Assembly (NCBI GenBank): GCA_963813715.1
Contig: CAWFAK010000011.1
Span: 1 to 59,152, forward strand
DNA: 59,152 nucleotides
Direction: 5' to 3'
Source: an uncultured Planctomycetaceae bacterium
Lineage (GTDB): Bacteria > Planctomycetota > Planctomycetia > Planctomycetales > Planctomycetaceae
This document shows positions 1 through 59,152 of the stretch, piece after piece (position 1 is the stretch's first letter; every line of letters begins with the position of its first letter). A program made the translations under genes and the position numbers. Under the pieces are notes generated by a model. The model worked only from the letters and a program-made list of their open reading frames with translations, searched no databases and was not told the DNA's origin.

Positions 1-2
1 CG

Positions 3-1058
3 GGGCACGTCCTTTTCCTGAGCGAGATCGGCCCCGAGCTGCTCAAGCCGGCAACCGAAGCCTTTGTGAAGAGCATCAAAAGCGATCCGCACTTCAAGTG
101 GAGCAACGGCGTCGTCTTCGTGCTGGGCGAGTCGACGGTTCCCGAGCATCGGGCCCTCATTCGCAACAAGCTCAACGATTACCCGTTGCGGGGTGCGATT
201 GTGATGGCGCTCGCCCAAAAGCCGGAAGAGGTCGACCGTCTGCGATTTATCGAAGGGCTCGAATCGGCCCAGCTCGAAGTCGTCGACGCGTGCCTTTCCG
301 CCTTGGACAAGCTGCCGCCCAGCCAGTCCGCGGCCGAGCACTTCGGACTCGTCAACGCCCTCCGCCGTCTGGGGAACGACAAGCCCGAGCTGATTCTCCG
401 CGAACGGGCCGCCGGGCTCCTCAAACGAAGCACCAGCGAAGACTTTGGCTTCGTCACGGGCGAGGCCGGACGCAAGCCGCAGCCGGAAGTCCTGGAAAAA
501 TGGACCCACTGGCTCGAGCAGACGTATCCGACACAATTCGCACGCATGAACGCCCTCGGCAGCGACGATTCGGTGCAGCAAGCTCGCCAGGTGCTGGCCG
601 AAGTCGATTGGAACACGGGCGACCCGGCCCGCGGCCGAAAACTGTTCGAGTCGCGAACGTGTGCACAATGTCACAACGGCCGCACGGCCCTCGGCCCCGA
701 CCTTTCCGGCTCGGCCCGCCGCTTCTCGCGGGACGACCTCTTCACCGCCATCATCCAGCCGAGCCGCGACGTTTCGCCCCGCTACCAGACCACGATGGTC
801 GAAACGAAGGAGGGCAAGGTCTACACCGGCATGATCGTCTACGAAGCAGTCGACGAACTGCTGCTTCGCAACGCCACGAACCAAACTTTCCGCTTCACCC
901 CCGGCCAAATCGAAGACCGCCGCGTGCTGAAAACGTCGTTGATGCCCAACGGCCTGCTCAAGGACTTGAAGCCCACGGACTTCGCCGACCTCTACGCCTA
1001 CCTCCGCAGCCTGTCGACCGAAGCGGCCACCATCGGCCGCGCGGCGAAGATCGACTGA
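3..1058 (+). CDS. C-terminal part of a PVC-type heme c-binding (CxxCH) protein, 5'-truncated by the window edge
   Basis: Frame is open to the window start; contains GDPARGRKLF...CAQCH...LGPDL...IIQPS...SLMPNGLL, the Planctomycete/Verrucomicrobia putative heme-binding domain signature. Confidence 0.9.
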   Translation, partial: GHVLFLSEIGPELLKPATEAFVKSIKSDPHFKWSNGVVFVLGESTVPEHRALIRNKLNDYPLRGAIVMALAQKPEEVDRLRFIEGLESAQLEVVDACLSALDKLPPSQSAAEHFGLVNALRRLGNDKPELILRERAAGLLKRSTSEDFGFVTGEAGRKPQPEVLEKWTHWLEQTYPTQFARMNALGSDDSVQQARQVLAEVDWNTGDPARGRKLFESRTCAQCHNGRTALGPDLSGSARRFSRDDLFTAIIQPSRDVSPRYQTTMVETKEGKVYTGMIVYEAVDELLLRNATNQTFRFTPGQIEDRRVLKTSLMPNGLLKDLKPTDFADLYAYLRSLSTEAATIGRAAKID

Positions 1059-1061
1059 GCA

Positions 1062-1388
1062 ATGAAACTCATCGCGGGAGAACTGTCGGCGCCGCCTCGT
1101 ATTTCTCCGCGTACCTGCTGTTGTCGACGCCAGACACATTCCGGTTTTTGTTCCTTGGGATATGCCGGCACACCCTATTCCCGCGTGGCCGAGTTCCGCG
1201 TTGGCGGGGAGACTGTAAAACAGCTGTTCGCGCCGCTCACCTGGATCGACCAGGCGATCCGCCCCAACTACTGGGCGGGTACCGAACTCTTCGACGGCAC
1301 GTCCGTTGCAAGCGGCGACCCCCGGGCGTCGGGCATCGTTCCCGGCGGCGGATTCAGCGGCTCGATGCCGAGTGAATCGTCCCGGTAA
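1062..1388 (+). CDS. Small hypothetical protein, possibly membrane-associated and internally frameshifted
   Basis: ATG 3 nt after the upstream stop; an alternate frame gives a hydrophobic stretch (VGAASYFSAYLLLS) that may join the C-terminal LFAPLTWIDQAIRPNYW part. Confidence 0.45.
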   Translation: MKLIAGELSAPPRISPRTCCCRRQTHSGFCSLGYAGTPYSRVAEFRVGGETVKQLFAPLTWIDQAIRPNYWAGTELFDGTSVASGDPRASGIVPGGGFSGSMPSESSR

Positions 1389-1740
1389 GATCGAGCGATG
1401 CTCTGAGGACCGGCGCATCGCCGATCGCGGCCCCGCGGCAGTCGGGCAGCATTTTGGCCAACCGGGCAAGATTGCTACCCGCTGTGCGACCGCGTCATGT
1501 CAGTCCGTGACGTCCAAGTCGCGTGACGCTGCCAGTGGAGTGGCCCTTATCGCCGCGGTGCACGCGCGTCACTACTGGCACGAGGGATGCAGCGTGACAC
1601 GGACCTGTCCCTCTGCACAGTCTGTCGCCTCTCCGCAGTCGGCCCCATCTTCACAGTCGGCGGCCTCTTCATAATAGACGGCTGACTGCCGCGGAGGCAG
1701 ACGCCCAGCCCTCTTCAAGACGAGCAAAACGGAGAACGCC

Positions 1741-2499
1741 ATGTCGAAAGCACCGCAGCAAAAAGTCGCGTTCATCTCCGGAGCCAACAAGGGCATCGGG
1801 CTGGAAACCGCACGCGGCTTGGGCAAGCTCGGTTACGCCGTCGTGATCGGCAGCCGGGACGAGGGCCGCGGGCGGGCGGCCGCCGACAAGCTGGGGTCCG
1901 AGGGGATCGCCAATGTCGAGGCCTTCCGGTTCGACGCGACCAATCCCAACGACCACCAGCGGATCGCTCAGCACCTCGAAGAGCGTTACGGCTGGCTTGA
2001 CGTGCTGGTCAACAATGCCGGCGCCCAGTTCGAGGAGGCCGACTTCGACAGCGACTTCAACACCACGAGCAAAGTTTCGATCGACGCCCTGCGGCGCACT
2101 TTCGACACGAACTTCTTCGCGGCCGTCGCCGTCACGCAGGCGCTGCTCCCGCTGATCCGCAAGTCGCCGGCCGGCCGGATCGTCAACGTCTCGAGCATTC
2201 TCGGCTCGCTCACGCTGCACTCCGATCCGAAGGCGGAGATCTACGGCAAGAAGGCCTTCGCCTACGACGCCTCGAAGACGGCCCTCAACGCGTTCACCGT
2301 GCACCTGGCCCAAGAACTCAAGGGGACCAAGATCAAGGTGAATTCGGCTCATCCCGGCTGGGTGCAAACCGACATGGGCGGCCCGGGCGCCCCGATCGAC
2401 GTCGTCACCGGCGGCAAGACGAGCATCCGCCTCGCCACGCTCCCCGACGACGGCCCCACCGGCGGCTACTTCTTCCAAGAGAAGTCCATCCCCTGGTGA
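1741..2499 (+). CDS. SDR family NAD(P)-dependent oxidoreductase (carbonyl reductase-like)
   Basis: SGANKGIG, LDVLVNNAG, YDASK catalytic motif, HPGWVQTDMGG; GGAG RBS. Confidence 0.95.
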   Translation: MSKAPQQKVAFISGANKGIGLETARGLGKLGYAVVIGSRDEGRGRAAADKLGSEGIANVEAFRFDATNPNDHQRIAQHLEERYGWLDVLVNNAGAQFEEADFDSDFNTTSKVSIDALRRTFDTNFFAAVAVTQALLPLIRKSPAGRIVNVSSILGSLTLHSDPKAEIYGKKAFAYDASKTALNAFTVHLAQELKGTKIKVNSAHPGWVQTDMGGPGAPIDVVTGGKTSIRLATLPDDGPTGGYFFQEKSIPW

Positions 2500-2521
2500 G
2501 GCGGTCACGGCCGCCGGGACT

Positions 2522-3232
2522 TCACTTCTTCTTCGACTTCACGGGCTTTGATTTCCCGACCGCGCGGCTCGCCAGTGCTGACGTCGAGGGTGCCGCGCCG
2601 TCGAGGTCGTAGGCAATCTTGGCCCACTCCCGCACTTCCGCGTCGATCTCGGCGGGAGTGGTGATCGGGATTCGATGCGTGATGCGGTCGCCCTTCTGGA
2701 GACCGCCGGTGTCGATCAGCCGCTTGGGGACTTTCTTCATGACCCCTTTGAGCGCCAGCCCGAAATCAATTCGCGTGCGGGTCGTCGGCTTGATCTGCGC
2801 GAAGACGTGCTCGCGATAAAAGGGGACGATCGTCGTGCAGGGGCAAACTTTCACGTCGTCGCCCAACGCGCAGACCATTTCAATCAGCGCGTCGTGCAGC
2901 GGCCGCAGCTCCGCCTTGGGCCCGTCGTACATCGCCTCGACGTATCCAGTCGCGGCCCGCACATAAAGCGCGCCGTCCGAGTTTTCTTCACCTTTGCCTT
3001 GCGCTCGTTCGGCGATCAAGCCGGCCGTCGTTCCCCCCAGACTGTGCCTGGTTTTGAGCCACTTCACCTGCTCGGCCTCGGCCGTCGGCCCCTCTTTCTT
3101 GATGAGGGCCAGCCATTGATCGAGCGAACGGCCTGTTTTGTCAGGAAGGTTGGTTACGATGGCCTCCAGAAAGCCGACCGCCGGATGAACGCTGTACGTG
3201 ATTTGACGTTTTGTCGCGGAAGTCTTCGCCAT
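2522..3232 (-). CDS. DUF4287/DUF5655-like hypothetical protein
   Basis: NLPDKTGRSLDQWL...WLKTRHSLG N-terminal motif and FAQIKPTTRTRIDFGLAL...ITHRI...EIDAEVREWAKIAYD C-terminal motif; start reassigned to ATG at 3232. Confidence 0.8.
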   Translation of the reverse strand: MAKTSATKRQITYSVHPAVGFLEAIVTNLPDKTGRSLDQWLALIKKEGPTAEAEQVKWLKTRHSLGGTTAGLIAERAQGKGEENSDGALYVRAATGYVEAMYDGPKAELRPLHDALIEMVCALGDDVKVCPCTTIVPFYREHVFAQIKPTTRTRIDFGLALKGVMKKVPKRLIDTGGLQKGDRITHRIPITTPAEIDAEVREWAKIAYDLDGAAPSTSALASRAVGKSKPVKSKKK

Positions 3233-3430
3233 CGCGAGAATCTCCGATGCTCGTGTTCGCAGTTGAGGACGGCGCGAGTCAACACGCCCCACCTTGCGCG
3301 ATTTCGCCGTCGAGGGCGACCCCTCGTCCCGGATTGTACCCGCCGCCGATCCCCAACGGCGTATGGCCGTCTGGAGAGTTCCCAGCGCAGTCGCCCACGC
3401 TCTGCAGCCAAGGCCTGCTCGCTTTTGCGG

Positions 3431-3578
3431 CGCCGACCAGATGCGCCGTGTTCGCATGAGGTCGAGCAGCGTAACTAATAGGATGGCGGTCCACGGCTGG
3501 CGCAAATCCTTGTCGTCGACGGAGAGTGCGCCGGTTGAGTGGGTTCGAGGGCTGCGTCCAACGTTCCATTTTCTCGCC
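3431..3578 (+). repeat. About 150-bp diverged direct repeat, copy A
   Basis: Blocks CGCCGTGTTCGCATGAGGTCGA, ATGGCGGTC..CGGCTGGCG.AAATCCT and TCGAGGGCTGCGTCCAAC are shared with 5328-5484. Confidence 0.9.
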
Positions 3579-3621
3579 ACGAAGGCAACGACCGCATCTG
3601 AACCTTGTGAGGAGAAAATCC

Positions 3622-5268
3622 GTGGGACAGAGGTCTGTTCTTCTGGTGCGTAGTCAAGTTTTCGATCTCAGCCTGATCGCGCTCTCGATGGGCATTGCTT
3701 GGGGCAGTTTCGGCCACTGTGCCCTCGGCTCGGATCCGCCGATGGCGAATCATGTAGGTCCCAAACCGACCTCGGCGGCGGCGCCGAGCACACCCGCTGG
3801 GAAAACCCTCGGACGCATTCTCGCGCATTGGAAAGCTCGCGAGGAGCGCACGCGAACGCTCTACTTCGCGTGGGAGAATCGGCTGTTCTTTGGGCCGGCG
3901 GCTGAGGCCCGCAGCAAGGAAAAAGCCTCGCAACAAGACCCGCGTTCCTGCCAAGTGAGCGAGTGGATCGAGGGGTTTGATCTACGCCGAACAGACACCG
4001 TGCCTCTCGGTGGTTCTGCGCCGAACGTCTCGGTCGCCGGTGTAAAAACTCACACCGTGGATAATCGGTCGACTACGTTGTCCGTCGACGATCCGGACAA
4101 AAAGGCCGGCTGGCCCGTGGCTACGTTCTCGCCACGCCAAAACCCGAATCTTCTTTTCAGGCCAGATGGCGTGCCGCTGACTTTTCACGCGCTTCATGCC
4201 TTCGAGGTTAATTCGTGCTCGCCCCAGTTTCGCGTGGTCAGCGATGACGCCGTCGTTGACGGATTGCACTGCGTCGAACTGCAGAATGCCAATGACAAAC
4301 CAGCCCTGCTCGAGAAGTGCTGGGTTGATCCGGCGCACGACGACGTCGTGGTGGCCTACGAGTTCTGGGTCATGCCGAAAAGGCTTCGTAAACTCTATCG
4401 AACGATCGCAATTGAGTACCAGCATGATCGCGTTTACGGTTGGGTTCCCGCTCGTTTTACAGTGCGGCAGCCGGGGACCTTGTTGAGCGAGAACACGGTT
4501 ACCAAATACACAATCAACGAGCGATTCCCAGACGACACGTTTTCGCTGAAGGTCTCTACCGGCACGATCGTCTTCGATGAGCGAAGTTTTGAGCGATACC
4601 GTGCCGTGGCTGACCGCGGCAAGATCGACGTCGTCAAATTCGATTCACCGGCGAGCCTCAGGATTGGCGAGGTTTTGGAGCGCCGCTCCGATTTTCACAT
4701 CGAGCCGCAATCTCTCAAGGATGCCATCGATTTCATCGCAGCACGCTATCAGATCCCGATCATCGTTGGCGAAGCGGATTACGCTGCGGTCGGCATCATG
4801 CCTCCGGTGCAGGTTGGACCGATTCCCAGCGGCATCACGGTGACCGAAATCCTCCAGAGGATCCTGGCCAAATCCCCCAAGCCGACGGGATCCCGCATCG
4901 AGGACGAGGTACTCAAGATCTCGCCCAACTTCACTGAGCTAGGAGCGGTCCACATCCGGCCCGCTCCGACTCTGCCAAAAACCGCATCCGCCAAGGAGCG
5001 AAAAATTCAAGAAACTCTGGAGATGCCGGTCGACTTCACCGTCGAGCCGCAATCGCTGAAGGACGCGCTCGAATTTATTGCGGCGCGCTATCAGATCCGG
5101 ATCGGGATCGACGGACGGATCGACTCCACGAGCGAGGTCAAAGCTGGATGCCCCGGGATCAAGCTCCGCAGCCTGCTGACAATTCTCCTGGAACGATGCC
5201 CAGGAGAACTCGAATTCAAGATCGAAGACGACGCGCTCAAGATCTGCTCGAAAGTCGCCACCAAGTAA
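3622..5268 (+). CDS. Exported or membrane-anchored protein with a LolA-like middle region and two STN-like domains; M56-less paralog of the two downstream BlaR1-like genes
   Basis: GAGGAG RBS plus GTG at 3622; hydrophobic N-terminus; TLGRILAHWKAREERTRTLY, CWVDPA and two DF.IEPQSLKDA..FIAARYQI repeats shared with 6079-8792 and 8952-11698. Confidence 0.8.
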   Translation: MGQRSVLLVRSQVFDLSLIALSMGIAWGSFGHCALGSDPPMANHVGPKPTSAAAPSTPAGKTLGRILAHWKAREERTRTLYFAWENRLFFGPAAEARSKEKASQQDPRSCQVSEWIEGFDLRRTDTVPLGGSAPNVSVAGVKTHTVDNRSTTLSVDDPDKKAGWPVATFSPRQNPNLLFRPDGVPLTFHALHAFEVNSCSPQFRVVSDDAVVDGLHCVELQNANDKPALLEKCWVDPAHDDVVVAYEFWVMPKRLRKLYRTIAIEYQHDRVYGWVPARFTVRQPGTLLSENTVTKYTINERFPDDTFSLKVSTGTIVFDERSFERYRAVADRGKIDVVKFDSPASLRIGEVLERRSDFHIEPQSLKDAIDFIAARYQIPIIVGEADYAAVGIMPPVQVGPIPSGITVTEILQRILAKSPKPTGSRIEDEVLKISPNFTELGAVHIRPAPTLPKTASAKERKIQETLEMPVDFTVEPQSLKDALEFIAARYQIRIGIDGRIDSTSEVKAGCPGIKLRSLLTILLERCPGELEFKIEDDALKICSKVATK

Positions 5269-5327
5269 GAAGACCGGAGCGAGTGCGGCCGACTGGGTCG
5301 ATCTCGGCGCCGCCGGCCCGGGGGCCG

Positions 5328-5484
5328 CGCCGACCCGATCCGCCGTGTTCGCATGAGGTCGAACAGCGTAACGATTTGAATGGCGGTCTGCGGCTGGCGT
5401 AAATCCTGGTCGATTTGAGCCGCCTCCGGGGACTGCCCGCCCTATTGGGATCGAGGGCTGCGTCCAACCTGCCATTCTCTCGCC
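5328..5484 (+). repeat. About 150-bp diverged direct repeat, copy B
   Basis: Aligns with 3431-3578. Confidence 0.9.
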
Positions 5485-5548
5485 GCCAGGCCGGGACGCC
5501 GCGTAGATCGGGGCGCTGCAGGATCGTCCCTCGTTGGCCTACAAACGG

Positions 5549-5595
5549 TTGACGCGACCGATGGTTCTACGTAATAATGCGTACGTTACATCAAG
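5549..5595 (+). promoter_or_regulatory. Putative sigma70 promoter with overlapping BlaI-operator-like dyads
   Basis: TTGACG (5549), 17-18 bp spacer, TAATAAT; TACG-N8-CGTA dyad over the -10 and TAC-N5-GTA just downstream. Confidence 0.55.
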
Positions 5596-5620
5596 TATCA
5601 GCTGATAGGAGCCCCCTTTC

Positions 5621-6082
5621 ATGCCACGTCGGAAGCAGCTTGCCATCACCGAGCGACAGTTCGAAGTGCTCACGCTCCTCTGGGAACACGGCCCGCTCAC
5701 CGTCCGCGAGCTGCTCGACCTCTTGGATCGCGATCATCCCCTGCCTTACACGACGGTTCTTGGGCTGCTGCAGAATATGGAGCGGGCCAAGCTGGTGACT
5801 CACGAGGCCGAGAACCAGACGCACCGCTACCGTGCCGTGCTGTCGCGCGAAGAGGCGACCGGCACCCTGCTGACCGACTTCGTCGCCCGCTTCTTCCGCG
5901 GCTCCGCGGAGCGACTCGTGCTGGGCCTCGTCGACGCCGACCAACTCTCGGCCGACGACCTGCGGCAAATCGAAGCCCAACTGGCCCAATCCCCACAAGA
6001 AACGTCGAAGCCCTCTCGCGGCCAGAAGCCTACCCGGACCAGAAAGAAATCCCAGCCGAAGTCGAAGCGGAGACAGCCATGA
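5621..6082 (+). CDS. BlaI/MecI/CopY family transcriptional repressor
   Basis: ITERQFEVLTLLWEHGPLTVREL...LPYTTVLGLLQNMERAKLV...FFRGSAERLVLGLV; ATGA overlap with the M56 gene. Confidence 0.93.
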   Translation: MPRRKQLAITERQFEVLTLLWEHGPLTVRELLDLLDRDHPLPYTTVLGLLQNMERAKLVTHEAENQTHRYRAVLSREEATGTLLTDFVARFFRGSAERLVLGLVDADQLSADDLRQIEAQLAQSPQETSKPSRGQKPTRTRKKSQPKSKRRQP

Positions 6083-8792
6083 ACGATTTCATCGACGCGC
6101 GGCTCGAACCAAGCTTGTGGCTCTTGGCTGACTGGTCGTTGCGCTGGGGCGTGCTCATTGTCGCGCTTGGAGTCTGGTTCGCTGTCCGTCCGCCGCGACA
6201 GGCGGCGTTGCGACTGGCGGTCTGCCAGCTCGTGTTGGTTGCCGGTCTCGCGCTGCCCTTGGTTCCCCATTGGTGGGGTCATGAGCTGATTCCCGCCCGA
6301 TGGGTCACGCCTACCGATGATTTCGCATCCGAAAGCCAGATCCCCGAATCGATTGATCCGTCGACGGTCGATCCGACGACGGCAGCGATTGCGCCTCCGC
6401 CACAGCTGGACGCGCGCGAACCAGGGGCGTGCGGACTATCCGGCAACGGCAACGCCGTCGAGCGTCATTGCCCATACCGTCGAGCCCTTGGGCGTTCGCC
6501 GCATCGTCGTCCTGATCGCGATGGCACTGTGGACCATCGGCACATGCGTCCAATTGATTCGGTTGATCGCGGGGGCGAACTGGCTCTCGCGCCTGCCACG
6601 CAGCGCGGCACAGCCAAGTCTCCGAGCGCACGAGCTGTTCGAGCGCTGCCGGGAGGAAATCGGTTTGCGGCGACCGGTGCGACTGGGCATTCACCCAGCG
6701 CTCGCCGCGCCGGTTTTTGTCGGCGGCTGGCGCTCTTGGGTCCTCGTGCCGACGGATTGGGAACAGCTGGCCGCCGAAGACCAGCGAGCCGTCTTGTGGC
6801 ACGAACTAGCGCACGTCGCGCGGCGCGACGATTGGGCGAAACTCGTGGAAGAGACCGTCCGCGCGGTCTTCTTCTTCCACCCATGCGTGCGCTGGCTGCT
6901 CAATCGCGTCGATGCCTATCGCGAACAATCCTGCGACGTGGCCGCCGTTCGACGCGGAGTCGCCGGCCGAAGGCTGGCGCAGATCCTCGTCGAATTCAGT
7001 CGCCGCAGCCCCGCACCGGCTCATCGCGATCGGGCGATGCGTCCGGCGCTGCCGTTCTTTCGCCGCCGAACCGTGAAAGATCGAATCCACGAACTTCTCG
7101 AGGAGAACACCGTGGCCCGTTGGTCCGCTCCTTTAGTCCGGTCTCAATTCGTCGGCCTCGCTGTGATTGCCGTCTCGACAGGGATCGCTCTTGGCGGCTT
7201 CGGCCCCCGTGCGACCGGCTCGCAAAACGCACCTGCCCAACTGGCGGCGCTCGATCAAGAGAAGGCACCCGCGACGACGACTGGGGCAACCGTTCCCACG
7301 CTCGAAAGGATTCTTGCCAACTGGAAAGCCCGCGAGCAGCGCACACGCACGCTCTATCTCGCATGGGAGAGGCGGACGTTCGTCGGCGAAGCGGCGGAGC
7401 TCCGCAGCCAGGGAAAAGCGCTTTCCAAGCGTGCAGAAGAAGAGCGCTCCGCGTTTCTCAATTCAGCTTCTGGGCGGAAGAGCCTGATCGGTGCCGGCTC
7501 GACAGCACGCCAGTCGCAAATCCGCAACCAGCGGCTGCGACGTTCGCCGTCAAGTCGCATTCGGTGATGAATGGAGCGACCGCGTTAAGTGTCGAAGACC
7601 CGGGCAATGCGACGGATTCGCCGGTCTGTCGCGTCACGGCAAGCGGCGGCCATTGGCGACGAATTGCGTCGCCGCAAATCATGCTGACAATTCGCCCCCT
7701 GGACGCTTTCCTCCGAGGTCGGCGGCGTTTCGCGTCGTCACTGAGAACGCCCTCGTCGCCGGTGTGCGCTGCGTCGAACTTCAGAACACCGACGCCAACG
7801 ACCGCTGGATTGAGCGGTGCTGGGTCGACCCCGCTCGCGACGACATCATCGTGGCCAATGAGCTCAATTTCACCCGAAGGAGGAGGGTCGCCCAAAAGAT
7901 GTGCGCACGATCTGCAATTCAGTACCGGCGCGATCCGGTTCACGGCTGGGTTCCCACGGGTTGGACGTCTCAGCAGCCCGGTGAACTGAGCGAAGACAGA
8001 ATTACGAAATACGCGATCAACGAGCCGATCCCGCCAGAGACATTCAGCCTGACGCTTGCTCCCGGCACTCTCGTTTTCGATGAGCGGACCCGTGAACAAT
8101 ATCGCGTCGCCAAAGACGGCTCGAAGTCCGACGTCGTGAAAATCGACTCGCCCGCGAGTCTCAGGATTCAGGAAGCTCTGGCAGCCAAATCGGATTTTCG
8201 GATCGAACCGCAGTCCCTCAAAGATGCGATCGACTTTATTTCAGCGCGGTATCAGATCCCGATCGTCCTGAATCTCAGGGAGTTTGCGAAGGCGGGAATC
8301 GACGTGACGAGCGAAGTGCAGTTTAAACACGAAGGGATCGGAGTCGCCGATCTGCTCAAGAACCTGTTGGGCCAATGCCAGAAGCCAGCCGGTTTCCAGA
8401 TTGAGGACGAGGTGCTCAAAATCTCGCCCAAAATCGTCGGCCAGGCACCGATTCACATCAGGCCCGCTCCCGTGGCACCAAAGCTCGAATCCCCCAAGGC
8501 GCGTGTGATTCGTCAAACGCTGGAACAGCCGGTCGACTTCACCATCGAACCGCAGTCCCTGAAAGATGCACTCGAGTTTGTTGCCGCGCGGTATCAAATC
8601 AAAATCGCGATCGACCCGGCGGTCGCATCGAAGACGGAGGTCAAAGGGGCCTTTCCCGGGATCAAGCTGAGAAGCCTGCTCTCAATTCTGTTGGAGCAAT
8701 TGCCGAAACCGGTCGGATTCAAGATCGAAGACGACGTGCTCAAGTTCTATTCCGTCGCCGACAAACCAGCGTCGGGTGCTGCGCGGCCCTAG
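6079..8792 (+). CDS. BlaR1-like M56 metallopeptidase fused to LolA-like and tandem STN-like domains (about 3 apparent frameshifts)
   Basis: N-terminal TM segments; AVLWHELAHVARRD (HExxH), FFFHP, REQSCD; reconstructed from ORFs 6079, 6317 and 7491. Confidence 0.85.
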
Positions 8793-8951
8793 CCCAAAAT
8801 GTTCGAGCTTCGCGTGTCGTCTTCAACCTGCTCAAGAACGGTGTGTGTCGGCGAGCTGGTCACACCCTACGATTTGACCGCGCCGGCATCGAGACCCACT
8901 TGGCATAAACGCCTCGTCAAGGTCCCCGTCCATGCGGAAACGGAGGAAGCC

Positions 8952-11698
8952 ATGAGCGACTTCGTCGATCTGCGACTCGAACCCGGCTTGTGGCTTTTGG
9001 CTGACTGGTCGTTGCGCTGGGGCGTGCTCATTGTCGTTTTGTGGATCGGCCTCGCGCTGCGTCCGCCGCGGCAAGCCGCTTTGCGCCTCGCGGTCTGTCA
9101 GCTCGTATTGGTTGCCGGTCTTGCGCTCCCGTTGATCCCTCGATGGTGGGGGCACGAGCTGATGCCGGCTCGCGCGGTCGCGATCGTGGATGCCGTTCGA
9201 TTTGAGCAGCCCATGTCCGTTGCGCGCGATCCAGCACTTCGTCCCTCAATCGCTGAGCTGAAGCCGGTGACGGGGACCGGACCATCCCGATCGACCGCAC
9301 TCGCAAAGCACGGCATACCGGAAACTGCGGAACCAGAATCGATCTTGACCACTCCGGCGACACGCCCAGAGCCGCTGGGAGCTTTTCGGATTGTCCTCCT
9401 GTGCACAGCAGGTCTGTGGCTTGCCGGTCTGTGCGTCCAATTGACCCGATTGATCTCGGGCGTGTTTTGCTTGTCGCGTCTGCCGCGCGCGCCCGTCCCC
9501 CAAGCGTCAAATCAAAGGAATTGTTCGATCGTTGCCGCGAGGAAATGGGCTTGCGACGAGCGGTGCAACTGGGCATTCACCCGACGCTGGGTGCACCGGT
9601 CTTTGTCGGCGGATGGCGTTCTTGGATCCTCGTGCCGATCGATTGGGAGCAGCTCGGCCCCGAGGGACAGCGAGCCGTGCTGTGGCACGAATTGACCCAT
9701 GTCGCCCGAGGTGACGACTTATTGAAAATCGCAGAAGAAGTCGTCCGCGCATTCTTCTTTTTCCATCCATTGGTCTATTGGCTGCTCAATCGCATCGACG
9801 CCTACCGCGAACAAGTCTGCGACTCGGCAGCCGTCCGCCGCGGTGTCGCCGGCCGGATGCTGGCGCAGGTCCTGGTCGATTTCAGTCGTCGAAGGGCGGA
9901 GCCTAGCGACCGCTCCGTGGCGCTGCGTCCCGCGTTGCCGTTCTTCCGCCGCCGTACGGTGAAGAATCGAATTCGCGAGCTTCTCAAGGAAGCAACTTTA
10001 GCGCGCTGGTCTGCTCCTCTGGTGCGCCGTCAATTCGTCGGCCTTCTGGTAATCGCCATCTCGACAGGGATCGCCCTCGGCGGCTTCGGCCTCTCCGCAG
10101 CGGGTTCGCCGGCTGAATCGCCGCCAGTAACCGAGTCAGCGCCCAAGTCTCCGCCGCCGGCCGCGCCAGCCGGCGCTTCCGAAAGAGCGGCCGCGATGTC
10201 GAAAGCTGCGGCGGTTCCGAAAACGCTCGATCGGATTCTCGCCAACTGGAAAGCCCGCCAGGCGCGCACGCGGTCGCTCTATGCGTCCTGGGAAAGCCGT
10301 GTGTTCTTTGGACAGGAGGCAGAGGCCCGCGCCAGCGGAAAGACATCTTCAAAACAAGCGGAATCGAGTTTCTGCCGAGTCAGGTATTGGGCCAAGTGGC
10401 TCGATGGGCAGCGATCCGACGCTGCGCCTAGCCCCGCTCCGGAGCCGGGATCCACAGCACCCGGCGTTGCGACGCCCTCCGCGGTGCATCGATTGGCCGA
10501 GTGCCGTGTCGAAGACCCAGGTGGTGCGGCCGGTTCACCGCTCTGTACGGCGTGGCTGATTCATGTCAGAGGGAGACGCAGGCCTATTGGAAGATCAACC
10601 CCTTGGCGCTGGCCTTTCATCCGCTGGACGTTTTGTTCTTGAATGCTCCCTCGCCACAGTTCCGCGTGGTCACCGAGGATGCACGCATTAACGGTTTGCA
10701 CTGTACCGAGATTGAGAATGCCCGCGGTCCTTCGGTCGAGAAATGCTGGGTCGATCCCGCGCGACGACGATCTAATCGTCGCGTACGAGCTGCGGTTGGC
10801 GAGACGAAATGTCAAGATTTCGTTTCAGTATCAGCGGGATGGAGTTCACGGATGGGTTCCGGCTTTTTGGAGCGTTGGGAACGGAATTTCACTGAAAACA
10901 CGGTGACCAAATACGCGATTAACGAGCGATTCCCGGAACAGACATTCAGCCTGAAAGTTTCTCCCGCCACGCTCGTTTTTGACAGCGGACTGCCGAGCGA
11001 TATCGCGTCGCAGCCGACGGCGGGAAGTCCAAGGTCGTTCAAATCGATTCGCTGGAGAGTCTGCAAATTCAGAGGTTCTTGCAGACCACATCCGACTTCT
11101 CGATCGAGCGGCAAGCCCCTGAAGGACGCAATCGACTTCATCGCGGCGCGGTATCAGATCCCGATCGTCGTTTACAAAGCGGACTTCGAGGCTGTCGGCT
11201 GTCCTGACACGTGGCTGGTCGGCCCAATTCCTCCGGGGATGAAGGTCGCCGAACTTCTCAAGGACACTCTTCGCCAAGTGCCCCAAACCCGTCGGGTTCC
11301 GGATTGAAGACGAAGTCCTCAAGATGTCGCCCAGGTTCACCGAGCAGGGAGCGCTCCAAATCCGGCCGGCTCCCGTTCTTCCCGCGAACGCGTCCGCCAA
11401 AGAGCGCAAAATTCAAGCAGCTTTGGAGATGCCGGTCGACTTCAACATCGAGCCGCAGTCGCTCAAGGATGCACTCGAATTCATTGGGGCGAGGTATCAC
11501 ATCAGGATTGAGAGCGACCCGCTGATGGACTCGCTCATCGAGGTCAAAGGTAATTTCCCCGGGATCAAGCTCAGAAGCCTGCTCTCAATTCTGTTGGAAC
11601 AATGCCCGGGGCAGCCGCTCGGATTCAAGATCGAACGCGACGCGCTCAAGATCGCTCCCGTAACCGACAAACCAGAGCCGGGCGCTGCGCGGCCGTAG
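8952..11698 (+). CDS. Second BlaR1-like M56 metallopeptidase, tandem paralog with the same architecture (several apparent frameshifts)
   Basis: GGAGG RBS; MSDFVDLRLEPGLWLLADWSLRWG nearly identical to the 6079 gene; AVLWHELTHVARGD; same GAARP C-terminus; pieces in ORFs 8799, 9401, 10501, 10643 and 11324. Confidence 0.85.
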
Positions 11699-11914
11699 GA
11701 GTGCGCCTACTGATGAACTATTACGAGATCGGGCCCCGTGAGGGACGCTCACGGGGCTCGACCTTTGTAAGGGTGCATCGATCGGCGAATGGCATTGCAG
11801 CCTTCGCGTCGGCCGCTGCCGAAATGGTGCTAGTTCGCCCGCGCCGCGAGTGCTAGGCTAGTGGACGCGTTTTCAGGCGCACAGGTGCGGGCCTCGCCAG
11901 GTGGGATCGCGTTC

Positions 11915-13483
11915 ATGGCCTTTGACCCGACGGTCGAAGAATTTCTCAATCGTCTGCGACGCAGCGGCCTTCTCGACGAGAAGCAGGTCGCCGCGGTCGT
12001 CGACGGTTTGGCCAAGGCCGGCGCCGACCTGGGCGATCCGAAAAAAGTCGCCGCCGCCCTCGTTCAGAACGAAACGCTGACGAAGTGGCAGGCGGAGAAC
12101 CTGCTGCGGGGCAAGCGGCGGGGCTTTGTGCTGGGGAAGTATCGCCTGCTGGGGCTCTTGGGGCGGGGCAACAGTTCCGTCTACGAGGCCGAGCACTCGC
12201 TGATGCGGCGACGCTGCGCGATTAAGATTCTGCCCGCCAAGAATTCGAGCAGTTCGGCGGCCGCGCTCGCCCGCTTCCAGCAGGAGGCCAAGGCGGTGGC
12301 CACGCTCGATCACTCGAACATCGTGCGGGCCTACGACCTGGGGCAGGACAAGGACGGCAAGACCATCATTCATTATTTTGCGATGGAGCTGGTCGACGGC
12401 GAGAGCTTCGAGGAGCGCGTGGCTCGCAAGGGGCCGTTGTCGGCCGTCGCTGCGGCCCACCTGATTCAGCAGGCGGCCGACGGGCTGGCCCACGCACACG
12501 CCGCGAGCATCATTCATCGCGACGTCAAGCCGGCCAACTTGCTCATTGACGGGCAGGGGGTCGTGAAAATTCTCGACCTGGGCCTGGCGAAGATGTCGGA
12601 CATTCTCGCGGCGGACGAATCGCCCGTGATGGGGACGGCCGACTTTCTGGCCCCGAACAGGCGCTCGACGCCAAGCATGCCGATGCGCGGTCCGACGTCT
12701 ACAGCCTGGGCTGCACCTTTTATTACATCCTGTGCGGCGAGGCCCCATTTCAAGGCGGCACGCTCTCCGAACGGTTGGTCCGCCATTTGTTCGAGGAGCC
12801 CGTGGCTCTGGCCGTCCGGCGGCCCGATTTGCCCGAAAGCCTGACTTCGCTCGTCCACCGGATGCTGGCTAAGAATCCCGACGAACGCATCCAGACGTGC
12901 GCGGATGTTTGTAGCCAATTGCGCCAATGGCTGCTGGAAAATGCGGACCGCGCCTGGCTCCGCGCCAATCCGGCGCTACTCGGCGGACGCGGCAGCGCGC
13001 CGAGCGAAACGCGCGACGCGGCTCGGACGAAGTCCGCGCCGGTGTTATCGACCCTCGCGACAGCTCCGGGATCGACACCTGTCCCCCCGACGTCGGCTGC
13101 TGCGCCAGGGGCTCCCCCGCCGCCGCCAACGGCTCGGCCCGCGGCCGCGCGTCCCGTGTCGAGTTCAACCGTCGCCAGCCCGCCCAATGCCGGCAGTTCC
13201 AGTTGCCGCTGTTCCGCCGTCGGCCCCCGCGCCCTCGATCGCCGCTCCGCCATCGGCTCCGACTGTGAAGCCGGCGCCGATCGACCTCGTCCCGGTGATG
13301 GAGCAGGGCACGGCGGACCACTTCCTCGCGGCGGAAGAGTTCCACGTGCCGATCTCTCCCGTCACCCGCTCGATGATGAAAGACCGCGCCGATCGCGGCT
13401 CTCTCAAATCGTGGCTCTCGCGCGCGTCGAAGAAACTCCGCCGCGAGTCAGACGCCGGCGGCGCGGGCGATTCCGAGCGGTGA
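11915..13483 (+). CDS. Hanks-type Ser/Thr protein kinase with Pro/Ala-rich tail (frameshifted near 12655 and 13195)
   Basis: AIKIL, HRDVKPANLL, VKILDLGLA, MGTADFLAP; Planctomycete-type N-terminus (LTKWQAENLLRG). Confidence 0.9.
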
Positions 13484-13605
13484 GGAAGTTGCCAGAACGG
13501 CCCGCTCGCACGGATGCGAACACCGGTGCATTTCGCTAAGGTTGAGGGACGGCAGTCCTTGCCGCGCCCCGTTTGCCCGCCTGTTCACTCCCTTGCAGGT
13601 TTTTC

Positions 13606-16600
13606 ATGCGATTCACCGCGCTGTCGACCGCTGCCCTTGTTGCCGCACTGACCCTTCCACCCCTCGCCGCCGCTGCTCCGCCGTTTGAGCTGCACAAGGG
13701 GGATCACATCTGCATTATCGGCAATGCGCTGGCCGAGCGGATGCAGCATTCCAGCTGGCTCGAGACGCTGATTTACGCCCGCTATCCGCAGCACAACCTG
13801 GTGTTTCGCAATCTGGGTTACGGCGGCGACGAGGTGAACGGCTACCGCGACCTCCACAGCCGCATGCGGTCGATGGATTTCGGCTCGCAGGACCAGTGGC
13901 TGGCCGGCGAAGCGCCGATTCCGCAGCCGAAAAAACTCAATCCCGACGCACCCGTCCGCCAGAATCGTTTCGAATTCACCAACACGCACGCCGACGTCAT
14001 TTTCGTCTTCTACGGCTACAACGAATCGTTTGCCGGGCCGGCGGGCGTCGAGAAGTTCAAACACGATCTGGCGCGGTTCATCAAGCACACCCGCGCACAG
14101 CGCTACAACGGCAAGACGCCGCCGCGGATCGTTCTGTTCTCGCCCATCGCGCATGAAAACCTGGGCGATCCGAATCTGCCCGACGGCGCGCAGGACAATG
14201 TCCGCCTCAAGCTGTACACGGCGGCGATGGCGGACGTGGCGAACGCGGAGGGCGTGTCCTTCGTCGATCTCTTCACGCCGACGCTGCCGCGCTTCACCTC
14301 TTCAAACGGCCCCAAGCTGACGATGAACGGCATCCATCTCAATGACGAGGGGGACCACTTTGTGGCGGGCGCGGCCTATCAAGGACTGTTCGGCGAAGCG
14401 CCGACGTTCGATCCCGTGCGGCTGTCGAGCCTGCGGACGGCGATCAATCAGAAGAACGAGTACTGGTTCCTTCGCTATCGCACGCCCTGACGGCTATTCG
14501 ACCTACGGCGACCGCGCGTTTCTGCGGTTTGTCGACGGGCAGACCAATTACGAAGTCTTGCGCGCGAGCTGGAGATGATCGACCTGCTGACCTCCAACCG
14601 CGACAAGGTGGTTTGGGAGGCCGCGCAAGGCCGCGCCGTCAAAGCCGACGATTCCAATCTGCCCGACTTCATCCCCGTGTCACCAACAAGCCCGGTCCGC
14701 TGCCGGGGGGCAAGCACGTCTTTCTCAGCGGCGAAGAAGAAATCAAGAAGATGACCGTGCACAAGGGGATGCAGGTCAACCTCTTCGCCTCCGAGGAGCA
14801 ATTCCCCGAGCTGACCAATCCCGTGCAGATGGCCTTCGACACGCGGGGCCGCTTGTGGGTCTCGGGCTGGCACAGTTATCCGCACTGGAAGCCGAAAGAC
14901 GCGATCGACGACAAGCTGTTGATTCTCGAAGACACCGACGGCGACGGCCGGGCCGACAAGTGCACCGTGTTTGCCGGCGATCTGCGAAATCCGACCGGCT
15001 TCGAGTTCTGGGGGGGCGGCGTGTTCGTCGCGCAGGGGCCCGACATCCTGTTCCTCAAAGACACCAACGGCGACGATCATTACGACATCAAGGAGCGCGT
15101 GCTGCACGGCCTCGACACGGCCGACACGCACCACACGGCCAACAGCTTCACGCTCGATCCGGGCGGCGCGCTCTACTTTCAGGAGGGGACGTTCCATCAC
15201 ACGCAGGTCGAAACGCCGTGGGGGGCGCCCCGCCGCTGCGCCAACGCGGGCGTGTATCGCTACGAGCCGCGGACCCGCAAGTTCGACGTCTACGTCACCT
15301 ATCCGTTCGCCAATCCGCACGGGCACGTCTTCGACGCCTGGGGGCAGGACATCGTCGTCGACGGGACGGGCGCCGTTCCCTATCACGGACCGCTGATCTC
15401 CAGCCGGCTCGATTTCCCGCAAAAGCATCCGTCGGCCCCGCAGGTCTACCAGCAGCGGACGCGTCCCTGCCCGGGGATCGAGATCCTCACCAGCCGGCAC
15501 TTTCCGCCCGAGCTGCAACGGAAATTTGCTGGTCCCCAACGTGATCGGCTTTCAGGGCATCTTGCAGTATCAGCTCTTGGACAAGGACTCGAGCCTGGGC
15601 GCTCGCGAAGTCGAGCCGATCCTCAAATCGAGCGACGAAAACTTTCGCCCGGCCGACGTCGAGATCGGTCCCGACGGGGCCATCTACTTCACCGACTGGC
15701 ACAACCCGATCATCGGCCATATGCAGCACAACTTGCGGGACCCCAGTCGCGACCGCACCCATGGCCGCGTCTATCGGGTGACCTGGCCCGGACGTCCGCT
15801 GGAGAAGCCGGCCGCCATCGCCGGCCAGCCGATCCCCGCGCTGCTGGACCTCTTGAAGAACCCGGACAACCGCGTCCGTTATCGCGCGCGGATCGAGCTG
15901 TCGGCCCGGCCGACGGACGAAGTGATCGCCGCCGCACGACAGTGGCTGGCCGGGCTGTCCCAGACGCCGAACGATCCGGAACGCCCGCACCACGAGCTCG
16001 AGGCGCTGTGGCTCTTCCAGAGCGAAAACGTCGTCGAGCCCGCGCTCCTGGCCCGCGTGTTACGCTCGCCGGCCGACAAAGCCCGCGCCGCCGCCGTCCG
16101 CGTCGCGGCCGCCTGGCAGGACCGTTTGCCGAACGTCGTCGAACTGCTGCGACAGGCCGCCGAAGACAAGTCGCCCCTGGTGCGGCTGATGGCCGTGTGG
16201 GCGGCCAGCTTTGTGCCGCGACCTGAAGCAGCCGAAGTCGTGCTGCTGGCGGAAGAGCAGCCGACCGATCGCGATCTCGATTACCTGACGAAAGAAACGA
16301 TGCGCACGCTGGCGCCGCTCGTCAGCTCGGCGCAGGCGTCCCACCAGCCGATCGACTTCAAGACGCAGGCCGGAGCCCGCTATTTACTTCGGGAGCTGTC
16401 GAACGAGCAACTGCTCAAGAGTCCGCACGAGCGGCTCGTGCTGTTGGAAATCCTCACGCGGCCCGGCATGACCGACGCCCAGCGGCACGAGGCGGTCGCC
16501 GGCCTGGCTCAACTCGACAACTCGGACGAAACGCACGTGCTGGCCGAGGCGATCGACCGAATGGCCGCGCACCCGGATCGCGCCGACGTCAGCGTTGCGC

Positions 16601-18289
16601 TCGACCTCGTCCGCGAGTTGGGCGCCCACTCCAAGATGGCTGCGGCTATGGCCGACCCGCTCGATCGCCTTGTGGAAAAATCGAACTGGCCGCTGCTGCG
16701 GCAAATTGCCTTCGCGACGCTCGTCAATCGGGACGGCTCGGCCGAGGCGGCCTGGTCGCGGGCCGTCACCAGTTCGCGGAACCTGGAAGATTTTCTCAAC
16801 GCGGTGCCGCTCATCTCCGATCCGGCCGTGCGTTCGCATCTTTACGAGCGGATCAAGCCGCTGTTGGCCGGGTTGCCGAAATCGCTGGGGGGCACGCCGG
16901 CTCCTCCGTCGGAGACGGGCGATCCGCGGGCCGACGCGGCCTTTCAGGTGCGGCGAGCGGCCCTCAAGGCGCTGACGCACATTCGTGGGCAGGAAGCGCA
17001 AACGTTCGCGCTCTTGGCGCATTTCATCCGCGACGACATCGACCGCATGACGGCCGTCCGCGCGATGCAGACCATTCCCCGCAACCTCTGGCCGGCGGCC
17101 GAGGCCGAGCCCGTCGCCACCGTGCTGCTGCAGCGGCTGCGAAAAGCGTCAGCCCGGCAGCGGACGCGGCCCGACGCGCTCGACGAATTCGAGCTGTGCG
17201 AGGCCCTGTCGACGCTCTTGCCGCCGGCCGAGGCCAAGTCGCTGCGGACTCAGTTGCGCGAGCTGGGCGTGCGGGTGGTGAAGATCGGCACGCTCTTGGA
17301 GCGGATGTCTTACGATCAGGACGTCGTTGCCGTGCAGGCGGGCAAGCCGGTCGAGTTCGTGCTGCAAAACAGCGACATGATGCCGCACAACTTCGTGATC
17401 GCCGAGCCCGGCTCGCTCGAGGAAATTGGCCTGTTGTCGGAGGCCCACGCCCAGGAGGCAAGCTTCGCCGCCCGGCATTACGTCCCGCAATCGTCCAAGA
17501 TTCTGGCGGCGGCCGGACTGATGCTGCCGCGCGAATCGCAGCGGCTGAGCTTTAATGCTCCGAGCACGCCCGGCGTTTACCCGTTCGTCTGCACTTACCC
17601 GGGGCACTGGCGGCGGATGTACGGCGCGCTCTACGTGGTTGACGACCTGGACGCTTACCTGGCCAGTCCGGAAGCCTACGTCGCGAAGGCGAAGCTCGAA
17701 CCGCGCGATCCGCTTTTGCGGGACCGCCGTCCGCGGACCGAATGGACGCTGGCCGACCTGGCTGCTCCGATCGCCGAAATGACCCGCAGCGGCGGCCGCA
17801 AATTCGCCACCGGCCGGCAGCTCTTCACGCTGGCCAACTGCGTCGCCTGTCATCGCCTGGAAAATAAAGGGAACGTGTTCGGGCCCGATCTCACCAAGCT
17901 CGATCCGAAATGGAAACTGGCCGACGTCCTCAACGAAATCCTCGTCCCCTCCGCCCGCATCAACGAGAAGTTTCAGACCAACATCTTCGAACTGTCTTCC
18001 GGCAAGACGATCACCGGCCTCGTGCTCCAGGAGAACGCCGACACGATCAAGGTCATCGAGAATCCGCTGGCCAACCCGCAGCCGACGATCCTCCGCCGTA
18101 GCGACGTCGCTGGAGCGGACCCGCTCGAAGACGTCGCTGATGCCCAAGGGACTGCTGGACAAGCTGACGCGCGACGAGATTCTGGATCTGGTGGCCTACG
18201 TGGCGTCGGGTGCCAATCCGCAACATCCGCTCTTCAAGGCGAACGCCGAGGAACACATGCACGGCCACGCACACGCGGCCGCCGACTAG
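13606..18289 (+). CDS. Large PVC-type protein: SGNH/GDSL domain, membrane-bound dehydrogenase-like propeller, HEAT-like region, cupredoxin and heme c domain (several apparent frameshifts)
   Basis: Signal peptide; IIGNALAERMQH and MNGIHLN (SGNH); FASEEQFPELTNPVQMAFDTRGRLWV; MPHNFVI...CTYPGHWRRM (type 1 copper site); CVACH; final frame reads SLMPKGLLDKL...HMHGHAHAAAD with stop at 18289. Confidence 0.88.
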
Positions 18290-18319
18290 CGGTCCGTCCA
18301 GCGAAGAACAGTGGGTTCG

Positions 18320-18408
18320 GGGTGGCACTGGCGGCTCGCCCGCCAGTGTCTTGGCCTTCTAGCTCGATCGAAAAAGAAACACTGGCGGACGAGCCGCCAG
18401 TGCCACCC
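18320..18408. repeat. Inverted REP doublet (REPIN-like)
   Basis: GGGTGGCACTGGCGGCTCGCCCGCCAGTG ... CACTGGCGGACGAGCCGCCAGTGCCACCC; each arm is itself a hairpin; lies between convergent genes. Confidence 0.85.
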
Positions 18409-18442
18409 GACAATCTCTCGGAGTGCAGGCGAGGAACCGCGC

Positions 18443-18479
18443 AAAAAAACGCCCCTCGCAGTCTCCCGCGAGGGGCGTT
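18443..18479 (-). terminator. Intrinsic terminator of the tad genes
   Basis: Stem AACGCCCCTCGC / GCGAGGGGCGTT with an A7 run on the + strand (U-tract on the - strand), 25 nt past the tadG-like stop. Confidence 0.85.
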
Positions 18480-18504
18480 CCACTTGGCGTCGGGACGGAT
18501 TCCG

Positions 18505-20957
18505 CTAGTTCGGCACGCCCGGTTGGTTGGGCACCAGGATGATCGAGACTTCGTCGTCCATGACCGTGGTGAAGGCCTGCTGCAGCTTGGCCTGCCGCTG
18601 GGCCAAGGTGCCGATGCACCACTTGTAGCCGTTCACCGGGTCGCTCGACGAGCTGGGGAAGACGGTTCCCCCGAGCGTCGAGATGGACTGCATCAGGCTG
18701 ACGGCGTCGGACTGGTCCGATCCGCTGGCATCCGGCTCGAAGATGGCCCCGAACACGATGCACTGGATGGTGACTTTATCCGTGGTCGTCGAGAAACCGG
18801 GAATCGGGTTCGACGAGGTGTTCAGCGAAGTGAGCACCGTGGCGACGTTGATGGCATCGGTATCGGAGTTGGCCCCGCTCACGGAAATCGTCGCCAATGG
18901 GGGCGTGTTGTAGTACGAATTGTACGACCCCAGGTTCGTCGTGCCGACCGTCGACGAGACGTTGGCCATGCCGTCGGTCTCGAGAATGACCAGCTTTTCG
19001 GCGCCCTTGCGACCCCAGCCGCCGATGCCCGCCGCCTGCAGCACGGTGCTGCTGCTGAACTGGTTGTAGGCCAGCATCAGGCCGTAGCTGGTGGCAGTGT
19101 TTGCAGTCGTAGTCGCCGTGGGCGCGGGGCGTTTGCATGCCGTTCGCATCCCAGGGGCGGACGTCGTTGGTGCCGCTGTTGGGCGGATACCAGAGCGCGT
19201 TGATCAGGTTGTTGTAGTTCGCGGTGAGCGAAACCTGCGGCTGGCTGAACTGGCCCATGTTGGCCGGATCGCCCGCGTACTGCGGCCGGCTGAACATGAT
19301 CAACGACACCAGGTCGTTGGGATGGTTGTTTTGAATGTCCTGCAAGGCGCCCTGGATGCCCAGCTTGGCGGCGATCATCGAAATGTCCTGAGCGGTGCCC
19401 GGCAAGAGTCCCGTGTCGAGCATGTACTGAATCATGGTCGCCGGGCCGAACCAGAAGCGATGCCGCGGCCGCTTGGGATTATCGTTGGGTCCGATCCACG
19501 TCTGTCCCGCGTAAAGCGAGTCCGGCCCGGTGATCGTGACGAATTGCCCGCTGGTCGCGCTGCCGGCGGTGAAGTCCGGACCGTAGCTGCAGGACGGGTT
19601 GCCCGGCGTCTGGATGTTGCCGGTCGGGTCATTCCACACGCCGAGGGTGAAGTCGATGTATTCCTTCCAGAACCGCTGATCCTGGTTGGTGATCGCCGTG
19701 TTGAGGTTGGACCAGGTGTAAGCCGAGGCCGGAACGTCGGTGGGAATCGCCGAATAAAAGAGCACGTTGCCGGCCCGCAGTTGCGACGGGAACGGATTCG
19801 GGCCGGTGTTGACGATCCAGTTCAGAATCGCCTTGTAGTTGATGACGTAGTTGCCGGTCGGGTTGTTCCAAGTTGCCGCCCGAGCTCCACAGCATCAGGT
19901 CGTTGTTGCAGGGCGTCGTGCCGTTGCTGAGGAAGAAGAACTTCTTCCGCCAGTCGTTGGCGGCGTTGGGATCGGGAGGCCAGATGAAGAACGTCTTGCC
20001 CCAGTATCCCGGACCTTGCTGGTAGCCGTAGAACGTGCCGCCCTGCTTGGCGGCATAGCCGGTAAAGGCCGTGGTCTGGCTGCCGGTAATCTGCGACCAG
20101 GTCAGCGCCGTGGTGGACGAACTTTTCTTGTTGAGGTACTGGTCACCGGCCGGAGCCGTGACGGTGACGGTCGACGGGGCGGCCGAAAAGGCGGCCACCG
20201 CCGGTTGGCCGCGGTTGTTCTGGAACAGGTTGGTCACCAGGGCCGGAATGCCGTCAACCGCGGCGGTGACGTTGCACAGGCCGACAAGGTTGCTGTTCGC
20301 GGTGCATTGCAGCGTCGCCAGCGGCGAAAACGAGGGGGCGTACGGGCCCCATTGCGGGAAGATCGGGTCGGGATTGTTGGGCGTGCCCAGGTACGAACCG
20401 AGATACGATTCGCAGTTCCACAGGTCGCTCTCGTTGTTCATCGATCCCGAGTAGTCGAGCACCATCGCCACGTCGCGGGGACGGTGGGCGGCGGTCGACG
20501 TGGCGGTGACCGTCATGGTGGGGACGCCGATCACCGCCGCGAATGTCGTGTTGTAGGTGTGGCTGATCGTGACCTGGGTCAGGTTGTAGTTCTCGCCCGT
20601 TCCGGGCGGGAACTCCGGGCTGAATGTCTGAGTCGCGTAGTTGTAGTGATAGCAGCCCTGTTCAACCGTGACCTCGGCGGGATTAATGTTCGTTCCGAGG
20701 ATCGTGTTTCGCGTGGCCTGGGCGATCGCGCTTGCAGTCGAATTTGACACGTAGTTCGTTACGGAGCCGATCAGGCTCCGGGCGCCGCAGACCGCGGCCG
20801 CGTCGGCCGCATCTTTCACCTGGGCACGAGCCACCGCAAGCATGCCCAGATCGATCGACAGCGCCAGAAAGCCGCACAGCCCGATGATCGAAATCGCGGT
20901 CAACGGCACAATCGCGCCTCGGGAACGCTGCTGACGAACCAGACGATGGATTTTCAT
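18505..20957 (-). CDS. TadG-like Flp pilus assembly protein with a vWA-like region (frameshifts near 19865 and 19100)
   Basis: RGAIVPLTAISIIGLCGFLALSIDLG...VKDAADAAA; RPRDVAMVLDYSGSM (MIDAS) and LVILETDG. Confidence 0.85.
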
Positions 20958-20998
20958 GGGCTTGTCCCTTACGAAAAACACCGACGCGGAAGCCGGCA

Positions 20999-21553
20999 TC
21001 AATTGGGAAATTCGCTGTAAATGATGGCTTCCGAGGAAACATTGACCGGAAGCGGAAGCAGGTTGGCGAGCGCCACCATCGGCACGTATTGACCGGTGAT
21101 CTGAACCGCGATCGGCTGCCCGAGGGACGCGCTCGTCCACGGGCCGACATTGGCGCCGGTCGTCGGATTGGCCTGGAAAATCTGGATGTTCATACCCGAC
21201 GGGCCCTGATTCACCAGTTCAGTGGTGACCAGAGCCTGGATCTGCGCCGTGGTGACGGTCCCCTGCCCGGTCGCCGCCAGCCGCGCGCCGTCGCGGGCCG
21301 CGTTGTCCATCAATTGCTTCACCATCACGAAATGGCCGAATTCCATGATCGCGAAGATGAACAGCAGAAAGACGTTCATCACGATCGCCGCCTCGACTGA
21401 CGAAACCCCGCGCCGCATCGAACGCATCCGTGTCGAACGCATCCGTGTCGAACACAGCTGTGTCGAACGGGATGGGGCCGCCCCTCGCTGGGCAACCTGC
21501 CGGGTCGCCTCAGCCTGACGGATTGGTGCAGAGTGAAATCGCGATCGCTTCAT
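20999..21553 (-). CDS. TadE/TadG family pseudopilin
   Basis: RRGVSSVEAAIV...IMEFG...NAARDGAR; GAGG RBS. Confidence 0.9.
   Translation of the reverse strand: MKRSRFHSAPIRQAEATRQVAQRGAAPSRSTQLCSTRMRSTRMRSMRRGVSSVEAAIVMNVFLLFIFAIMEFGHFVMVKQLMDNAARDGARLAATGQGTVTTAQIQALVTTELVNQGPSGMNIQIFQANPTTGANVGPWTSASLGQPIAVQITGQYVPMVALANLLPLPVNVSSEAIIYSEFPN
21418..21468. repeat. 15-bp in-frame tandem repeat (about 3.4 units) in the TadE leader
   Basis: TCGAACGCATCCGTG twice, then TCGAACACAGCTGTG, then TCGAAC. Confidence 0.9.
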
Positions 21554-21566
21554 GTCGGCCTCTTGC

Positions 21567-22064
21567 TCAGCTTCCCGTGGGAGCGCTGACGTCTTGCGGA
21601 TAGCTCACCGGCAGCGACGACACCCAATACACGGTTGCGTCGACCTGGGTGGCCGCGTTTGTGACCAGCAGCGACGAGCACCACCGCACATTTACGAACG
21701 GAATCGTCACCGTCACCTGCAGGTTGTCCAGACACGTGGCTTCGCTCACGTCCGTCCCCGGATTCGTCAAGTCGGAAACCGTGACGGTCAGTCCCGTTGT
21801 TGGCAATCCGGACGCCGCAACGCAGCCCGTCACCACGCTGACCACCTGCGTATTGGTGATCTGGCCGGCCGACGCCTGTCGAGCCCCCTCTTCGGCCGCC
21901 GAGGTGAGAATCTGCCGTACCTCGATGAAGCGACCCATTTCGAGCATGCCCAAAACGAAAATCAGCAGCACCGGCAGAACGAGCGCGAATTCGACGCAGG
22001 CCGTCGCGCGGCGGTCCGGGCGGCTCTTGGCCGTTCGGCACTCGATCGTGCGAATTCCCCGCAT
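21567..22064 (-). CDS. TadE family pseudopilin
   Basis: RRATACVEFALVLPVLL...LEMGR...AAEEGAR; AGGAG RBS before ATG 22064. Confidence 0.9.
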   Translation of the reverse strand: MRGIRTIECRTAKSRPDRRATACVEFALVLPVLLIFVLGMLEMGRFIEVRQILTSAAEEGARQASAGQITNTQVVSVVTGCVAASGLPTTGLTVTVSDLTNPGTDVSEATCLDNLQVTVTIPFVNVRWCSSLLVTNAATQVDATVYWVSSLPVSYPQDVSAPTGS

Positions 22065-22402
22065 GAGCTGGCTCCTGGTAATCTCGGGCTGCCGGAAGTT
22101 CGGCGACTGCTGGCTGAAATGTTGAATTTGCAGAACGGGCAACCTACGGAGGCGGCGCCGGGCGCACCCCTGTGCCCTGGAAAACATAGCCCACAAACGA
22201 GCAGTTCCGGCAAAAATGGCGTCTCCTCGGTCGCTTTTTTCCCCAGAAGCGGTACAACCGCTGGAAAATACCGGACGCGATCATCCTGCCCGATCCGGAC
22301 GAGGTCCCACGCCCGCGCGGATGGTCGGGTTGTAAAGGCAGGATGGGTCATACACGGCGCGCGGCCACGGAATGGTCTGTGACTGGCGACAGGACGGAGC
22401 CG

Positions 22403-23930
22403 ATGTCAGTCGGAATGCTCGCACGACGGCGCGTCGAATTCGGCGACTTTCAAACCCCCGCCGACCTCGCGGCCGCCGTCTGTCGCGTGCTGGCGAACGA
22501 ACGCCCCGCCACGCTGATCGAGCCGACGTGCGGCACCGGCACGTTCCTGGCCGCGGCACTCGCCGCCTTTCCCGACGTGCGCCGCGCGATTGGCCGGGAC
22601 ATCAACGCCCGCTCGGTCGCGGCCGCTCGTCGCAGCGTGGCTTGCGTTTCGTCGGCCGCCCAATGTCAGATTCGCGTCGGCGACTTTTTTCGCACCGACT
22701 GGTCGAACCTGTTGGCCGCGTGTGCGGAGCCGCTGCTTGATCCTGGGCAATCCGCCGTGGGTCACGAATTCGGCCCTTGGCGTGTTGGGCAGCGGCAACC
22801 TGCCGCCCAAGCAAAATCTGCCCGGCCGCTCCGGGTTGGAAGGCCTTACGGGCAAAAGCAACTTCGACGTTTCCGAGTGGATGATCGGGCGGCTGCTCGA
22901 GGCCGCCGCCGGTCGCCGCGCGACGCTCGCCATGCTCTGCAAGACAGCCGTCGCCCGCCGCGTGCTCGCCCGCGCCTGGGAAACTTCGCTGCCGCTGGGC
23001 TCGTGCGAGATTCGACCGATCGACGCGGCCCGGCACTTCGGCGTCCGGGTCGATGCCTGTCTGCTCATTTGCCGCAGTGCGGCAGGAGCGACGGGCGTCG
23101 CCGAGTGCCGCGTGACCGACGACCTGGAAACGTCCCCCGGACCCCGGGCCTTCGGCTGGCGGGACGGCCGCCTGGTCGCGGATGTGGCCGCCTACGAACG
23201 GGTGAAGCCTCTGCTCGGCGGCCAGGCTCGCTGGCGGTCCGGCGTCAAGCACGACTGCTCGGCCGTCTTCGAATTTCGCGACGAGCACGGCCAACTCGTC
23301 AACGGCCTGGACGAAGTCGTCGATCTCGAGCCCGACTACCTCTATCCGCTGCTCAAAAGCTCGGATGTCGGCATCGTCGCGCGGGCCGGATCACGTCGCC
23401 TCGAACGGCCCCTCGGCCGTCAGTCATTCAATGGGCGGCAAGTGCTGGTCCCGCAACGCCGCGTCGGTGAGGCGACCGACGCGATCGCCGCTCGCGCTCC
23501 CAAAACGTGGCAGTATCTCGAGCGACACGCCGCCCGACTCGACCGACGTGCCAGCCGTGTTTACCAAAAGCAACCGCGGTTCTCGATCTTCGGCGTCGGC
23601 CCTTACACCTTCACACCCTGGAAGGTGGCGGTCTCCGGCTTCTACAAAAGGCCGCAATTCGCCCCAATTGGACCGCGCGGTGGCCGCCCGGTCGTCTGCG
23701 ACGACACGTGCTATTTCCTGCCCTGCAAGTCGGCCGCCGCCGCCCGGGCACTCGCCCGTCACTTGAATGGCCCGCTCGCCCGCGAGTTCTTCGCCGCGTT
23801 TTGCTTTACCGATGCCAAGCGTCCGCTGACCGCAGAAATCCTCGGCTCGCTCGACTTGGCGGCGTTGCCGCGCGAGGGTGAACGCACTTGCCCTGACCGT
23901 GGACGATGCCGAACGTTACCCCGTTGCTAA
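22403..23930 (+). CDS. SAM-dependent DNA amino-methyltransferase, orphan (frameshift near 22735)
   Basis: FGDFQTP (motif X), IEPTCGTGTFL (motif I), ILGNPPW (motif IV), in gamma-class order. Confidence 0.85.
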
Positions 23931-25417
23931 GCTCGGCAGTCGAAGCCGATCCCGGAGCGGCTGCGGTCCGCGTTTTCGGCTCCCAGCAACTTGAGATTGA
24001 GCGAGCCGCCGCTGAAGAGCATTTCCTCGAGCGCTCGTTCGACGTCGGTCAACTCAATCGAGGCCGAGCTGTCGCGTTCGAGGTGGAATTGCACCGAGCG
24101 GCGCATCAGCTCCTTGATGAAGGCCGCGCTCACCCGGTCGGTTCGCTTGACGATTTGACCGACTACGGCGGGCGAGACGGCGACGCCTTGCGCGTACAGC
24201 CGCACGAGCTTTTCGCGTCCCTCCGCGTCGGGCAGCGGAAACTCGATCGCCTGGTCGACGCGGCCCGGCCGCGAGGCGAGCGCCGCTTCCAGCGACTCGG
24301 GCCGATTGGTCGTCAGCACAAACAGGATGTCCGCCTCCTCGCGCAGGCCGTCCATCTCGTTGAGAAGCTTGTTGAGCAGCACCTGTTCGCAAGGGCCGGC
24401 TTCTGACCGGTCACTGCCGATGAGATCGACGTCTTCGATCACCACGAGGCTCGGCTGCAGCAGACGGGCCAGCGTCATGTATTCGGCCAACAGGCCGACC
24501 TGTTCCGCCGTGATCAGCAGGGTCGTGTGGCCAGGCAGGGCCTTGGCGAGGTAATGGATCGTGTGCGTCTTGCCCGTTCCTGGTGGACCGTAGAAGAGCA
24601 GGCCTTTTTTCGTCGCTTGCCGAAGCTGGGCCAGCCGCGGCCGCTGCCGGACGAACTCGATCACATTGCGATCGAGCAGGTCGAGCGTTTTGCGAGGCAG
24701 GATCACCTGCTCGCGCTCGACCGTGCGGAGCTTGTGCACGCGAATCCCGGCCGACTGCCCCGAATATGAGTGCTCCTGCTCGAGCGAGAGGATTTTGCCG
24801 CGGTACGATTCAGCCTTGAGGACCGAATCCTCCAGATGGCGGAAGAACTCCTGCGTGATGCGGGTGCCGTCGGCATTGTTGACCGTGCCGATTTGGAACT
24901 GGACCCCCGTGGTCTCGCCGTAACGTTCAACGGCCGCGAACAGCACCACGAAGCGATTCAACCCTTCTTCCAGGAACCAGATGCCGTTCTTCAGACAGCG
25001 GAGCGGTTCCTCGTCGCCGACGTTGATTTCCTCATATTGAGGCGGCGCGGCCACCGGCGCGTTGTGATCACTGGGAACGACGCAAGTTGCCAGGTTCAGC
25101 GCGTGGTGCGAGTAATCTTGCCGGACGCCGCAGAAGTGGCGGATCTTCGTCGTGGTCCCAAACAGCCGGTCGATGGCCCGCTGCAAATCGGCGCGGACCC
25201 GATACGGGAAGCTGCGCTCGGAGATGGTGATGTTGTCGGTCGGGACGGGCCGAAAATGGTCGCGAATCAGGTTCGCGATCAACGTTCTCGGCGGAGCCTT
25301 CTCCTCGCGGCGGACGCCCAGACGCCAGCCGTTGCGGGAAATCACGACGGCCCCGGCCAACGTGCCCGTGGTCAGAGCCATCAGCGCCGCACTCCAGCTG
25401 GTCAACAATTCTCTCAT
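23927..25417 (-). CDS. AAA+ ATPase with an N-terminal hydrophobic anchor
   Basis: GPPGTGKT, VIEDVD, LLNEMDG, TTNRPESLEAALASRPGRVD (second region of homology); start uncertain. Confidence 0.88.
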   Translation of the reverse strand: MRELLTSWSAALMALTTGTLAGAVVISRNGWRLGVRREEKAPPRTLIANLIRDHFRPVPTDNITISERSFPYRVRADLQRAIDRLFGTTTKIRHFCGVRQDYSHHALNLATCVVPSDHNAPVAAPPQYEEINVGDEEPLRCLKNGIWFLEEGLNRFVVLFAAVERYGETTGVQFQIGTVNNADGTRITQEFFRHLEDSVLKAESYRGKILSLEQEHSYSGQSAGIRVHKLRTVEREQVILPRKTLDLLDRNVIEFVRQRPRLAQLRQATKKGLLFYGPPGTGKTHTIHYLAKALPGHTTLLITAEQVGLLAEYMTLARLLQPSLVVIEDVDLIGSDRSEAGPCEQVLLNKLLNEMDGLREEADILFVLTTNRPESLEAALASRPGRVDQAIEFPLPDAEGREKLVRLYAQGVAVSPAVVGQIVKRTDRVSAAFIKELMRRSVQFHLERDSSASIELTDVERALEEMLFSGGSLNLKLLGAENADRSRSGIGFDCRA

Positions 25418-25549
25418 CTCCCCATCCGGCTTCGATCCGTAGATATTTGCCTCGTCATGTTCGATGTGACAAGCGACGACCGCTGCAGGTTCGCGGCGGC
25501 GTAACCAGTCACTGGCCGTAAGAGGCCGATGAACCCGGCGGCGCACCGC

Positions 25550-26578
25550 TCACGAGCCGTCGCTGACGGCCGAGCCGGACCATTCGCCGTCGCTGATCGA
25601 GCCGAGGGCCCGCCAGGTGTCGGGGTTGATCGAGCTGCTGAAGTAGTGCACGCTGCCGTCGCCCATCAGCGACTGCACGCCCAGCGCGTGCCAGCTGCGC
25701 GAAGTGATGGCGGCAAACGTCGGCCCGCCGTCCTCTTCGTTGATCCCGTTGAGATCCATGTCGACGCCCGTAGGCCCGGGGGTGAACTTGTTGGGCGGCC
25801 AGGCCGTCGTAAAACCGGTCGCATGGCTGTTGCCGTCCGACCACTCGGTGTGGCCCAAAAGATACAGTCGGCACCCGCCGTTGTACTCGGGGGCGACCGT
25901 CAGCGGGTCGGCCGTCGGCGGCGGCACGTTGTTCGGATTCTGGATCAGACTCAGGCCGACGTTGTCGCAAATGTAGACCGGCTGATACGTCTTCACCTCC
26001 GAGGCAAAGATCGTCTGCGTGAGCCCATCGGTGATCGACGCCAGCCTCAACGATCGATCAGGCCCGAACGCCGTCCGATTCCCGGGCCCCTTGGCGCCGC
26101 CCCACACGAACCAGTCGCCCGTGCAAAAGCCGTAGCTCGCAATGGCGGACAGCCCGTACGGATGTGTCGACACGTCGGTGTGGATCTCGCTCGGGCAGAG
26201 GTACAGGGGCAGTTGTTGCTGAATGGCGGCCGCGTTCGCCGGGTCTTCCTTGTTGAGCTGGAAATTGCACTGCCGGAACAGGTTCGACTGCTCGAAGTAG
26301 GGCAACAGCCGAGCCAGGATGCCCCAACACCCGTTCGATTCGAGCGTGTTCCCCGTGCCGATGACCTGAATCGACGGCGGCAGCACGCGGTAGACCGACT
26401 CGTAATTGTGCATCGCCAGCCCCAACTGGTGGAGATTGCTCTTACACTGGGCCCGCCGCCCGGCCTCCCGAGCCGCCTGCACCGCGGGCAAAAGCAACGC
26501 CACCAGGATCCCGATGATGGCGATCACGACGAGGAGCTCGATCAGCGTGAACGCGGGACGGCGGCAGTGGCGGCGCAT
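25550..26578 (-). CDS. DUF1559 domain protein with prepilin-type N-terminal cleavage/methylation motif
   Basis: [53 protein letters not shown] (H-X9-DG). Confidence 0.96.
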
Positions 26579-26836
26579 CGCGTGGCTCCGGATTGCTGAA
26601 ATCGTTCGGCGAACTGCCTTGAGTGACGGGGCGAAAGGCGGTTTCTGTCTAGAAAAATCACCGATGCGTCGGGCCACGGGCGACCACCGCAATCGCATCG
26701 GATGCTTCTTGTGGTCCGAAAAATCACAGGGTTACAATTTGCCATTAGGTCCACCGTTTTGCCACTGAAGCTGGGGACAGGCGATCCGGCGGTATACTCG
26801 TTCGAAAGTCGTAGGCCGTCCTTTGGGAGACTGCTC

Positions 26837-29800
26837 ATGCCGCTGCGGCGAGTTGCGCTTTCCCGCGTCGCTTTCGTTTGTGCCGGCCTGTTTGCCCTGG
26901 CGTCGCTCGTCGACTGCCCGACGTGTCGCGCGGCCGATCCGCCGGCGGCTCAGCCGAAGGTGCAGAGGCCGAGGCGGCAAAGGGCACCGCGGCTGCCCAA
27001 CTCGTTGATCGGGCGGATCACCGACGAGACAGGGCGCCGGTCGCCGATGCGCGGGTCGAAATCTACCCCCAGGGTGGCGGCGCCGTCTCCTTTGCGAAGA
27101 CGCAACCCGACGGGTCTTACGCACTCGAGCGAGTGCCGAGCGCGGGCGTCTATCACCTTCGCATCTTCAGCCTCCGCTGCGTCAGTCTCTCCGACCACGG
27201 AGACGACAACCTCGACATTCCGCTCGATCCGCCCAGGACCGTGACGCGCGATTTCGTCCTCAAGCCGGCGTGCCAACTGCATTTGACGATCGTTGACGAA
27301 GAGGGGCATCCGGTGCCCAAGGTGAATATCTATAAGCCAGGGCGTTACAGCGGAGAGTTCCTGCGAACAGACAAAGAGGGGCAAGTGACCATCGGCGGGT
27401 TGGCTCCGTCGCCCTTGCTGTCTCGCTTTGGTCTTCAGCATAAGGACTTCGTGATTGAGGCCCTGGAGGTCAAGCTCGATGATCCGAAGACGATCGTCGA
27501 ACGCCAGGTGACGCTGAGTAAGGGAAAGTCTGTCCGCGGAACCGTGACGTGCTCCGACGGCAAGCCTGCATCGGGATGCAGCATCCGGGCCCTTCCGAGC
27601 TGGTGGGATTTTAGAGCGTATCCTCAGGGAGGGCCGATTCGGGGAGACGGCTCGTTCGAGCTCGAGCATATCGGTCCTGGCACGTACAAGATCGACGTCT
27701 CGATGCCGAAAGGCGGGAACGGTCTGATCAAGCGGGATTGCCTCATCGGCGCGGACCTGTATCACCGTGAGGCTCCACTCGCACTCAAGTTCGACGTTCC
27801 CTCGTTGAACTCGATGGGTTTTATCGAGGGCCGCATTCACTTCGAAGGCGATCGACGCCCCAAACAGGGCTTCTCGATCCATGTTGGTCCGTGCGCCGCC
27901 GATCTGCTGGACGGAGATCTTTTCGCTCAGCGCGACGATCGGACATTCAAGATAGGGCCGCTGCCCGCCGGAAAATACACGCTAACGGTCGACTCCGCCG
28001 AGATTGAGTCCAAGTCGGTTGGCCCGTTGGAGGTCGGCACAAAGAACGTCGAGCTGGATTTGACCGTCCGCGGGCCGATGGCCCTCAAAGGGCTGATCAC
28101 CGGCGACGACGGCCAGCCTCTCACGAATCTGAAAGTCCGCGTGTTGAGAACGCGGAACCTGAGCGACCGCTACCACGAGCCTGGTGACGAATGGCAGCCG
28201 GTCTCCGACCCCAAAGGGGCGTTCACCGCCGAGATTCCCGGCCCCGGGGTTTACGTCGTGGAAGCGTCCGCCGACGGCTATGCGATCACGAAAAGCCAGC
28301 CCGCCAGCAGCGAGACCGACCTCAACAAAGAACTGAGGGTCAAGCTCTCGCGGGGCTTGAGCCTGGCGGGAAGGGTCGTCGACGAAGCCGGACGGCCGAT
28401 CAATGGGGCGACCGTGGTTGCACAGTCGCAATTGAAATGGTTACCCGTTTCCGTCACGAAGCTGCCATCACGAGCCGGCGTGGCAACGGCCGAGGGCCGT
28501 TTTCAGTTCGACCATCTCAACCCGGGGAAAGAAACCATTCGGGTGCTCCATCCCGATTACGTCTTTGCCGAAGTCCGGGATCTGGAGCTGAAAGAGGGTG
28601 GTCCGCAAACTCCCCTCACGCTGACGATGAAGCACGGCGGCACAGTCCGCGGCCGCGTCTTCGATCAATCGGGGCGTCCGGCCGCCGGTGTCTCACTGCA
28701 TTTCCGCGAGAGCATGTACAGCTTTGCCGGCGGGCCCAGCGAAGAAATCGGAGAGTTCGCCGCGGGCGTCTCGGACGAGGCCGGAGATTACGAGGTCGCG
28801 CATTTGCCCGACACCTTGATTTACGTCACTCAAGGCAATATGTGGGGGGACACTTTGGGCGTCGGCCGCCAGGCTGTGCTGCCCGCGTCAGGCAAGACGG
28901 TCCGGGTCGATTTCGGCGGGATCAAAAAAGTCACTGGCCGGATCATTGTCAACGGTGCGCCCCTGGCCAATACCAAGGTCTCGCTTTCGGAAGAGCAGCC
29001 CTACGGAAAGATGTTGGCTTACGCGATGACCGACGCCGACGGCAACTTTGCGTTCCGCGGCATTCCGCTGGGCGAGCGCTACCTCTACTACGCGGTGGGA
29101 ACCGGCCTGCGGCAGCACTGGGTTCGCGTCAAACCGCTGCGGATCGAGACGTCGAACGATGCTTTCGGCCCGATCAATTTCGTGACGGCAACTCTCTTGG
29201 TCCATTATCCCGACGCAGATCCGAATGCGCCGGGATCGGAGAAGACGAGCGTCTGGCTCTTGAACTACCAGGGCTTCTCTATGCGCGGCCAGAACAAAAA
29301 CGATCCCCGGGTATTTCGAGATGTGCCGCCTGGCAAGTGGGAGCTAAGTCTTACTCGACCGCACAAATTCGGTGTGTTGCAGACCGTCGAAATCACGGGT
29401 CCCGGCGAGAAGTCGGTGACGATCGATGTCCCGAAGGGGAGCGCCTCGCTGCGAGGCAAGGTCAAGGATCTCCCTCCCAAAATCAACCCTTACCTGGTGT
29501 TGCGAAGCAAAGACAAACGGGTATTTGCGAACGTGTTGATCAAGCCGGACGGCAGCTTCGAAGAGGAAGATTTGCCAGCCGGCGACTACACCCTGACCCG
29601 GATGACCCCGATCGAGACCGATCCAATCACGACTTTCTCGTTGGCTGGCGGCGAAAAGAAATCGATCTCATTGCTGACGCTGGACCCTCCCGGAAACCCT
29701 GGCAGCGGCTTGCTGCAAGTCAGACCCTACACGGCCGACGGATTGCCGCTCCCTGGCTGCGAGGCGACTCTCACGGGAGCCAAAGGTGAGGTGCCCCGCC

Positions 29801-29982
29801 GCGAGACGAAGATGGCCCAGATCACATTCTTGACGCAGCCAGGACCCTATCGGCTGTCGGTCAGCTATCCCGGATTTGTGCCGGTGACGAAGCAGGTCGA
29901 GGTCAAGGCCGCGCAAAACGGAGGTTGGGGGTCAGGCAACGAGCTGAACGTGACGCTCGCGAGAGGCGAGAATCGCTTGTGA
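26837..29982 (+). CDS. Secreted protein with tandem carboxypeptidase-regulatory-like (transthyretin-fold) domains (frameshifted near 26960-27045)
   Basis: GGAG RBS; signal peptide ending CRA-ADPP; repeated GRVVDEAGRPINGATV / GRVFDQSGRPAAGV / TDADGNFAFRGIP motifs. Confidence 0.85.
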
Positions 29983-30074
29983 CACCTGGCCACAACTTGT
30001 TTGTTCCGCCGACAGTTCGCCGAGACCGATCTCGCCTTTCTTAGCCTGCGCGTGGTTGACGGCGACACAAGGTC

Positions 30075-31214
30075 GGTCACGAAATCTCAGAAAACTGATC
30101 TTGGACGAACCGAGTTTTTGTGGCTGAATGGAGAGAGCGGATTCGGCGCGAGCGCTCTGGGCGCGCGCGGGGGTCGGCGATTGGGACCCACCGAGTCCAA
30201 AGTCCAAGGTCCAAAGTCCAAAGTCGAGTGGGACCGGACCGGACACAAATCACCCTCACCCCGGCCCTCTCCCAACCGCGAAGCGGACGGGCGAGGGAGA
30301 ATGGGACGGGACAAGTGTCCTGAGGAGCCGCGCACGCAGTAAGCGGTGCCTTTTCGCCCGCCGGTTGGGATGCTCACCGACGGGACGGGACAAGTTGTTT
30401 CACCGAGAAAACCCCGGAGAAATGCCCCCCTCACCCCGGCCCTCTCCCATCCGCAAAGCGGACGGGCGAGGGGGAAGAGGCGGCGAGGCGGGGATGACGA
30501 TCCCGGCCGGAGACCAAAAAGGATCCAGTCCCGCCGCGGTGAGGATCCTTTTTCACATATGAGGACAGGAAGAGAAAAAGATCCCCGGTGCGCGGGACAA
30601 GTTGTCCCGCCGGGTCCGCCTAAAAGTGGTCCCGCCGTGACGGTACCACCACATTTAATATAAGGGGGGCGCCGCAAAGTGGTCCCACCGACGAGAGTCC
30701 CACCGGTCAGTGTCGAACCGGTGAGCGGCGATCCGGCCAAGCAATCGGGACGGGACACGAACATCGAGTCCAAGGTCCAATGTCCAAGGTCGAAAGGCGG
30801 GACGGGATCGGAAGAGAACCCGATTGTTACCACGAAGGCACCAAGGACACCAAGAAATGCAAACCTGCTGAGTAGGAATTACTTGGTGCTCTTGGTGGCT
30901 TGGTGGTTAAAAAGTCCATCCGTATCTCGGACAGTGGACGGGACACATTTGCACCGCGCATCCGACCGGCGTCCCGTGGTTGTCTCGCCCCGTTGGGGCT
31001 TTGGGAGGTCGCGTGTTGTGGCCCTGAGATCCTGGGCCTGCGCTGCGCTCCGACCCAGGCTATAGATGTCTCGCCCCGTTGGGGCTTAAGGCGGGGCTTA
31101 GGAGGGAGGGCTTAAGAGGAGGGGGCGGACGCGATTCGTAGGGTGTCGACAAGGCCGCATCGCGGCCGCAGGCACACCATGCATGGCCGGCGGAGTAGCG
31201 GGACGGGACGGGAC
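30075..31214 (+). repeat. Composite non-coding repeat element, copy 1 (GGGACGGGAC scaffold with embedded REP/MITE-like hairpins)
   Basis: Colinear with the reverse complement of 43363-46234; no credible ORF. Confidence 0.9.
30593..30690 (+). repeat. 98-bp invariant core of the composite element, copy 1
   Basis: Exact reverse complement of 43952-44049. Confidence 0.95.
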
Positions 31215-31274
31215 TCGAGCCCTGAGTCCGGTCCGGACACATTTTGTGAGGCGGGACGACAAGCCCACGGAGAC

Positions 31275-31484
31275 TTTCACCAAGAAGACGAAGACGTTGA
31301 ACAGGAGGTAACAGAGTGAACAGAGTCAAACAGGCTGGAATCGATTGATTTCTCTGTTACCTCTGTTCCCTCCTGTTCAAAATCTTTTCGTGCTCAATCT
31401 TTGTGTCTTCGTCCCAAGAACACCAAGGTAATTCAGATCGGCTCACCGGTCTTAACTCGGTGCTCTTGGTGGCTTGGTGGTTAA
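31275..31484. repeat. Nested palindromic repeat (AACAGGAG..CTCCTGTT element inside a CACCAAG/CTTGGTG-type element)
   Basis: TTGAACAGGAGGTAACAGAG ... CTCTGTTCCCTCCTGTTCAA; a homologous copy lies at 49744-49914. Confidence 0.85.
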
Positions 31485-31684
31485 AGAATTCATTTGTATT
31501 TCTGCACACAGGACGGGAGACGTTTACCGTAAGGCAAAATAACGGCGTGCCCGGATGCTCGTCTCGCCCCACGTGTGCGCATCACTCTTTTGGCGATTGG
31601 CTGGCTGCTTCTTGCGTCCGCGCCGCGGTCCCCGCAGAATGAGGTTCCGCGGCGCTGTGCTCGGATCTTGCAGATGGCCTCTCG

Positions 31685-33220
31685 ATGCTCGCCAGGCTCA
31701 CAACTTATTCGCTGCTCGGGATCGAGGCCCTGCCGGTTGAGGTCGAAGTCGATATCTCGCCCGGGGCGCTGCCCAAAACGATCCTAGTGGGAATGGCCGA
31801 GGCGGCCGTCAAGGAGAGCACGCCGCGGATCGAGCGGGCGCTGGTCAACGGCGGCTATCAGCGGCCCGTCGATCGCATCGTCATCAACCTCTCGCCGGCC
31901 GACTTGCCCAAAGAGGCCGCGTCTTTCGATCTGCCCATCGCGCTGGGCCTCTTGGCCGCGAGCGGGCAGCTGGCCTCGACCCGGTTCGACGGCTATGCGG
32001 CCACGGGCGAGTTGGCGCTCGACGGCACCGTGCGGCGGACCAAGGGCGTGCTGTCGATGGCTTTGGCCGCTCGCCAGCAGGGCAAGCGCGGCTTGCTGGT
32101 GCCGGCCGAGAACGCGCAGGAAGGTGCCGTCGTCGAAGGGCTCGAGATCATCGCCGTCGGCTCGCTGGCCGAAGCGGTCGGCTTCTACACCGAGCAGCTC
32201 GACATCGCGCCGACCCGCTTCGAATGGGACCAGGCCCGGCACACCTTCGGCAACTACGCGCTCGACTATGCCGACGTGAAAGGCCAAGAGTCGGCCAAGC
32301 GGGCCGTCACCGTCGCGGCGGCCGGTTCGCATCATCTTCTGATGATTGGCTCGCCGGGCACGGGCAAGACGCTGCTGGCCCAGCGACTGGGGACGATCCT
32401 GCCCGACTTAATGCGGGAAGAGAGCATCGAGACGACGCGGGTATATAGCGCGGTCGGGCGGCTCGCGCCGAATCAATCGCTGATGCTGTTGCGGCCGTTC
32501 CGGGCGCCGCACCACACGATTAGCGAGGCGGGACTGGTCGGCGGCGGCAGCACGCCCGCCCCGGGCGAGATCTCGCTCGCCCATCATGGCGTGCTGTTTC
32601 TCGACGAATTGCCGGAGTTCAATCGCCGCACGCTGGAAGTGCTCCGGCAACCCCTCGAGGAAAATCGCGTGACGATTTCGCGGGCGATGGGCAGCCTGAC
32701 TTTCCCGGCGAATCTGATGCTGGTGGCTGCGATGAATCCGTGCCCCTGTGGTTACCGCGGCGACCCGCGGCGGCAGTGCAATTGCACGCCAATGCAGATC
32801 GAACGATATTTGAGCCGGATCAGCGGGCCGCTGCTGGACCGGATCGATATCCACGTCGAGGTGCCGCCGGTCCCCTTCCGCGAACTGGCGGACACGGGCG
32901 GTGGCACGACGAGCGCCCAGATGCGCGAGCAGGTCGTCGCCGCTCGCGATCGACAGATCCAGCGTTTCCACGGCGAGACGTCGAAAGCAAACGGCAAGAT
33001 GGCCCCGCCGGAAATCCGCAAGCATTGCCGCCTCGCCCGCGACGCCGAGTCCCTCTTAAAGACCGCGATGGAAGAACTCGGCCTCTCCGCCCGCGCCCAC
33101 GACAAGATTCTCCGCGTCGGCCGCACGATCGCCGACCTTGCCGGCGCGGCGGACATCGCCGCCGAGCATTTGAGCGAGGCAATCAACTACCGCACACTCG
33201 ACCGGCGGTATTGGGCGTGA
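31685..33220 (+). CDS. comM: YifB/ComM family Mg-chelatase-like AAA ATPase
   Basis: INLSPADLPKEAASFDLPIALG, GSPGTGKT, RPFRAPHH, GVLFLDELPEF, AAMNPCPCG, ISGPLLDRID. Confidence 0.95.
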   Translation: MLARLTTYSLLGIEALPVEVEVDISPGALPKTILVGMAEAAVKESTPRIERALVNGGYQRPVDRIVINLSPADLPKEAASFDLPIALGLLAASGQLASTRFDGYAATGELALDGTVRRTKGVLSMALAARQQGKRGLLVPAENAQEGAVVEGLEIIAVGSLAEAVGFYTEQLDIAPTRFEWDQARHTFGNYALDYADVKGQESAKRAVTVAAAGSHHLLMIGSPGTGKTLLAQRLGTILPDLMREESIETTRVYSAVGRLAPNQSLMLLRPFRAPHHTISEAGLVGGGSTPAPGEISLAHHGVLFLDELPEFNRRTLEVLRQPLEENRVTISRAMGSLTFPANLMLVAAMNPCPCGYRGDPRRQCNCTPMQIERYLSRISGPLLDRIDIHVEVPPVPFRELADTGGGTTSAQMREQVVAARDRQIQRFHGETSKANGKMAPPEIRKHCRLARDAESLLKTAMEELGLSARAHDKILRVGRTIADLAGAADIAAEHLSEAINYRTLDRRYWA

Positions 33221-33334
33221 CTTCGGTTATGAAAGAATTCCGTTCGACGCATTCGAAAAGAGCACGGCTGAGCTGGGACGGCGCTCAGCCGTGGCACACG
33301 AAATAAGACCCGCGAGCGGAACGAGTCCCTTACG

Positions 33335-35809
33335 TCACTGCGCGTTAATGACATGTCCATCGTTCCGCATGATCAGCCACCTGAGATCGTCCTTGATGCG
33401 GTCGGTTTGGAATGATCGGGCGGAGCCGTCCGCGAACGCGGTGTTTAAGCGTCCTTTGACGAACCCTCCCAGCTCCGGCACCGGTTTCGTTGCGTCGAAG
33501 GGGATGTCCTCGGGCTTGGTCCAGGGAATGTTACGCTTGGCTTCGATGATCATGATCGTGTTGCTCGTCCCGTCCAGGATCTCGCTGATTTTGATACCGT
33601 CGGGCCCCTCGAAGACTGAGCCGGGCCCGTCGAAGGCGAAGTATCCGCTGTTGGTCGATTTGGGATCGTCATACGGGCTGCGGAACACGCCGGGCGCTTG
33701 CGCCAGCACTTTCTTGTTGGACTCGCTGTCCCAGGGTTCGTCGAATCGATACTGGTCGTAGAGTGGCTTCTGCTCCACGAGCGGGAGCAGCTCGACTCGC
33801 CAACTGTGGGGCGTTTTGCCGTCCGGCCCCATCACGACCGCGGGCGGAAAGTGACCGTGCACGTCGTGATAGTTGTGCATCGCCAGCGCGAGCTGTTTGA
33901 GATTGTCGCGGGTTCGGGTCGCGGCGTCGGTCGGCCTGCGGCGGCGAGCGGCGTTGACGCTGACCGGGATCCTTCCGGGGCCGAGTTTCTCGAGGTCGAT
34001 GCGGTGGCCATCGTTCCGCATGATCAGCCACTTGAGCTGGTCTTTGACCTTTTCGGTCTCGAACCGTCGGGCCGATCCGTCGCCGAGCGCCGTCGCGAAG
34101 TGTCCCTTCTCGAATCCTCCCAACTCGGGCAGCGGTTTCTCGGGATCGAAGGAGATGTCTTCGGGCTTGGTCCAGGGGATGGTTCGTTTGGCTTCCACGA
34201 TCATCACGGTGTTGCTCGTTCCGTCCGTGATGTTCTGGATCCGGATTCCGTCTTTGCCCTCAAAGATCGTGCCGGGACCGACGAGAACGTAGTAGCCGCT
34301 GTTCGTCGATTTGGGATCATCGTAGGGGTTGCGAAGGCAGGCGGGCATTTGCTCGAGCACCTGCTTGTTGTTCTCGCTGTCCCACGGCTCATCCATCCGA
34401 TACTGCTTGTACAGGTCGTTCGCATCCAAGAACGGCAGCAGCTCGACTCGCCAGCTGTGCGGCGTTTTGCCGTCTGGGCCGATCAAAACCGCTGGCGGGA
34501 AGTGTTTATTGACATCGTGGTAGTTGTGCATGGCCAGCACGAGTTGCTTGAGGTGATTGAAATCCTGAGCGATCTTGGCCCGGTCTTCGATGCGGCGATT
34601 CAGGTCTTGCGCCACCTCTTCCTGTTGCTGGAGCGGAGTCTTCGCCGGTCGCTCGGCTTGATTGAACGCGACCACCACAGGAGCCGCATCTTTGCTGTCG
34701 GCTCGATCGTCGCTAGCGACGGAGCCGCGAATTCCCGCGGCACACACGGCCGCGACCAGAACGGCCGCCACGCTCAAGAACACGATCGGGCGAGAAACGT
34801 CGGCGCCCAGCGACTTGGATCGGTGCAACATTTCGATTCTCCGGACGAACGTTTTGGAATTGGGAAGAAAAGCGTTGGCCGGCCACGCGAGTGGCTGATC
34901 GGCTTGCCGCAAGGCCATCGCCGCCAGCATCGTGACGTATTTGCGTTGCCCGCCGACGACTCGGGCCGCGGCGGCGTCGGCGGCCAGTTCCTGCTGCAAG
35001 CGGAGCCGGTTGGCCAGGCCGTGCACCAGCGGGTGATAGAAGTGCAACGCGACGCCGATTTGCGCGGCGATCCACGCGGCAAAGTCGTTGCGGCGGACGT
35101 GCTCGATCTCGTGGGCGAGCACCGCCTGCCGCTCGTCATCGGTCCAATTCCGCCAGTCGGACGGAAGCAGGAGCATCGGCCGCAGCCAACCGATCGTGGC
35201 GGGCGTGCTGAGCCGCGTCGCCTCGCGGAGCTCGATCCCCTTCACGCAGCCGAGCTGGGCGCACACGACGTCGGCAAGCTCGCCCAGTCGACGGTCGGTG
35301 ACGGGGTGAGAGTTGCGGCGGTAACTGCGCACGGCGGCAAATCCGAGCGCAATTCGCACTGCCATGCCGGCGACGCCGACGAAGTAAAGCGTCGCGACGA
35401 GTCCCAGCCAGTGATCGGCCAGTACCGTCCAGAGTCGCGACGAAGAGGAGGTCGGGACAGCGGCCTCGCTGAGCGAATCGCGGGGGATCGCATTCGCGTC
35501 CACGATGTCGTCATCGAGGCGCGACTGGGCGAAGCGATCGGGAATTTCGCGGCCGGCGGGTTCGGCCTGCTGACTGTGCAAATCGGCCGGGTGAGACCAG
35601 GCCAGCTTCTCCCAACCAAGATGCCACGCCGGCCAGGGGCTGAATGCGGTTACCGTCAGTCCGGCGACCGCCAGGAGAGCGGCGACGGCCACGGAGGCGC
35701 CGGCAGCCGGTCGGCGGCGACCCAAGAGCGAACCCACGCCGAGCGCGGCGCACGCCAGAACGCTCACTTGCACCGGGCACCACAACAGAATTTGGGTGAC
35801 GGAACTCAT
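33335..35809 (-). CDS. BlaR1-like M56 metallopeptidase fused to two tandem DUF1559-like domains
   Basis: AVLAHEIEHVRRND, FYHPL, QELAADAAA; two LKQL.LAMHNYHDV..HFPPAV...HSWRVELLP...DGTSNT repeats; ATGA overlap with blaI. Confidence 0.92.
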   Translation of the reverse strand: MSSVTQILLWCPVQVSVLACAALGVGSLLGRRRPAAGASVAVAALLAVAGLTVTAFSPWPAWHLGWEKLAWSHPADLHSQQAEPAGREIPDRFAQSRLDDDIVDANAIPRDSLSEAAVPTSSSSRLWTVLADHWLGLVATLYFVGVAGMAVRIALGFAAVRSYRRNSHPVTDRRLGELADVVCAQLGCVKGIELREATRLSTPATIGWLRPMLLLPSDWRNWTDDERQAVLAHEIEHVRRNDFAAWIAAQIGVALHFYHPLVHGLANRLRLQQELAADAAAARVVGGQRKYVTMLAAMALRQADQPLAWPANAFLPNSKTFVRRIEMLHRSKSLGADVSRPIVFLSVAAVLVAAVCAAGIRGSVASDDRADSKDAAPVVVAFNQAERPAKTPLQQQEEVAQDLNRRIEDRAKIAQDFNHLKQLVLAMHNYHDVNKHFPPAVLIGPDGKTPHSWRVELLPFLDANDLYKQYRMDEPWDSENNKQVLEQMPACLRNPYDDPKSTNSGYYVLVGPGTIFEGKDGIRIQNITDGTSNTVMIVEAKRTIPWTKPEDISFDPEKPLPELGGFEKGHFATALGDGSARRFETEKVKDQLKWLIMRNDGHRIDLEKLGPGRIPVSVNAARRRRPTDAATRTRDNLKQLALAMHNYHDVHGHFPPAVVMGPDGKTPHSWRVELLPLVEQKPLYDQYRFDEPWDSESNKKVLAQAPGVFRSPYDDPKSTNSGYFAFDGPGSVFEGPDGIKISEILDGTSNTIMIIEAKRNIPWTKPEDIPFDATKPVPELGGFVKGRLNTAFADGSARSFQTDRIKDDLRWLIMRNDGHVINAQ

Positions 35810-36189
35810 TGTTGCTGCTCCCGCAGAATTTTTTCGAGAAGGGCCCGCTCCTTCGCGGTGAGTTTGCGGTCCTCGGTCAGCCGCACGAGCAAGTGTTCCC
35901 GCGAGCCGCGGAACACTCGCTTGACCAGATCGCCCAACAGGCGGCCGGACACATCGTCGAAGGTGCGGATCGGCTCGTACCGGAAGGGACGCTCGTCGTT
36001 GGTCTGCCGCACGAACTCCTTCTCCATCAGAATCCGCACGAGCGTGGCGACGGTGGTGTACGCCAGGTCGCGGCCGGCAGTGGCCAGCGCCTCGCGGACT
36101 TCGCCCGCCGTCAGCGCGCCCTGCTTCCAGAAGACGTGCATGATTTCCAGTTCGCGTTCGGTCAGTTCCGTTGCTTTGGGTCGGGCCAT
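35806..36189 (-). CDS. BlaI/MecI/CopY family transcriptional repressor
   Basis: LTERELEIMHVFW...LAYTTVATLVRIL..K...VFRGSREHLL. Confidence 0.95.
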   Translation of the reverse strand: MARPKATELTERELEIMHVFWKQGALTAGEVREALATAGRDLAYTTVATLVRILMEKEFVRQTNDERPFRYEPIRTFDDVSGRLLGDLVKRVFRGSREHLLVRLTEDRKLTAKERALLEKILREQQQ

Positions 36190-36242
36190 CGCTGCTCCCG
36201 TGTGTTCGCCAGCACGATGTTTGGTTATTTAGATTTGGTTTG

Positions 36243-36271
36243 ATAGTAGTCGTGAGATGGCGAGCCGTCAA
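36243..36271 (-). promoter_or_regulatory. Sigma70-like promoter of the blaI-M56 operon
   Basis: Minus strand TTGACG, 17-bp spacer, TACTAT. Confidence 0.7.
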
Positions 36272-36341
36272 GGATCTTTTTTCGAGAATTGTCCGCACCG
36301 ACGCTACCAACGCGCAGATGTCCAGCGACATCCGGATCCAA

Positions 36342-36370
36342 TTGACAGGTCCGGCCGATTGAGATATCCC
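36342..36370 (+). promoter_or_regulatory. Possible sigma70 promoter of sulP
   Basis: TTGACA, 17-bp spacer, TATCCC (weak -10). Confidence 0.4.
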
Positions 36371-36441
36371 TGCCGGCCCATTTCGTCTCGATTTCTCGCT
36401 GATTTCTTGGTGAAAAGAGGGCCGCTTGGCGGCCGCGTTCC

Positions 36442-38115
36442 ATGTCGCTTCCTCTGCCGAAGTCGATCCTCTGTCTTCGCGATTATCGGTTCCCCACGTT
36501 TGTCTCCGACCTTGTCGCCGGTTTGACCGTGGGGTTGGTGGCGCTGCCGTTGGCAATGGCGTTTGCCATCTCTTCCGGGGTCTCGCCGCAAGCGGGTTTA
36601 TATACGGCCGTCGTTGCCGGGTTCTTGATCTCGGCGCTCGGCGGGTCGAAGACGCAGATCGGCGGACCGACGGGTGCGTATGTCGTCGTCGTGTTCGCGA
36701 TCGTCGCTCAGCACGGCCTGGACGGACTGCTCGTCTGCACGATGCTCGCGGGCGTGATGCTCTTGCTGCTGGGGCTGACCGGGCTTGGTTCGATGGTGCG
36801 GTTCATTCCGCGGCCCGTGACGATTGGCTTTACCAACGGCATCGCCGTGTTGATCGCCAGCACCCAGATTAAGGATTTCTGCGGACTCAAGATCGACAAG
36901 ATGCCCGGGGACTTCGTCGGCCGCATGACGGCCATCGTGAGCCACCTCGACACGTACTCGGTCGCATCGCTGCTTTTGGCCGCGGCGTCGGTGATCGTGA
37001 TTCTTTGCTTTCGCCGCTTTGCGAAACGCGTGCCGGGCTCGATCGTCGCGCTCGTCGTCGCCACCGTCGTGGTCGTGATCTGGCGCCTGCCGGTGGAGAG
37101 TATCGGCACACGCTTCGGCGGAATTCCCAGCGGGCTGCCGACATTTGCTTTACCCCAATTCCACGCAAACCAGATTGTGCCACTGCTTTCACCGGCGTTG
37201 ACGGTCGCCTTGCTGGGCGCGATCGAATCGTTGATGTCGGCCGTCGTTTCCGATCGGATGAGCGGCGACCAGCACGACCCCAACGTGGAACTCGTTGCCC
37301 AAGGCCTGGCCAATATCGCCTCGCCGCTGTTTGGCGGCATTCCGGCGACGGGGGCCATTGCCCGCACGGCAACGAACATTCGCTCGGGCGGCAAGACGCC
37401 CGTGGCGGGAATGATCCACGCATTCACGCTCTTGGCCGTCCTCCTATTTGCGGCGCCGCTGGCCCAATACATCCCGCTGGCCGTGCTGGCCGCCATCCTG
37501 ATGGTCGTCAGCTACAACATGGGCGAATGGAGCGAAATCCCCAAGCTCCTCAAGATGACCTGGGCCGACATCAGCGTCTGGTTGGTGACGTTCGCACTCA
37601 CGGTTTTTGCCGATCTCAGCCTGGCCGTCGAAGTCGGAATGCTGCTGGCCGCGTGGCTCTACATTCACAAGGTGACGCGGACGACGACCGTCACGAAAGT
37701 CACGCGCGAATATGTCGAAGAAGGCCGCCTGCACATCCTGCAGGACAAGCCGATTCCCGAATACGTCACCGTCTTTCGCATTCACGGCCCATTCCTGTTC
37801 GGGGCCGCCGAGAAGCTGAGGCAAATCGTCGACGAATTGGATCAGCTGGCACCGATCGTCATCCTGCGGTTGCGCAACATGACGGCGATCGATGCCACCG
37901 GTCTGCTGACCCTCGAAGAGCTGGCCGACAAGCTGCATGCGTCGGGTCGCGAGCTGATTGTCTGCGGAGCCCGACCGCAGCCCGCCGCCTTGTTGCACCA
38001 GGCCCAGTTCGAAGCGCACATCGGCGAGCAGAATGTGTGCCCGAACATTAGTGCGGCACTCGAGCGGGCCAAGACGATTTTCACCACTCCGCGTCCGGTC
38101 CGCCGCTCGGCCTGA
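36442..38115 (+). CDS. SulP family anion/dicarboxylate transporter with STAS domain
   Basis: DLVAGLTVGLVALPLAMAFA, QIGGPTGA, GAIARTATN, HGPFLFGAA, IDATG. Confidence 0.96.
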   Translation: MSLPLPKSILCLRDYRFPTFVSDLVAGLTVGLVALPLAMAFAISSGVSPQAGLYTAVVAGFLISALGGSKTQIGGPTGAYVVVVFAIVAQHGLDGLLVCTMLAGVMLLLLGLTGLGSMVRFIPRPVTIGFTNGIAVLIASTQIKDFCGLKIDKMPGDFVGRMTAIVSHLDTYSVASLLLAAASVIVILCFRRFAKRVPGSIVALVVATVVVVIWRLPVESIGTRFGGIPSGLPTFALPQFHANQIVPLLSPALTVALLGAIESLMSAVVSDRMSGDQHDPNVELVAQGLANIASPLFGGIPATGAIARTATNIRSGGKTPVAGMIHAFTLLAVLLFAAPLAQYIPLAVLAAILMVVSYNMGEWSEIPKLLKMTWADISVWLVTFALTVFADLSLAVEVGMLLAAWLYIHKVTRTTTVTKVTREYVEEGRLHILQDKPIPEYVTVFRIHGPFLFGAAEKLRQIVDELDQLAPIVILRLRNMTAIDATGLLTLEELADKLHASGRELIVCGARPQPAALLHQAQFEAHIGEQNVCPNISAALERAKTIFTTPRPVRRSA

Positions 38116-38223
38116 CCGGGAACTGGCCCGCCTAGTCGGCCCGCCGCGACGCCGATATTCTTCCGGTCGCTGCTCGTTTCAACATGATCAGTATGATCAG
38201 AGCTGAATGATCGGAGCCGACCG

Positions 38224-38811
38224 ATGAAGTTCGCGCGATGGACCTTTGGCGTGGCCGGCGTCTATGGCGTGCTGGCGATTTTACCGTTGTATTTCTTGGA
38301 AGGCCGCATCGCCCAAGAGACTCCACCGGCGATCACGCATCCGGAGTTCTTCTACGGATTCGTCGGCGTCGGTTTAGCCTGGCAGCTGGCCTTTCTGTGC
38401 ATCGCCTCCGATCCGGCTCGCTATCGACTGATCATGCTTCCGGCCGTGGTGGAGAAATTCTCGTTTGCGATCGCCGCGGCCGTGCTGTACTTCAACGGTC
38501 GACTGGCGGCGACGATGCTCGGTTTCGCCACTCTCGATGCCCTGTTGGGCGTGCTGTTCCTTGTCGCCTATCGTAAAACGGCCAGTTCCTCCATCACGTC
38601 GGCAGCAGGCGAGCGAGAGCTGACCGCCCGCGTCGGACTCCAGTCCATGGCCCGACTGGCAACTCAGCAGGGTCTCGACGCCGAGATCGAGCGGCTCGCC
38701 GTCGCCAAGGAAGAGGCCGTAGTCAAGCAAGACTTTCGGCACGCAGCCTGGCTCCGCGACCGGGGCGACGACCTGAAAAAGTTGAAAGAATCGTGGCCTC
38801 GACACGAGTGA
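38224..38811 (+). CDS. Four-TM membrane protein with a C-terminal UvrB/UvrC (UVR) motif
   Basis: Four hydrophobic segments, then IERLAVAKEEAVVKQDFRHAAWLRD. Confidence 0.75.
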   Translation: MKFARWTFGVAGVYGVLAILPLYFLEGRIAQETPPAITHPEFFYGFVGVGLAWQLAFLCIASDPARYRLIMLPAVVEKFSFAIAAAVLYFNGRLAATMLGFATLDALLGVLFLVAYRKTASSSITSAAGERELTARVGLQSMARLATQQGLDAEIERLAVAKEEAVVKQDFRHAAWLRDRGDDLKKLKESWPRHE

Positions 38812-38949
38812 GTGCCGCGGACCTCGTACAGCGACATCGCTCCTTGAAGTTGCTCTTTGTCGCGGACGGGTCGTTCGCCATACTCCGCCGGTCGAGCGGT
38901 CGTCTGCTGTCCCGATCTCGCACTTCCGCGCCGCGGAGTTTCGCTGGCC

Positions 38950-40378
38950 TTGAATGTCGTTTCTCTGCCACAGACCCGTCGTCCTGCGGCCCACTTGGTG
39001 GGCATCTGCGGCTCCGGGATGAAGTCGCTCGCGGGGCTGTTGCTCGATCGGGGTTGGGCGATCAGCGGCTCTGATTTGAATCCTTCCGAGTCGTGTCTCG
39101 AGTGGCTGCGGACGCGGGGCATCGCGGCACAGGCAGGGCATGCGGCCGAGAACGTGCCGCGCGGCACGGAGCTGGTGATCTATAGTGCCGCGGTTCCGGC
39201 CCAGAACCCGGAACGAGTGGCGGCCCGCGCCCGCAGTATCCCCGAGCGATCGTACAGCCAGATGTTGGGCCAGTTGATGCGGCAACACCAGGGCGTCGGC
39301 ATTGCCGGAACTCACGGCAAGAGCACGACGGCGGCGATGACCGCCACTGTGCTGCGCGCCGCCGGCCGCGAGCCGACCGCTTGTGTCGGCGCGGAGTTGT
39401 GCGCGCTCGGCGTCGGCGGCTGGGCCGGGTCGGGTGATTTGTTCGTGGCCGAATGCTGCGAGTTTCGCCGCAGCTTCCTCGATCTCAATCCAACTTACGC
39501 CGCCATCCTCAACATCGAGGCTGATCACTTCGATTGCTTTCAAAACCTGGGCGAAACTGCGCGAGGCCTTTCGTCAATTTGCCTCTCGCGTGCCGAGGGA
39601 AGGACTGCTCGCCGTTCGCGCCGATTGTCGAGCTGCCCTGGAGGCGGAACAGGCGTCGGCCGCGCGCATCTCGCCGGCGCGAATTGAAACGTTCGCGCTC
39701 GCTCCGCCGGCAACCTGGTTTGCCGAGAACTTGCGACCGACCGCGGACGGAATCGCGTTCGACGCCGTCTATCGGGGCCAGGTATTCGGCCGCTTTGCGC
39801 TCCGCGTGCCCGGACGACACAACGTGCTCAACGCGCTGGCGACGCTCGCGCTCTGCCGGGCGATCGGCGTGTCGAGCGCGGATCTGCAGGCCGGGCTGGC
39901 CGAGTTTCGGGGAGTTTGCCGCCGCTTCGAGCTGTTGGGCACACCGCGGGGGCTGACGTGGATCGACGACTTTGCCCATCATCCGACCGAAGTGCGGGCC
40001 ACGCTCGAGGCGGCTCGCCAGCGGTTCGGCCGGCGACGCGTCTGGTGCCTGTTCCAGCCGCACCAGATCTCGCGCTTGCGGGCCCTGCGGGGAGAGTTTG
40101 CCAAGAGCTTCGAGCGGGCCGACCAGGTTTTGATTGCGCCAGTCTTTGCGGCCCGGGAAATTCGCGGAGGCGAAGCCGACTCGCTCTCCCAAGAATTGGC
40201 AGCCGAAATCGCCGGCAGCGGCCGGCCGGCGCGGTTTTGCCCCGACCTTGACCGGATGGTGGCAACAATAGACGATGAAGCCCGCGCGGGCGACGTCGTG
40301 ATTTCGATGGGCGCGGGGGACATCAACCGGGTTTATCATGCCTTTACTCGACGCCTTCAAAGAAATCTCGCTTCTTGA
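38950..40378 (+). CDS. murC: UDP-N-acetylmuramate--L-alanine ligase (frameshift near 39560; start uncertain)
   Basis: HLVGICGSGM, IAGTHGKSTT, NIEADHFD, PGRHNVLNA, DDFAHHPTE, FQPH, MGAGD. Confidence 0.92.
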
Positions 40379-41216
40379 CGAACCGCTGGCCCCGTACACC
40401 TGGATGAAAGTCGGCGGTCCCGCGCAGTTCCTCGTCCGCCCGCGAAATCCCGACGAGCTGCTCGAAGTCGTCCGTTTTTGCCACGACGAGCAAATCCCCA
40501 TCCGCGTGCTGGGCGGCGGCTCGAACATCCTGGTGCGGGACGAAGGCGTCAGCGGAGCCGTCCTGCAGCTGGTGGACGACTCGTTCGGCCAGATCACCGT
40601 CGACGGCACAACCGTGCGGGCCGGAGCCGGAGCACTCCTCCCCGAGTTGATCTCGCACTCCGTGAAGGCCGAGCTGGCTGGCCTCGAAACCCTATCCGGC
40701 ATCCCGGGTACGATCGGCGGGGCGCTGCGGGGCAACGCGGGCGGACGCAGCGGCGACATCGGCCAGTTCGTCGAAAGCGTCACCGTGATGAGCGCCACGG
40801 GCGAGATCTCGACCCGGAAGGGAAATGACCTCTGGTTCGGGTACCGCGCGAGCAACATCGACGAACTCTTGATCCTGGAGGCCACTTTCGCGCTGCAGCC
40901 GGGCGATACGCAGGAAATCACCCGCCGCATGCGCAAGCTGTGGATCATGAAGAAGGCCACGCAGCCCCTTTCGTTCCAGTCGGCCGGCTGTATCTTCAAG
41001 AATCCGCGGGGGTTAAGTGCCGGCTCGCTGATCGAACAGGCGGGCCTGAAAGGCATTCGAGTCGGCCAGGCGGAAATCAGTGACCGCCACGCGAACTTCA
41101 TCGTCACGCATCCCAACGCCAAGTCGGACGACGTACTGCGTCTGATCGACCTGGCCCGCTCCCGGATCGCCGAGCAGTTCGGAGTCGATCTGGAGCTGGA
41201 AATCAAAATCTGGTAA
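40338..41216 (+). CDS. murB: UDP-N-acetylmuramate dehydrogenase
   Basis: VGGPA, LGGGSNILV, GIPGTIGGA, SAGCIFKNP, HANFIV, LELEI. Confidence 0.96.
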   Translation: MPLLDAFKEISLLDEPLAPYTWMKVGGPAQFLVRPRNPDELLEVVRFCHDEQIPIRVLGGGSNILVRDEGVSGAVLQLVDDSFGQITVDGTTVRAGAGALLPELISHSVKAELAGLETLSGIPGTIGGALRGNAGGRSGDIGQFVESVTVMSATGEISTRKGNDLWFGYRASNIDELLILEATFALQPGDTQEITRRMRKLWIMKKATQPLSFQSAGCIFKNPRGLSAGSLIEQAGLKGIRVGQAEISDRHANFIVTHPNAKSDDVLRLIDLARSRIAEQFGVDLELEIKIW

Positions 41217-41414
41217 GAGGATGCCCCCGCCGCCCCCTCCGGGTCGGCCCCTCCGTTCGCGCGGGCTTTGTCCGCCGCGATCGGCTTCGACCAGTTCGCG
41301 CACTTCCCTGGTGACGCGCTCGAGCGGTCGACGACGGGGCGAAGCGTCACTCGCTTCCCCAGACTGGCGGCCAAAAACATTTTGCGTACACCGGACCGCA
41401 AGGAGGCGGTCGGC

Positions 41415-42425
41415 ATGAGGTCCAATTTCGCCGAGTCGCAAACGTATCGCATCGCCGTGCTTTCCGGCGGCGATTCCGACGAACGAGCCATCAGCCTGGA
41501 AAGCGGCCGTTGCGTGGCCGAGGCCCTGCGTGAGCGCGGGCACGAGGTGACGCTGATGGATCCAGCCGCCGCGCCGCCGGAAGCCGCCCTCTTTCGCGAC
41601 GTCGACGCCGCCTTCCTGGCGCTCCACGGTCGCAACGGCGAGGACGGCACCATTCAAGGCCTGCTCGACCGGATGGGTGTGATCTTTACTGGCAGCGGTG
41701 CCGAAGCGTCGCGCTTGGCCTTCAGCAAGTCGGCTTCGAAAGAAAGATTCTTCCAAACCGGCGTGCCGACGCCCGCCTATGTGCTCGTGCACGAATCCGA
41801 CGGCGTGCAGCGCTGCCGCGAGCTGGCCGATCGCATCGGCTTTCCGCTGGTGGTGAAGCCCGACTCGCAGGGTTCGAGCCTCGGCGTGACGATCGTGCAC
41901 TCGGTCGACGCTCTGCCGCAGGCCCTTTCACACTGCTTCCGTTACGACTCGTTCGCCCTGTTCGAGCAGGCCGTCACCGGCACCGAATGGACGCTCCCGC
42001 TCTGCGATGACGAGCCGCTGCCCTTGATTCAAATCTCGACGCCGCGCGAATTCTTCGACTTCACGGCCAAGTACGAAGATCCGGCCACGCAGTATCGCTT
42101 CGAGTTCGCGGAGAGCCGGGCGGCCATTTCGTCCCTGGTCGACGCCGGCTGCCGCGCGGCGCGGGCCATCGGCACGAAGGGACTGGCGCGGGTCGACCTG
42201 CGTCTCGACCACGAGGGTCGCCCGTGGGTGCTCGAAGTCAACACGATTCCCGGCTTCACCGATCACAGCCTGCTGCCCAAGGCGGCCGTCCACGCCGGCC
42301 TGGGCCTGGGCGAGCTGTATGAACGGTGCCTCGAACGTTCGCTGATCGCGGCTTGCAGTCGGCGCTCGATTCTCCAGGGACCCCATCGGTTACCGGCATG
42401 GCGCGCCGCGTCAAAAAGAGCCTGA
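41415..42425 (+). CDS. ddl: D-alanine--D-alanine ligase
   Basis: AGGAGG RBS; GGDSDERAISLESG, LHGRNGEDG, VVKPDSQGSSLGV, LEVNTIPGFT. Confidence 0.95.
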   Translation: MRSNFAESQTYRIAVLSGGDSDERAISLESGRCVAEALRERGHEVTLMDPAAAPPEAALFRDVDAAFLALHGRNGEDGTIQGLLDRMGVIFTGSGAEASRLAFSKSASKERFFQTGVPTPAYVLVHESDGVQRCRELADRIGFPLVVKPDSQGSSLGVTIVHSVDALPQALSHCFRYDSFALFEQAVTGTEWTLPLCDDEPLPLIQISTPREFFDFTAKYEDPATQYRFEFAESRAAISSLVDAGCRAARAIGTKGLARVDLRLDHEGRPWVLEVNTIPGFTDHSLLPKAAVHAGLGLGELYERCLERSLIAACSRRSILQGPHRLPAWRAASKRA

Positions 42426-43331
42426 AGGATTCGGACTCCGACGTCCTCTTCGTCGAAGAGGAAGAGACGAGTCTCCTCGCGCTGGATCCTCGGCCCGACC
42501 ATCGTGCTGGCGGTGATCGGGTGCATCGCGGCCTACTTCCTGTTCCCCAAGGCCCTGGAGTGGCTGCCCGATCTGTCGCATCGTCCGGAATACGTGCTCA
42601 AGCCGGACGACATCCGCTTCACCGATGCGCCGCCGTGGGTGCCGCGGACGTTCATCAAGCAAGTGGCCCGCGAAGGAGGCCTGCCGGACGACCTGTCGAT
42701 GCTCGATGCGAAGCTCGTCGACAACGTGGCGGCCGCGTTCCAAAAGCATCCGTGGGTCGATCGCGTCGTCAGCGTGCAGAAAGAATTCCCGCACCGCGTG
42801 ACGGTCGTGCTCGAGTACCGCAAGCCGGCTGCCTTCGTCGTCACGGCGACGGAACACTTTGCCGTCGATAAACACGCGGTGCTCTTGCCGCCGCCCGATT
42901 TGCCGCCGGCCGAGGACGAATTTCCGCTGATCACGAACGCCCGCTCGTCGCCCCCCACCGAAGCGGGCAGCACCTGGCACGACCGCACGATCGAAGACGC
43001 CGCCAAGATCGCCGACGCGCTCGGCCCGTCGTGGAAAAAGCTGCAGCTCAAAGCGATCGAGATCCCCAACCTGCCGGAAGACGCCCGTCCCGACGACGCC
43101 GTCTACGCCCTGCGAACCACGGGCGGCTCGCGGATCATCTGGGGCCGCGCCCCGGGCGGCGACCGCCCCGGCGAACTGTCGGCCGAACAAAAGATCGGCC
43201 GCATGGAAGAATACCTGGCCCGCAAAGGCGGCTTCACCGACCCGCAAGGCCCACTGGAAATCGACATCCGCCACTGGAAAGAAATCACCGCCCGCCCCCT
43301 CGGCGACGACGGCACGCGCACTCGCGAGTAA
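42398..43331 (+). CDS. ftsQ: FtsQ/DivIB-like bitopic membrane protein (frameshift near 42480)
   Basis: Position after ddl; short cytoplasmic N-terminus, one TM, POTRA-like HPWVDRVVSVQKEFPHRVTVVLEYRKP, terminal IDIR. Confidence 0.7.
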
Positions 43332-43951
43332 CGTCCGCGGTTTCTTCTCTCTTCTTCTCTTCCCCCTCGCCCAGTCCGCTGGGAGAGGGCCGGGGTGAGG
43401 GCGAATTTTCTCCGGGTCCCAATCTCCGGTCCCGTCCCGTTATTCAGCCGGCAATGGTGTGCCTGCGGCCGCCAGGCGGCCTTGTCGACACCCTACGAAT
43501 TCGCGTCCGCCCCTCCTGCCTTAAGGCCCAACGGGGTGACACACCTAGAGCCTGGGTCGGAGCGCAGCGCAGGCCCAGGATCTCAGGGCCACAACACCCG
43601 ACCTCCCAAAGCCCCAACGGGGCGAGACAACCACGGGACGCCGGTCGGATGCGCGGTGCAAATGTGTCCCGTCCATTGTCCGAGATACGGATGGACTTTT
43701 TAACCACCAAGCCACCAAGAGCACCGAGTAAATTCCAGCAGCTTTGCATTTCTTGGTGTCCTTGGTGTCCATGGTGGTAACAATCTGGTTCTCTTCCGAT
43801 CCCGTCCCGCCTTTCGACCTTCGACTGCGTGCGCGGCTCCTTAAGTCCGGTCCGCATTGCCAACGAAAGTGTCCGGACCCGACCCAATCCCGACCGATTG
43901 CCGGGCCGGATCGCCGCTCAACGGATCGCCGCTCACCGGATCGACGCTGAC

Positions 43952-44049
43952 CGGTGGGACCACTTTGCGGCGCCCCCCTTATATTAAATGTGGTGGTACC
44001 GTCACGGCGGGACCACTTTTAGGCGGACCCGGCGGGACAACTTGTCCCG
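43952..44049 (-). repeat. 98-bp invariant core of the composite element, copy 2
   Basis: Exact reverse complement of 30593-30690. Confidence 0.95.
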
Positions 44050-44421
44050 GCGCGCGGGGATATTTTTCTCCCTCCATCCTCTCTGTGAGAAGCTCCAGTC
44101 CCGACCCGTTTTTCGGGTCGGAGTGACGGGCGATTTCGCCGGGTTTTCTCGATGAAACAGCGTGTCCCGTCCCGCGCGGCCGGCAGTCCTGTCGGGCAGG
44201 CTGTGCCTGCCGTCCCGCACGCATATCTGGGACTTGGCTCCCCGTCCCGATTGCGAAAATGTGTCCCGTCCCGCGCCCCGCGTCGGCGGCAGGCAGAGCC
44301 TGCCCTACAAATGCCGACGGCCCCCCTCGCGGGAGCGGGATTCCAATCCCGTCCCGTTTGTCGGGTCGGGGCGACGGGCGATTTCGCCGGGTTTCCTCGG
44401 TGAAACAACGTGTCCCGTCCC

Positions 44422-45934
44422 GAATGGCACTAACTCAAGCCGGAAGGAGTTGGCAGTTGGAAGTTTATGTCGGGTGAGGAGCGTGACGGAATGCGTCTCT
44501 GAGGAATCCCGGCCTCCTGCGAGAATGAGGTTGCTAAACGACCCATTTCCACAGGAGGCCAAGGATGGCGCCATTTATCGAGTCTGTTTTGGAGCAGGTC
44601 AAGGGGGATGTGACCGAGGCGCTTTCGCCCGAGCGGATCGAGCAGATTCTGTCGCGAACTCAATCACGTGTGGCGCGACTGCACACTCAATCCGATCACC
44701 ACCGTCTATGCGTTCCTGCGGCAGGTCTTGGCGGGCAACATCGCCTGTGATCACGTGCCCCATCTCCTGGATCTGGATGTCACCGGCGAGGCCTACTGCA
44801 AGGCCCGCGCGCGATTGCCGCTGGAACTCTTCCAACGGCTGATGGAGGGGGTGGCGCGTGCTGTTGGTGCGCAAGTGCCTAACTGCTGGCGAGGTCATCG
44901 TCTTTGGCACGTGGATGGTTCTGCCTGTTCGATGCCCGACACACCCTCGCTGCAGGAGGCCTTCGGGCAATCGGGGGCTCAGCGGCCCGGCTGTGGATTT
45001 CCGGTGGCCCGTCTCCTGACACTGTTTGATGCCAGCACTGGCTTTCTCTTGCGGGTGCTGCCAGCTCCTTTGCGGTCGCATGACCTGTCGCGGGTTCAGC
45101 GCGTGCACGAGGCCTTTCAGCCGAACGACGTGGTCGTCGGCGATCGGGGATTCTGCTCCTACGCACATCTGGCACTGCTCAATTTAGCCGGCGTTTTTGC
45201 TGTGTTTCGCATCCATCAAGCGACGATCGTCAACTTCCAAAAAAGGCGGCCTTACTCGCCGCAGAAGCGTGCGAAGAATGTCCCACGCGTGAAGGGACAA
45301 CCGACGTCCCGCTGGGTCCAGTCGCTGGGCCGACACGATCAAATCGTCGAGGCGTTCAAACCGACCCAACGGCCATCGTGGATCACCCCGGAAGACTTCG
45401 CGCGGCTGCCCGAATCCCTGCTCCTACGGGAGCTGCGCTATCGCATCACTCAACGGGGGTTTCGAGTCCGCCAGGTGACCCTCGTGACGACGCTCTTGGA
45501 TCAACGACGTTACCCGGCCGTCGAACTGGCCAACCTCTATCTGAATCGCTGGCAGATCGAGACGAATCTCAGGCATCTGAAACAAACGCTCCGCATGGAC
45601 GTGCTGCGCACCAAGACAGTCGACGGGATTCACAAAGAGCTGGCCATGTTCGCCATCGTTTACAATCTGGTGCGCTGCGTGATGCTGCGTTCGGCAAAAC
45701 GCCAGCGCGTGCCGGTGACTCGGACCAGCTTCATCGACGCCCAACGACGACTCTGCCATGCCCCGCTCAACGCGGCCCCCAGAAATCTGATCGTTGTTCC
45801 CCACCGCCCAGGTCGTTGCGAGCCACGCGCCTCTAAGCGACGACCAAAACAATACGATCTCATGAACAAACCACGTCGCCAACTTCAACAAGCCCTGATC
45901 CACAAACAAGTAACGCCTTAAGTTAGTGCCATTC
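44422..45934 (+). mobile_element. IS4 family insertion sequence with terminal IRs and an 11-bp target duplication
   Basis: IRs GAATGGCACTAACTCAAG / CTTAAGTTAGTGCCATTC; flanked by TGTCCCGTCCC at 44411-44421 and 45935-45945. Confidence 0.93.
44565..45921 (+). CDS. IS4 family DDE transposase (frameshift near 44660)
   Basis: AGGAGG RBS; AYCKARARLP, HVDGS, GDRGFCSY, YLNRWQIETNLRHLK (YREK motif). Confidence 0.93.
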
Positions 45935-46226
45935 TGTCCCGTCCCGAGTCCCGACCGGCCCGGGCCGGGCCGGCGGACCAAAGGCGCCGGCTTCCTGTCG
46001 CCCCGTCTCGGTCCGCGGGCGAAAGGCACCGGCTTACTGCGTGCGCGGCTCCTTAATACGTATCCCGTCCCACCCGACTTTGGACGACGCCTTCGGCGGA
46101 CTTCGACTTTGGACTCGCCCAGTCCCAATCGCCGCCCCCCGCGCGCACCGAAACGTCGCGCATCGATCCGCTTCCTCAATTCAGCCACAAAAACTCGATT
46201 CGGCCAAGATCAGTTTTTCGGAGTTT

Positions 46227-46366
46227 GGGTGACCGGACAACTCGTTGTCCGGGTCGCGCGCGACAAGAGGCGGCACTTGAACGTTGGGCCACGTCCGCAG
46301 CTATCACCTTGTTGGAGCAGCCTCTTGCTGCTTCGCAGCCGGGACAACGAGTAGTCCCGGCCACCC
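46227..46366. repeat. 140-bp REPIN/MITE-like element, copy 1
   Basis: GGGTGACCGGACAACTCGTTGTCCGG ... CCGGGACAACGAGTAGTCCCGGCCACCC; direct repeat of 47485-47625. Confidence 0.9.
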
Positions 46367-46385
46367 GACGGGCCGAATGCGGTTC

Positions 46386-46865
46386 TCACTTTGTTTCTGC
46401 CTTTACGCCTTTGTCGCGCCCGTCTTTGATGGCATCGATTAATTTCAGGAGTTCGTCCCGTTCAGGTGTATCGTTCGCTTCATAGAAGCGGCCTCGCTTG
46501 GTCGAGTAGAGGAATTGCATCTTGTCGTGGCACTCCACCACGTCCTCCACCACAAGTCCCTGGTCGCCGGCTGCCCAAAGAATGAATTTGTCCCCTAGCG
46601 CCGGCAATATGACGCAGTCGACGTCTGGTGGGTCGTAATACGGGGGTCTCGTCAGCAATGTGCGAACAGATGCTATCTGCTTGCTGCTTAGTGCGTACCA
46701 GTGGCCGTTGCGCTCCAGATTTGCAGCCAGTATTACTGTTCTCGGTGGCTTTGGAACTTGAGAACGAACGTCACGTTCATCTGCCATCGCTGCTGGTGGT
46801 GAGCTGAGCGTGGCTGTGCTGGCAACCAATGCACCGATGACGGTGGCCATCAAAATCCGTTTCAT
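46386..46865 (-). CDS. Hypothetical secreted protein
   Basis: Signal peptide MKRILMATVIGALVASTATL...AMA; GGAG RBS; ATGA coupling to the upstream ORF. Confidence 0.7.
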   Translation of the reverse strand: MKRILMATVIGALVASTATLSSPPAAMADERDVRSQVPKPPRTVILAANLERNGHWYALSSKQIASVRTLLTRPPYYDPPDVDCVILPALGDKFILWAAGDQGLVVEDVVECHDKMQFLYSTKRGRFYEANDTPERDELLKLIDAIKDGRDKGVKAETK

Positions 46866-47386
46866 GGCTGGTTCTCCGAACGCGATTGTTTGTCGGGGTG
46901 GCGTCTGACAAACTGGCCGATAAGGTCATTGTCCACGAACTGGTCTTCACGCTGAAAGCAAGACACTCGCTTAATGCCGGACTGCTTAAAGAGCGCTCGG
47001 TCAATTGGGCGAAGGAAAATCAGGCGCTCCCCCAGGTCTACGATATCCAAGGTTCGGAGTCGGCCTCGGATCGTGCCGTTTTCTCTGGAAGACGTGAGCG
47101 TAAGGGTCGTCTTTGTCGCGCTCCATCGTCCAGCGGCATCTCCATATTGCATCCCGCATTGACCCGACTCCGAGGCGTAATAGCTGCCATTCGGGTTGAG
47201 CCTTAGCATGCCGCAGGTGCTGTCCAGATAGGTGCCGCCGATGACTTTCGGCCCAAAAGGGTTGACGGCGGAAGCGGACGACCCGAGTTCTTGGGTGCGA
47301 TGCGTTGTATGTCTGGAAACCCGGTACTCGACGGCAGCACTGGCTGCGACCATCGCGACACAATGCGCAATTGAAATCCATTTCAT
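46862..47386 (-). CDS. Hypothetical exported protein, possibly a lipocalin/NlpE-like beta-barrel
   Basis: AGGA RBS; hydrophobic N-terminus; GTY...LRLNPNGSY...C...GRW pattern. Confidence 0.65.
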   Translation of the reverse strand: MKWISIAHCVAMVAASAAVEYRVSRHTTHRTQELGSSASAVNPFGPKVIGGTYLDSTCGMLRLNPNGSYYASESGQCGMQYGDAAGRWSATKTTLTLTSSRENGTIRGRLRTLDIVDLGERLIFLRPIDRALFKQSGIKRVSCFQREDQFVDNDLIGQFVRRHPDKQSRSENQP

Positions 47387-47484
47387 TGCTCGGTTCCTGC
47401 GGGAAGCGATTTTATTTGGGACGTCTTAGCCCAGCAAGATGTCGTCCTACAGTCGCACGTTGGGAATGCCTCTGTCGGTTCGGC

Positions 47485-47625
47485 GGGTGGCCGGACAACT
47501 CGTTGCCCGGGTCGCGACGCGACAACAGGCGGCACTTGAACGTTGGGCCACATCTGCAGCCATCGCCTGGTTGGAGCAGCCTCTTGTTGCTTCGCAGCCG
47601 GGACAACGAGTTATCCCGGCCACCC
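47485..47625. repeat. 141-bp REPIN/MITE-like element, copy 2
   Basis: GGGTGGCCGGACAACTCGTTGCCCGG ... CCGGGACAACGAGTTATCCCGGCCACCC. Confidence 0.9.
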
Positions 47626-47742
47626 AACGATACCAAGAGCCCTCGCTCACCAGCTTTTTGCGCGAGGAGTCATAAAGACTTGCGCAATAAAAAGTTGGTG
47701 CTACACATAGTCTCAATCGTAACCACACGAAAGGAGACGGAT

Positions 47743-48624
47743 GTGGAACACCAACTCTGGAAGGCGATTTTGATCCTTCTCAAACAGGCGAGCAAGCGTC
47801 GTCGGTGCACGCGGGAACGATACGGGGCAGACGACATTGTGCGGGTTTGGCTGTGGGCCGTTCTGCACGGTCGGCCTGTGTCCTGGGCGTGCGATCTTCG
47901 GAACTGGCCGCTGCATGAGCGTCGCCGCAAATTGCCATCGTCGAGCACCATGTCGAGACGACTGCGGAGTGCCGAGGTCCAGCAAATGCTGCAAGAGATC
48001 GAACGTTCTGAACTGGCTCCTCGTGGGAACAAGCCCCTGTATTGGATGATCGATGGCAAGCCTCTGCCGATCGGCGGTTGCTCGAAAGACCGGCAAGCTG
48101 GGTACGGCCGCGCCGCGGGCTGCAAAGCCAAAGGGTACAAGCTACACGCGGTGGTCGGCAGCGATGGCTCGATCGCTGCCTGGCGCGTGGCTCCCATGCA
48201 AAAGGATGAGCGGGCGATGGGGCGGCGGATGTTGAAGCAAGCGGCTGTGCAAGGGTACTTGCTCGCCGATGCAAATTTCGACTCGAACCAGTTACACGAC
48301 GTCTGCCTCGAACGCGGCGTGCAACTGGTGGCACCTCCGCGTTACGGATTTGGCCGTCGCCGTGGCCATCGGCGTCAGAGTCCCGCTCGGCTGCGATCTC
48401 TTGAACTGCTCTCGAATCCGCAAAGCTCGTTCGGCCGTGCCCTCCATCAAGAACGTAACGCGATCGAACGCTACTTCGGATACTTGAGCACTTGGAGCGC
48501 CGGATTGCAGGCACTGCCCGCTTGGGTTCGCGGCCACCGACGCGTCCACCGCTGGGTGCAAGGCAAGCTCATCTTTACCGCCTTGCGACGGCGATGCCAA
48601 AAAACGACTTACGTCACGAGATGA
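47743..48624 (+). mobile_element. DDE transposase (DDE_Tnp_1 type, IS5/IS982-like; element ends not resolved)
   Basis: AAGGAG RBS plus GTG; PSSSTMSRRL, IDGK, GYKLH, LADANFDS, RNAIERYFG. Confidence 0.85.
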
Positions 48625-48785
48625 AAAAAGTTGTCACGCTTCGGGTTGGTCTGTCGCACCCGCGTGGCTCGTTTGGCCCGTCTCGCGGCGGCCGAAAACA
48701 CCCCGGATCGACCTTGTGGCTCGCATCCTCTAAAATTGAAGCTGAAAACATCGCGGCACGGACAGACAGGGACACGGATCGACAC

Positions 48786-49653
48786 ATGACGCAGAAGATC
48801 TATCTCAACGGCGCGCTCGTTCCCAAGGAAGACGCGAAAATCAGCGTTTATGATCACGGGTTGCTCTACGGCGACGGCGTGTTTGAGGGGATTCGGGTTT
48901 ACGGCGGCAAGGTCTTTTTGCTGCCGGAGCACATCAAGCGGCTGTATGAGAGTGCGCTGGCGATTCGGCTGGCGATTCCGATGTCGCAGACCAAGATGGC
49001 CGAGGCGGTGGAGAGCACCGTGGCGGCCAACGCGCTCAAGGACGGTTACATTCGGCTGGTGGTGACGCGCGGGGCGGGGACGCTGGGGCTCGATATTCGC
49101 CGCACGAGCGATCCGCAGGTGATCATCATTGTCGACACGATCACGCATGTATCCGGAGGCCATTTATCAGAACGGGATGGCCCTCGTCACGGCCAGCACG
49201 ATTCGCAATCATCCGCACGCGCTTTCCGCCCGCATCAAGTCGCTCAATTACCTCAACAACATTCTGGCAAAGATGGAGGGGACCGACGCCGGGTTTGAAG
49301 AGGCCCTGATGCTCAACCACAACGGCGAGGTGGCCGAGTGCACCGGGGACAACATCTTTATCGTGAAGAACCGGGTGCTTCGCACGCCGCTCGCCGGAGG
49401 CCGGCATTCTCGACGGGATCACGCGGGGAGCCGTGATTCGCCTGGCCAAGCAGGCCGGCGTCACCGTGGTCGAAGGGCCGATGATGCGGCACGACATCTA
49501 CACGGCCGACGAATGCTTTTTGACCGGCACCGCGGCCGAGGTGGTCGCCGTCGTCAGCCTGGACGGCCGCACGATCGGCGACGGCAAGCCGGGGCCGATC
49601 ACGAAGGATTGCTGGCCCGCTTCCGCGAGCTGACCCGCAAGGGGGGCTGGTAG
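48786..49653 (+). CDS. ilvE: Branched-chain amino acid aminotransferase (frameshifts near 49145, 49390 and 49610)
   Basis: ISVYDHGLLYGDGVFEGIR, YIRLVVTRG, IKSLNYLNNILAK, ADECFLTGTAAEV. Confidence 0.93.
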
Positions 49654-49743
49654 CGGACCGCGAAATCTGTCGGCGGGTGCGGTCCTTCGGCGCCGCTTCG
49701 GGGTTGAATCGTTAGGGCGGCGATTCACGATCCGGAGACCGGA

Positions 49744-49914
49744 TTTCACCACAAAGGCACAAAGGCACTAAGAAGGCGAAGACGTTGAACAGGAGGAAAC
49801 AGAGTGAACAGAGTAAGACAGAGTCGAATTGACTGATTTCTCTGTTGCCTCTGTTTCCTCCTGTTCAAAACTTTCCTGCTCAAATCTTTGTGTCTTCGTC
49901 CCTTTGTGGTGAAA
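49744..49914. repeat. Nested palindromic repeat, homologous to 31275-31415
   Basis: Outer TTTCACCACAAAG / CTTTGTGGTGAAA; inner TTGAACAGGAGG / CCTCCTGTTCAA. Confidence 0.88.
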
Positions 49915-49966
49915 GAAAATCTTCGCCTACCTGCCGGCGAGAGTCATACGGAACAGCGAGACGATC

Positions 49967-50699
49967 ATGAGCAATCCCCTGAGCCGATTGGCGACCTGTG
50001 TCGGAATCTTGCTCTGTTCGGTTGCCGTGTTGGCTGGGCCGCCGCAGGGGGACAAGTCGACGAAGGCGGCCAAGGAGGCGCTGTCGCAGTTCAATTCGTT
50101 GATCGGCGGGTGGCGGGGGACGGCGCAGCCGCGGCGCGGGTCGGCGACGGGGAGTTGGCGGGAATCGGCGGAGTGGGTTTGGGATTTCAGCCAGCCCGAG
50201 CCGGCCATTCGTTACGTCGTCACCGACGGCAAGCTGCTGAAGTCGGTCCGCATCACGTTCGACGACAAGGTCGGCCGGTTTCACGCGACGGCCGAACTGC
50301 CCGACGGTACGACGCGCGAATACGCGGGCAAGTTCGACGACGATCGGCTGGTGCTCAGCTCGCAGCCCGACGCGAAGCAGGAAATTCATCGCCTGACGAT
50401 CACGCGGCTGAACGACAAGCGAACGATCGTGCTCTTCGAGAAGAAGCGGGCGACGTCCCGCGGGCTGGCTCGCGTGGCCGAGGTCGGCTACACGCGCGAG
50501 GGGACGCGGCTGGCCGTCGAAGGGGGCGACGGGCCCGGAGTGCGTCGTCACGGGCGGCAAGGGGACGATTCCCATCAGCTACAAAGGGCAGACGTATTAC
50601 GTCTGCTGCTCCGGCTGCAAGCAGGCCTTCAACGACAACCCCGAAAAGATCCTCGCCGAATACCGCGCGCGGCAAGAAGCCCGCAACAAATCGAAATAG
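49967..50699 (+). CDS. Secreted protein with a C-terminal YHS/TRASH-like metal-binding domain (frameshift near 50535)
   Basis: Signal peptide; shifted frame reads ECVVTGGKGTIPISYKGQTYYVCCSGCKQAFNDNPEK with stop at 50699. Confidence 0.8.
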
Positions 50700-50781
50700 C
50701 GTCGCCGATTATCGCCCGAGAAGAGCGGCGCGTCGGGGAAATGTCCGTCGGGGAAAGTCCGTCGGGCGGGAGAAAACTCGC

Positions 50782-51415
50782 GTGCCCAGGCAGAACCGGG
50801 TGACGCCGTTCGGGGAGATCATCGCCACTTCCGAACGAGGCACGTTCATGGGCAATCGGGGCATTCTGCACGATCCGGACGGGCGGGTGCGGCGGAAATG
50901 GGTGCTCAAGAATTGGCTCGTCTGCGTGCTCGAATTCCGCGGCCGCAAGCGGACGGTAATGACGCCGAACCGCTATACCGAGCTGTTCTTTCTCGATGAG
51001 GCGACGGCGCTGGCGGCCGGCCATCGACCGTGTGCCGAGTGCCGGCACGCACGATTCATCGATTTTTGCATCGCGTGGAAGGCCGGCGCACCCCGGCGAG
51101 TTCGGCTCGAAGCGTCCGACCGCGGGTGAAATGGATGAACGGCTGCATGCCGAGCGGGCGAATGCGGACCGCTCGAAGCGATCGCATCCAGCGCAGCTCG
51201 CGGATTTGCCCGACGGCGCCTTCGTGACGGTGCCGAGCGAGGGGCAAGACGCGTGGCTCGTCTTGGGCGGGCAGCTCCTCAAATGGTCGGCGGGCGGCTA
51301 CGGCGAACGTCGGCCGCGGCCAGCACAGCTCGACGTCGCGCTGCTGACTCCGCCCTCGACGGTGGCCGCGATCCGTGCTGGGTATTTGCCGGCGATTCAC
51401 GCGTCAGCCCGGTGA
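50782..51415 (+). CDS. Conserved hypothetical protein with an Ada-like GHRPCAEC motif (frameshift near 51085)
   Basis: GGGAG RBS plus GTG; QNRVTPFG...MGNRGILH...YTELFFLDEATALAAGHRPCAECR; C-terminus LPDGAFV...LTPPSTVAAIRAGY. Confidence 0.8.
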
Positions 51416-51467
51416 AGTGCGTCGGAAAATCGCGGCACAGCGGCCAAAGCTCAGGCGCAAACCGCCG

Positions 51468-51496
51468 TTGACACCTTTGGCCCGGCGGCATAAATT
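51468..51496 (+). promoter_or_regulatory. Sigma70-like promoter
   Basis: TTGACA, 17-bp spacer, TAAATT. Confidence 0.65.
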
Positions 51497-51573
51497 CCGC
51501 CTCCCCTTCACTCCGCATTTCGCGATTTCGTATCGCTATCGCATCCACTGAAAGTTCCACCGGGAGCTGCTAC

Positions 51574-52767
51574 ATGGCTGTCTCACAGTCTGCGCACTCG
51601 TCGCATACACCCGTGCCGTTCATCGATCTGGTCGCTCAGCATCAAACGATTGCCACCGAAGTTCGCGAGGCGGTCGACCGGGTCTTCGCCTCGCAGCAGT
51701 TCGTGCTCGGCGAGGAAGTGGCGCAATTCGAGACCGAATGTGCCCAGTATTGCGACGCCAACGATGCGATCAGCTGCGCTTCCGGGACCGACGCACTGCT
51801 CTTGGCTTTGATGGCACTGGGCGTGGGCCCGGACGATGAGGTCATCACGACTCCGTTTACGTTTTTCGCCACGGCCGGTGCCATTCACCGGGTCGGTGCG
51901 CGGCCGGTGTTCGTCGACATCGACCCGGTCAGCATGAATCTCGATCCGGATCAAATCGCGCGGGCCATCACGCCGAAAACGCGGGCCCTGCTGCCCGTGC
52001 ATCTGTTCGGCCAATGTGCGGCGATGGAGCCGCTGTGGCGGATCGCCGTGCAGTACGGGCTGGCGATTATCGAGGACGCGGCTCAAGCGATCGGCGCCGA
52101 ATATCGGGGCCGACGGGCCGGCGTGTTGGGGACGATCGGCTGCTTCAGCTTTTTCCCCACGAAGAACCTGGGCGGCGCGGGCGACGGCGGACTGATCACG
52201 ACCGACGACCGGGAACTGGGCCGGCGCCTCCGCCTGCTCCGCGTGCATGGTGACGCGGGCAGTTACCGTCATACGGAGGTCGGCCTGAACAGCCGTCTCG
52301 ACGCGCTGCAGGCCGCCGTGCTCCGCGTGAAGCTTTCCCGCCTGGGCCGGTGGACGGAAGCTCGCCGCACGAACGCCAAGCGTTACCACGTCCTCTTCGA
52401 GAAATACGGACTGTGCGACCAGGTGGTGCTGCCGCGCGAGTCGGCCGATTGTCGCCACGTGTACAACCAGTTCACAATTCGGGTGAAGCACAATCGTCGC
52501 GACGCGGTGCTGGCCTCGCTGCGTTCGCAACAAATCGGCGCGGCGATCTATTACCCGATTCCGCTGCACCGGCAGGAGTGCTTTGCCTCGCTGGGTTATA
52601 AGGCGGGTGACTTGCCCGCTTCCGAGGCGGCCGCCGCGGACGTGCTGTCTTTGCCCATCTTCCCCGAGCTGGGTGCCGAGCGGCAGGATGTCGTGGTTCG
52701 GGGCATTGCCCGCGCGTTGGGCTGCCTGTCGGACAGCGAGACGACGCCGCTACGTCGCGTGGCCTGA
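51574..52767 (+). CDS. DegT/DnrJ/EryC1/StrS family PLP-dependent sugar aminotransferase
   Basis: [42 protein letters not shown]. Confidence 0.95.
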
Positions 52768-53098
52768 GGTTCGCCGCGCCACAACGTGCTTTTTTATCGC
52801 GGTCGGGTGCCGGCTTCCGGGCACCTTTGAGCTCCTTCCGGCGGTTTGCAACGATCACGCCGACGATGGGGCCAAAAACCGCCACCGGGGCGAATCACGA
52901 GTTCGCCCTGTGGGGTGCGCGATTTGACTCTTTGCCTTCTTTTCGATCGCCGTCTTCCACAAAAAACTTGATCGGCGATCATTCCGGCGTTGAAATGACG
53001 GGCGGCGTCAAGTCGGGGATCCGGCCCTTTCGCCGCACCGAGGACGGAGCGTGCGTTCTGGCGCTTCCTCGGACGGCGTCTCTCTCTGGAGCGTCGCC

Positions 53099-56000
53099 AT
53101 GGACGAACGCCAACGCGCGTCCGAACCGCTGCCAACTGTGCTCGCGACCGTCATTGCCGTGCCTCCCGAACGCGTCGGCAGCGTGATCGGTCCCTACAAG
53201 CTTTTGCAGCAGCTTGGCGAGGGAGGCTTCGGCGTGGTCTACCTGGCCGAGCAGGACCAGCCAGTTCGACGCCAGGTCGCACTCAAAATCATCAAGCCGG
53301 GCATGGACTCGGCCCAGGTGATCGCGCGATTCGAGTCGGAGCGGCAAGCCCTGGCGCTGATGGATCACCCGCATATTGCCCGAGTCATCGACGCGGGAAC
53401 GACGGAATCCGGCCACCCCTATTTCGTGATGGAACTCGTGAAGGGTGTGCCGATCACCGAGTATTGCGACAAGAATCACCTGACGCCCGAAGCCCGACTC
53501 AAGCTCTTCCTCGACGTCTGCCAGGCCATTCAGCACGCGCATCACAAGGGAATCATTCACCGCGACATCAAACCCTCCAACGTGCTTGTCACGCTGCAGG
53601 ACGGCGTGCCGGTGGTGAAGGTGATCGACTTTGGCGTCGCCAAGGCGACCGTGCAGAGACTGACCGACCGAACCCTATTCACGGCCCTTGGCCAGATGAT
53701 CGGCACTCCGCTTTACATGAGTCCCGAACAGGCGGGAGTGAGCGCCCTCGACGTCGACACACGAACCGACGTCTATTCGCTCGGCGTGTTGCTGTACGAG
53801 TTGTTGACGGGCACCACGCCGCTGGAAGCGAAGCGGCTGCGTCAGGCGGCCCTGGCCGAGATGCAGCGGCTGATCTGCGAGGAAGAATCGCCGCGGCCGA
53901 GTTCGCGGCTATCGTCGTTGGGAGACACGGCCTCCGTCGTGGCTGTGAACCGGGGCCTGGATCTCAAGCGGCTGACGCAGCTCTTGGCGGCCGACTTGGA
54001 CTGGATCGTGATGAAGGCGCTCGAAAAGGATCGCAACCGTCGCTACGACACGCCCGGAGCTTTCGCCGAAGACATCGACCGCTACCTGCATCATGAGGCA
54101 GTCATTGCCCGGCCTCCGTCGCGAGCGTATCGGCTCAAGAAACTCGTGCGGCGCAATTGCGCGGCTGTGCTGGCGGCGATCGTCGTAGCCATCAGCCTCG
54201 TAGCCGGGACGACCGTTTCGGCCTGGCAAGCCGTCCGCGCCACACACGCCGAAGAGTCGGCTTTGAACTCCGCGGCTTCGGAGAGCCGGGCGAAAGACGA
54301 AGCCCTCGCAGCGGCGAGCGCCGAAAGACAGGCCAAGAACGAAGCCACCGCCGCTGCCCGCGCCGAGAAACGCGCCAAGGATGACGCGTTACTCGCGGCC
54401 GCCGCCGAGAAGAAGGCCAAGGACGAGGCGGTCGAGCGCGAGGCCGAGGCCAAGGCCGTGCTTGCATTCGTGGAAAAGCGAATCATCGCGGCCGCGATGC
54501 CAAAGGGCGTTTTGGGCGGGCAGGGGCGCGACATCACGCTGCGACAGGCAATCGACACCGCAGTGCCTTACGTGAGTCAGAGCTTTCCGAAGCAGCCGTT
54601 GATCGAAGCCCGCCTTCGGCTCGTTCTGGGATTTGCCTTCGAGGCCCTGAATTCCCCCGACAAATCGGCGGAGCAGAATCGAGCGGCCCTGGCTTTGTAC
54701 ACGAAGGCTCGCGGCCCCGAGCATCCCGACACAATTATGAGCATGGGCCATCTGGCGACGAGCTATGACTCTCTGGGGCGATCGAACGAGGCCCTCGAGC
54801 TCCGGGAGAAAGTGCTCGTGCTGCGAAAAGCCAGGCTCGGCCCCAACCATCAGGACACAATCCTGGCGATGGAGCACCTGGCGAACAGCTACCACTCTGT
54901 CGGACGGAATGCCGAGGCGCTGGAACTCAACAAGCAGGCGCTTGAGCTGAATCAAGCCGCGCTTGGCCCCGAGCACAGCCAGACCCTGGCCAACATGAAC
55001 AATCTGGCGATCAGCTACGACGCGGCGGGCCGGTACGTTGACGCGCTTGAGCTCGACAAAAGAAGTTTCCAGATTCTCAGAGACGAAGCTGGGCATCAAG
55101 AATCCCGATACATTGCGGATTATGCAGAATCTCGCCACGGACTATGACCATGTTGGCAAGTACCGTGAAGCCATGACCCTCCGCGAGCAGGCGCTGCCGC
55201 TTTTGAAGACCTTGCTCGGACCCGATCATCACGAAACGCTGGCCTGCATGGAAAGTCTGAGCAGCAGCTACATGACTTTCGGCCGGCCGCGCGAATCTCT
55301 CGAAATGCAAGAAGAGGTGGTGAAAATCCGGACTGCGAAATTCGGCGCCGATCACCCCTCCACGCTGGCCAGCATGCACAATCTGGCCATTCGATACACA
55401 TATCTTGGTCGCTTCCAAAACGCCGTCAAAGTCGCTGAAGAGACGCTGAAGCGGAGTAAGGCCAAGCTCGGCGTCGATCACCCGCGCACGCTCGCTCTGA
55501 TGCACTCGCTTGCCGCGGACTACTCCGGTCTGGGACGGAATGCCAACGCGCTCAAGCTTCAAGAGGAAACGTTGGCACTGCGAACAGCCAAGCTGGGGCC
55601 CGATCATCCAGACACGCTTCAGACAATGGTCGACCTGGCCAACAGCCACTTTCGCCTCGGCCACAAGGCCGAAGCACTCAAGCTGTACGAGGCGGTCCTG
55701 CCACTCTTGAAGGCCAAGATGGGAGCCGACCACCGCGACACATTGACCTGCATGGGGAACCTGGCGTCGGCCTACTACGCGGTGGGCCGTCACGCGGAGG
55801 CCCTCAAGCTCCGCCAGGAAACGCTCGCGCTGGTGAAGCCCAAGTACGGCCCGCGCCACGCGGCGACGATCGGCGCCATGAAGAACGTGGCCGAAAGCCT
55901 GGTCGTCCTACACCGCGCCGGCGAAGCGATCCCGATTATCGATGAGCTAATCGAACTGGGTGTGGGCATTGGTGCCGCAGCGGACAAACTCGCACGGCTT

Positions 56001-56366
56001 TTCTCGTTGCGCCTGCAGTGCCTCGAAGAAATAAAGGACGCTGCCGGTTGCATTAAGACGGCCGAGATGTGGGAGAAGCTCGAACGTACCGGTGACCGCG
56101 CGGCCTACTGCTACAACGCTGCCTGCTTCCGCGCAGTTGCCGCTGCCCTGCTCCGCACGGACAAATCGGCATCAGCCGCGAAGCAGGCCGACGCCGAAGC
56201 CGACCAGGCCATGAAGCATCTGAAAGAAGCCGTCGCCTCGGGTTTCAAGGACGCCGCGCAAATCAAGGCCGACAAGGATCTGGATTCCCTCCGCGCCCGC
56301 GAAGACTTCAAGAAACTCGTCGCAGATTTGGAGGGTGATCATCCGAGCAATAAGGCGAAGCCCTAG
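53099..56366 (+). CDS. Ser/Thr protein kinase with a TM segment and kinesin-light-chain-type TPR repeats (frameshift near 55075)
   Basis: [34 protein letters not shown]; repeated LGP.HP.TL..M.NLA; terminal YNAAC and [13 protein letters not shown]. Confidence 0.93.
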
Positions 56367-56816
56367 GGCCGACTGACAAGCAGTCTCTGCCCCGATGGGC
56401 GCAATCGAGGCCATCGCGTCGCGCGCGAAGCGTTCCGAACCGATGTAACAATTGCCGCTGACCTTCCGCGCAATTGGGGACTTTGAAGGGGCCGCGGAGA
56501 GTTTGCGGGCCGCGACGGTTTGATTGGACTCTCGTCGCAACTTTCGGTGTGCTCGCGTTTAAGCGAGTTCGCGCGGCGCCTCGCTGCTAGAGCTTTCCCC
56601 GCTGTCACTCTTTCCCCCATCGTTGGAACAGACGTTGCGTTGCCTCGGCGTGGGCGGAGTCTCACGCTGCGGGCCTTTCTCTGCCGCGGCGCGAAATACA
56701 ATGGACGGCCGGCTCGGCTGTTTGCTCGCCCGCTTGCGATTTCGTCTGCGAGGGTGAGCGCGGGTGTCGATCGTCGACCCGGCTCGGGGCCAACTTCTCG
56801 AATTGCGGAGGGGCAG

Positions 56817-58995
56817 ATGGGCAACTGTTTGGTTCGCGGTGCGTCCTTGCGCCGTGCGATTGGGTCGGCGAGTTTGCAAAACAGAATGAGGACTGACGGC
56901 GGGGCGACGCGCAGCACGCTGCGACACATCCTGGCGGTCGGCGTGTTCTTGGTGGAAGCGGGGCTCGGCATCTGTCGACCGGTCTGGTCTGCACCCGGCA
57001 GCGCGACCAAAGCCACCGCAGTCGCCAAAGAGAGCTGCGCAAGAGCTGCGAAAGACGCCGCCACCAAAGATCCGAGCGGCAAAGACGCGACCTGCAAAGA
57101 AGCCGGCCGGGAAGGCAAAGACGACGAAACCGTTCGCCGCAACACGGCCGTCACGCTCAACTATTGTCGCGCCTCGTTCTATCGCATCCAAAAGTGCCCC
57201 ACGCTGCGGGTGCTGGTCGAAGAGCAGGAAAAGATCCTCAATAATGTCGACCTCAACGGCATCGCCGACCAGGAAGTGATCAAGCTCTACACGGGCGTGC
57301 TGGTTGAGATCAGTGAGATTCGCCTGTCCGACCGCGAGCGGCTCGTGCTCGAGGATAAATATCACAACACGCTGGGCACGCTCTTGACGGCGGACGCGTT
57401 CGACTTCGGCACGCAGCTGGCCTCGGCCCACTATCTGTCGGCGGTGCGGACCGGGGCCCGCAGCTGGTGGGACTATCGCACGTCGGTCAACACCCGCGAT
57501 CTCGACGTCTTTCACGTCGACCAGAAGCGGCTGATGGCGTTCACCGAAAAATCGGGACAGTTCCTCGACACGTTCTGGAAGCTGGCCCGCGATCGCAAAA
57601 TCCCCGACCGCTGGCTGATTCGCAATCAGGATCTGCACAACCTCGAAAAGGCGATGCAGGAGCACGATCCGTCCATCCGCCTGCGTGTGCTCAAGCGGAT
57701 GCAGGACTTCATGGTCTGCTTCCCGCCCTATTGGTACTACGTCGCCCGCACGGAGCAGGCCCTCGGGCGGCTGGCGTGTGCGGCGGAGGGATACGAGCGG
57801 CTCGTCAAAGTTGGGCAGGGGCACTTCCGCAAAGACGAAATGCTGGCGGCCGGACTGGCCAACCGCGCGATGATTCTCGATTACCTCCGCCAGCCGGGGG
57901 CGGTCGAGGCGGCGCTCAAGGCGCTCGATTATTCGAGCGACGTTTGGGAAGCCAACCTGATGTCGGCGCAGGTGCTCGGCCGGAACGGCCGCGCGGCCGA
58001 GGCCGAGGATGCCATCCTCCGCAATCTCGACGTGGAGCTGGAGCGCGATCACAGCCTGGTGGCGATCGTCTCGCTCTACGCCACGACGCACAACATTCAG
58101 AAGCTGCAGTCATGGTTGTCCAACGCGTCGGTCGTGAGCCGCTTGCCGATGCCCACGCTGGTTCGTGCGGCTGCGGTGCTCGGTCCGCGGCGGTTGCCGG
58201 CGGCGGTCGCTGCGCAATGGGCGGCGACCGTGCAGGCGCGGTACGACATCAACTTTGGGGCTGACGATTTCGTGCTCGTCACCACGCCGGCGTGGGGGCT
58301 GCAGGCGTCGGAGATGTCGCTCTTCGTCGGCAAGGATTCGTCGCGGCAGTCGACGATCGCGCTCATGCCCGGCAAGTCGGAAGTCCGCTTTGGCCGCATC
58401 GGCGACGTGGGCCATCTGTTCTACGGCTCGTCCAGCTCGCCGCCGGCCACGCTGCTCGTCAAGTTCCCCGACGCACCGCTGGTCCGCCTGCGGCTCGACT
58501 CGCGGTCGGAGACGGCGTCGGCCAGCTCATCGACGTTTTCGTCCGTCGTCGAAATGCTGACGCCGAGTTCAATGGCCGGCCGACATCAGGCCTTGCAGCT
58601 GGCGACCGTCGAGATCGGCCAGGAGCAATTCGCCGTGGCGGCCCGCTTGAGCGGACCCGAAACGCCGAATTCCGATCCGCAGAACGCGGCCAACACTCCG
58701 CCGATTCCGGGGGGCGTGGCGCCGGCCCAAGCCCAGACCGGTCCGGTCGCTCCCACATCGCCAGCCTCGACGACGGTTTCGCCGTCCCAGTCGGTCGCCA
58801 GTCCTGTCATTGTGAGTCCTGACGGTCGTGGACGCTCCGAAGGCAGAGGCCGACGGCCACGCGGCATCGCGGCCGTTGTCGCTACCGCCGATCCCGCTCC
58901 TTACGTCACCGCATTTCGCCCCTTCGCAGGCGATCAACGCGGGACCGGCGTTTGGCGAGCAACAGACGGCACCGGAGGGCCCGCGGTTCGAGTAG
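56817..58995 (+). CDS. Large hypothetical exported protein with a helical/TPR-like core; absent from the ORF track
   Basis: GGAGG plus ATG 56817; frame translates as ...NTAVTLNYCRASFYRI...EEQEKILNNVDLNGI...FWKLARDRKIPDRWL...FPPYWYYVAR... and runs off the window; a shift near 58820 gives a plausible stop at 58995. Confidence 0.8.
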
Positions 58996-59152
58996 CGTCC
59001 GCTGGAAGATCGGGCGGGATTCGACGCTCTTCGATCGGTGGCTTTTGTTGCGGGTCACTGCTCCCCTTACGGGCAGGCTCGCATGGCAGCTTGCCCCGCA
59101 TGCGGTCACCGGACCCGCGGCGAGCGACGCGTTCCCCTGGTCCGATAGGGCA

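Follow-up and report, generated by a model that had tools for sequence, protein, structure and literature searches.

We cautiously favour the reading that two repeat regions in the window, namely the whole 59,152-nucleotide stretch of planctomycete DNA analysed here, are non-autonomous, ORF-less derivatives of a solo helicase-like element, produced through helicase self-loading and host recombination. The parent is apparently a mobile and undescribed element of a soil planctomycete genus, with a helicase-like gene and an origin-like tail as its only cargo, and a literature search outside subscription papers and supplements returned nothing relevant on such an element. Its gene-less copies keep the parent promoter, string together the tails of several relatives and are rapidly reshuffled. 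The derivation of these arrays from the AAA_25 gene, its promoter and its tails is well supported, and we infer that the helicase drives the spread.

Copy 1:
30088..31525, + strand: copy 1, putative ORF-less derivative made of promoter block, tail/origin modules and REP hairpins
30088..30140, +: terminal block T, homologous to the promoter region of solo AAA_25-wHTH genes
30091-30103, +: left box of T, by sequence
30101-30106, +: -35-like TTGGAC of T, by sequence
30124-30129, +: -10-like CTGAAT of T, with a 17-nt spacer from the -35-like box
30194..30352, +: group of REP-like modules
30194-30227, +: GTCCAAGG repeat, REP-like
30230 and 30303, +: scaffolds among these first REP-like modules
30253-30301, +: first CCCTCACCCC hairpin, REP-like
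30323-30352, +: GGAGCCGCGCAC REP-like module
30381..30423, +: module M, made up of scaffold and GTTTCACCGAG block; AAA_25 genes at C5, C6 and C7 carry it in their 3′ tails as well
30428..30476, +: second CCCTCACCCC REP hairpin, the same hairpin being an IS110 target elsewhere in the genome
30499..30588, +: module K, origin-like, with GATCCCC repeats, found 3′ of the stop codon in K subfamily genes
30593..30690, +: module C, the 98-bp core, with GGGWC/GWCCC inverted pentamers flanking a T/AT-rich TTTAATATAAGGGGGG centre
30786..31180, +: shared block of REP-like hairpins
30827-30911, +: ACCACCAAG pair, REP-like
30980-31090, +: GCCCCGTTGGGG pair, REP-like
31136-31180, +: GTAG-type hairpin, REP-like
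31200..31525, +: right-hand end region
31200/31205, +: tandem scaffold
31226-31245, +: module P (GTCCGGTCCGGACAC), read in gene tails as the protein motif VRSGHF
31291-31386 and 31414-31485, +: REP pairs near the right end
about 31510, +: final, degenerate scaffold

Copy 2:
43357..46220, - strand: copy 2, putative ORF-less derivative split by an IS4 element
46169..46220, -: terminal block T
44422..45934, +: IS4-family element with terminal inverted repeat GAATGGCACTAAC and transposase ORF 44668-45921
44411-44421 and 45935-45945: 11-bp scaffold duplication beside the IS4
44132..44422, -: two M modules, at 44381-44422 and 44132-44174, separated by REP-like slots
43952..44049, -: module C
43360..43821, -: shared REP block and terminal CCCTCACCCC hairpin

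The repeat at 30075-31214 is real, as the original prediction had it, and both copies lack ORFs of their own, but copy 1 runs further right, to about 31525, and the region 43363-46234, taken as wholly intergenic, harbours an overlooked 1.5-kb IS4 element (44422-45934). The core at 30593-30690 is exactly the reverse complement of 43952-44049; its supposed invariance holds between these two copies, but the core varies in the genome's other copies. The blocks 30786-31061 and 43549-43821, expected to be near-identical, share 263 identical positions over 276/273 nt, and the terminal and GTTTCACCGAG blocks are indeed common to both copies in inverted orientation. The scaffold, GGGACGGGAC, is a direct, polar 10-mer at the junctions and is co-oriented throughout, as foreseen; it does recur, but with a measured spacing of 52-401 bp, one tandem pair and the IS excepted, rather than every 70-270 bp. 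It is found 363 times in the genome versus about 25 expected, and none of the 74 multi-motif scaffold clusters is of mixed orientation. The IS4 transposase scores above the cut-off for NF033592, and the inner element shows the DDE transposase, terminal inverted repeat and direct target duplication of that family; all six IS4 copies are scaffold-flanked, five of them with the direct 11-bp duplication.

The genome contains about 68 array-type loci and 68 copies of T rather than two. A simple segmental duplication and a misassembly are ruled out by these 68 loci, by orthologous arrays elsewhere and by near-identical public-run contigs inside the array. The 68 T loci and the modules that change between orthologues support the predicted dispersed family, with its constrained scaffold and exchangeable slots; the amendment is that many of the slots are REPs, which had been missed. 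Among the three candidates originally named, a non-autonomous mobile element fits best, and its parent gene was found.

The solo gene family occupies 11 loci in this genome (G000), five of them in one frame. Its protein matches Pfam AAA_25 and weakly MarR_2, has a RecA-like fold (best target-normalised TM 0.59, to RSF1010 RepA) and a C-terminal winged helix (Z 10-12), and carries neither primase nor nuclease domain; the solo element consists of promoter, leader, one gene and origin-like tail. T is homologous to the promoter region of the gene, its left box being present at a match of at least 10/13 at 9 of 29 gene loci versus 0 of 600 control upstream regions. The link between T and gene goes by homology, because the gene never stands directly behind the CTGAAT form of T (0/68 in G000; 0/15 metagenome loci, mostly short). 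Tail type tracks gene subfamily, as judged with a quick version of the gene-family tree, and by sequence comparison the modules K, C, M, P and N are identical with the tails of different subfamilies. The 98-bp core and its neighbouring block correspond to iteron/AT-rich modules 3′ of the stop codon in two gene subfamilies, module C sitting after the wing of C subfamily genes (e.g. C9:146755 in G000), and GGGACGGGAC derives from the tail of a third. Module K of copy 1 was matched by a profile HMM built only from the gene-linked modules of other genomes.

The matching of tail and winged helix is no proof of binding, because kin share tails; the modules are nevertheless probably protein-binding sites, in the role of element origins. 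The protein-binding candidate thus survives in this form but not as a chromosome-architecture site, since replichore bias, suggested as a check, is absent: in a KOPS/Chi-like test array orientation did not follow the leading strand (25 vs 19 and 31 vs 23, the skew being weak in this draft genome).

One chromosome carries six gene copies that are 91-96% identical, about 1.75-1.8 kb long, differently flanked and sharp at the 5′ edge, with pN 0.007-0.016 versus pS 0.14-0.17. Orthologous genes in place gave pN/pS 0.04-0.13 in four usable pairs, a set that leaves out two misaligned comparisons, the comM control and C5a, and hence has no housekeeping control; such purifying selection is not required by a purely selfish model. 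Neither the T/array ends nor the six young copies have terminal inverted repeats or a target-site duplication. As for the linked recombinase or transposase gene that had been suggested as a check, no recurrent integrase, primase or helper-interference partner lies within 3.5 kb of 44 gene loci or at the G000 loci. Distant relatives are fused to DnaB-N, Prim-Pol, PriCT or a primase Zn ribbon (23/35), adjoin integrase, excisionase-like or terminase genes, and have tails with a similar iteron type. Because these relatives are primase-helicases beside integrases, the element looks like a satellite Rep-ori unit that has lost primase and integrase and is still multiplying.

Scaffold motifs lie only downstream of T, with none upstream at the 68 loci, and module M is co-oriented in 99 of 99 array matches. 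Profile HMMs built from gene-linked modules and run against the T loci matched 47 of the 68, all 68 matches being co-oriented; 15 loci had at least two module types, and K preceded C in 15 of 15. This strict polarity, with T always 5′, is left unexplained by a passive mosaic repeat, in which modules would stem from decayed gene ends and the arrays would expand and reshuffle solely through host recombination, gene conversion and slippage at the short scaffold, NIME-like, the ATPase having no role in spread; nor would it account for why K keeps its place before C, why origin-like modules stay intact, or why young, sharp-edged gene copies are dispersed. We regard it as unlikely, while noting that most loci are old and shared, that T has genome-specific variants, as from homogenisation, that pure scaffold runs exist (C17:898566, L203) and that IS4 and IS110 insertion is opportunistic.

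REP hairpins and REP- or scaffold-targeting IS occupy the gaps in the arrays, where at least eight hairpin types are mixed, and the core modules themselves are not REP hairpins. REP enrichment upstream is clear at genes (5/11) and weak at T (6/68 vs 4.4%). That RAYT (HUH Y1) enzymes built REPIN/BIME-type arrays on these hairpins with gene-derived modules as passengers, or cut after the helicase has made single strands, seems improbable. The genome has eight Y1_Tnp matches, 4 of 44 gene loci have a Y1-like gene no more than 3.5 kb away (one confirmed), and TnpA-REP is described as cleaving and recombining single-stranded BIMEs (PMC3333891); however, the joins lie at the scaffold and not at REP feet (135 of 556 alignment starts fall on scaffold versus 45 by chance), several REP types are randomly oriented (co-oriented U 21/41, V 9/18, H 5/10) and mostly outside arrays, and no single REP family defines the arrays.

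A large structured non-coding RNA transcribed from T, another original candidate, is very improbable. T is spaced like a promoter and points towards the array, and array-like contigs occur in two public RNA runs, although these are assembled contigs and do not show transcription. Against it, the window has no Rfam gathering match (one sub-threshold REP-like match, Acido-Lenti-1, occurs in 9 gene loci), compensatory pairs number zero in T (34 sequences), C (32) and K (50) on either strand, and module order and content differ between orthologues. Module M has a mild third-position bias; a hidden peptide was also considered and rejected, scaffold spacing modulo 3 (42/30/26) and M frame (13/8/7) being unconvincing and the scaffold being read in two frames in gene tails.

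The gene subfamily, T and an excess of scaffold go together: the same seven of the 12 genomes of the genus have all three, and the other five lack the system. The seven genomes with the system are related to each other. T of copy 2 agrees at 34 of 36 nt with its counterparts in G003 and G009 at the orthologous site, where the flanking genes are 79-80% identical. In orthologous arrays modules are swapped and their order and content differ, and module turnover is fast; arrays also coincide with synteny breaks between close genomes. At locus L203 of G006 a scaffold array comes immediately behind a gene-type promoter. Most G002 loci are common to G000, and empty sites, which had been suggested as a check, were seen at only 2 of 24 fetched; movement is therefore slow or old. 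Of 300 other genomes sampled from the phylum, four matched at 1e-40 (only four candidates scored per genome); viral contigs gave one distant protein match and none to the core pattern. The conserved T and the orthologous genes under purifying selection, together with a third-position GC skew that repeatedly switches sign along long contigs, would suit domesticated chromosome sites, in which the genes would serve the host as initiators or restart helicases, with the modules as their auxiliary origins or loading sites over the chromosome. We consider this a rather poor prospect, as dnaA is present, five genus genomes do without the system, some relatives have empty sites, and skew flips are also expected from rearrangement at repeats.

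Returning to the solo helicase-like element, we propose that the winged helix of the parent protein would bind the iteron-like pentamers and the protein would then load itself as a helicase in the manner of SaPI Rep. DNA that has been opened or re-replicated locally could be joined elsewhere by host recombination at scaffold and REPs, which would copy whole elements, duplicate the 3′ end along with flanking REP DNA, and let gene-less copies gather origins of several helper subfamilies. Both forms are dispersed, and the arrays are targeted by IS4 and IS110. No catalytic step for integration was found, there being no terminal inverted repeat, target-site duplication or partner recombinase.

MITEs are non-autonomous IS derivatives that keep both parent ends, have lost the gene and outnumber the parent. 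The gene-less copies here likewise share both ends with an autonomous parent, but terminal inverted repeats and a target duplication around the element are absent and the parent codes no transposase. By fold, the parent protein is closest to the SF4 helicase RSF1010 RepA (PDB 1olo, 1nlf; target-normalised TM 0.59, 0.54), with 16-19% identity, an extra winged helix and no plasmid with RepB/RepC. SaPI/PICI Rep is a self-loading helicase with a C-terminal winged helix (PMC9371898; bioRxiv 10.64898/2026.10.17.759575). By domain layout the parent gene appears to share the ATPase and C-terminal winged helix; also shared are opposed short repeats that flank an AT-rich centre just behind the gene (PMC9371898) and a repeat sequence that varies with protein type. 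The fold is RecA (AAA_25) here and SF3/MCM there, the module about 95 bp against 300, and the AT-rich centre about 15 bp against 102 bp in SaPI5; moreover, the element lacks primase, integrase and packaging genes, its binding is predicted, and it has many chromosomal copies with gene-less derivatives. NIME arrays (PMC1797815) similarly have a short junction repeat between variable spacers whose number and order change between strains; IS elements insert in them opportunistically, and a mobile enzyme targets the junction. That junction, however, is a dRS3-type 20-bp inverted repeat and not a direct polar 10-mer, and the present arrays keep a constant promoter block on their 5′ side, while their modules lead back to a single gene family. 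REP/BIME/REPIN systems with RAYT (PMC3733652, PMC3333891) resemble the present arrays in intergenic hairpin clusters, IS targets and a helper gene that is inherited vertically and maintained by purifying selection, but their helper is an HUH nuclease and not an ATPase; here many unrelated REP types are passengers, rather than one family in inverted pairs with a cognate RAYT.

In these bacterial mosaic repeat arrays the modules lead back to a parent gene, to its promoter and to subfamily-specific tails, which supplies matched protein-DNA pairs for testing. Breaks in synteny between close genomes are marked by the arrays, which one IS4 and one IS110 use as dedicated targets. If the helicase alone drives copying, this would be a mode of mobility beyond the DDE, HUH, serine/tyrosine recombinase and RT classes. 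More broadly and only tentatively, we suggest a selfish bacterial class that codes only for a self-loading RecA-fold helicase and would spread over the chromosome by firing its own mini-origin and by host recombination, without transposase, integrase or reverse transcriptase; it may have arisen at least twice in Planctomycetota, and its gene-less parasites may stack the origins of several helper subfamilies, drive genome rearrangement and possibly act as extra chromosomal origins.

The two non-coding regions of the window, originally read as inverted copies of one element, are colinear reverse complements in the sequence comparison, with the longest exact match of 98 bp (30593-30690 vs 43952-44049) and a long common block of 263 identities over 276/273 nt both recovered. 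The interval 43363-46234 holds array DNA and also an IS4-family element that does not belong to the repeat, and copy 1 extends further, to about 31525.

Features of the window
3427-11698: a tandem set of three to four diverged gene copies at intervals of about 2.9-3.5 kb
18318-18410 and 49744-49914: stand-alone REP (generic hairpin repeat) pairs, the second with one REP type nested in another, like 31278-31410
30088-31525, forward strand: copy 1, an ORF-less repeat array
31685-33220: comM-like gene, split at differing points in two relatives, G003 (C1:440684-447252, 6.5-kb insertion) and G009 (C10:75790-83933, 8-kb insertion)
43357-46220, reverse strand: copy 2, an ORF-less repeat array
44422-45934, inside copy 2: IS4-family element of 1513 bp (Pfam DDE_Tnp_1; NCBIfam IS4 above cut-off)
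46233-46371 and 47481-47629, immediately upstream of copy 2: two copies, identical at 91%, of a ~140-bp repeat whose ends are inverted; three copies stand ahead of an array in the genus genome G002 (L067)
47986-48624: IS982/IS5-like transposase fragment, several copies in the genome
48786-49298: branched-chain aminotransferase match limited to positions 1-123 of about 292; apparently a split gene, perhaps through a sequencing frameshift

The inference of a dispersed family holds genome-wide: an iterated profile located 68 T loci (T, the terminal block with promoter-like boxes) in the 7.49-Mb genome G000, where the scaffold motif GGGACGGGAC occurs 363 times vs about 25 expected. Orientation was mixed in 0/74 multi-motif scaffold clusters, and an exact scaffold lay at most 2.5 kb downstream of T at 45/68 loci and upstream at 0/68. 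The array modules fall into two classes, element-specific modules that are co-oriented in array matches (M 99/99, C 32/32, K 50/54, D 13/13) versus generic REP-like hairpins that are found outside arrays too, several of them in either orientation (U 21/41, V 9/18, H 5/10 co-oriented). When 40 arrays were aligned locally with one another, 135 of 556 alignments began on scaffold (random placement averaged 45 and reached 65 at most) and 70 of 587 ended on it (average 45, at most 63), counts that are descriptive only, since alignments tend to run on through any shared motif, and that suggest array joins located at the scaffold. Long pure tandem scaffold runs were seen at G000 C17:898566-899277 (16 exact motifs) and, in G006, at L203:1050-1400. 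Strand-corrected third-position GC skew flips sign several times over the 1.2-1.5 Mb contigs C5 and C17.

Insertion sequences also meet these motifs: scaffold flanks all six full copies of the IS4 in G000, five of them with a direct 11-bp duplication, and an IS110 targets one REP-like hairpin type in 8/9 copies and scaffold in 1/9. The IS4 copy at C8:69255-70765 has two scaffold flanks pointing opposite ways, which suggests rearrangement there. An Rfam search of the window returned 0 matches to known RNA families, and T, C and K showed no compensatory pairs; we judge it highly improbable that the array works as a large structured RNA. The RNA runs covered consisted of assembled contigs.

Clustering of genes near array loci revealed a gene family with scaffold and module M in its 3′ end, with 11 full-length loci in G000, 5/11 in one frame, besides winged-helix-only remnants. 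The left box of T stands upstream of these parent genes at equal distance from a TATAAT-like hexamer, with at least 10/13 matches at 9/29 gene loci vs 0/600 control upstream regions, and the resemblance of the C5 and C6 genes (89% identical) ends at this box. Downstream lie subfamily-specific tails, namely GATCCCC repeats (K), GTGGTCC (C), TTGACCC (J) and GTTGACC (N); one tail is a C-terminal extension, YDxGTGxFV, encoded by the scaffold itself. In a quickly built tree the tail types cluster, with 10 changes against 19.8 after shuffling, as shared descent alone could yield. HMMs built solely from gene-linked modules of genomes other than G000 matched 47/68 T loci, with 68/68 matches co-oriented, at least two module types at 15 loci, and K ahead of C in 15/15; in the window they matched K at 30499-30588 and C at 30594-30690 and 43952-44048. 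In the genus genome G006 a gene-type promoter leads directly into a run of scaffold units and an N module. A finding that speaks against the link is that the CTGAAT form of T was never seen with a gene immediately behind it. The arrays are very probably derived from the promoter end and tails of the parent gene.

Possible intermediates or repressors are a mini gene that consists of the winged helix only and has a promoter of its own and a C/K-like module (C5:698307-698585, L026), and tandem repeats of winged helix plus N module that follow the C14 gene (C14:86497-87419). A conserved structured leader lies between promoter and AAA_25 gene at C5:272560-272690, C6:37270-37410, C7:106690-106860 and on C9, C10 and C13; known from 13 sequences in all, it has a long hairpin and a U-rich tract at its end (consensus energy -35.6, one pair with two-sided change), without Rfam match, and it is a candidate attenuator or copy control.

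T occurs in 6/11 other genus genomes and in 0/29 genomes outside the genus. Among these kin genomes, the seven with T have 3-16 gene matches and 98-557 scaffolds, and the other five 0-1 and 10-19. On one chromosome, six gene copies 91-96% identical have different flanks and a sharp 5′ edge, with no TIR or target duplication, and their tails repeat the end unit behind REP clusters. No array stands at the copy-1 site in G003, G007, G009 and G010; at the copy-2 site G002, G003, G007 and G009 do have one, with modules varying from genome to genome, whereas in G010 that site is empty. In G002, the flank preceding copy 2 in G000 stands before the copy-1 array, with the left flank 250 kb off, and the sites of 2 among 24 G002 T loci (24/26 fetched) are empty in G000, one within a REP pair. 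That passive recombination accounts for the arrays seems unlikely to us. G026, a genome of another family, has a separate and independent multi-copy solo AAA_25-winged-helix lineage (85-90% identity, tails rich in REPs); on its contigs C2, C3 and C5 (L078-L086) the copies match over about 2 kb and have end units that are duplicated and lie between REPs, and L084, one of nine fetched loci, has DNA unrelated to the rest.

Across 44 gene loci no recurrent partner gene was found; what repeated were shadow frames, neighbours shared by orthology and, at 4 loci, a Y1-like gene. Arrays driven by RAYTs (HUH Y1 enzymes; PMC3333891) are a decidedly improbable alternative. One AAA_25 gene has a Y1 (RAYT-like) gene about 400 bp ahead of it (C3:72459-72668).

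The parent protein comprises AAA_25 and a weak MarR_2 match, and purifying selection acts on its gene, both between paralogues and at 4 orthologous sites. Its structural model predicts a RecA-type core, to which RSF1010 RepA is closest (target-normalised TM score 0.59), and, at the C-terminus, a winged helix (Z 10-12); searches for a nuclease or primase domain in it gave none. Of 35 scanned relatives with less than about 40% identity, 23 are fusions with DnaB-N, Prim-Pol, PriCT or primase zinc ribbon, and one further distant relative carries an NrS-1 polymerase domain. Where their DNA was seen, these relatives adjoin genes for an integrase, an excisionase-like protein or a terminase, and behind them come iteron-like repeats arranged about a palindromic centre. 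The arrays could alternatively be domesticated auxiliary origins, a reading to which we give little weight.

A MITE keeps both ends of a parent element, and both ends of the parent are likewise retained in the gene-less arrays. The junction-and-spacer design is common to them and to the NIME array (PMC1797815), but the defining sequence features of NIME, MITE and satellites are each absent here. REP clusters in Planctomycetes are already published (PMC3733652); a literature search of mainly open-access main texts found no account of such arrays or of an AAA_25-winged-helix element with a solo gene. The arrays are real, and their parent is apparently undescribed.

According to PMC9371898 and bioRxiv 10.64898/2026.10.17.759575, SaPI Reps are helicases whose C-terminal winged helix binds iterons that face each other from either side of an AT-rich stretch immediately downstream of the gene. 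The parent shares this layout; its ATPase class differs, and it is without primase or integrase. By this analogy, the parent protein could load at its own tail modules and open or re-replicate the DNA, and host recombination at scaffold and REPs would then place copies elsewhere and duplicate ends; we lean slightly towards such a helicase-driven step in the spread. Gene-less copies retain the promoter end and acquire the putative origins of several subfamilies, and would thereby have a wider range of helpers.
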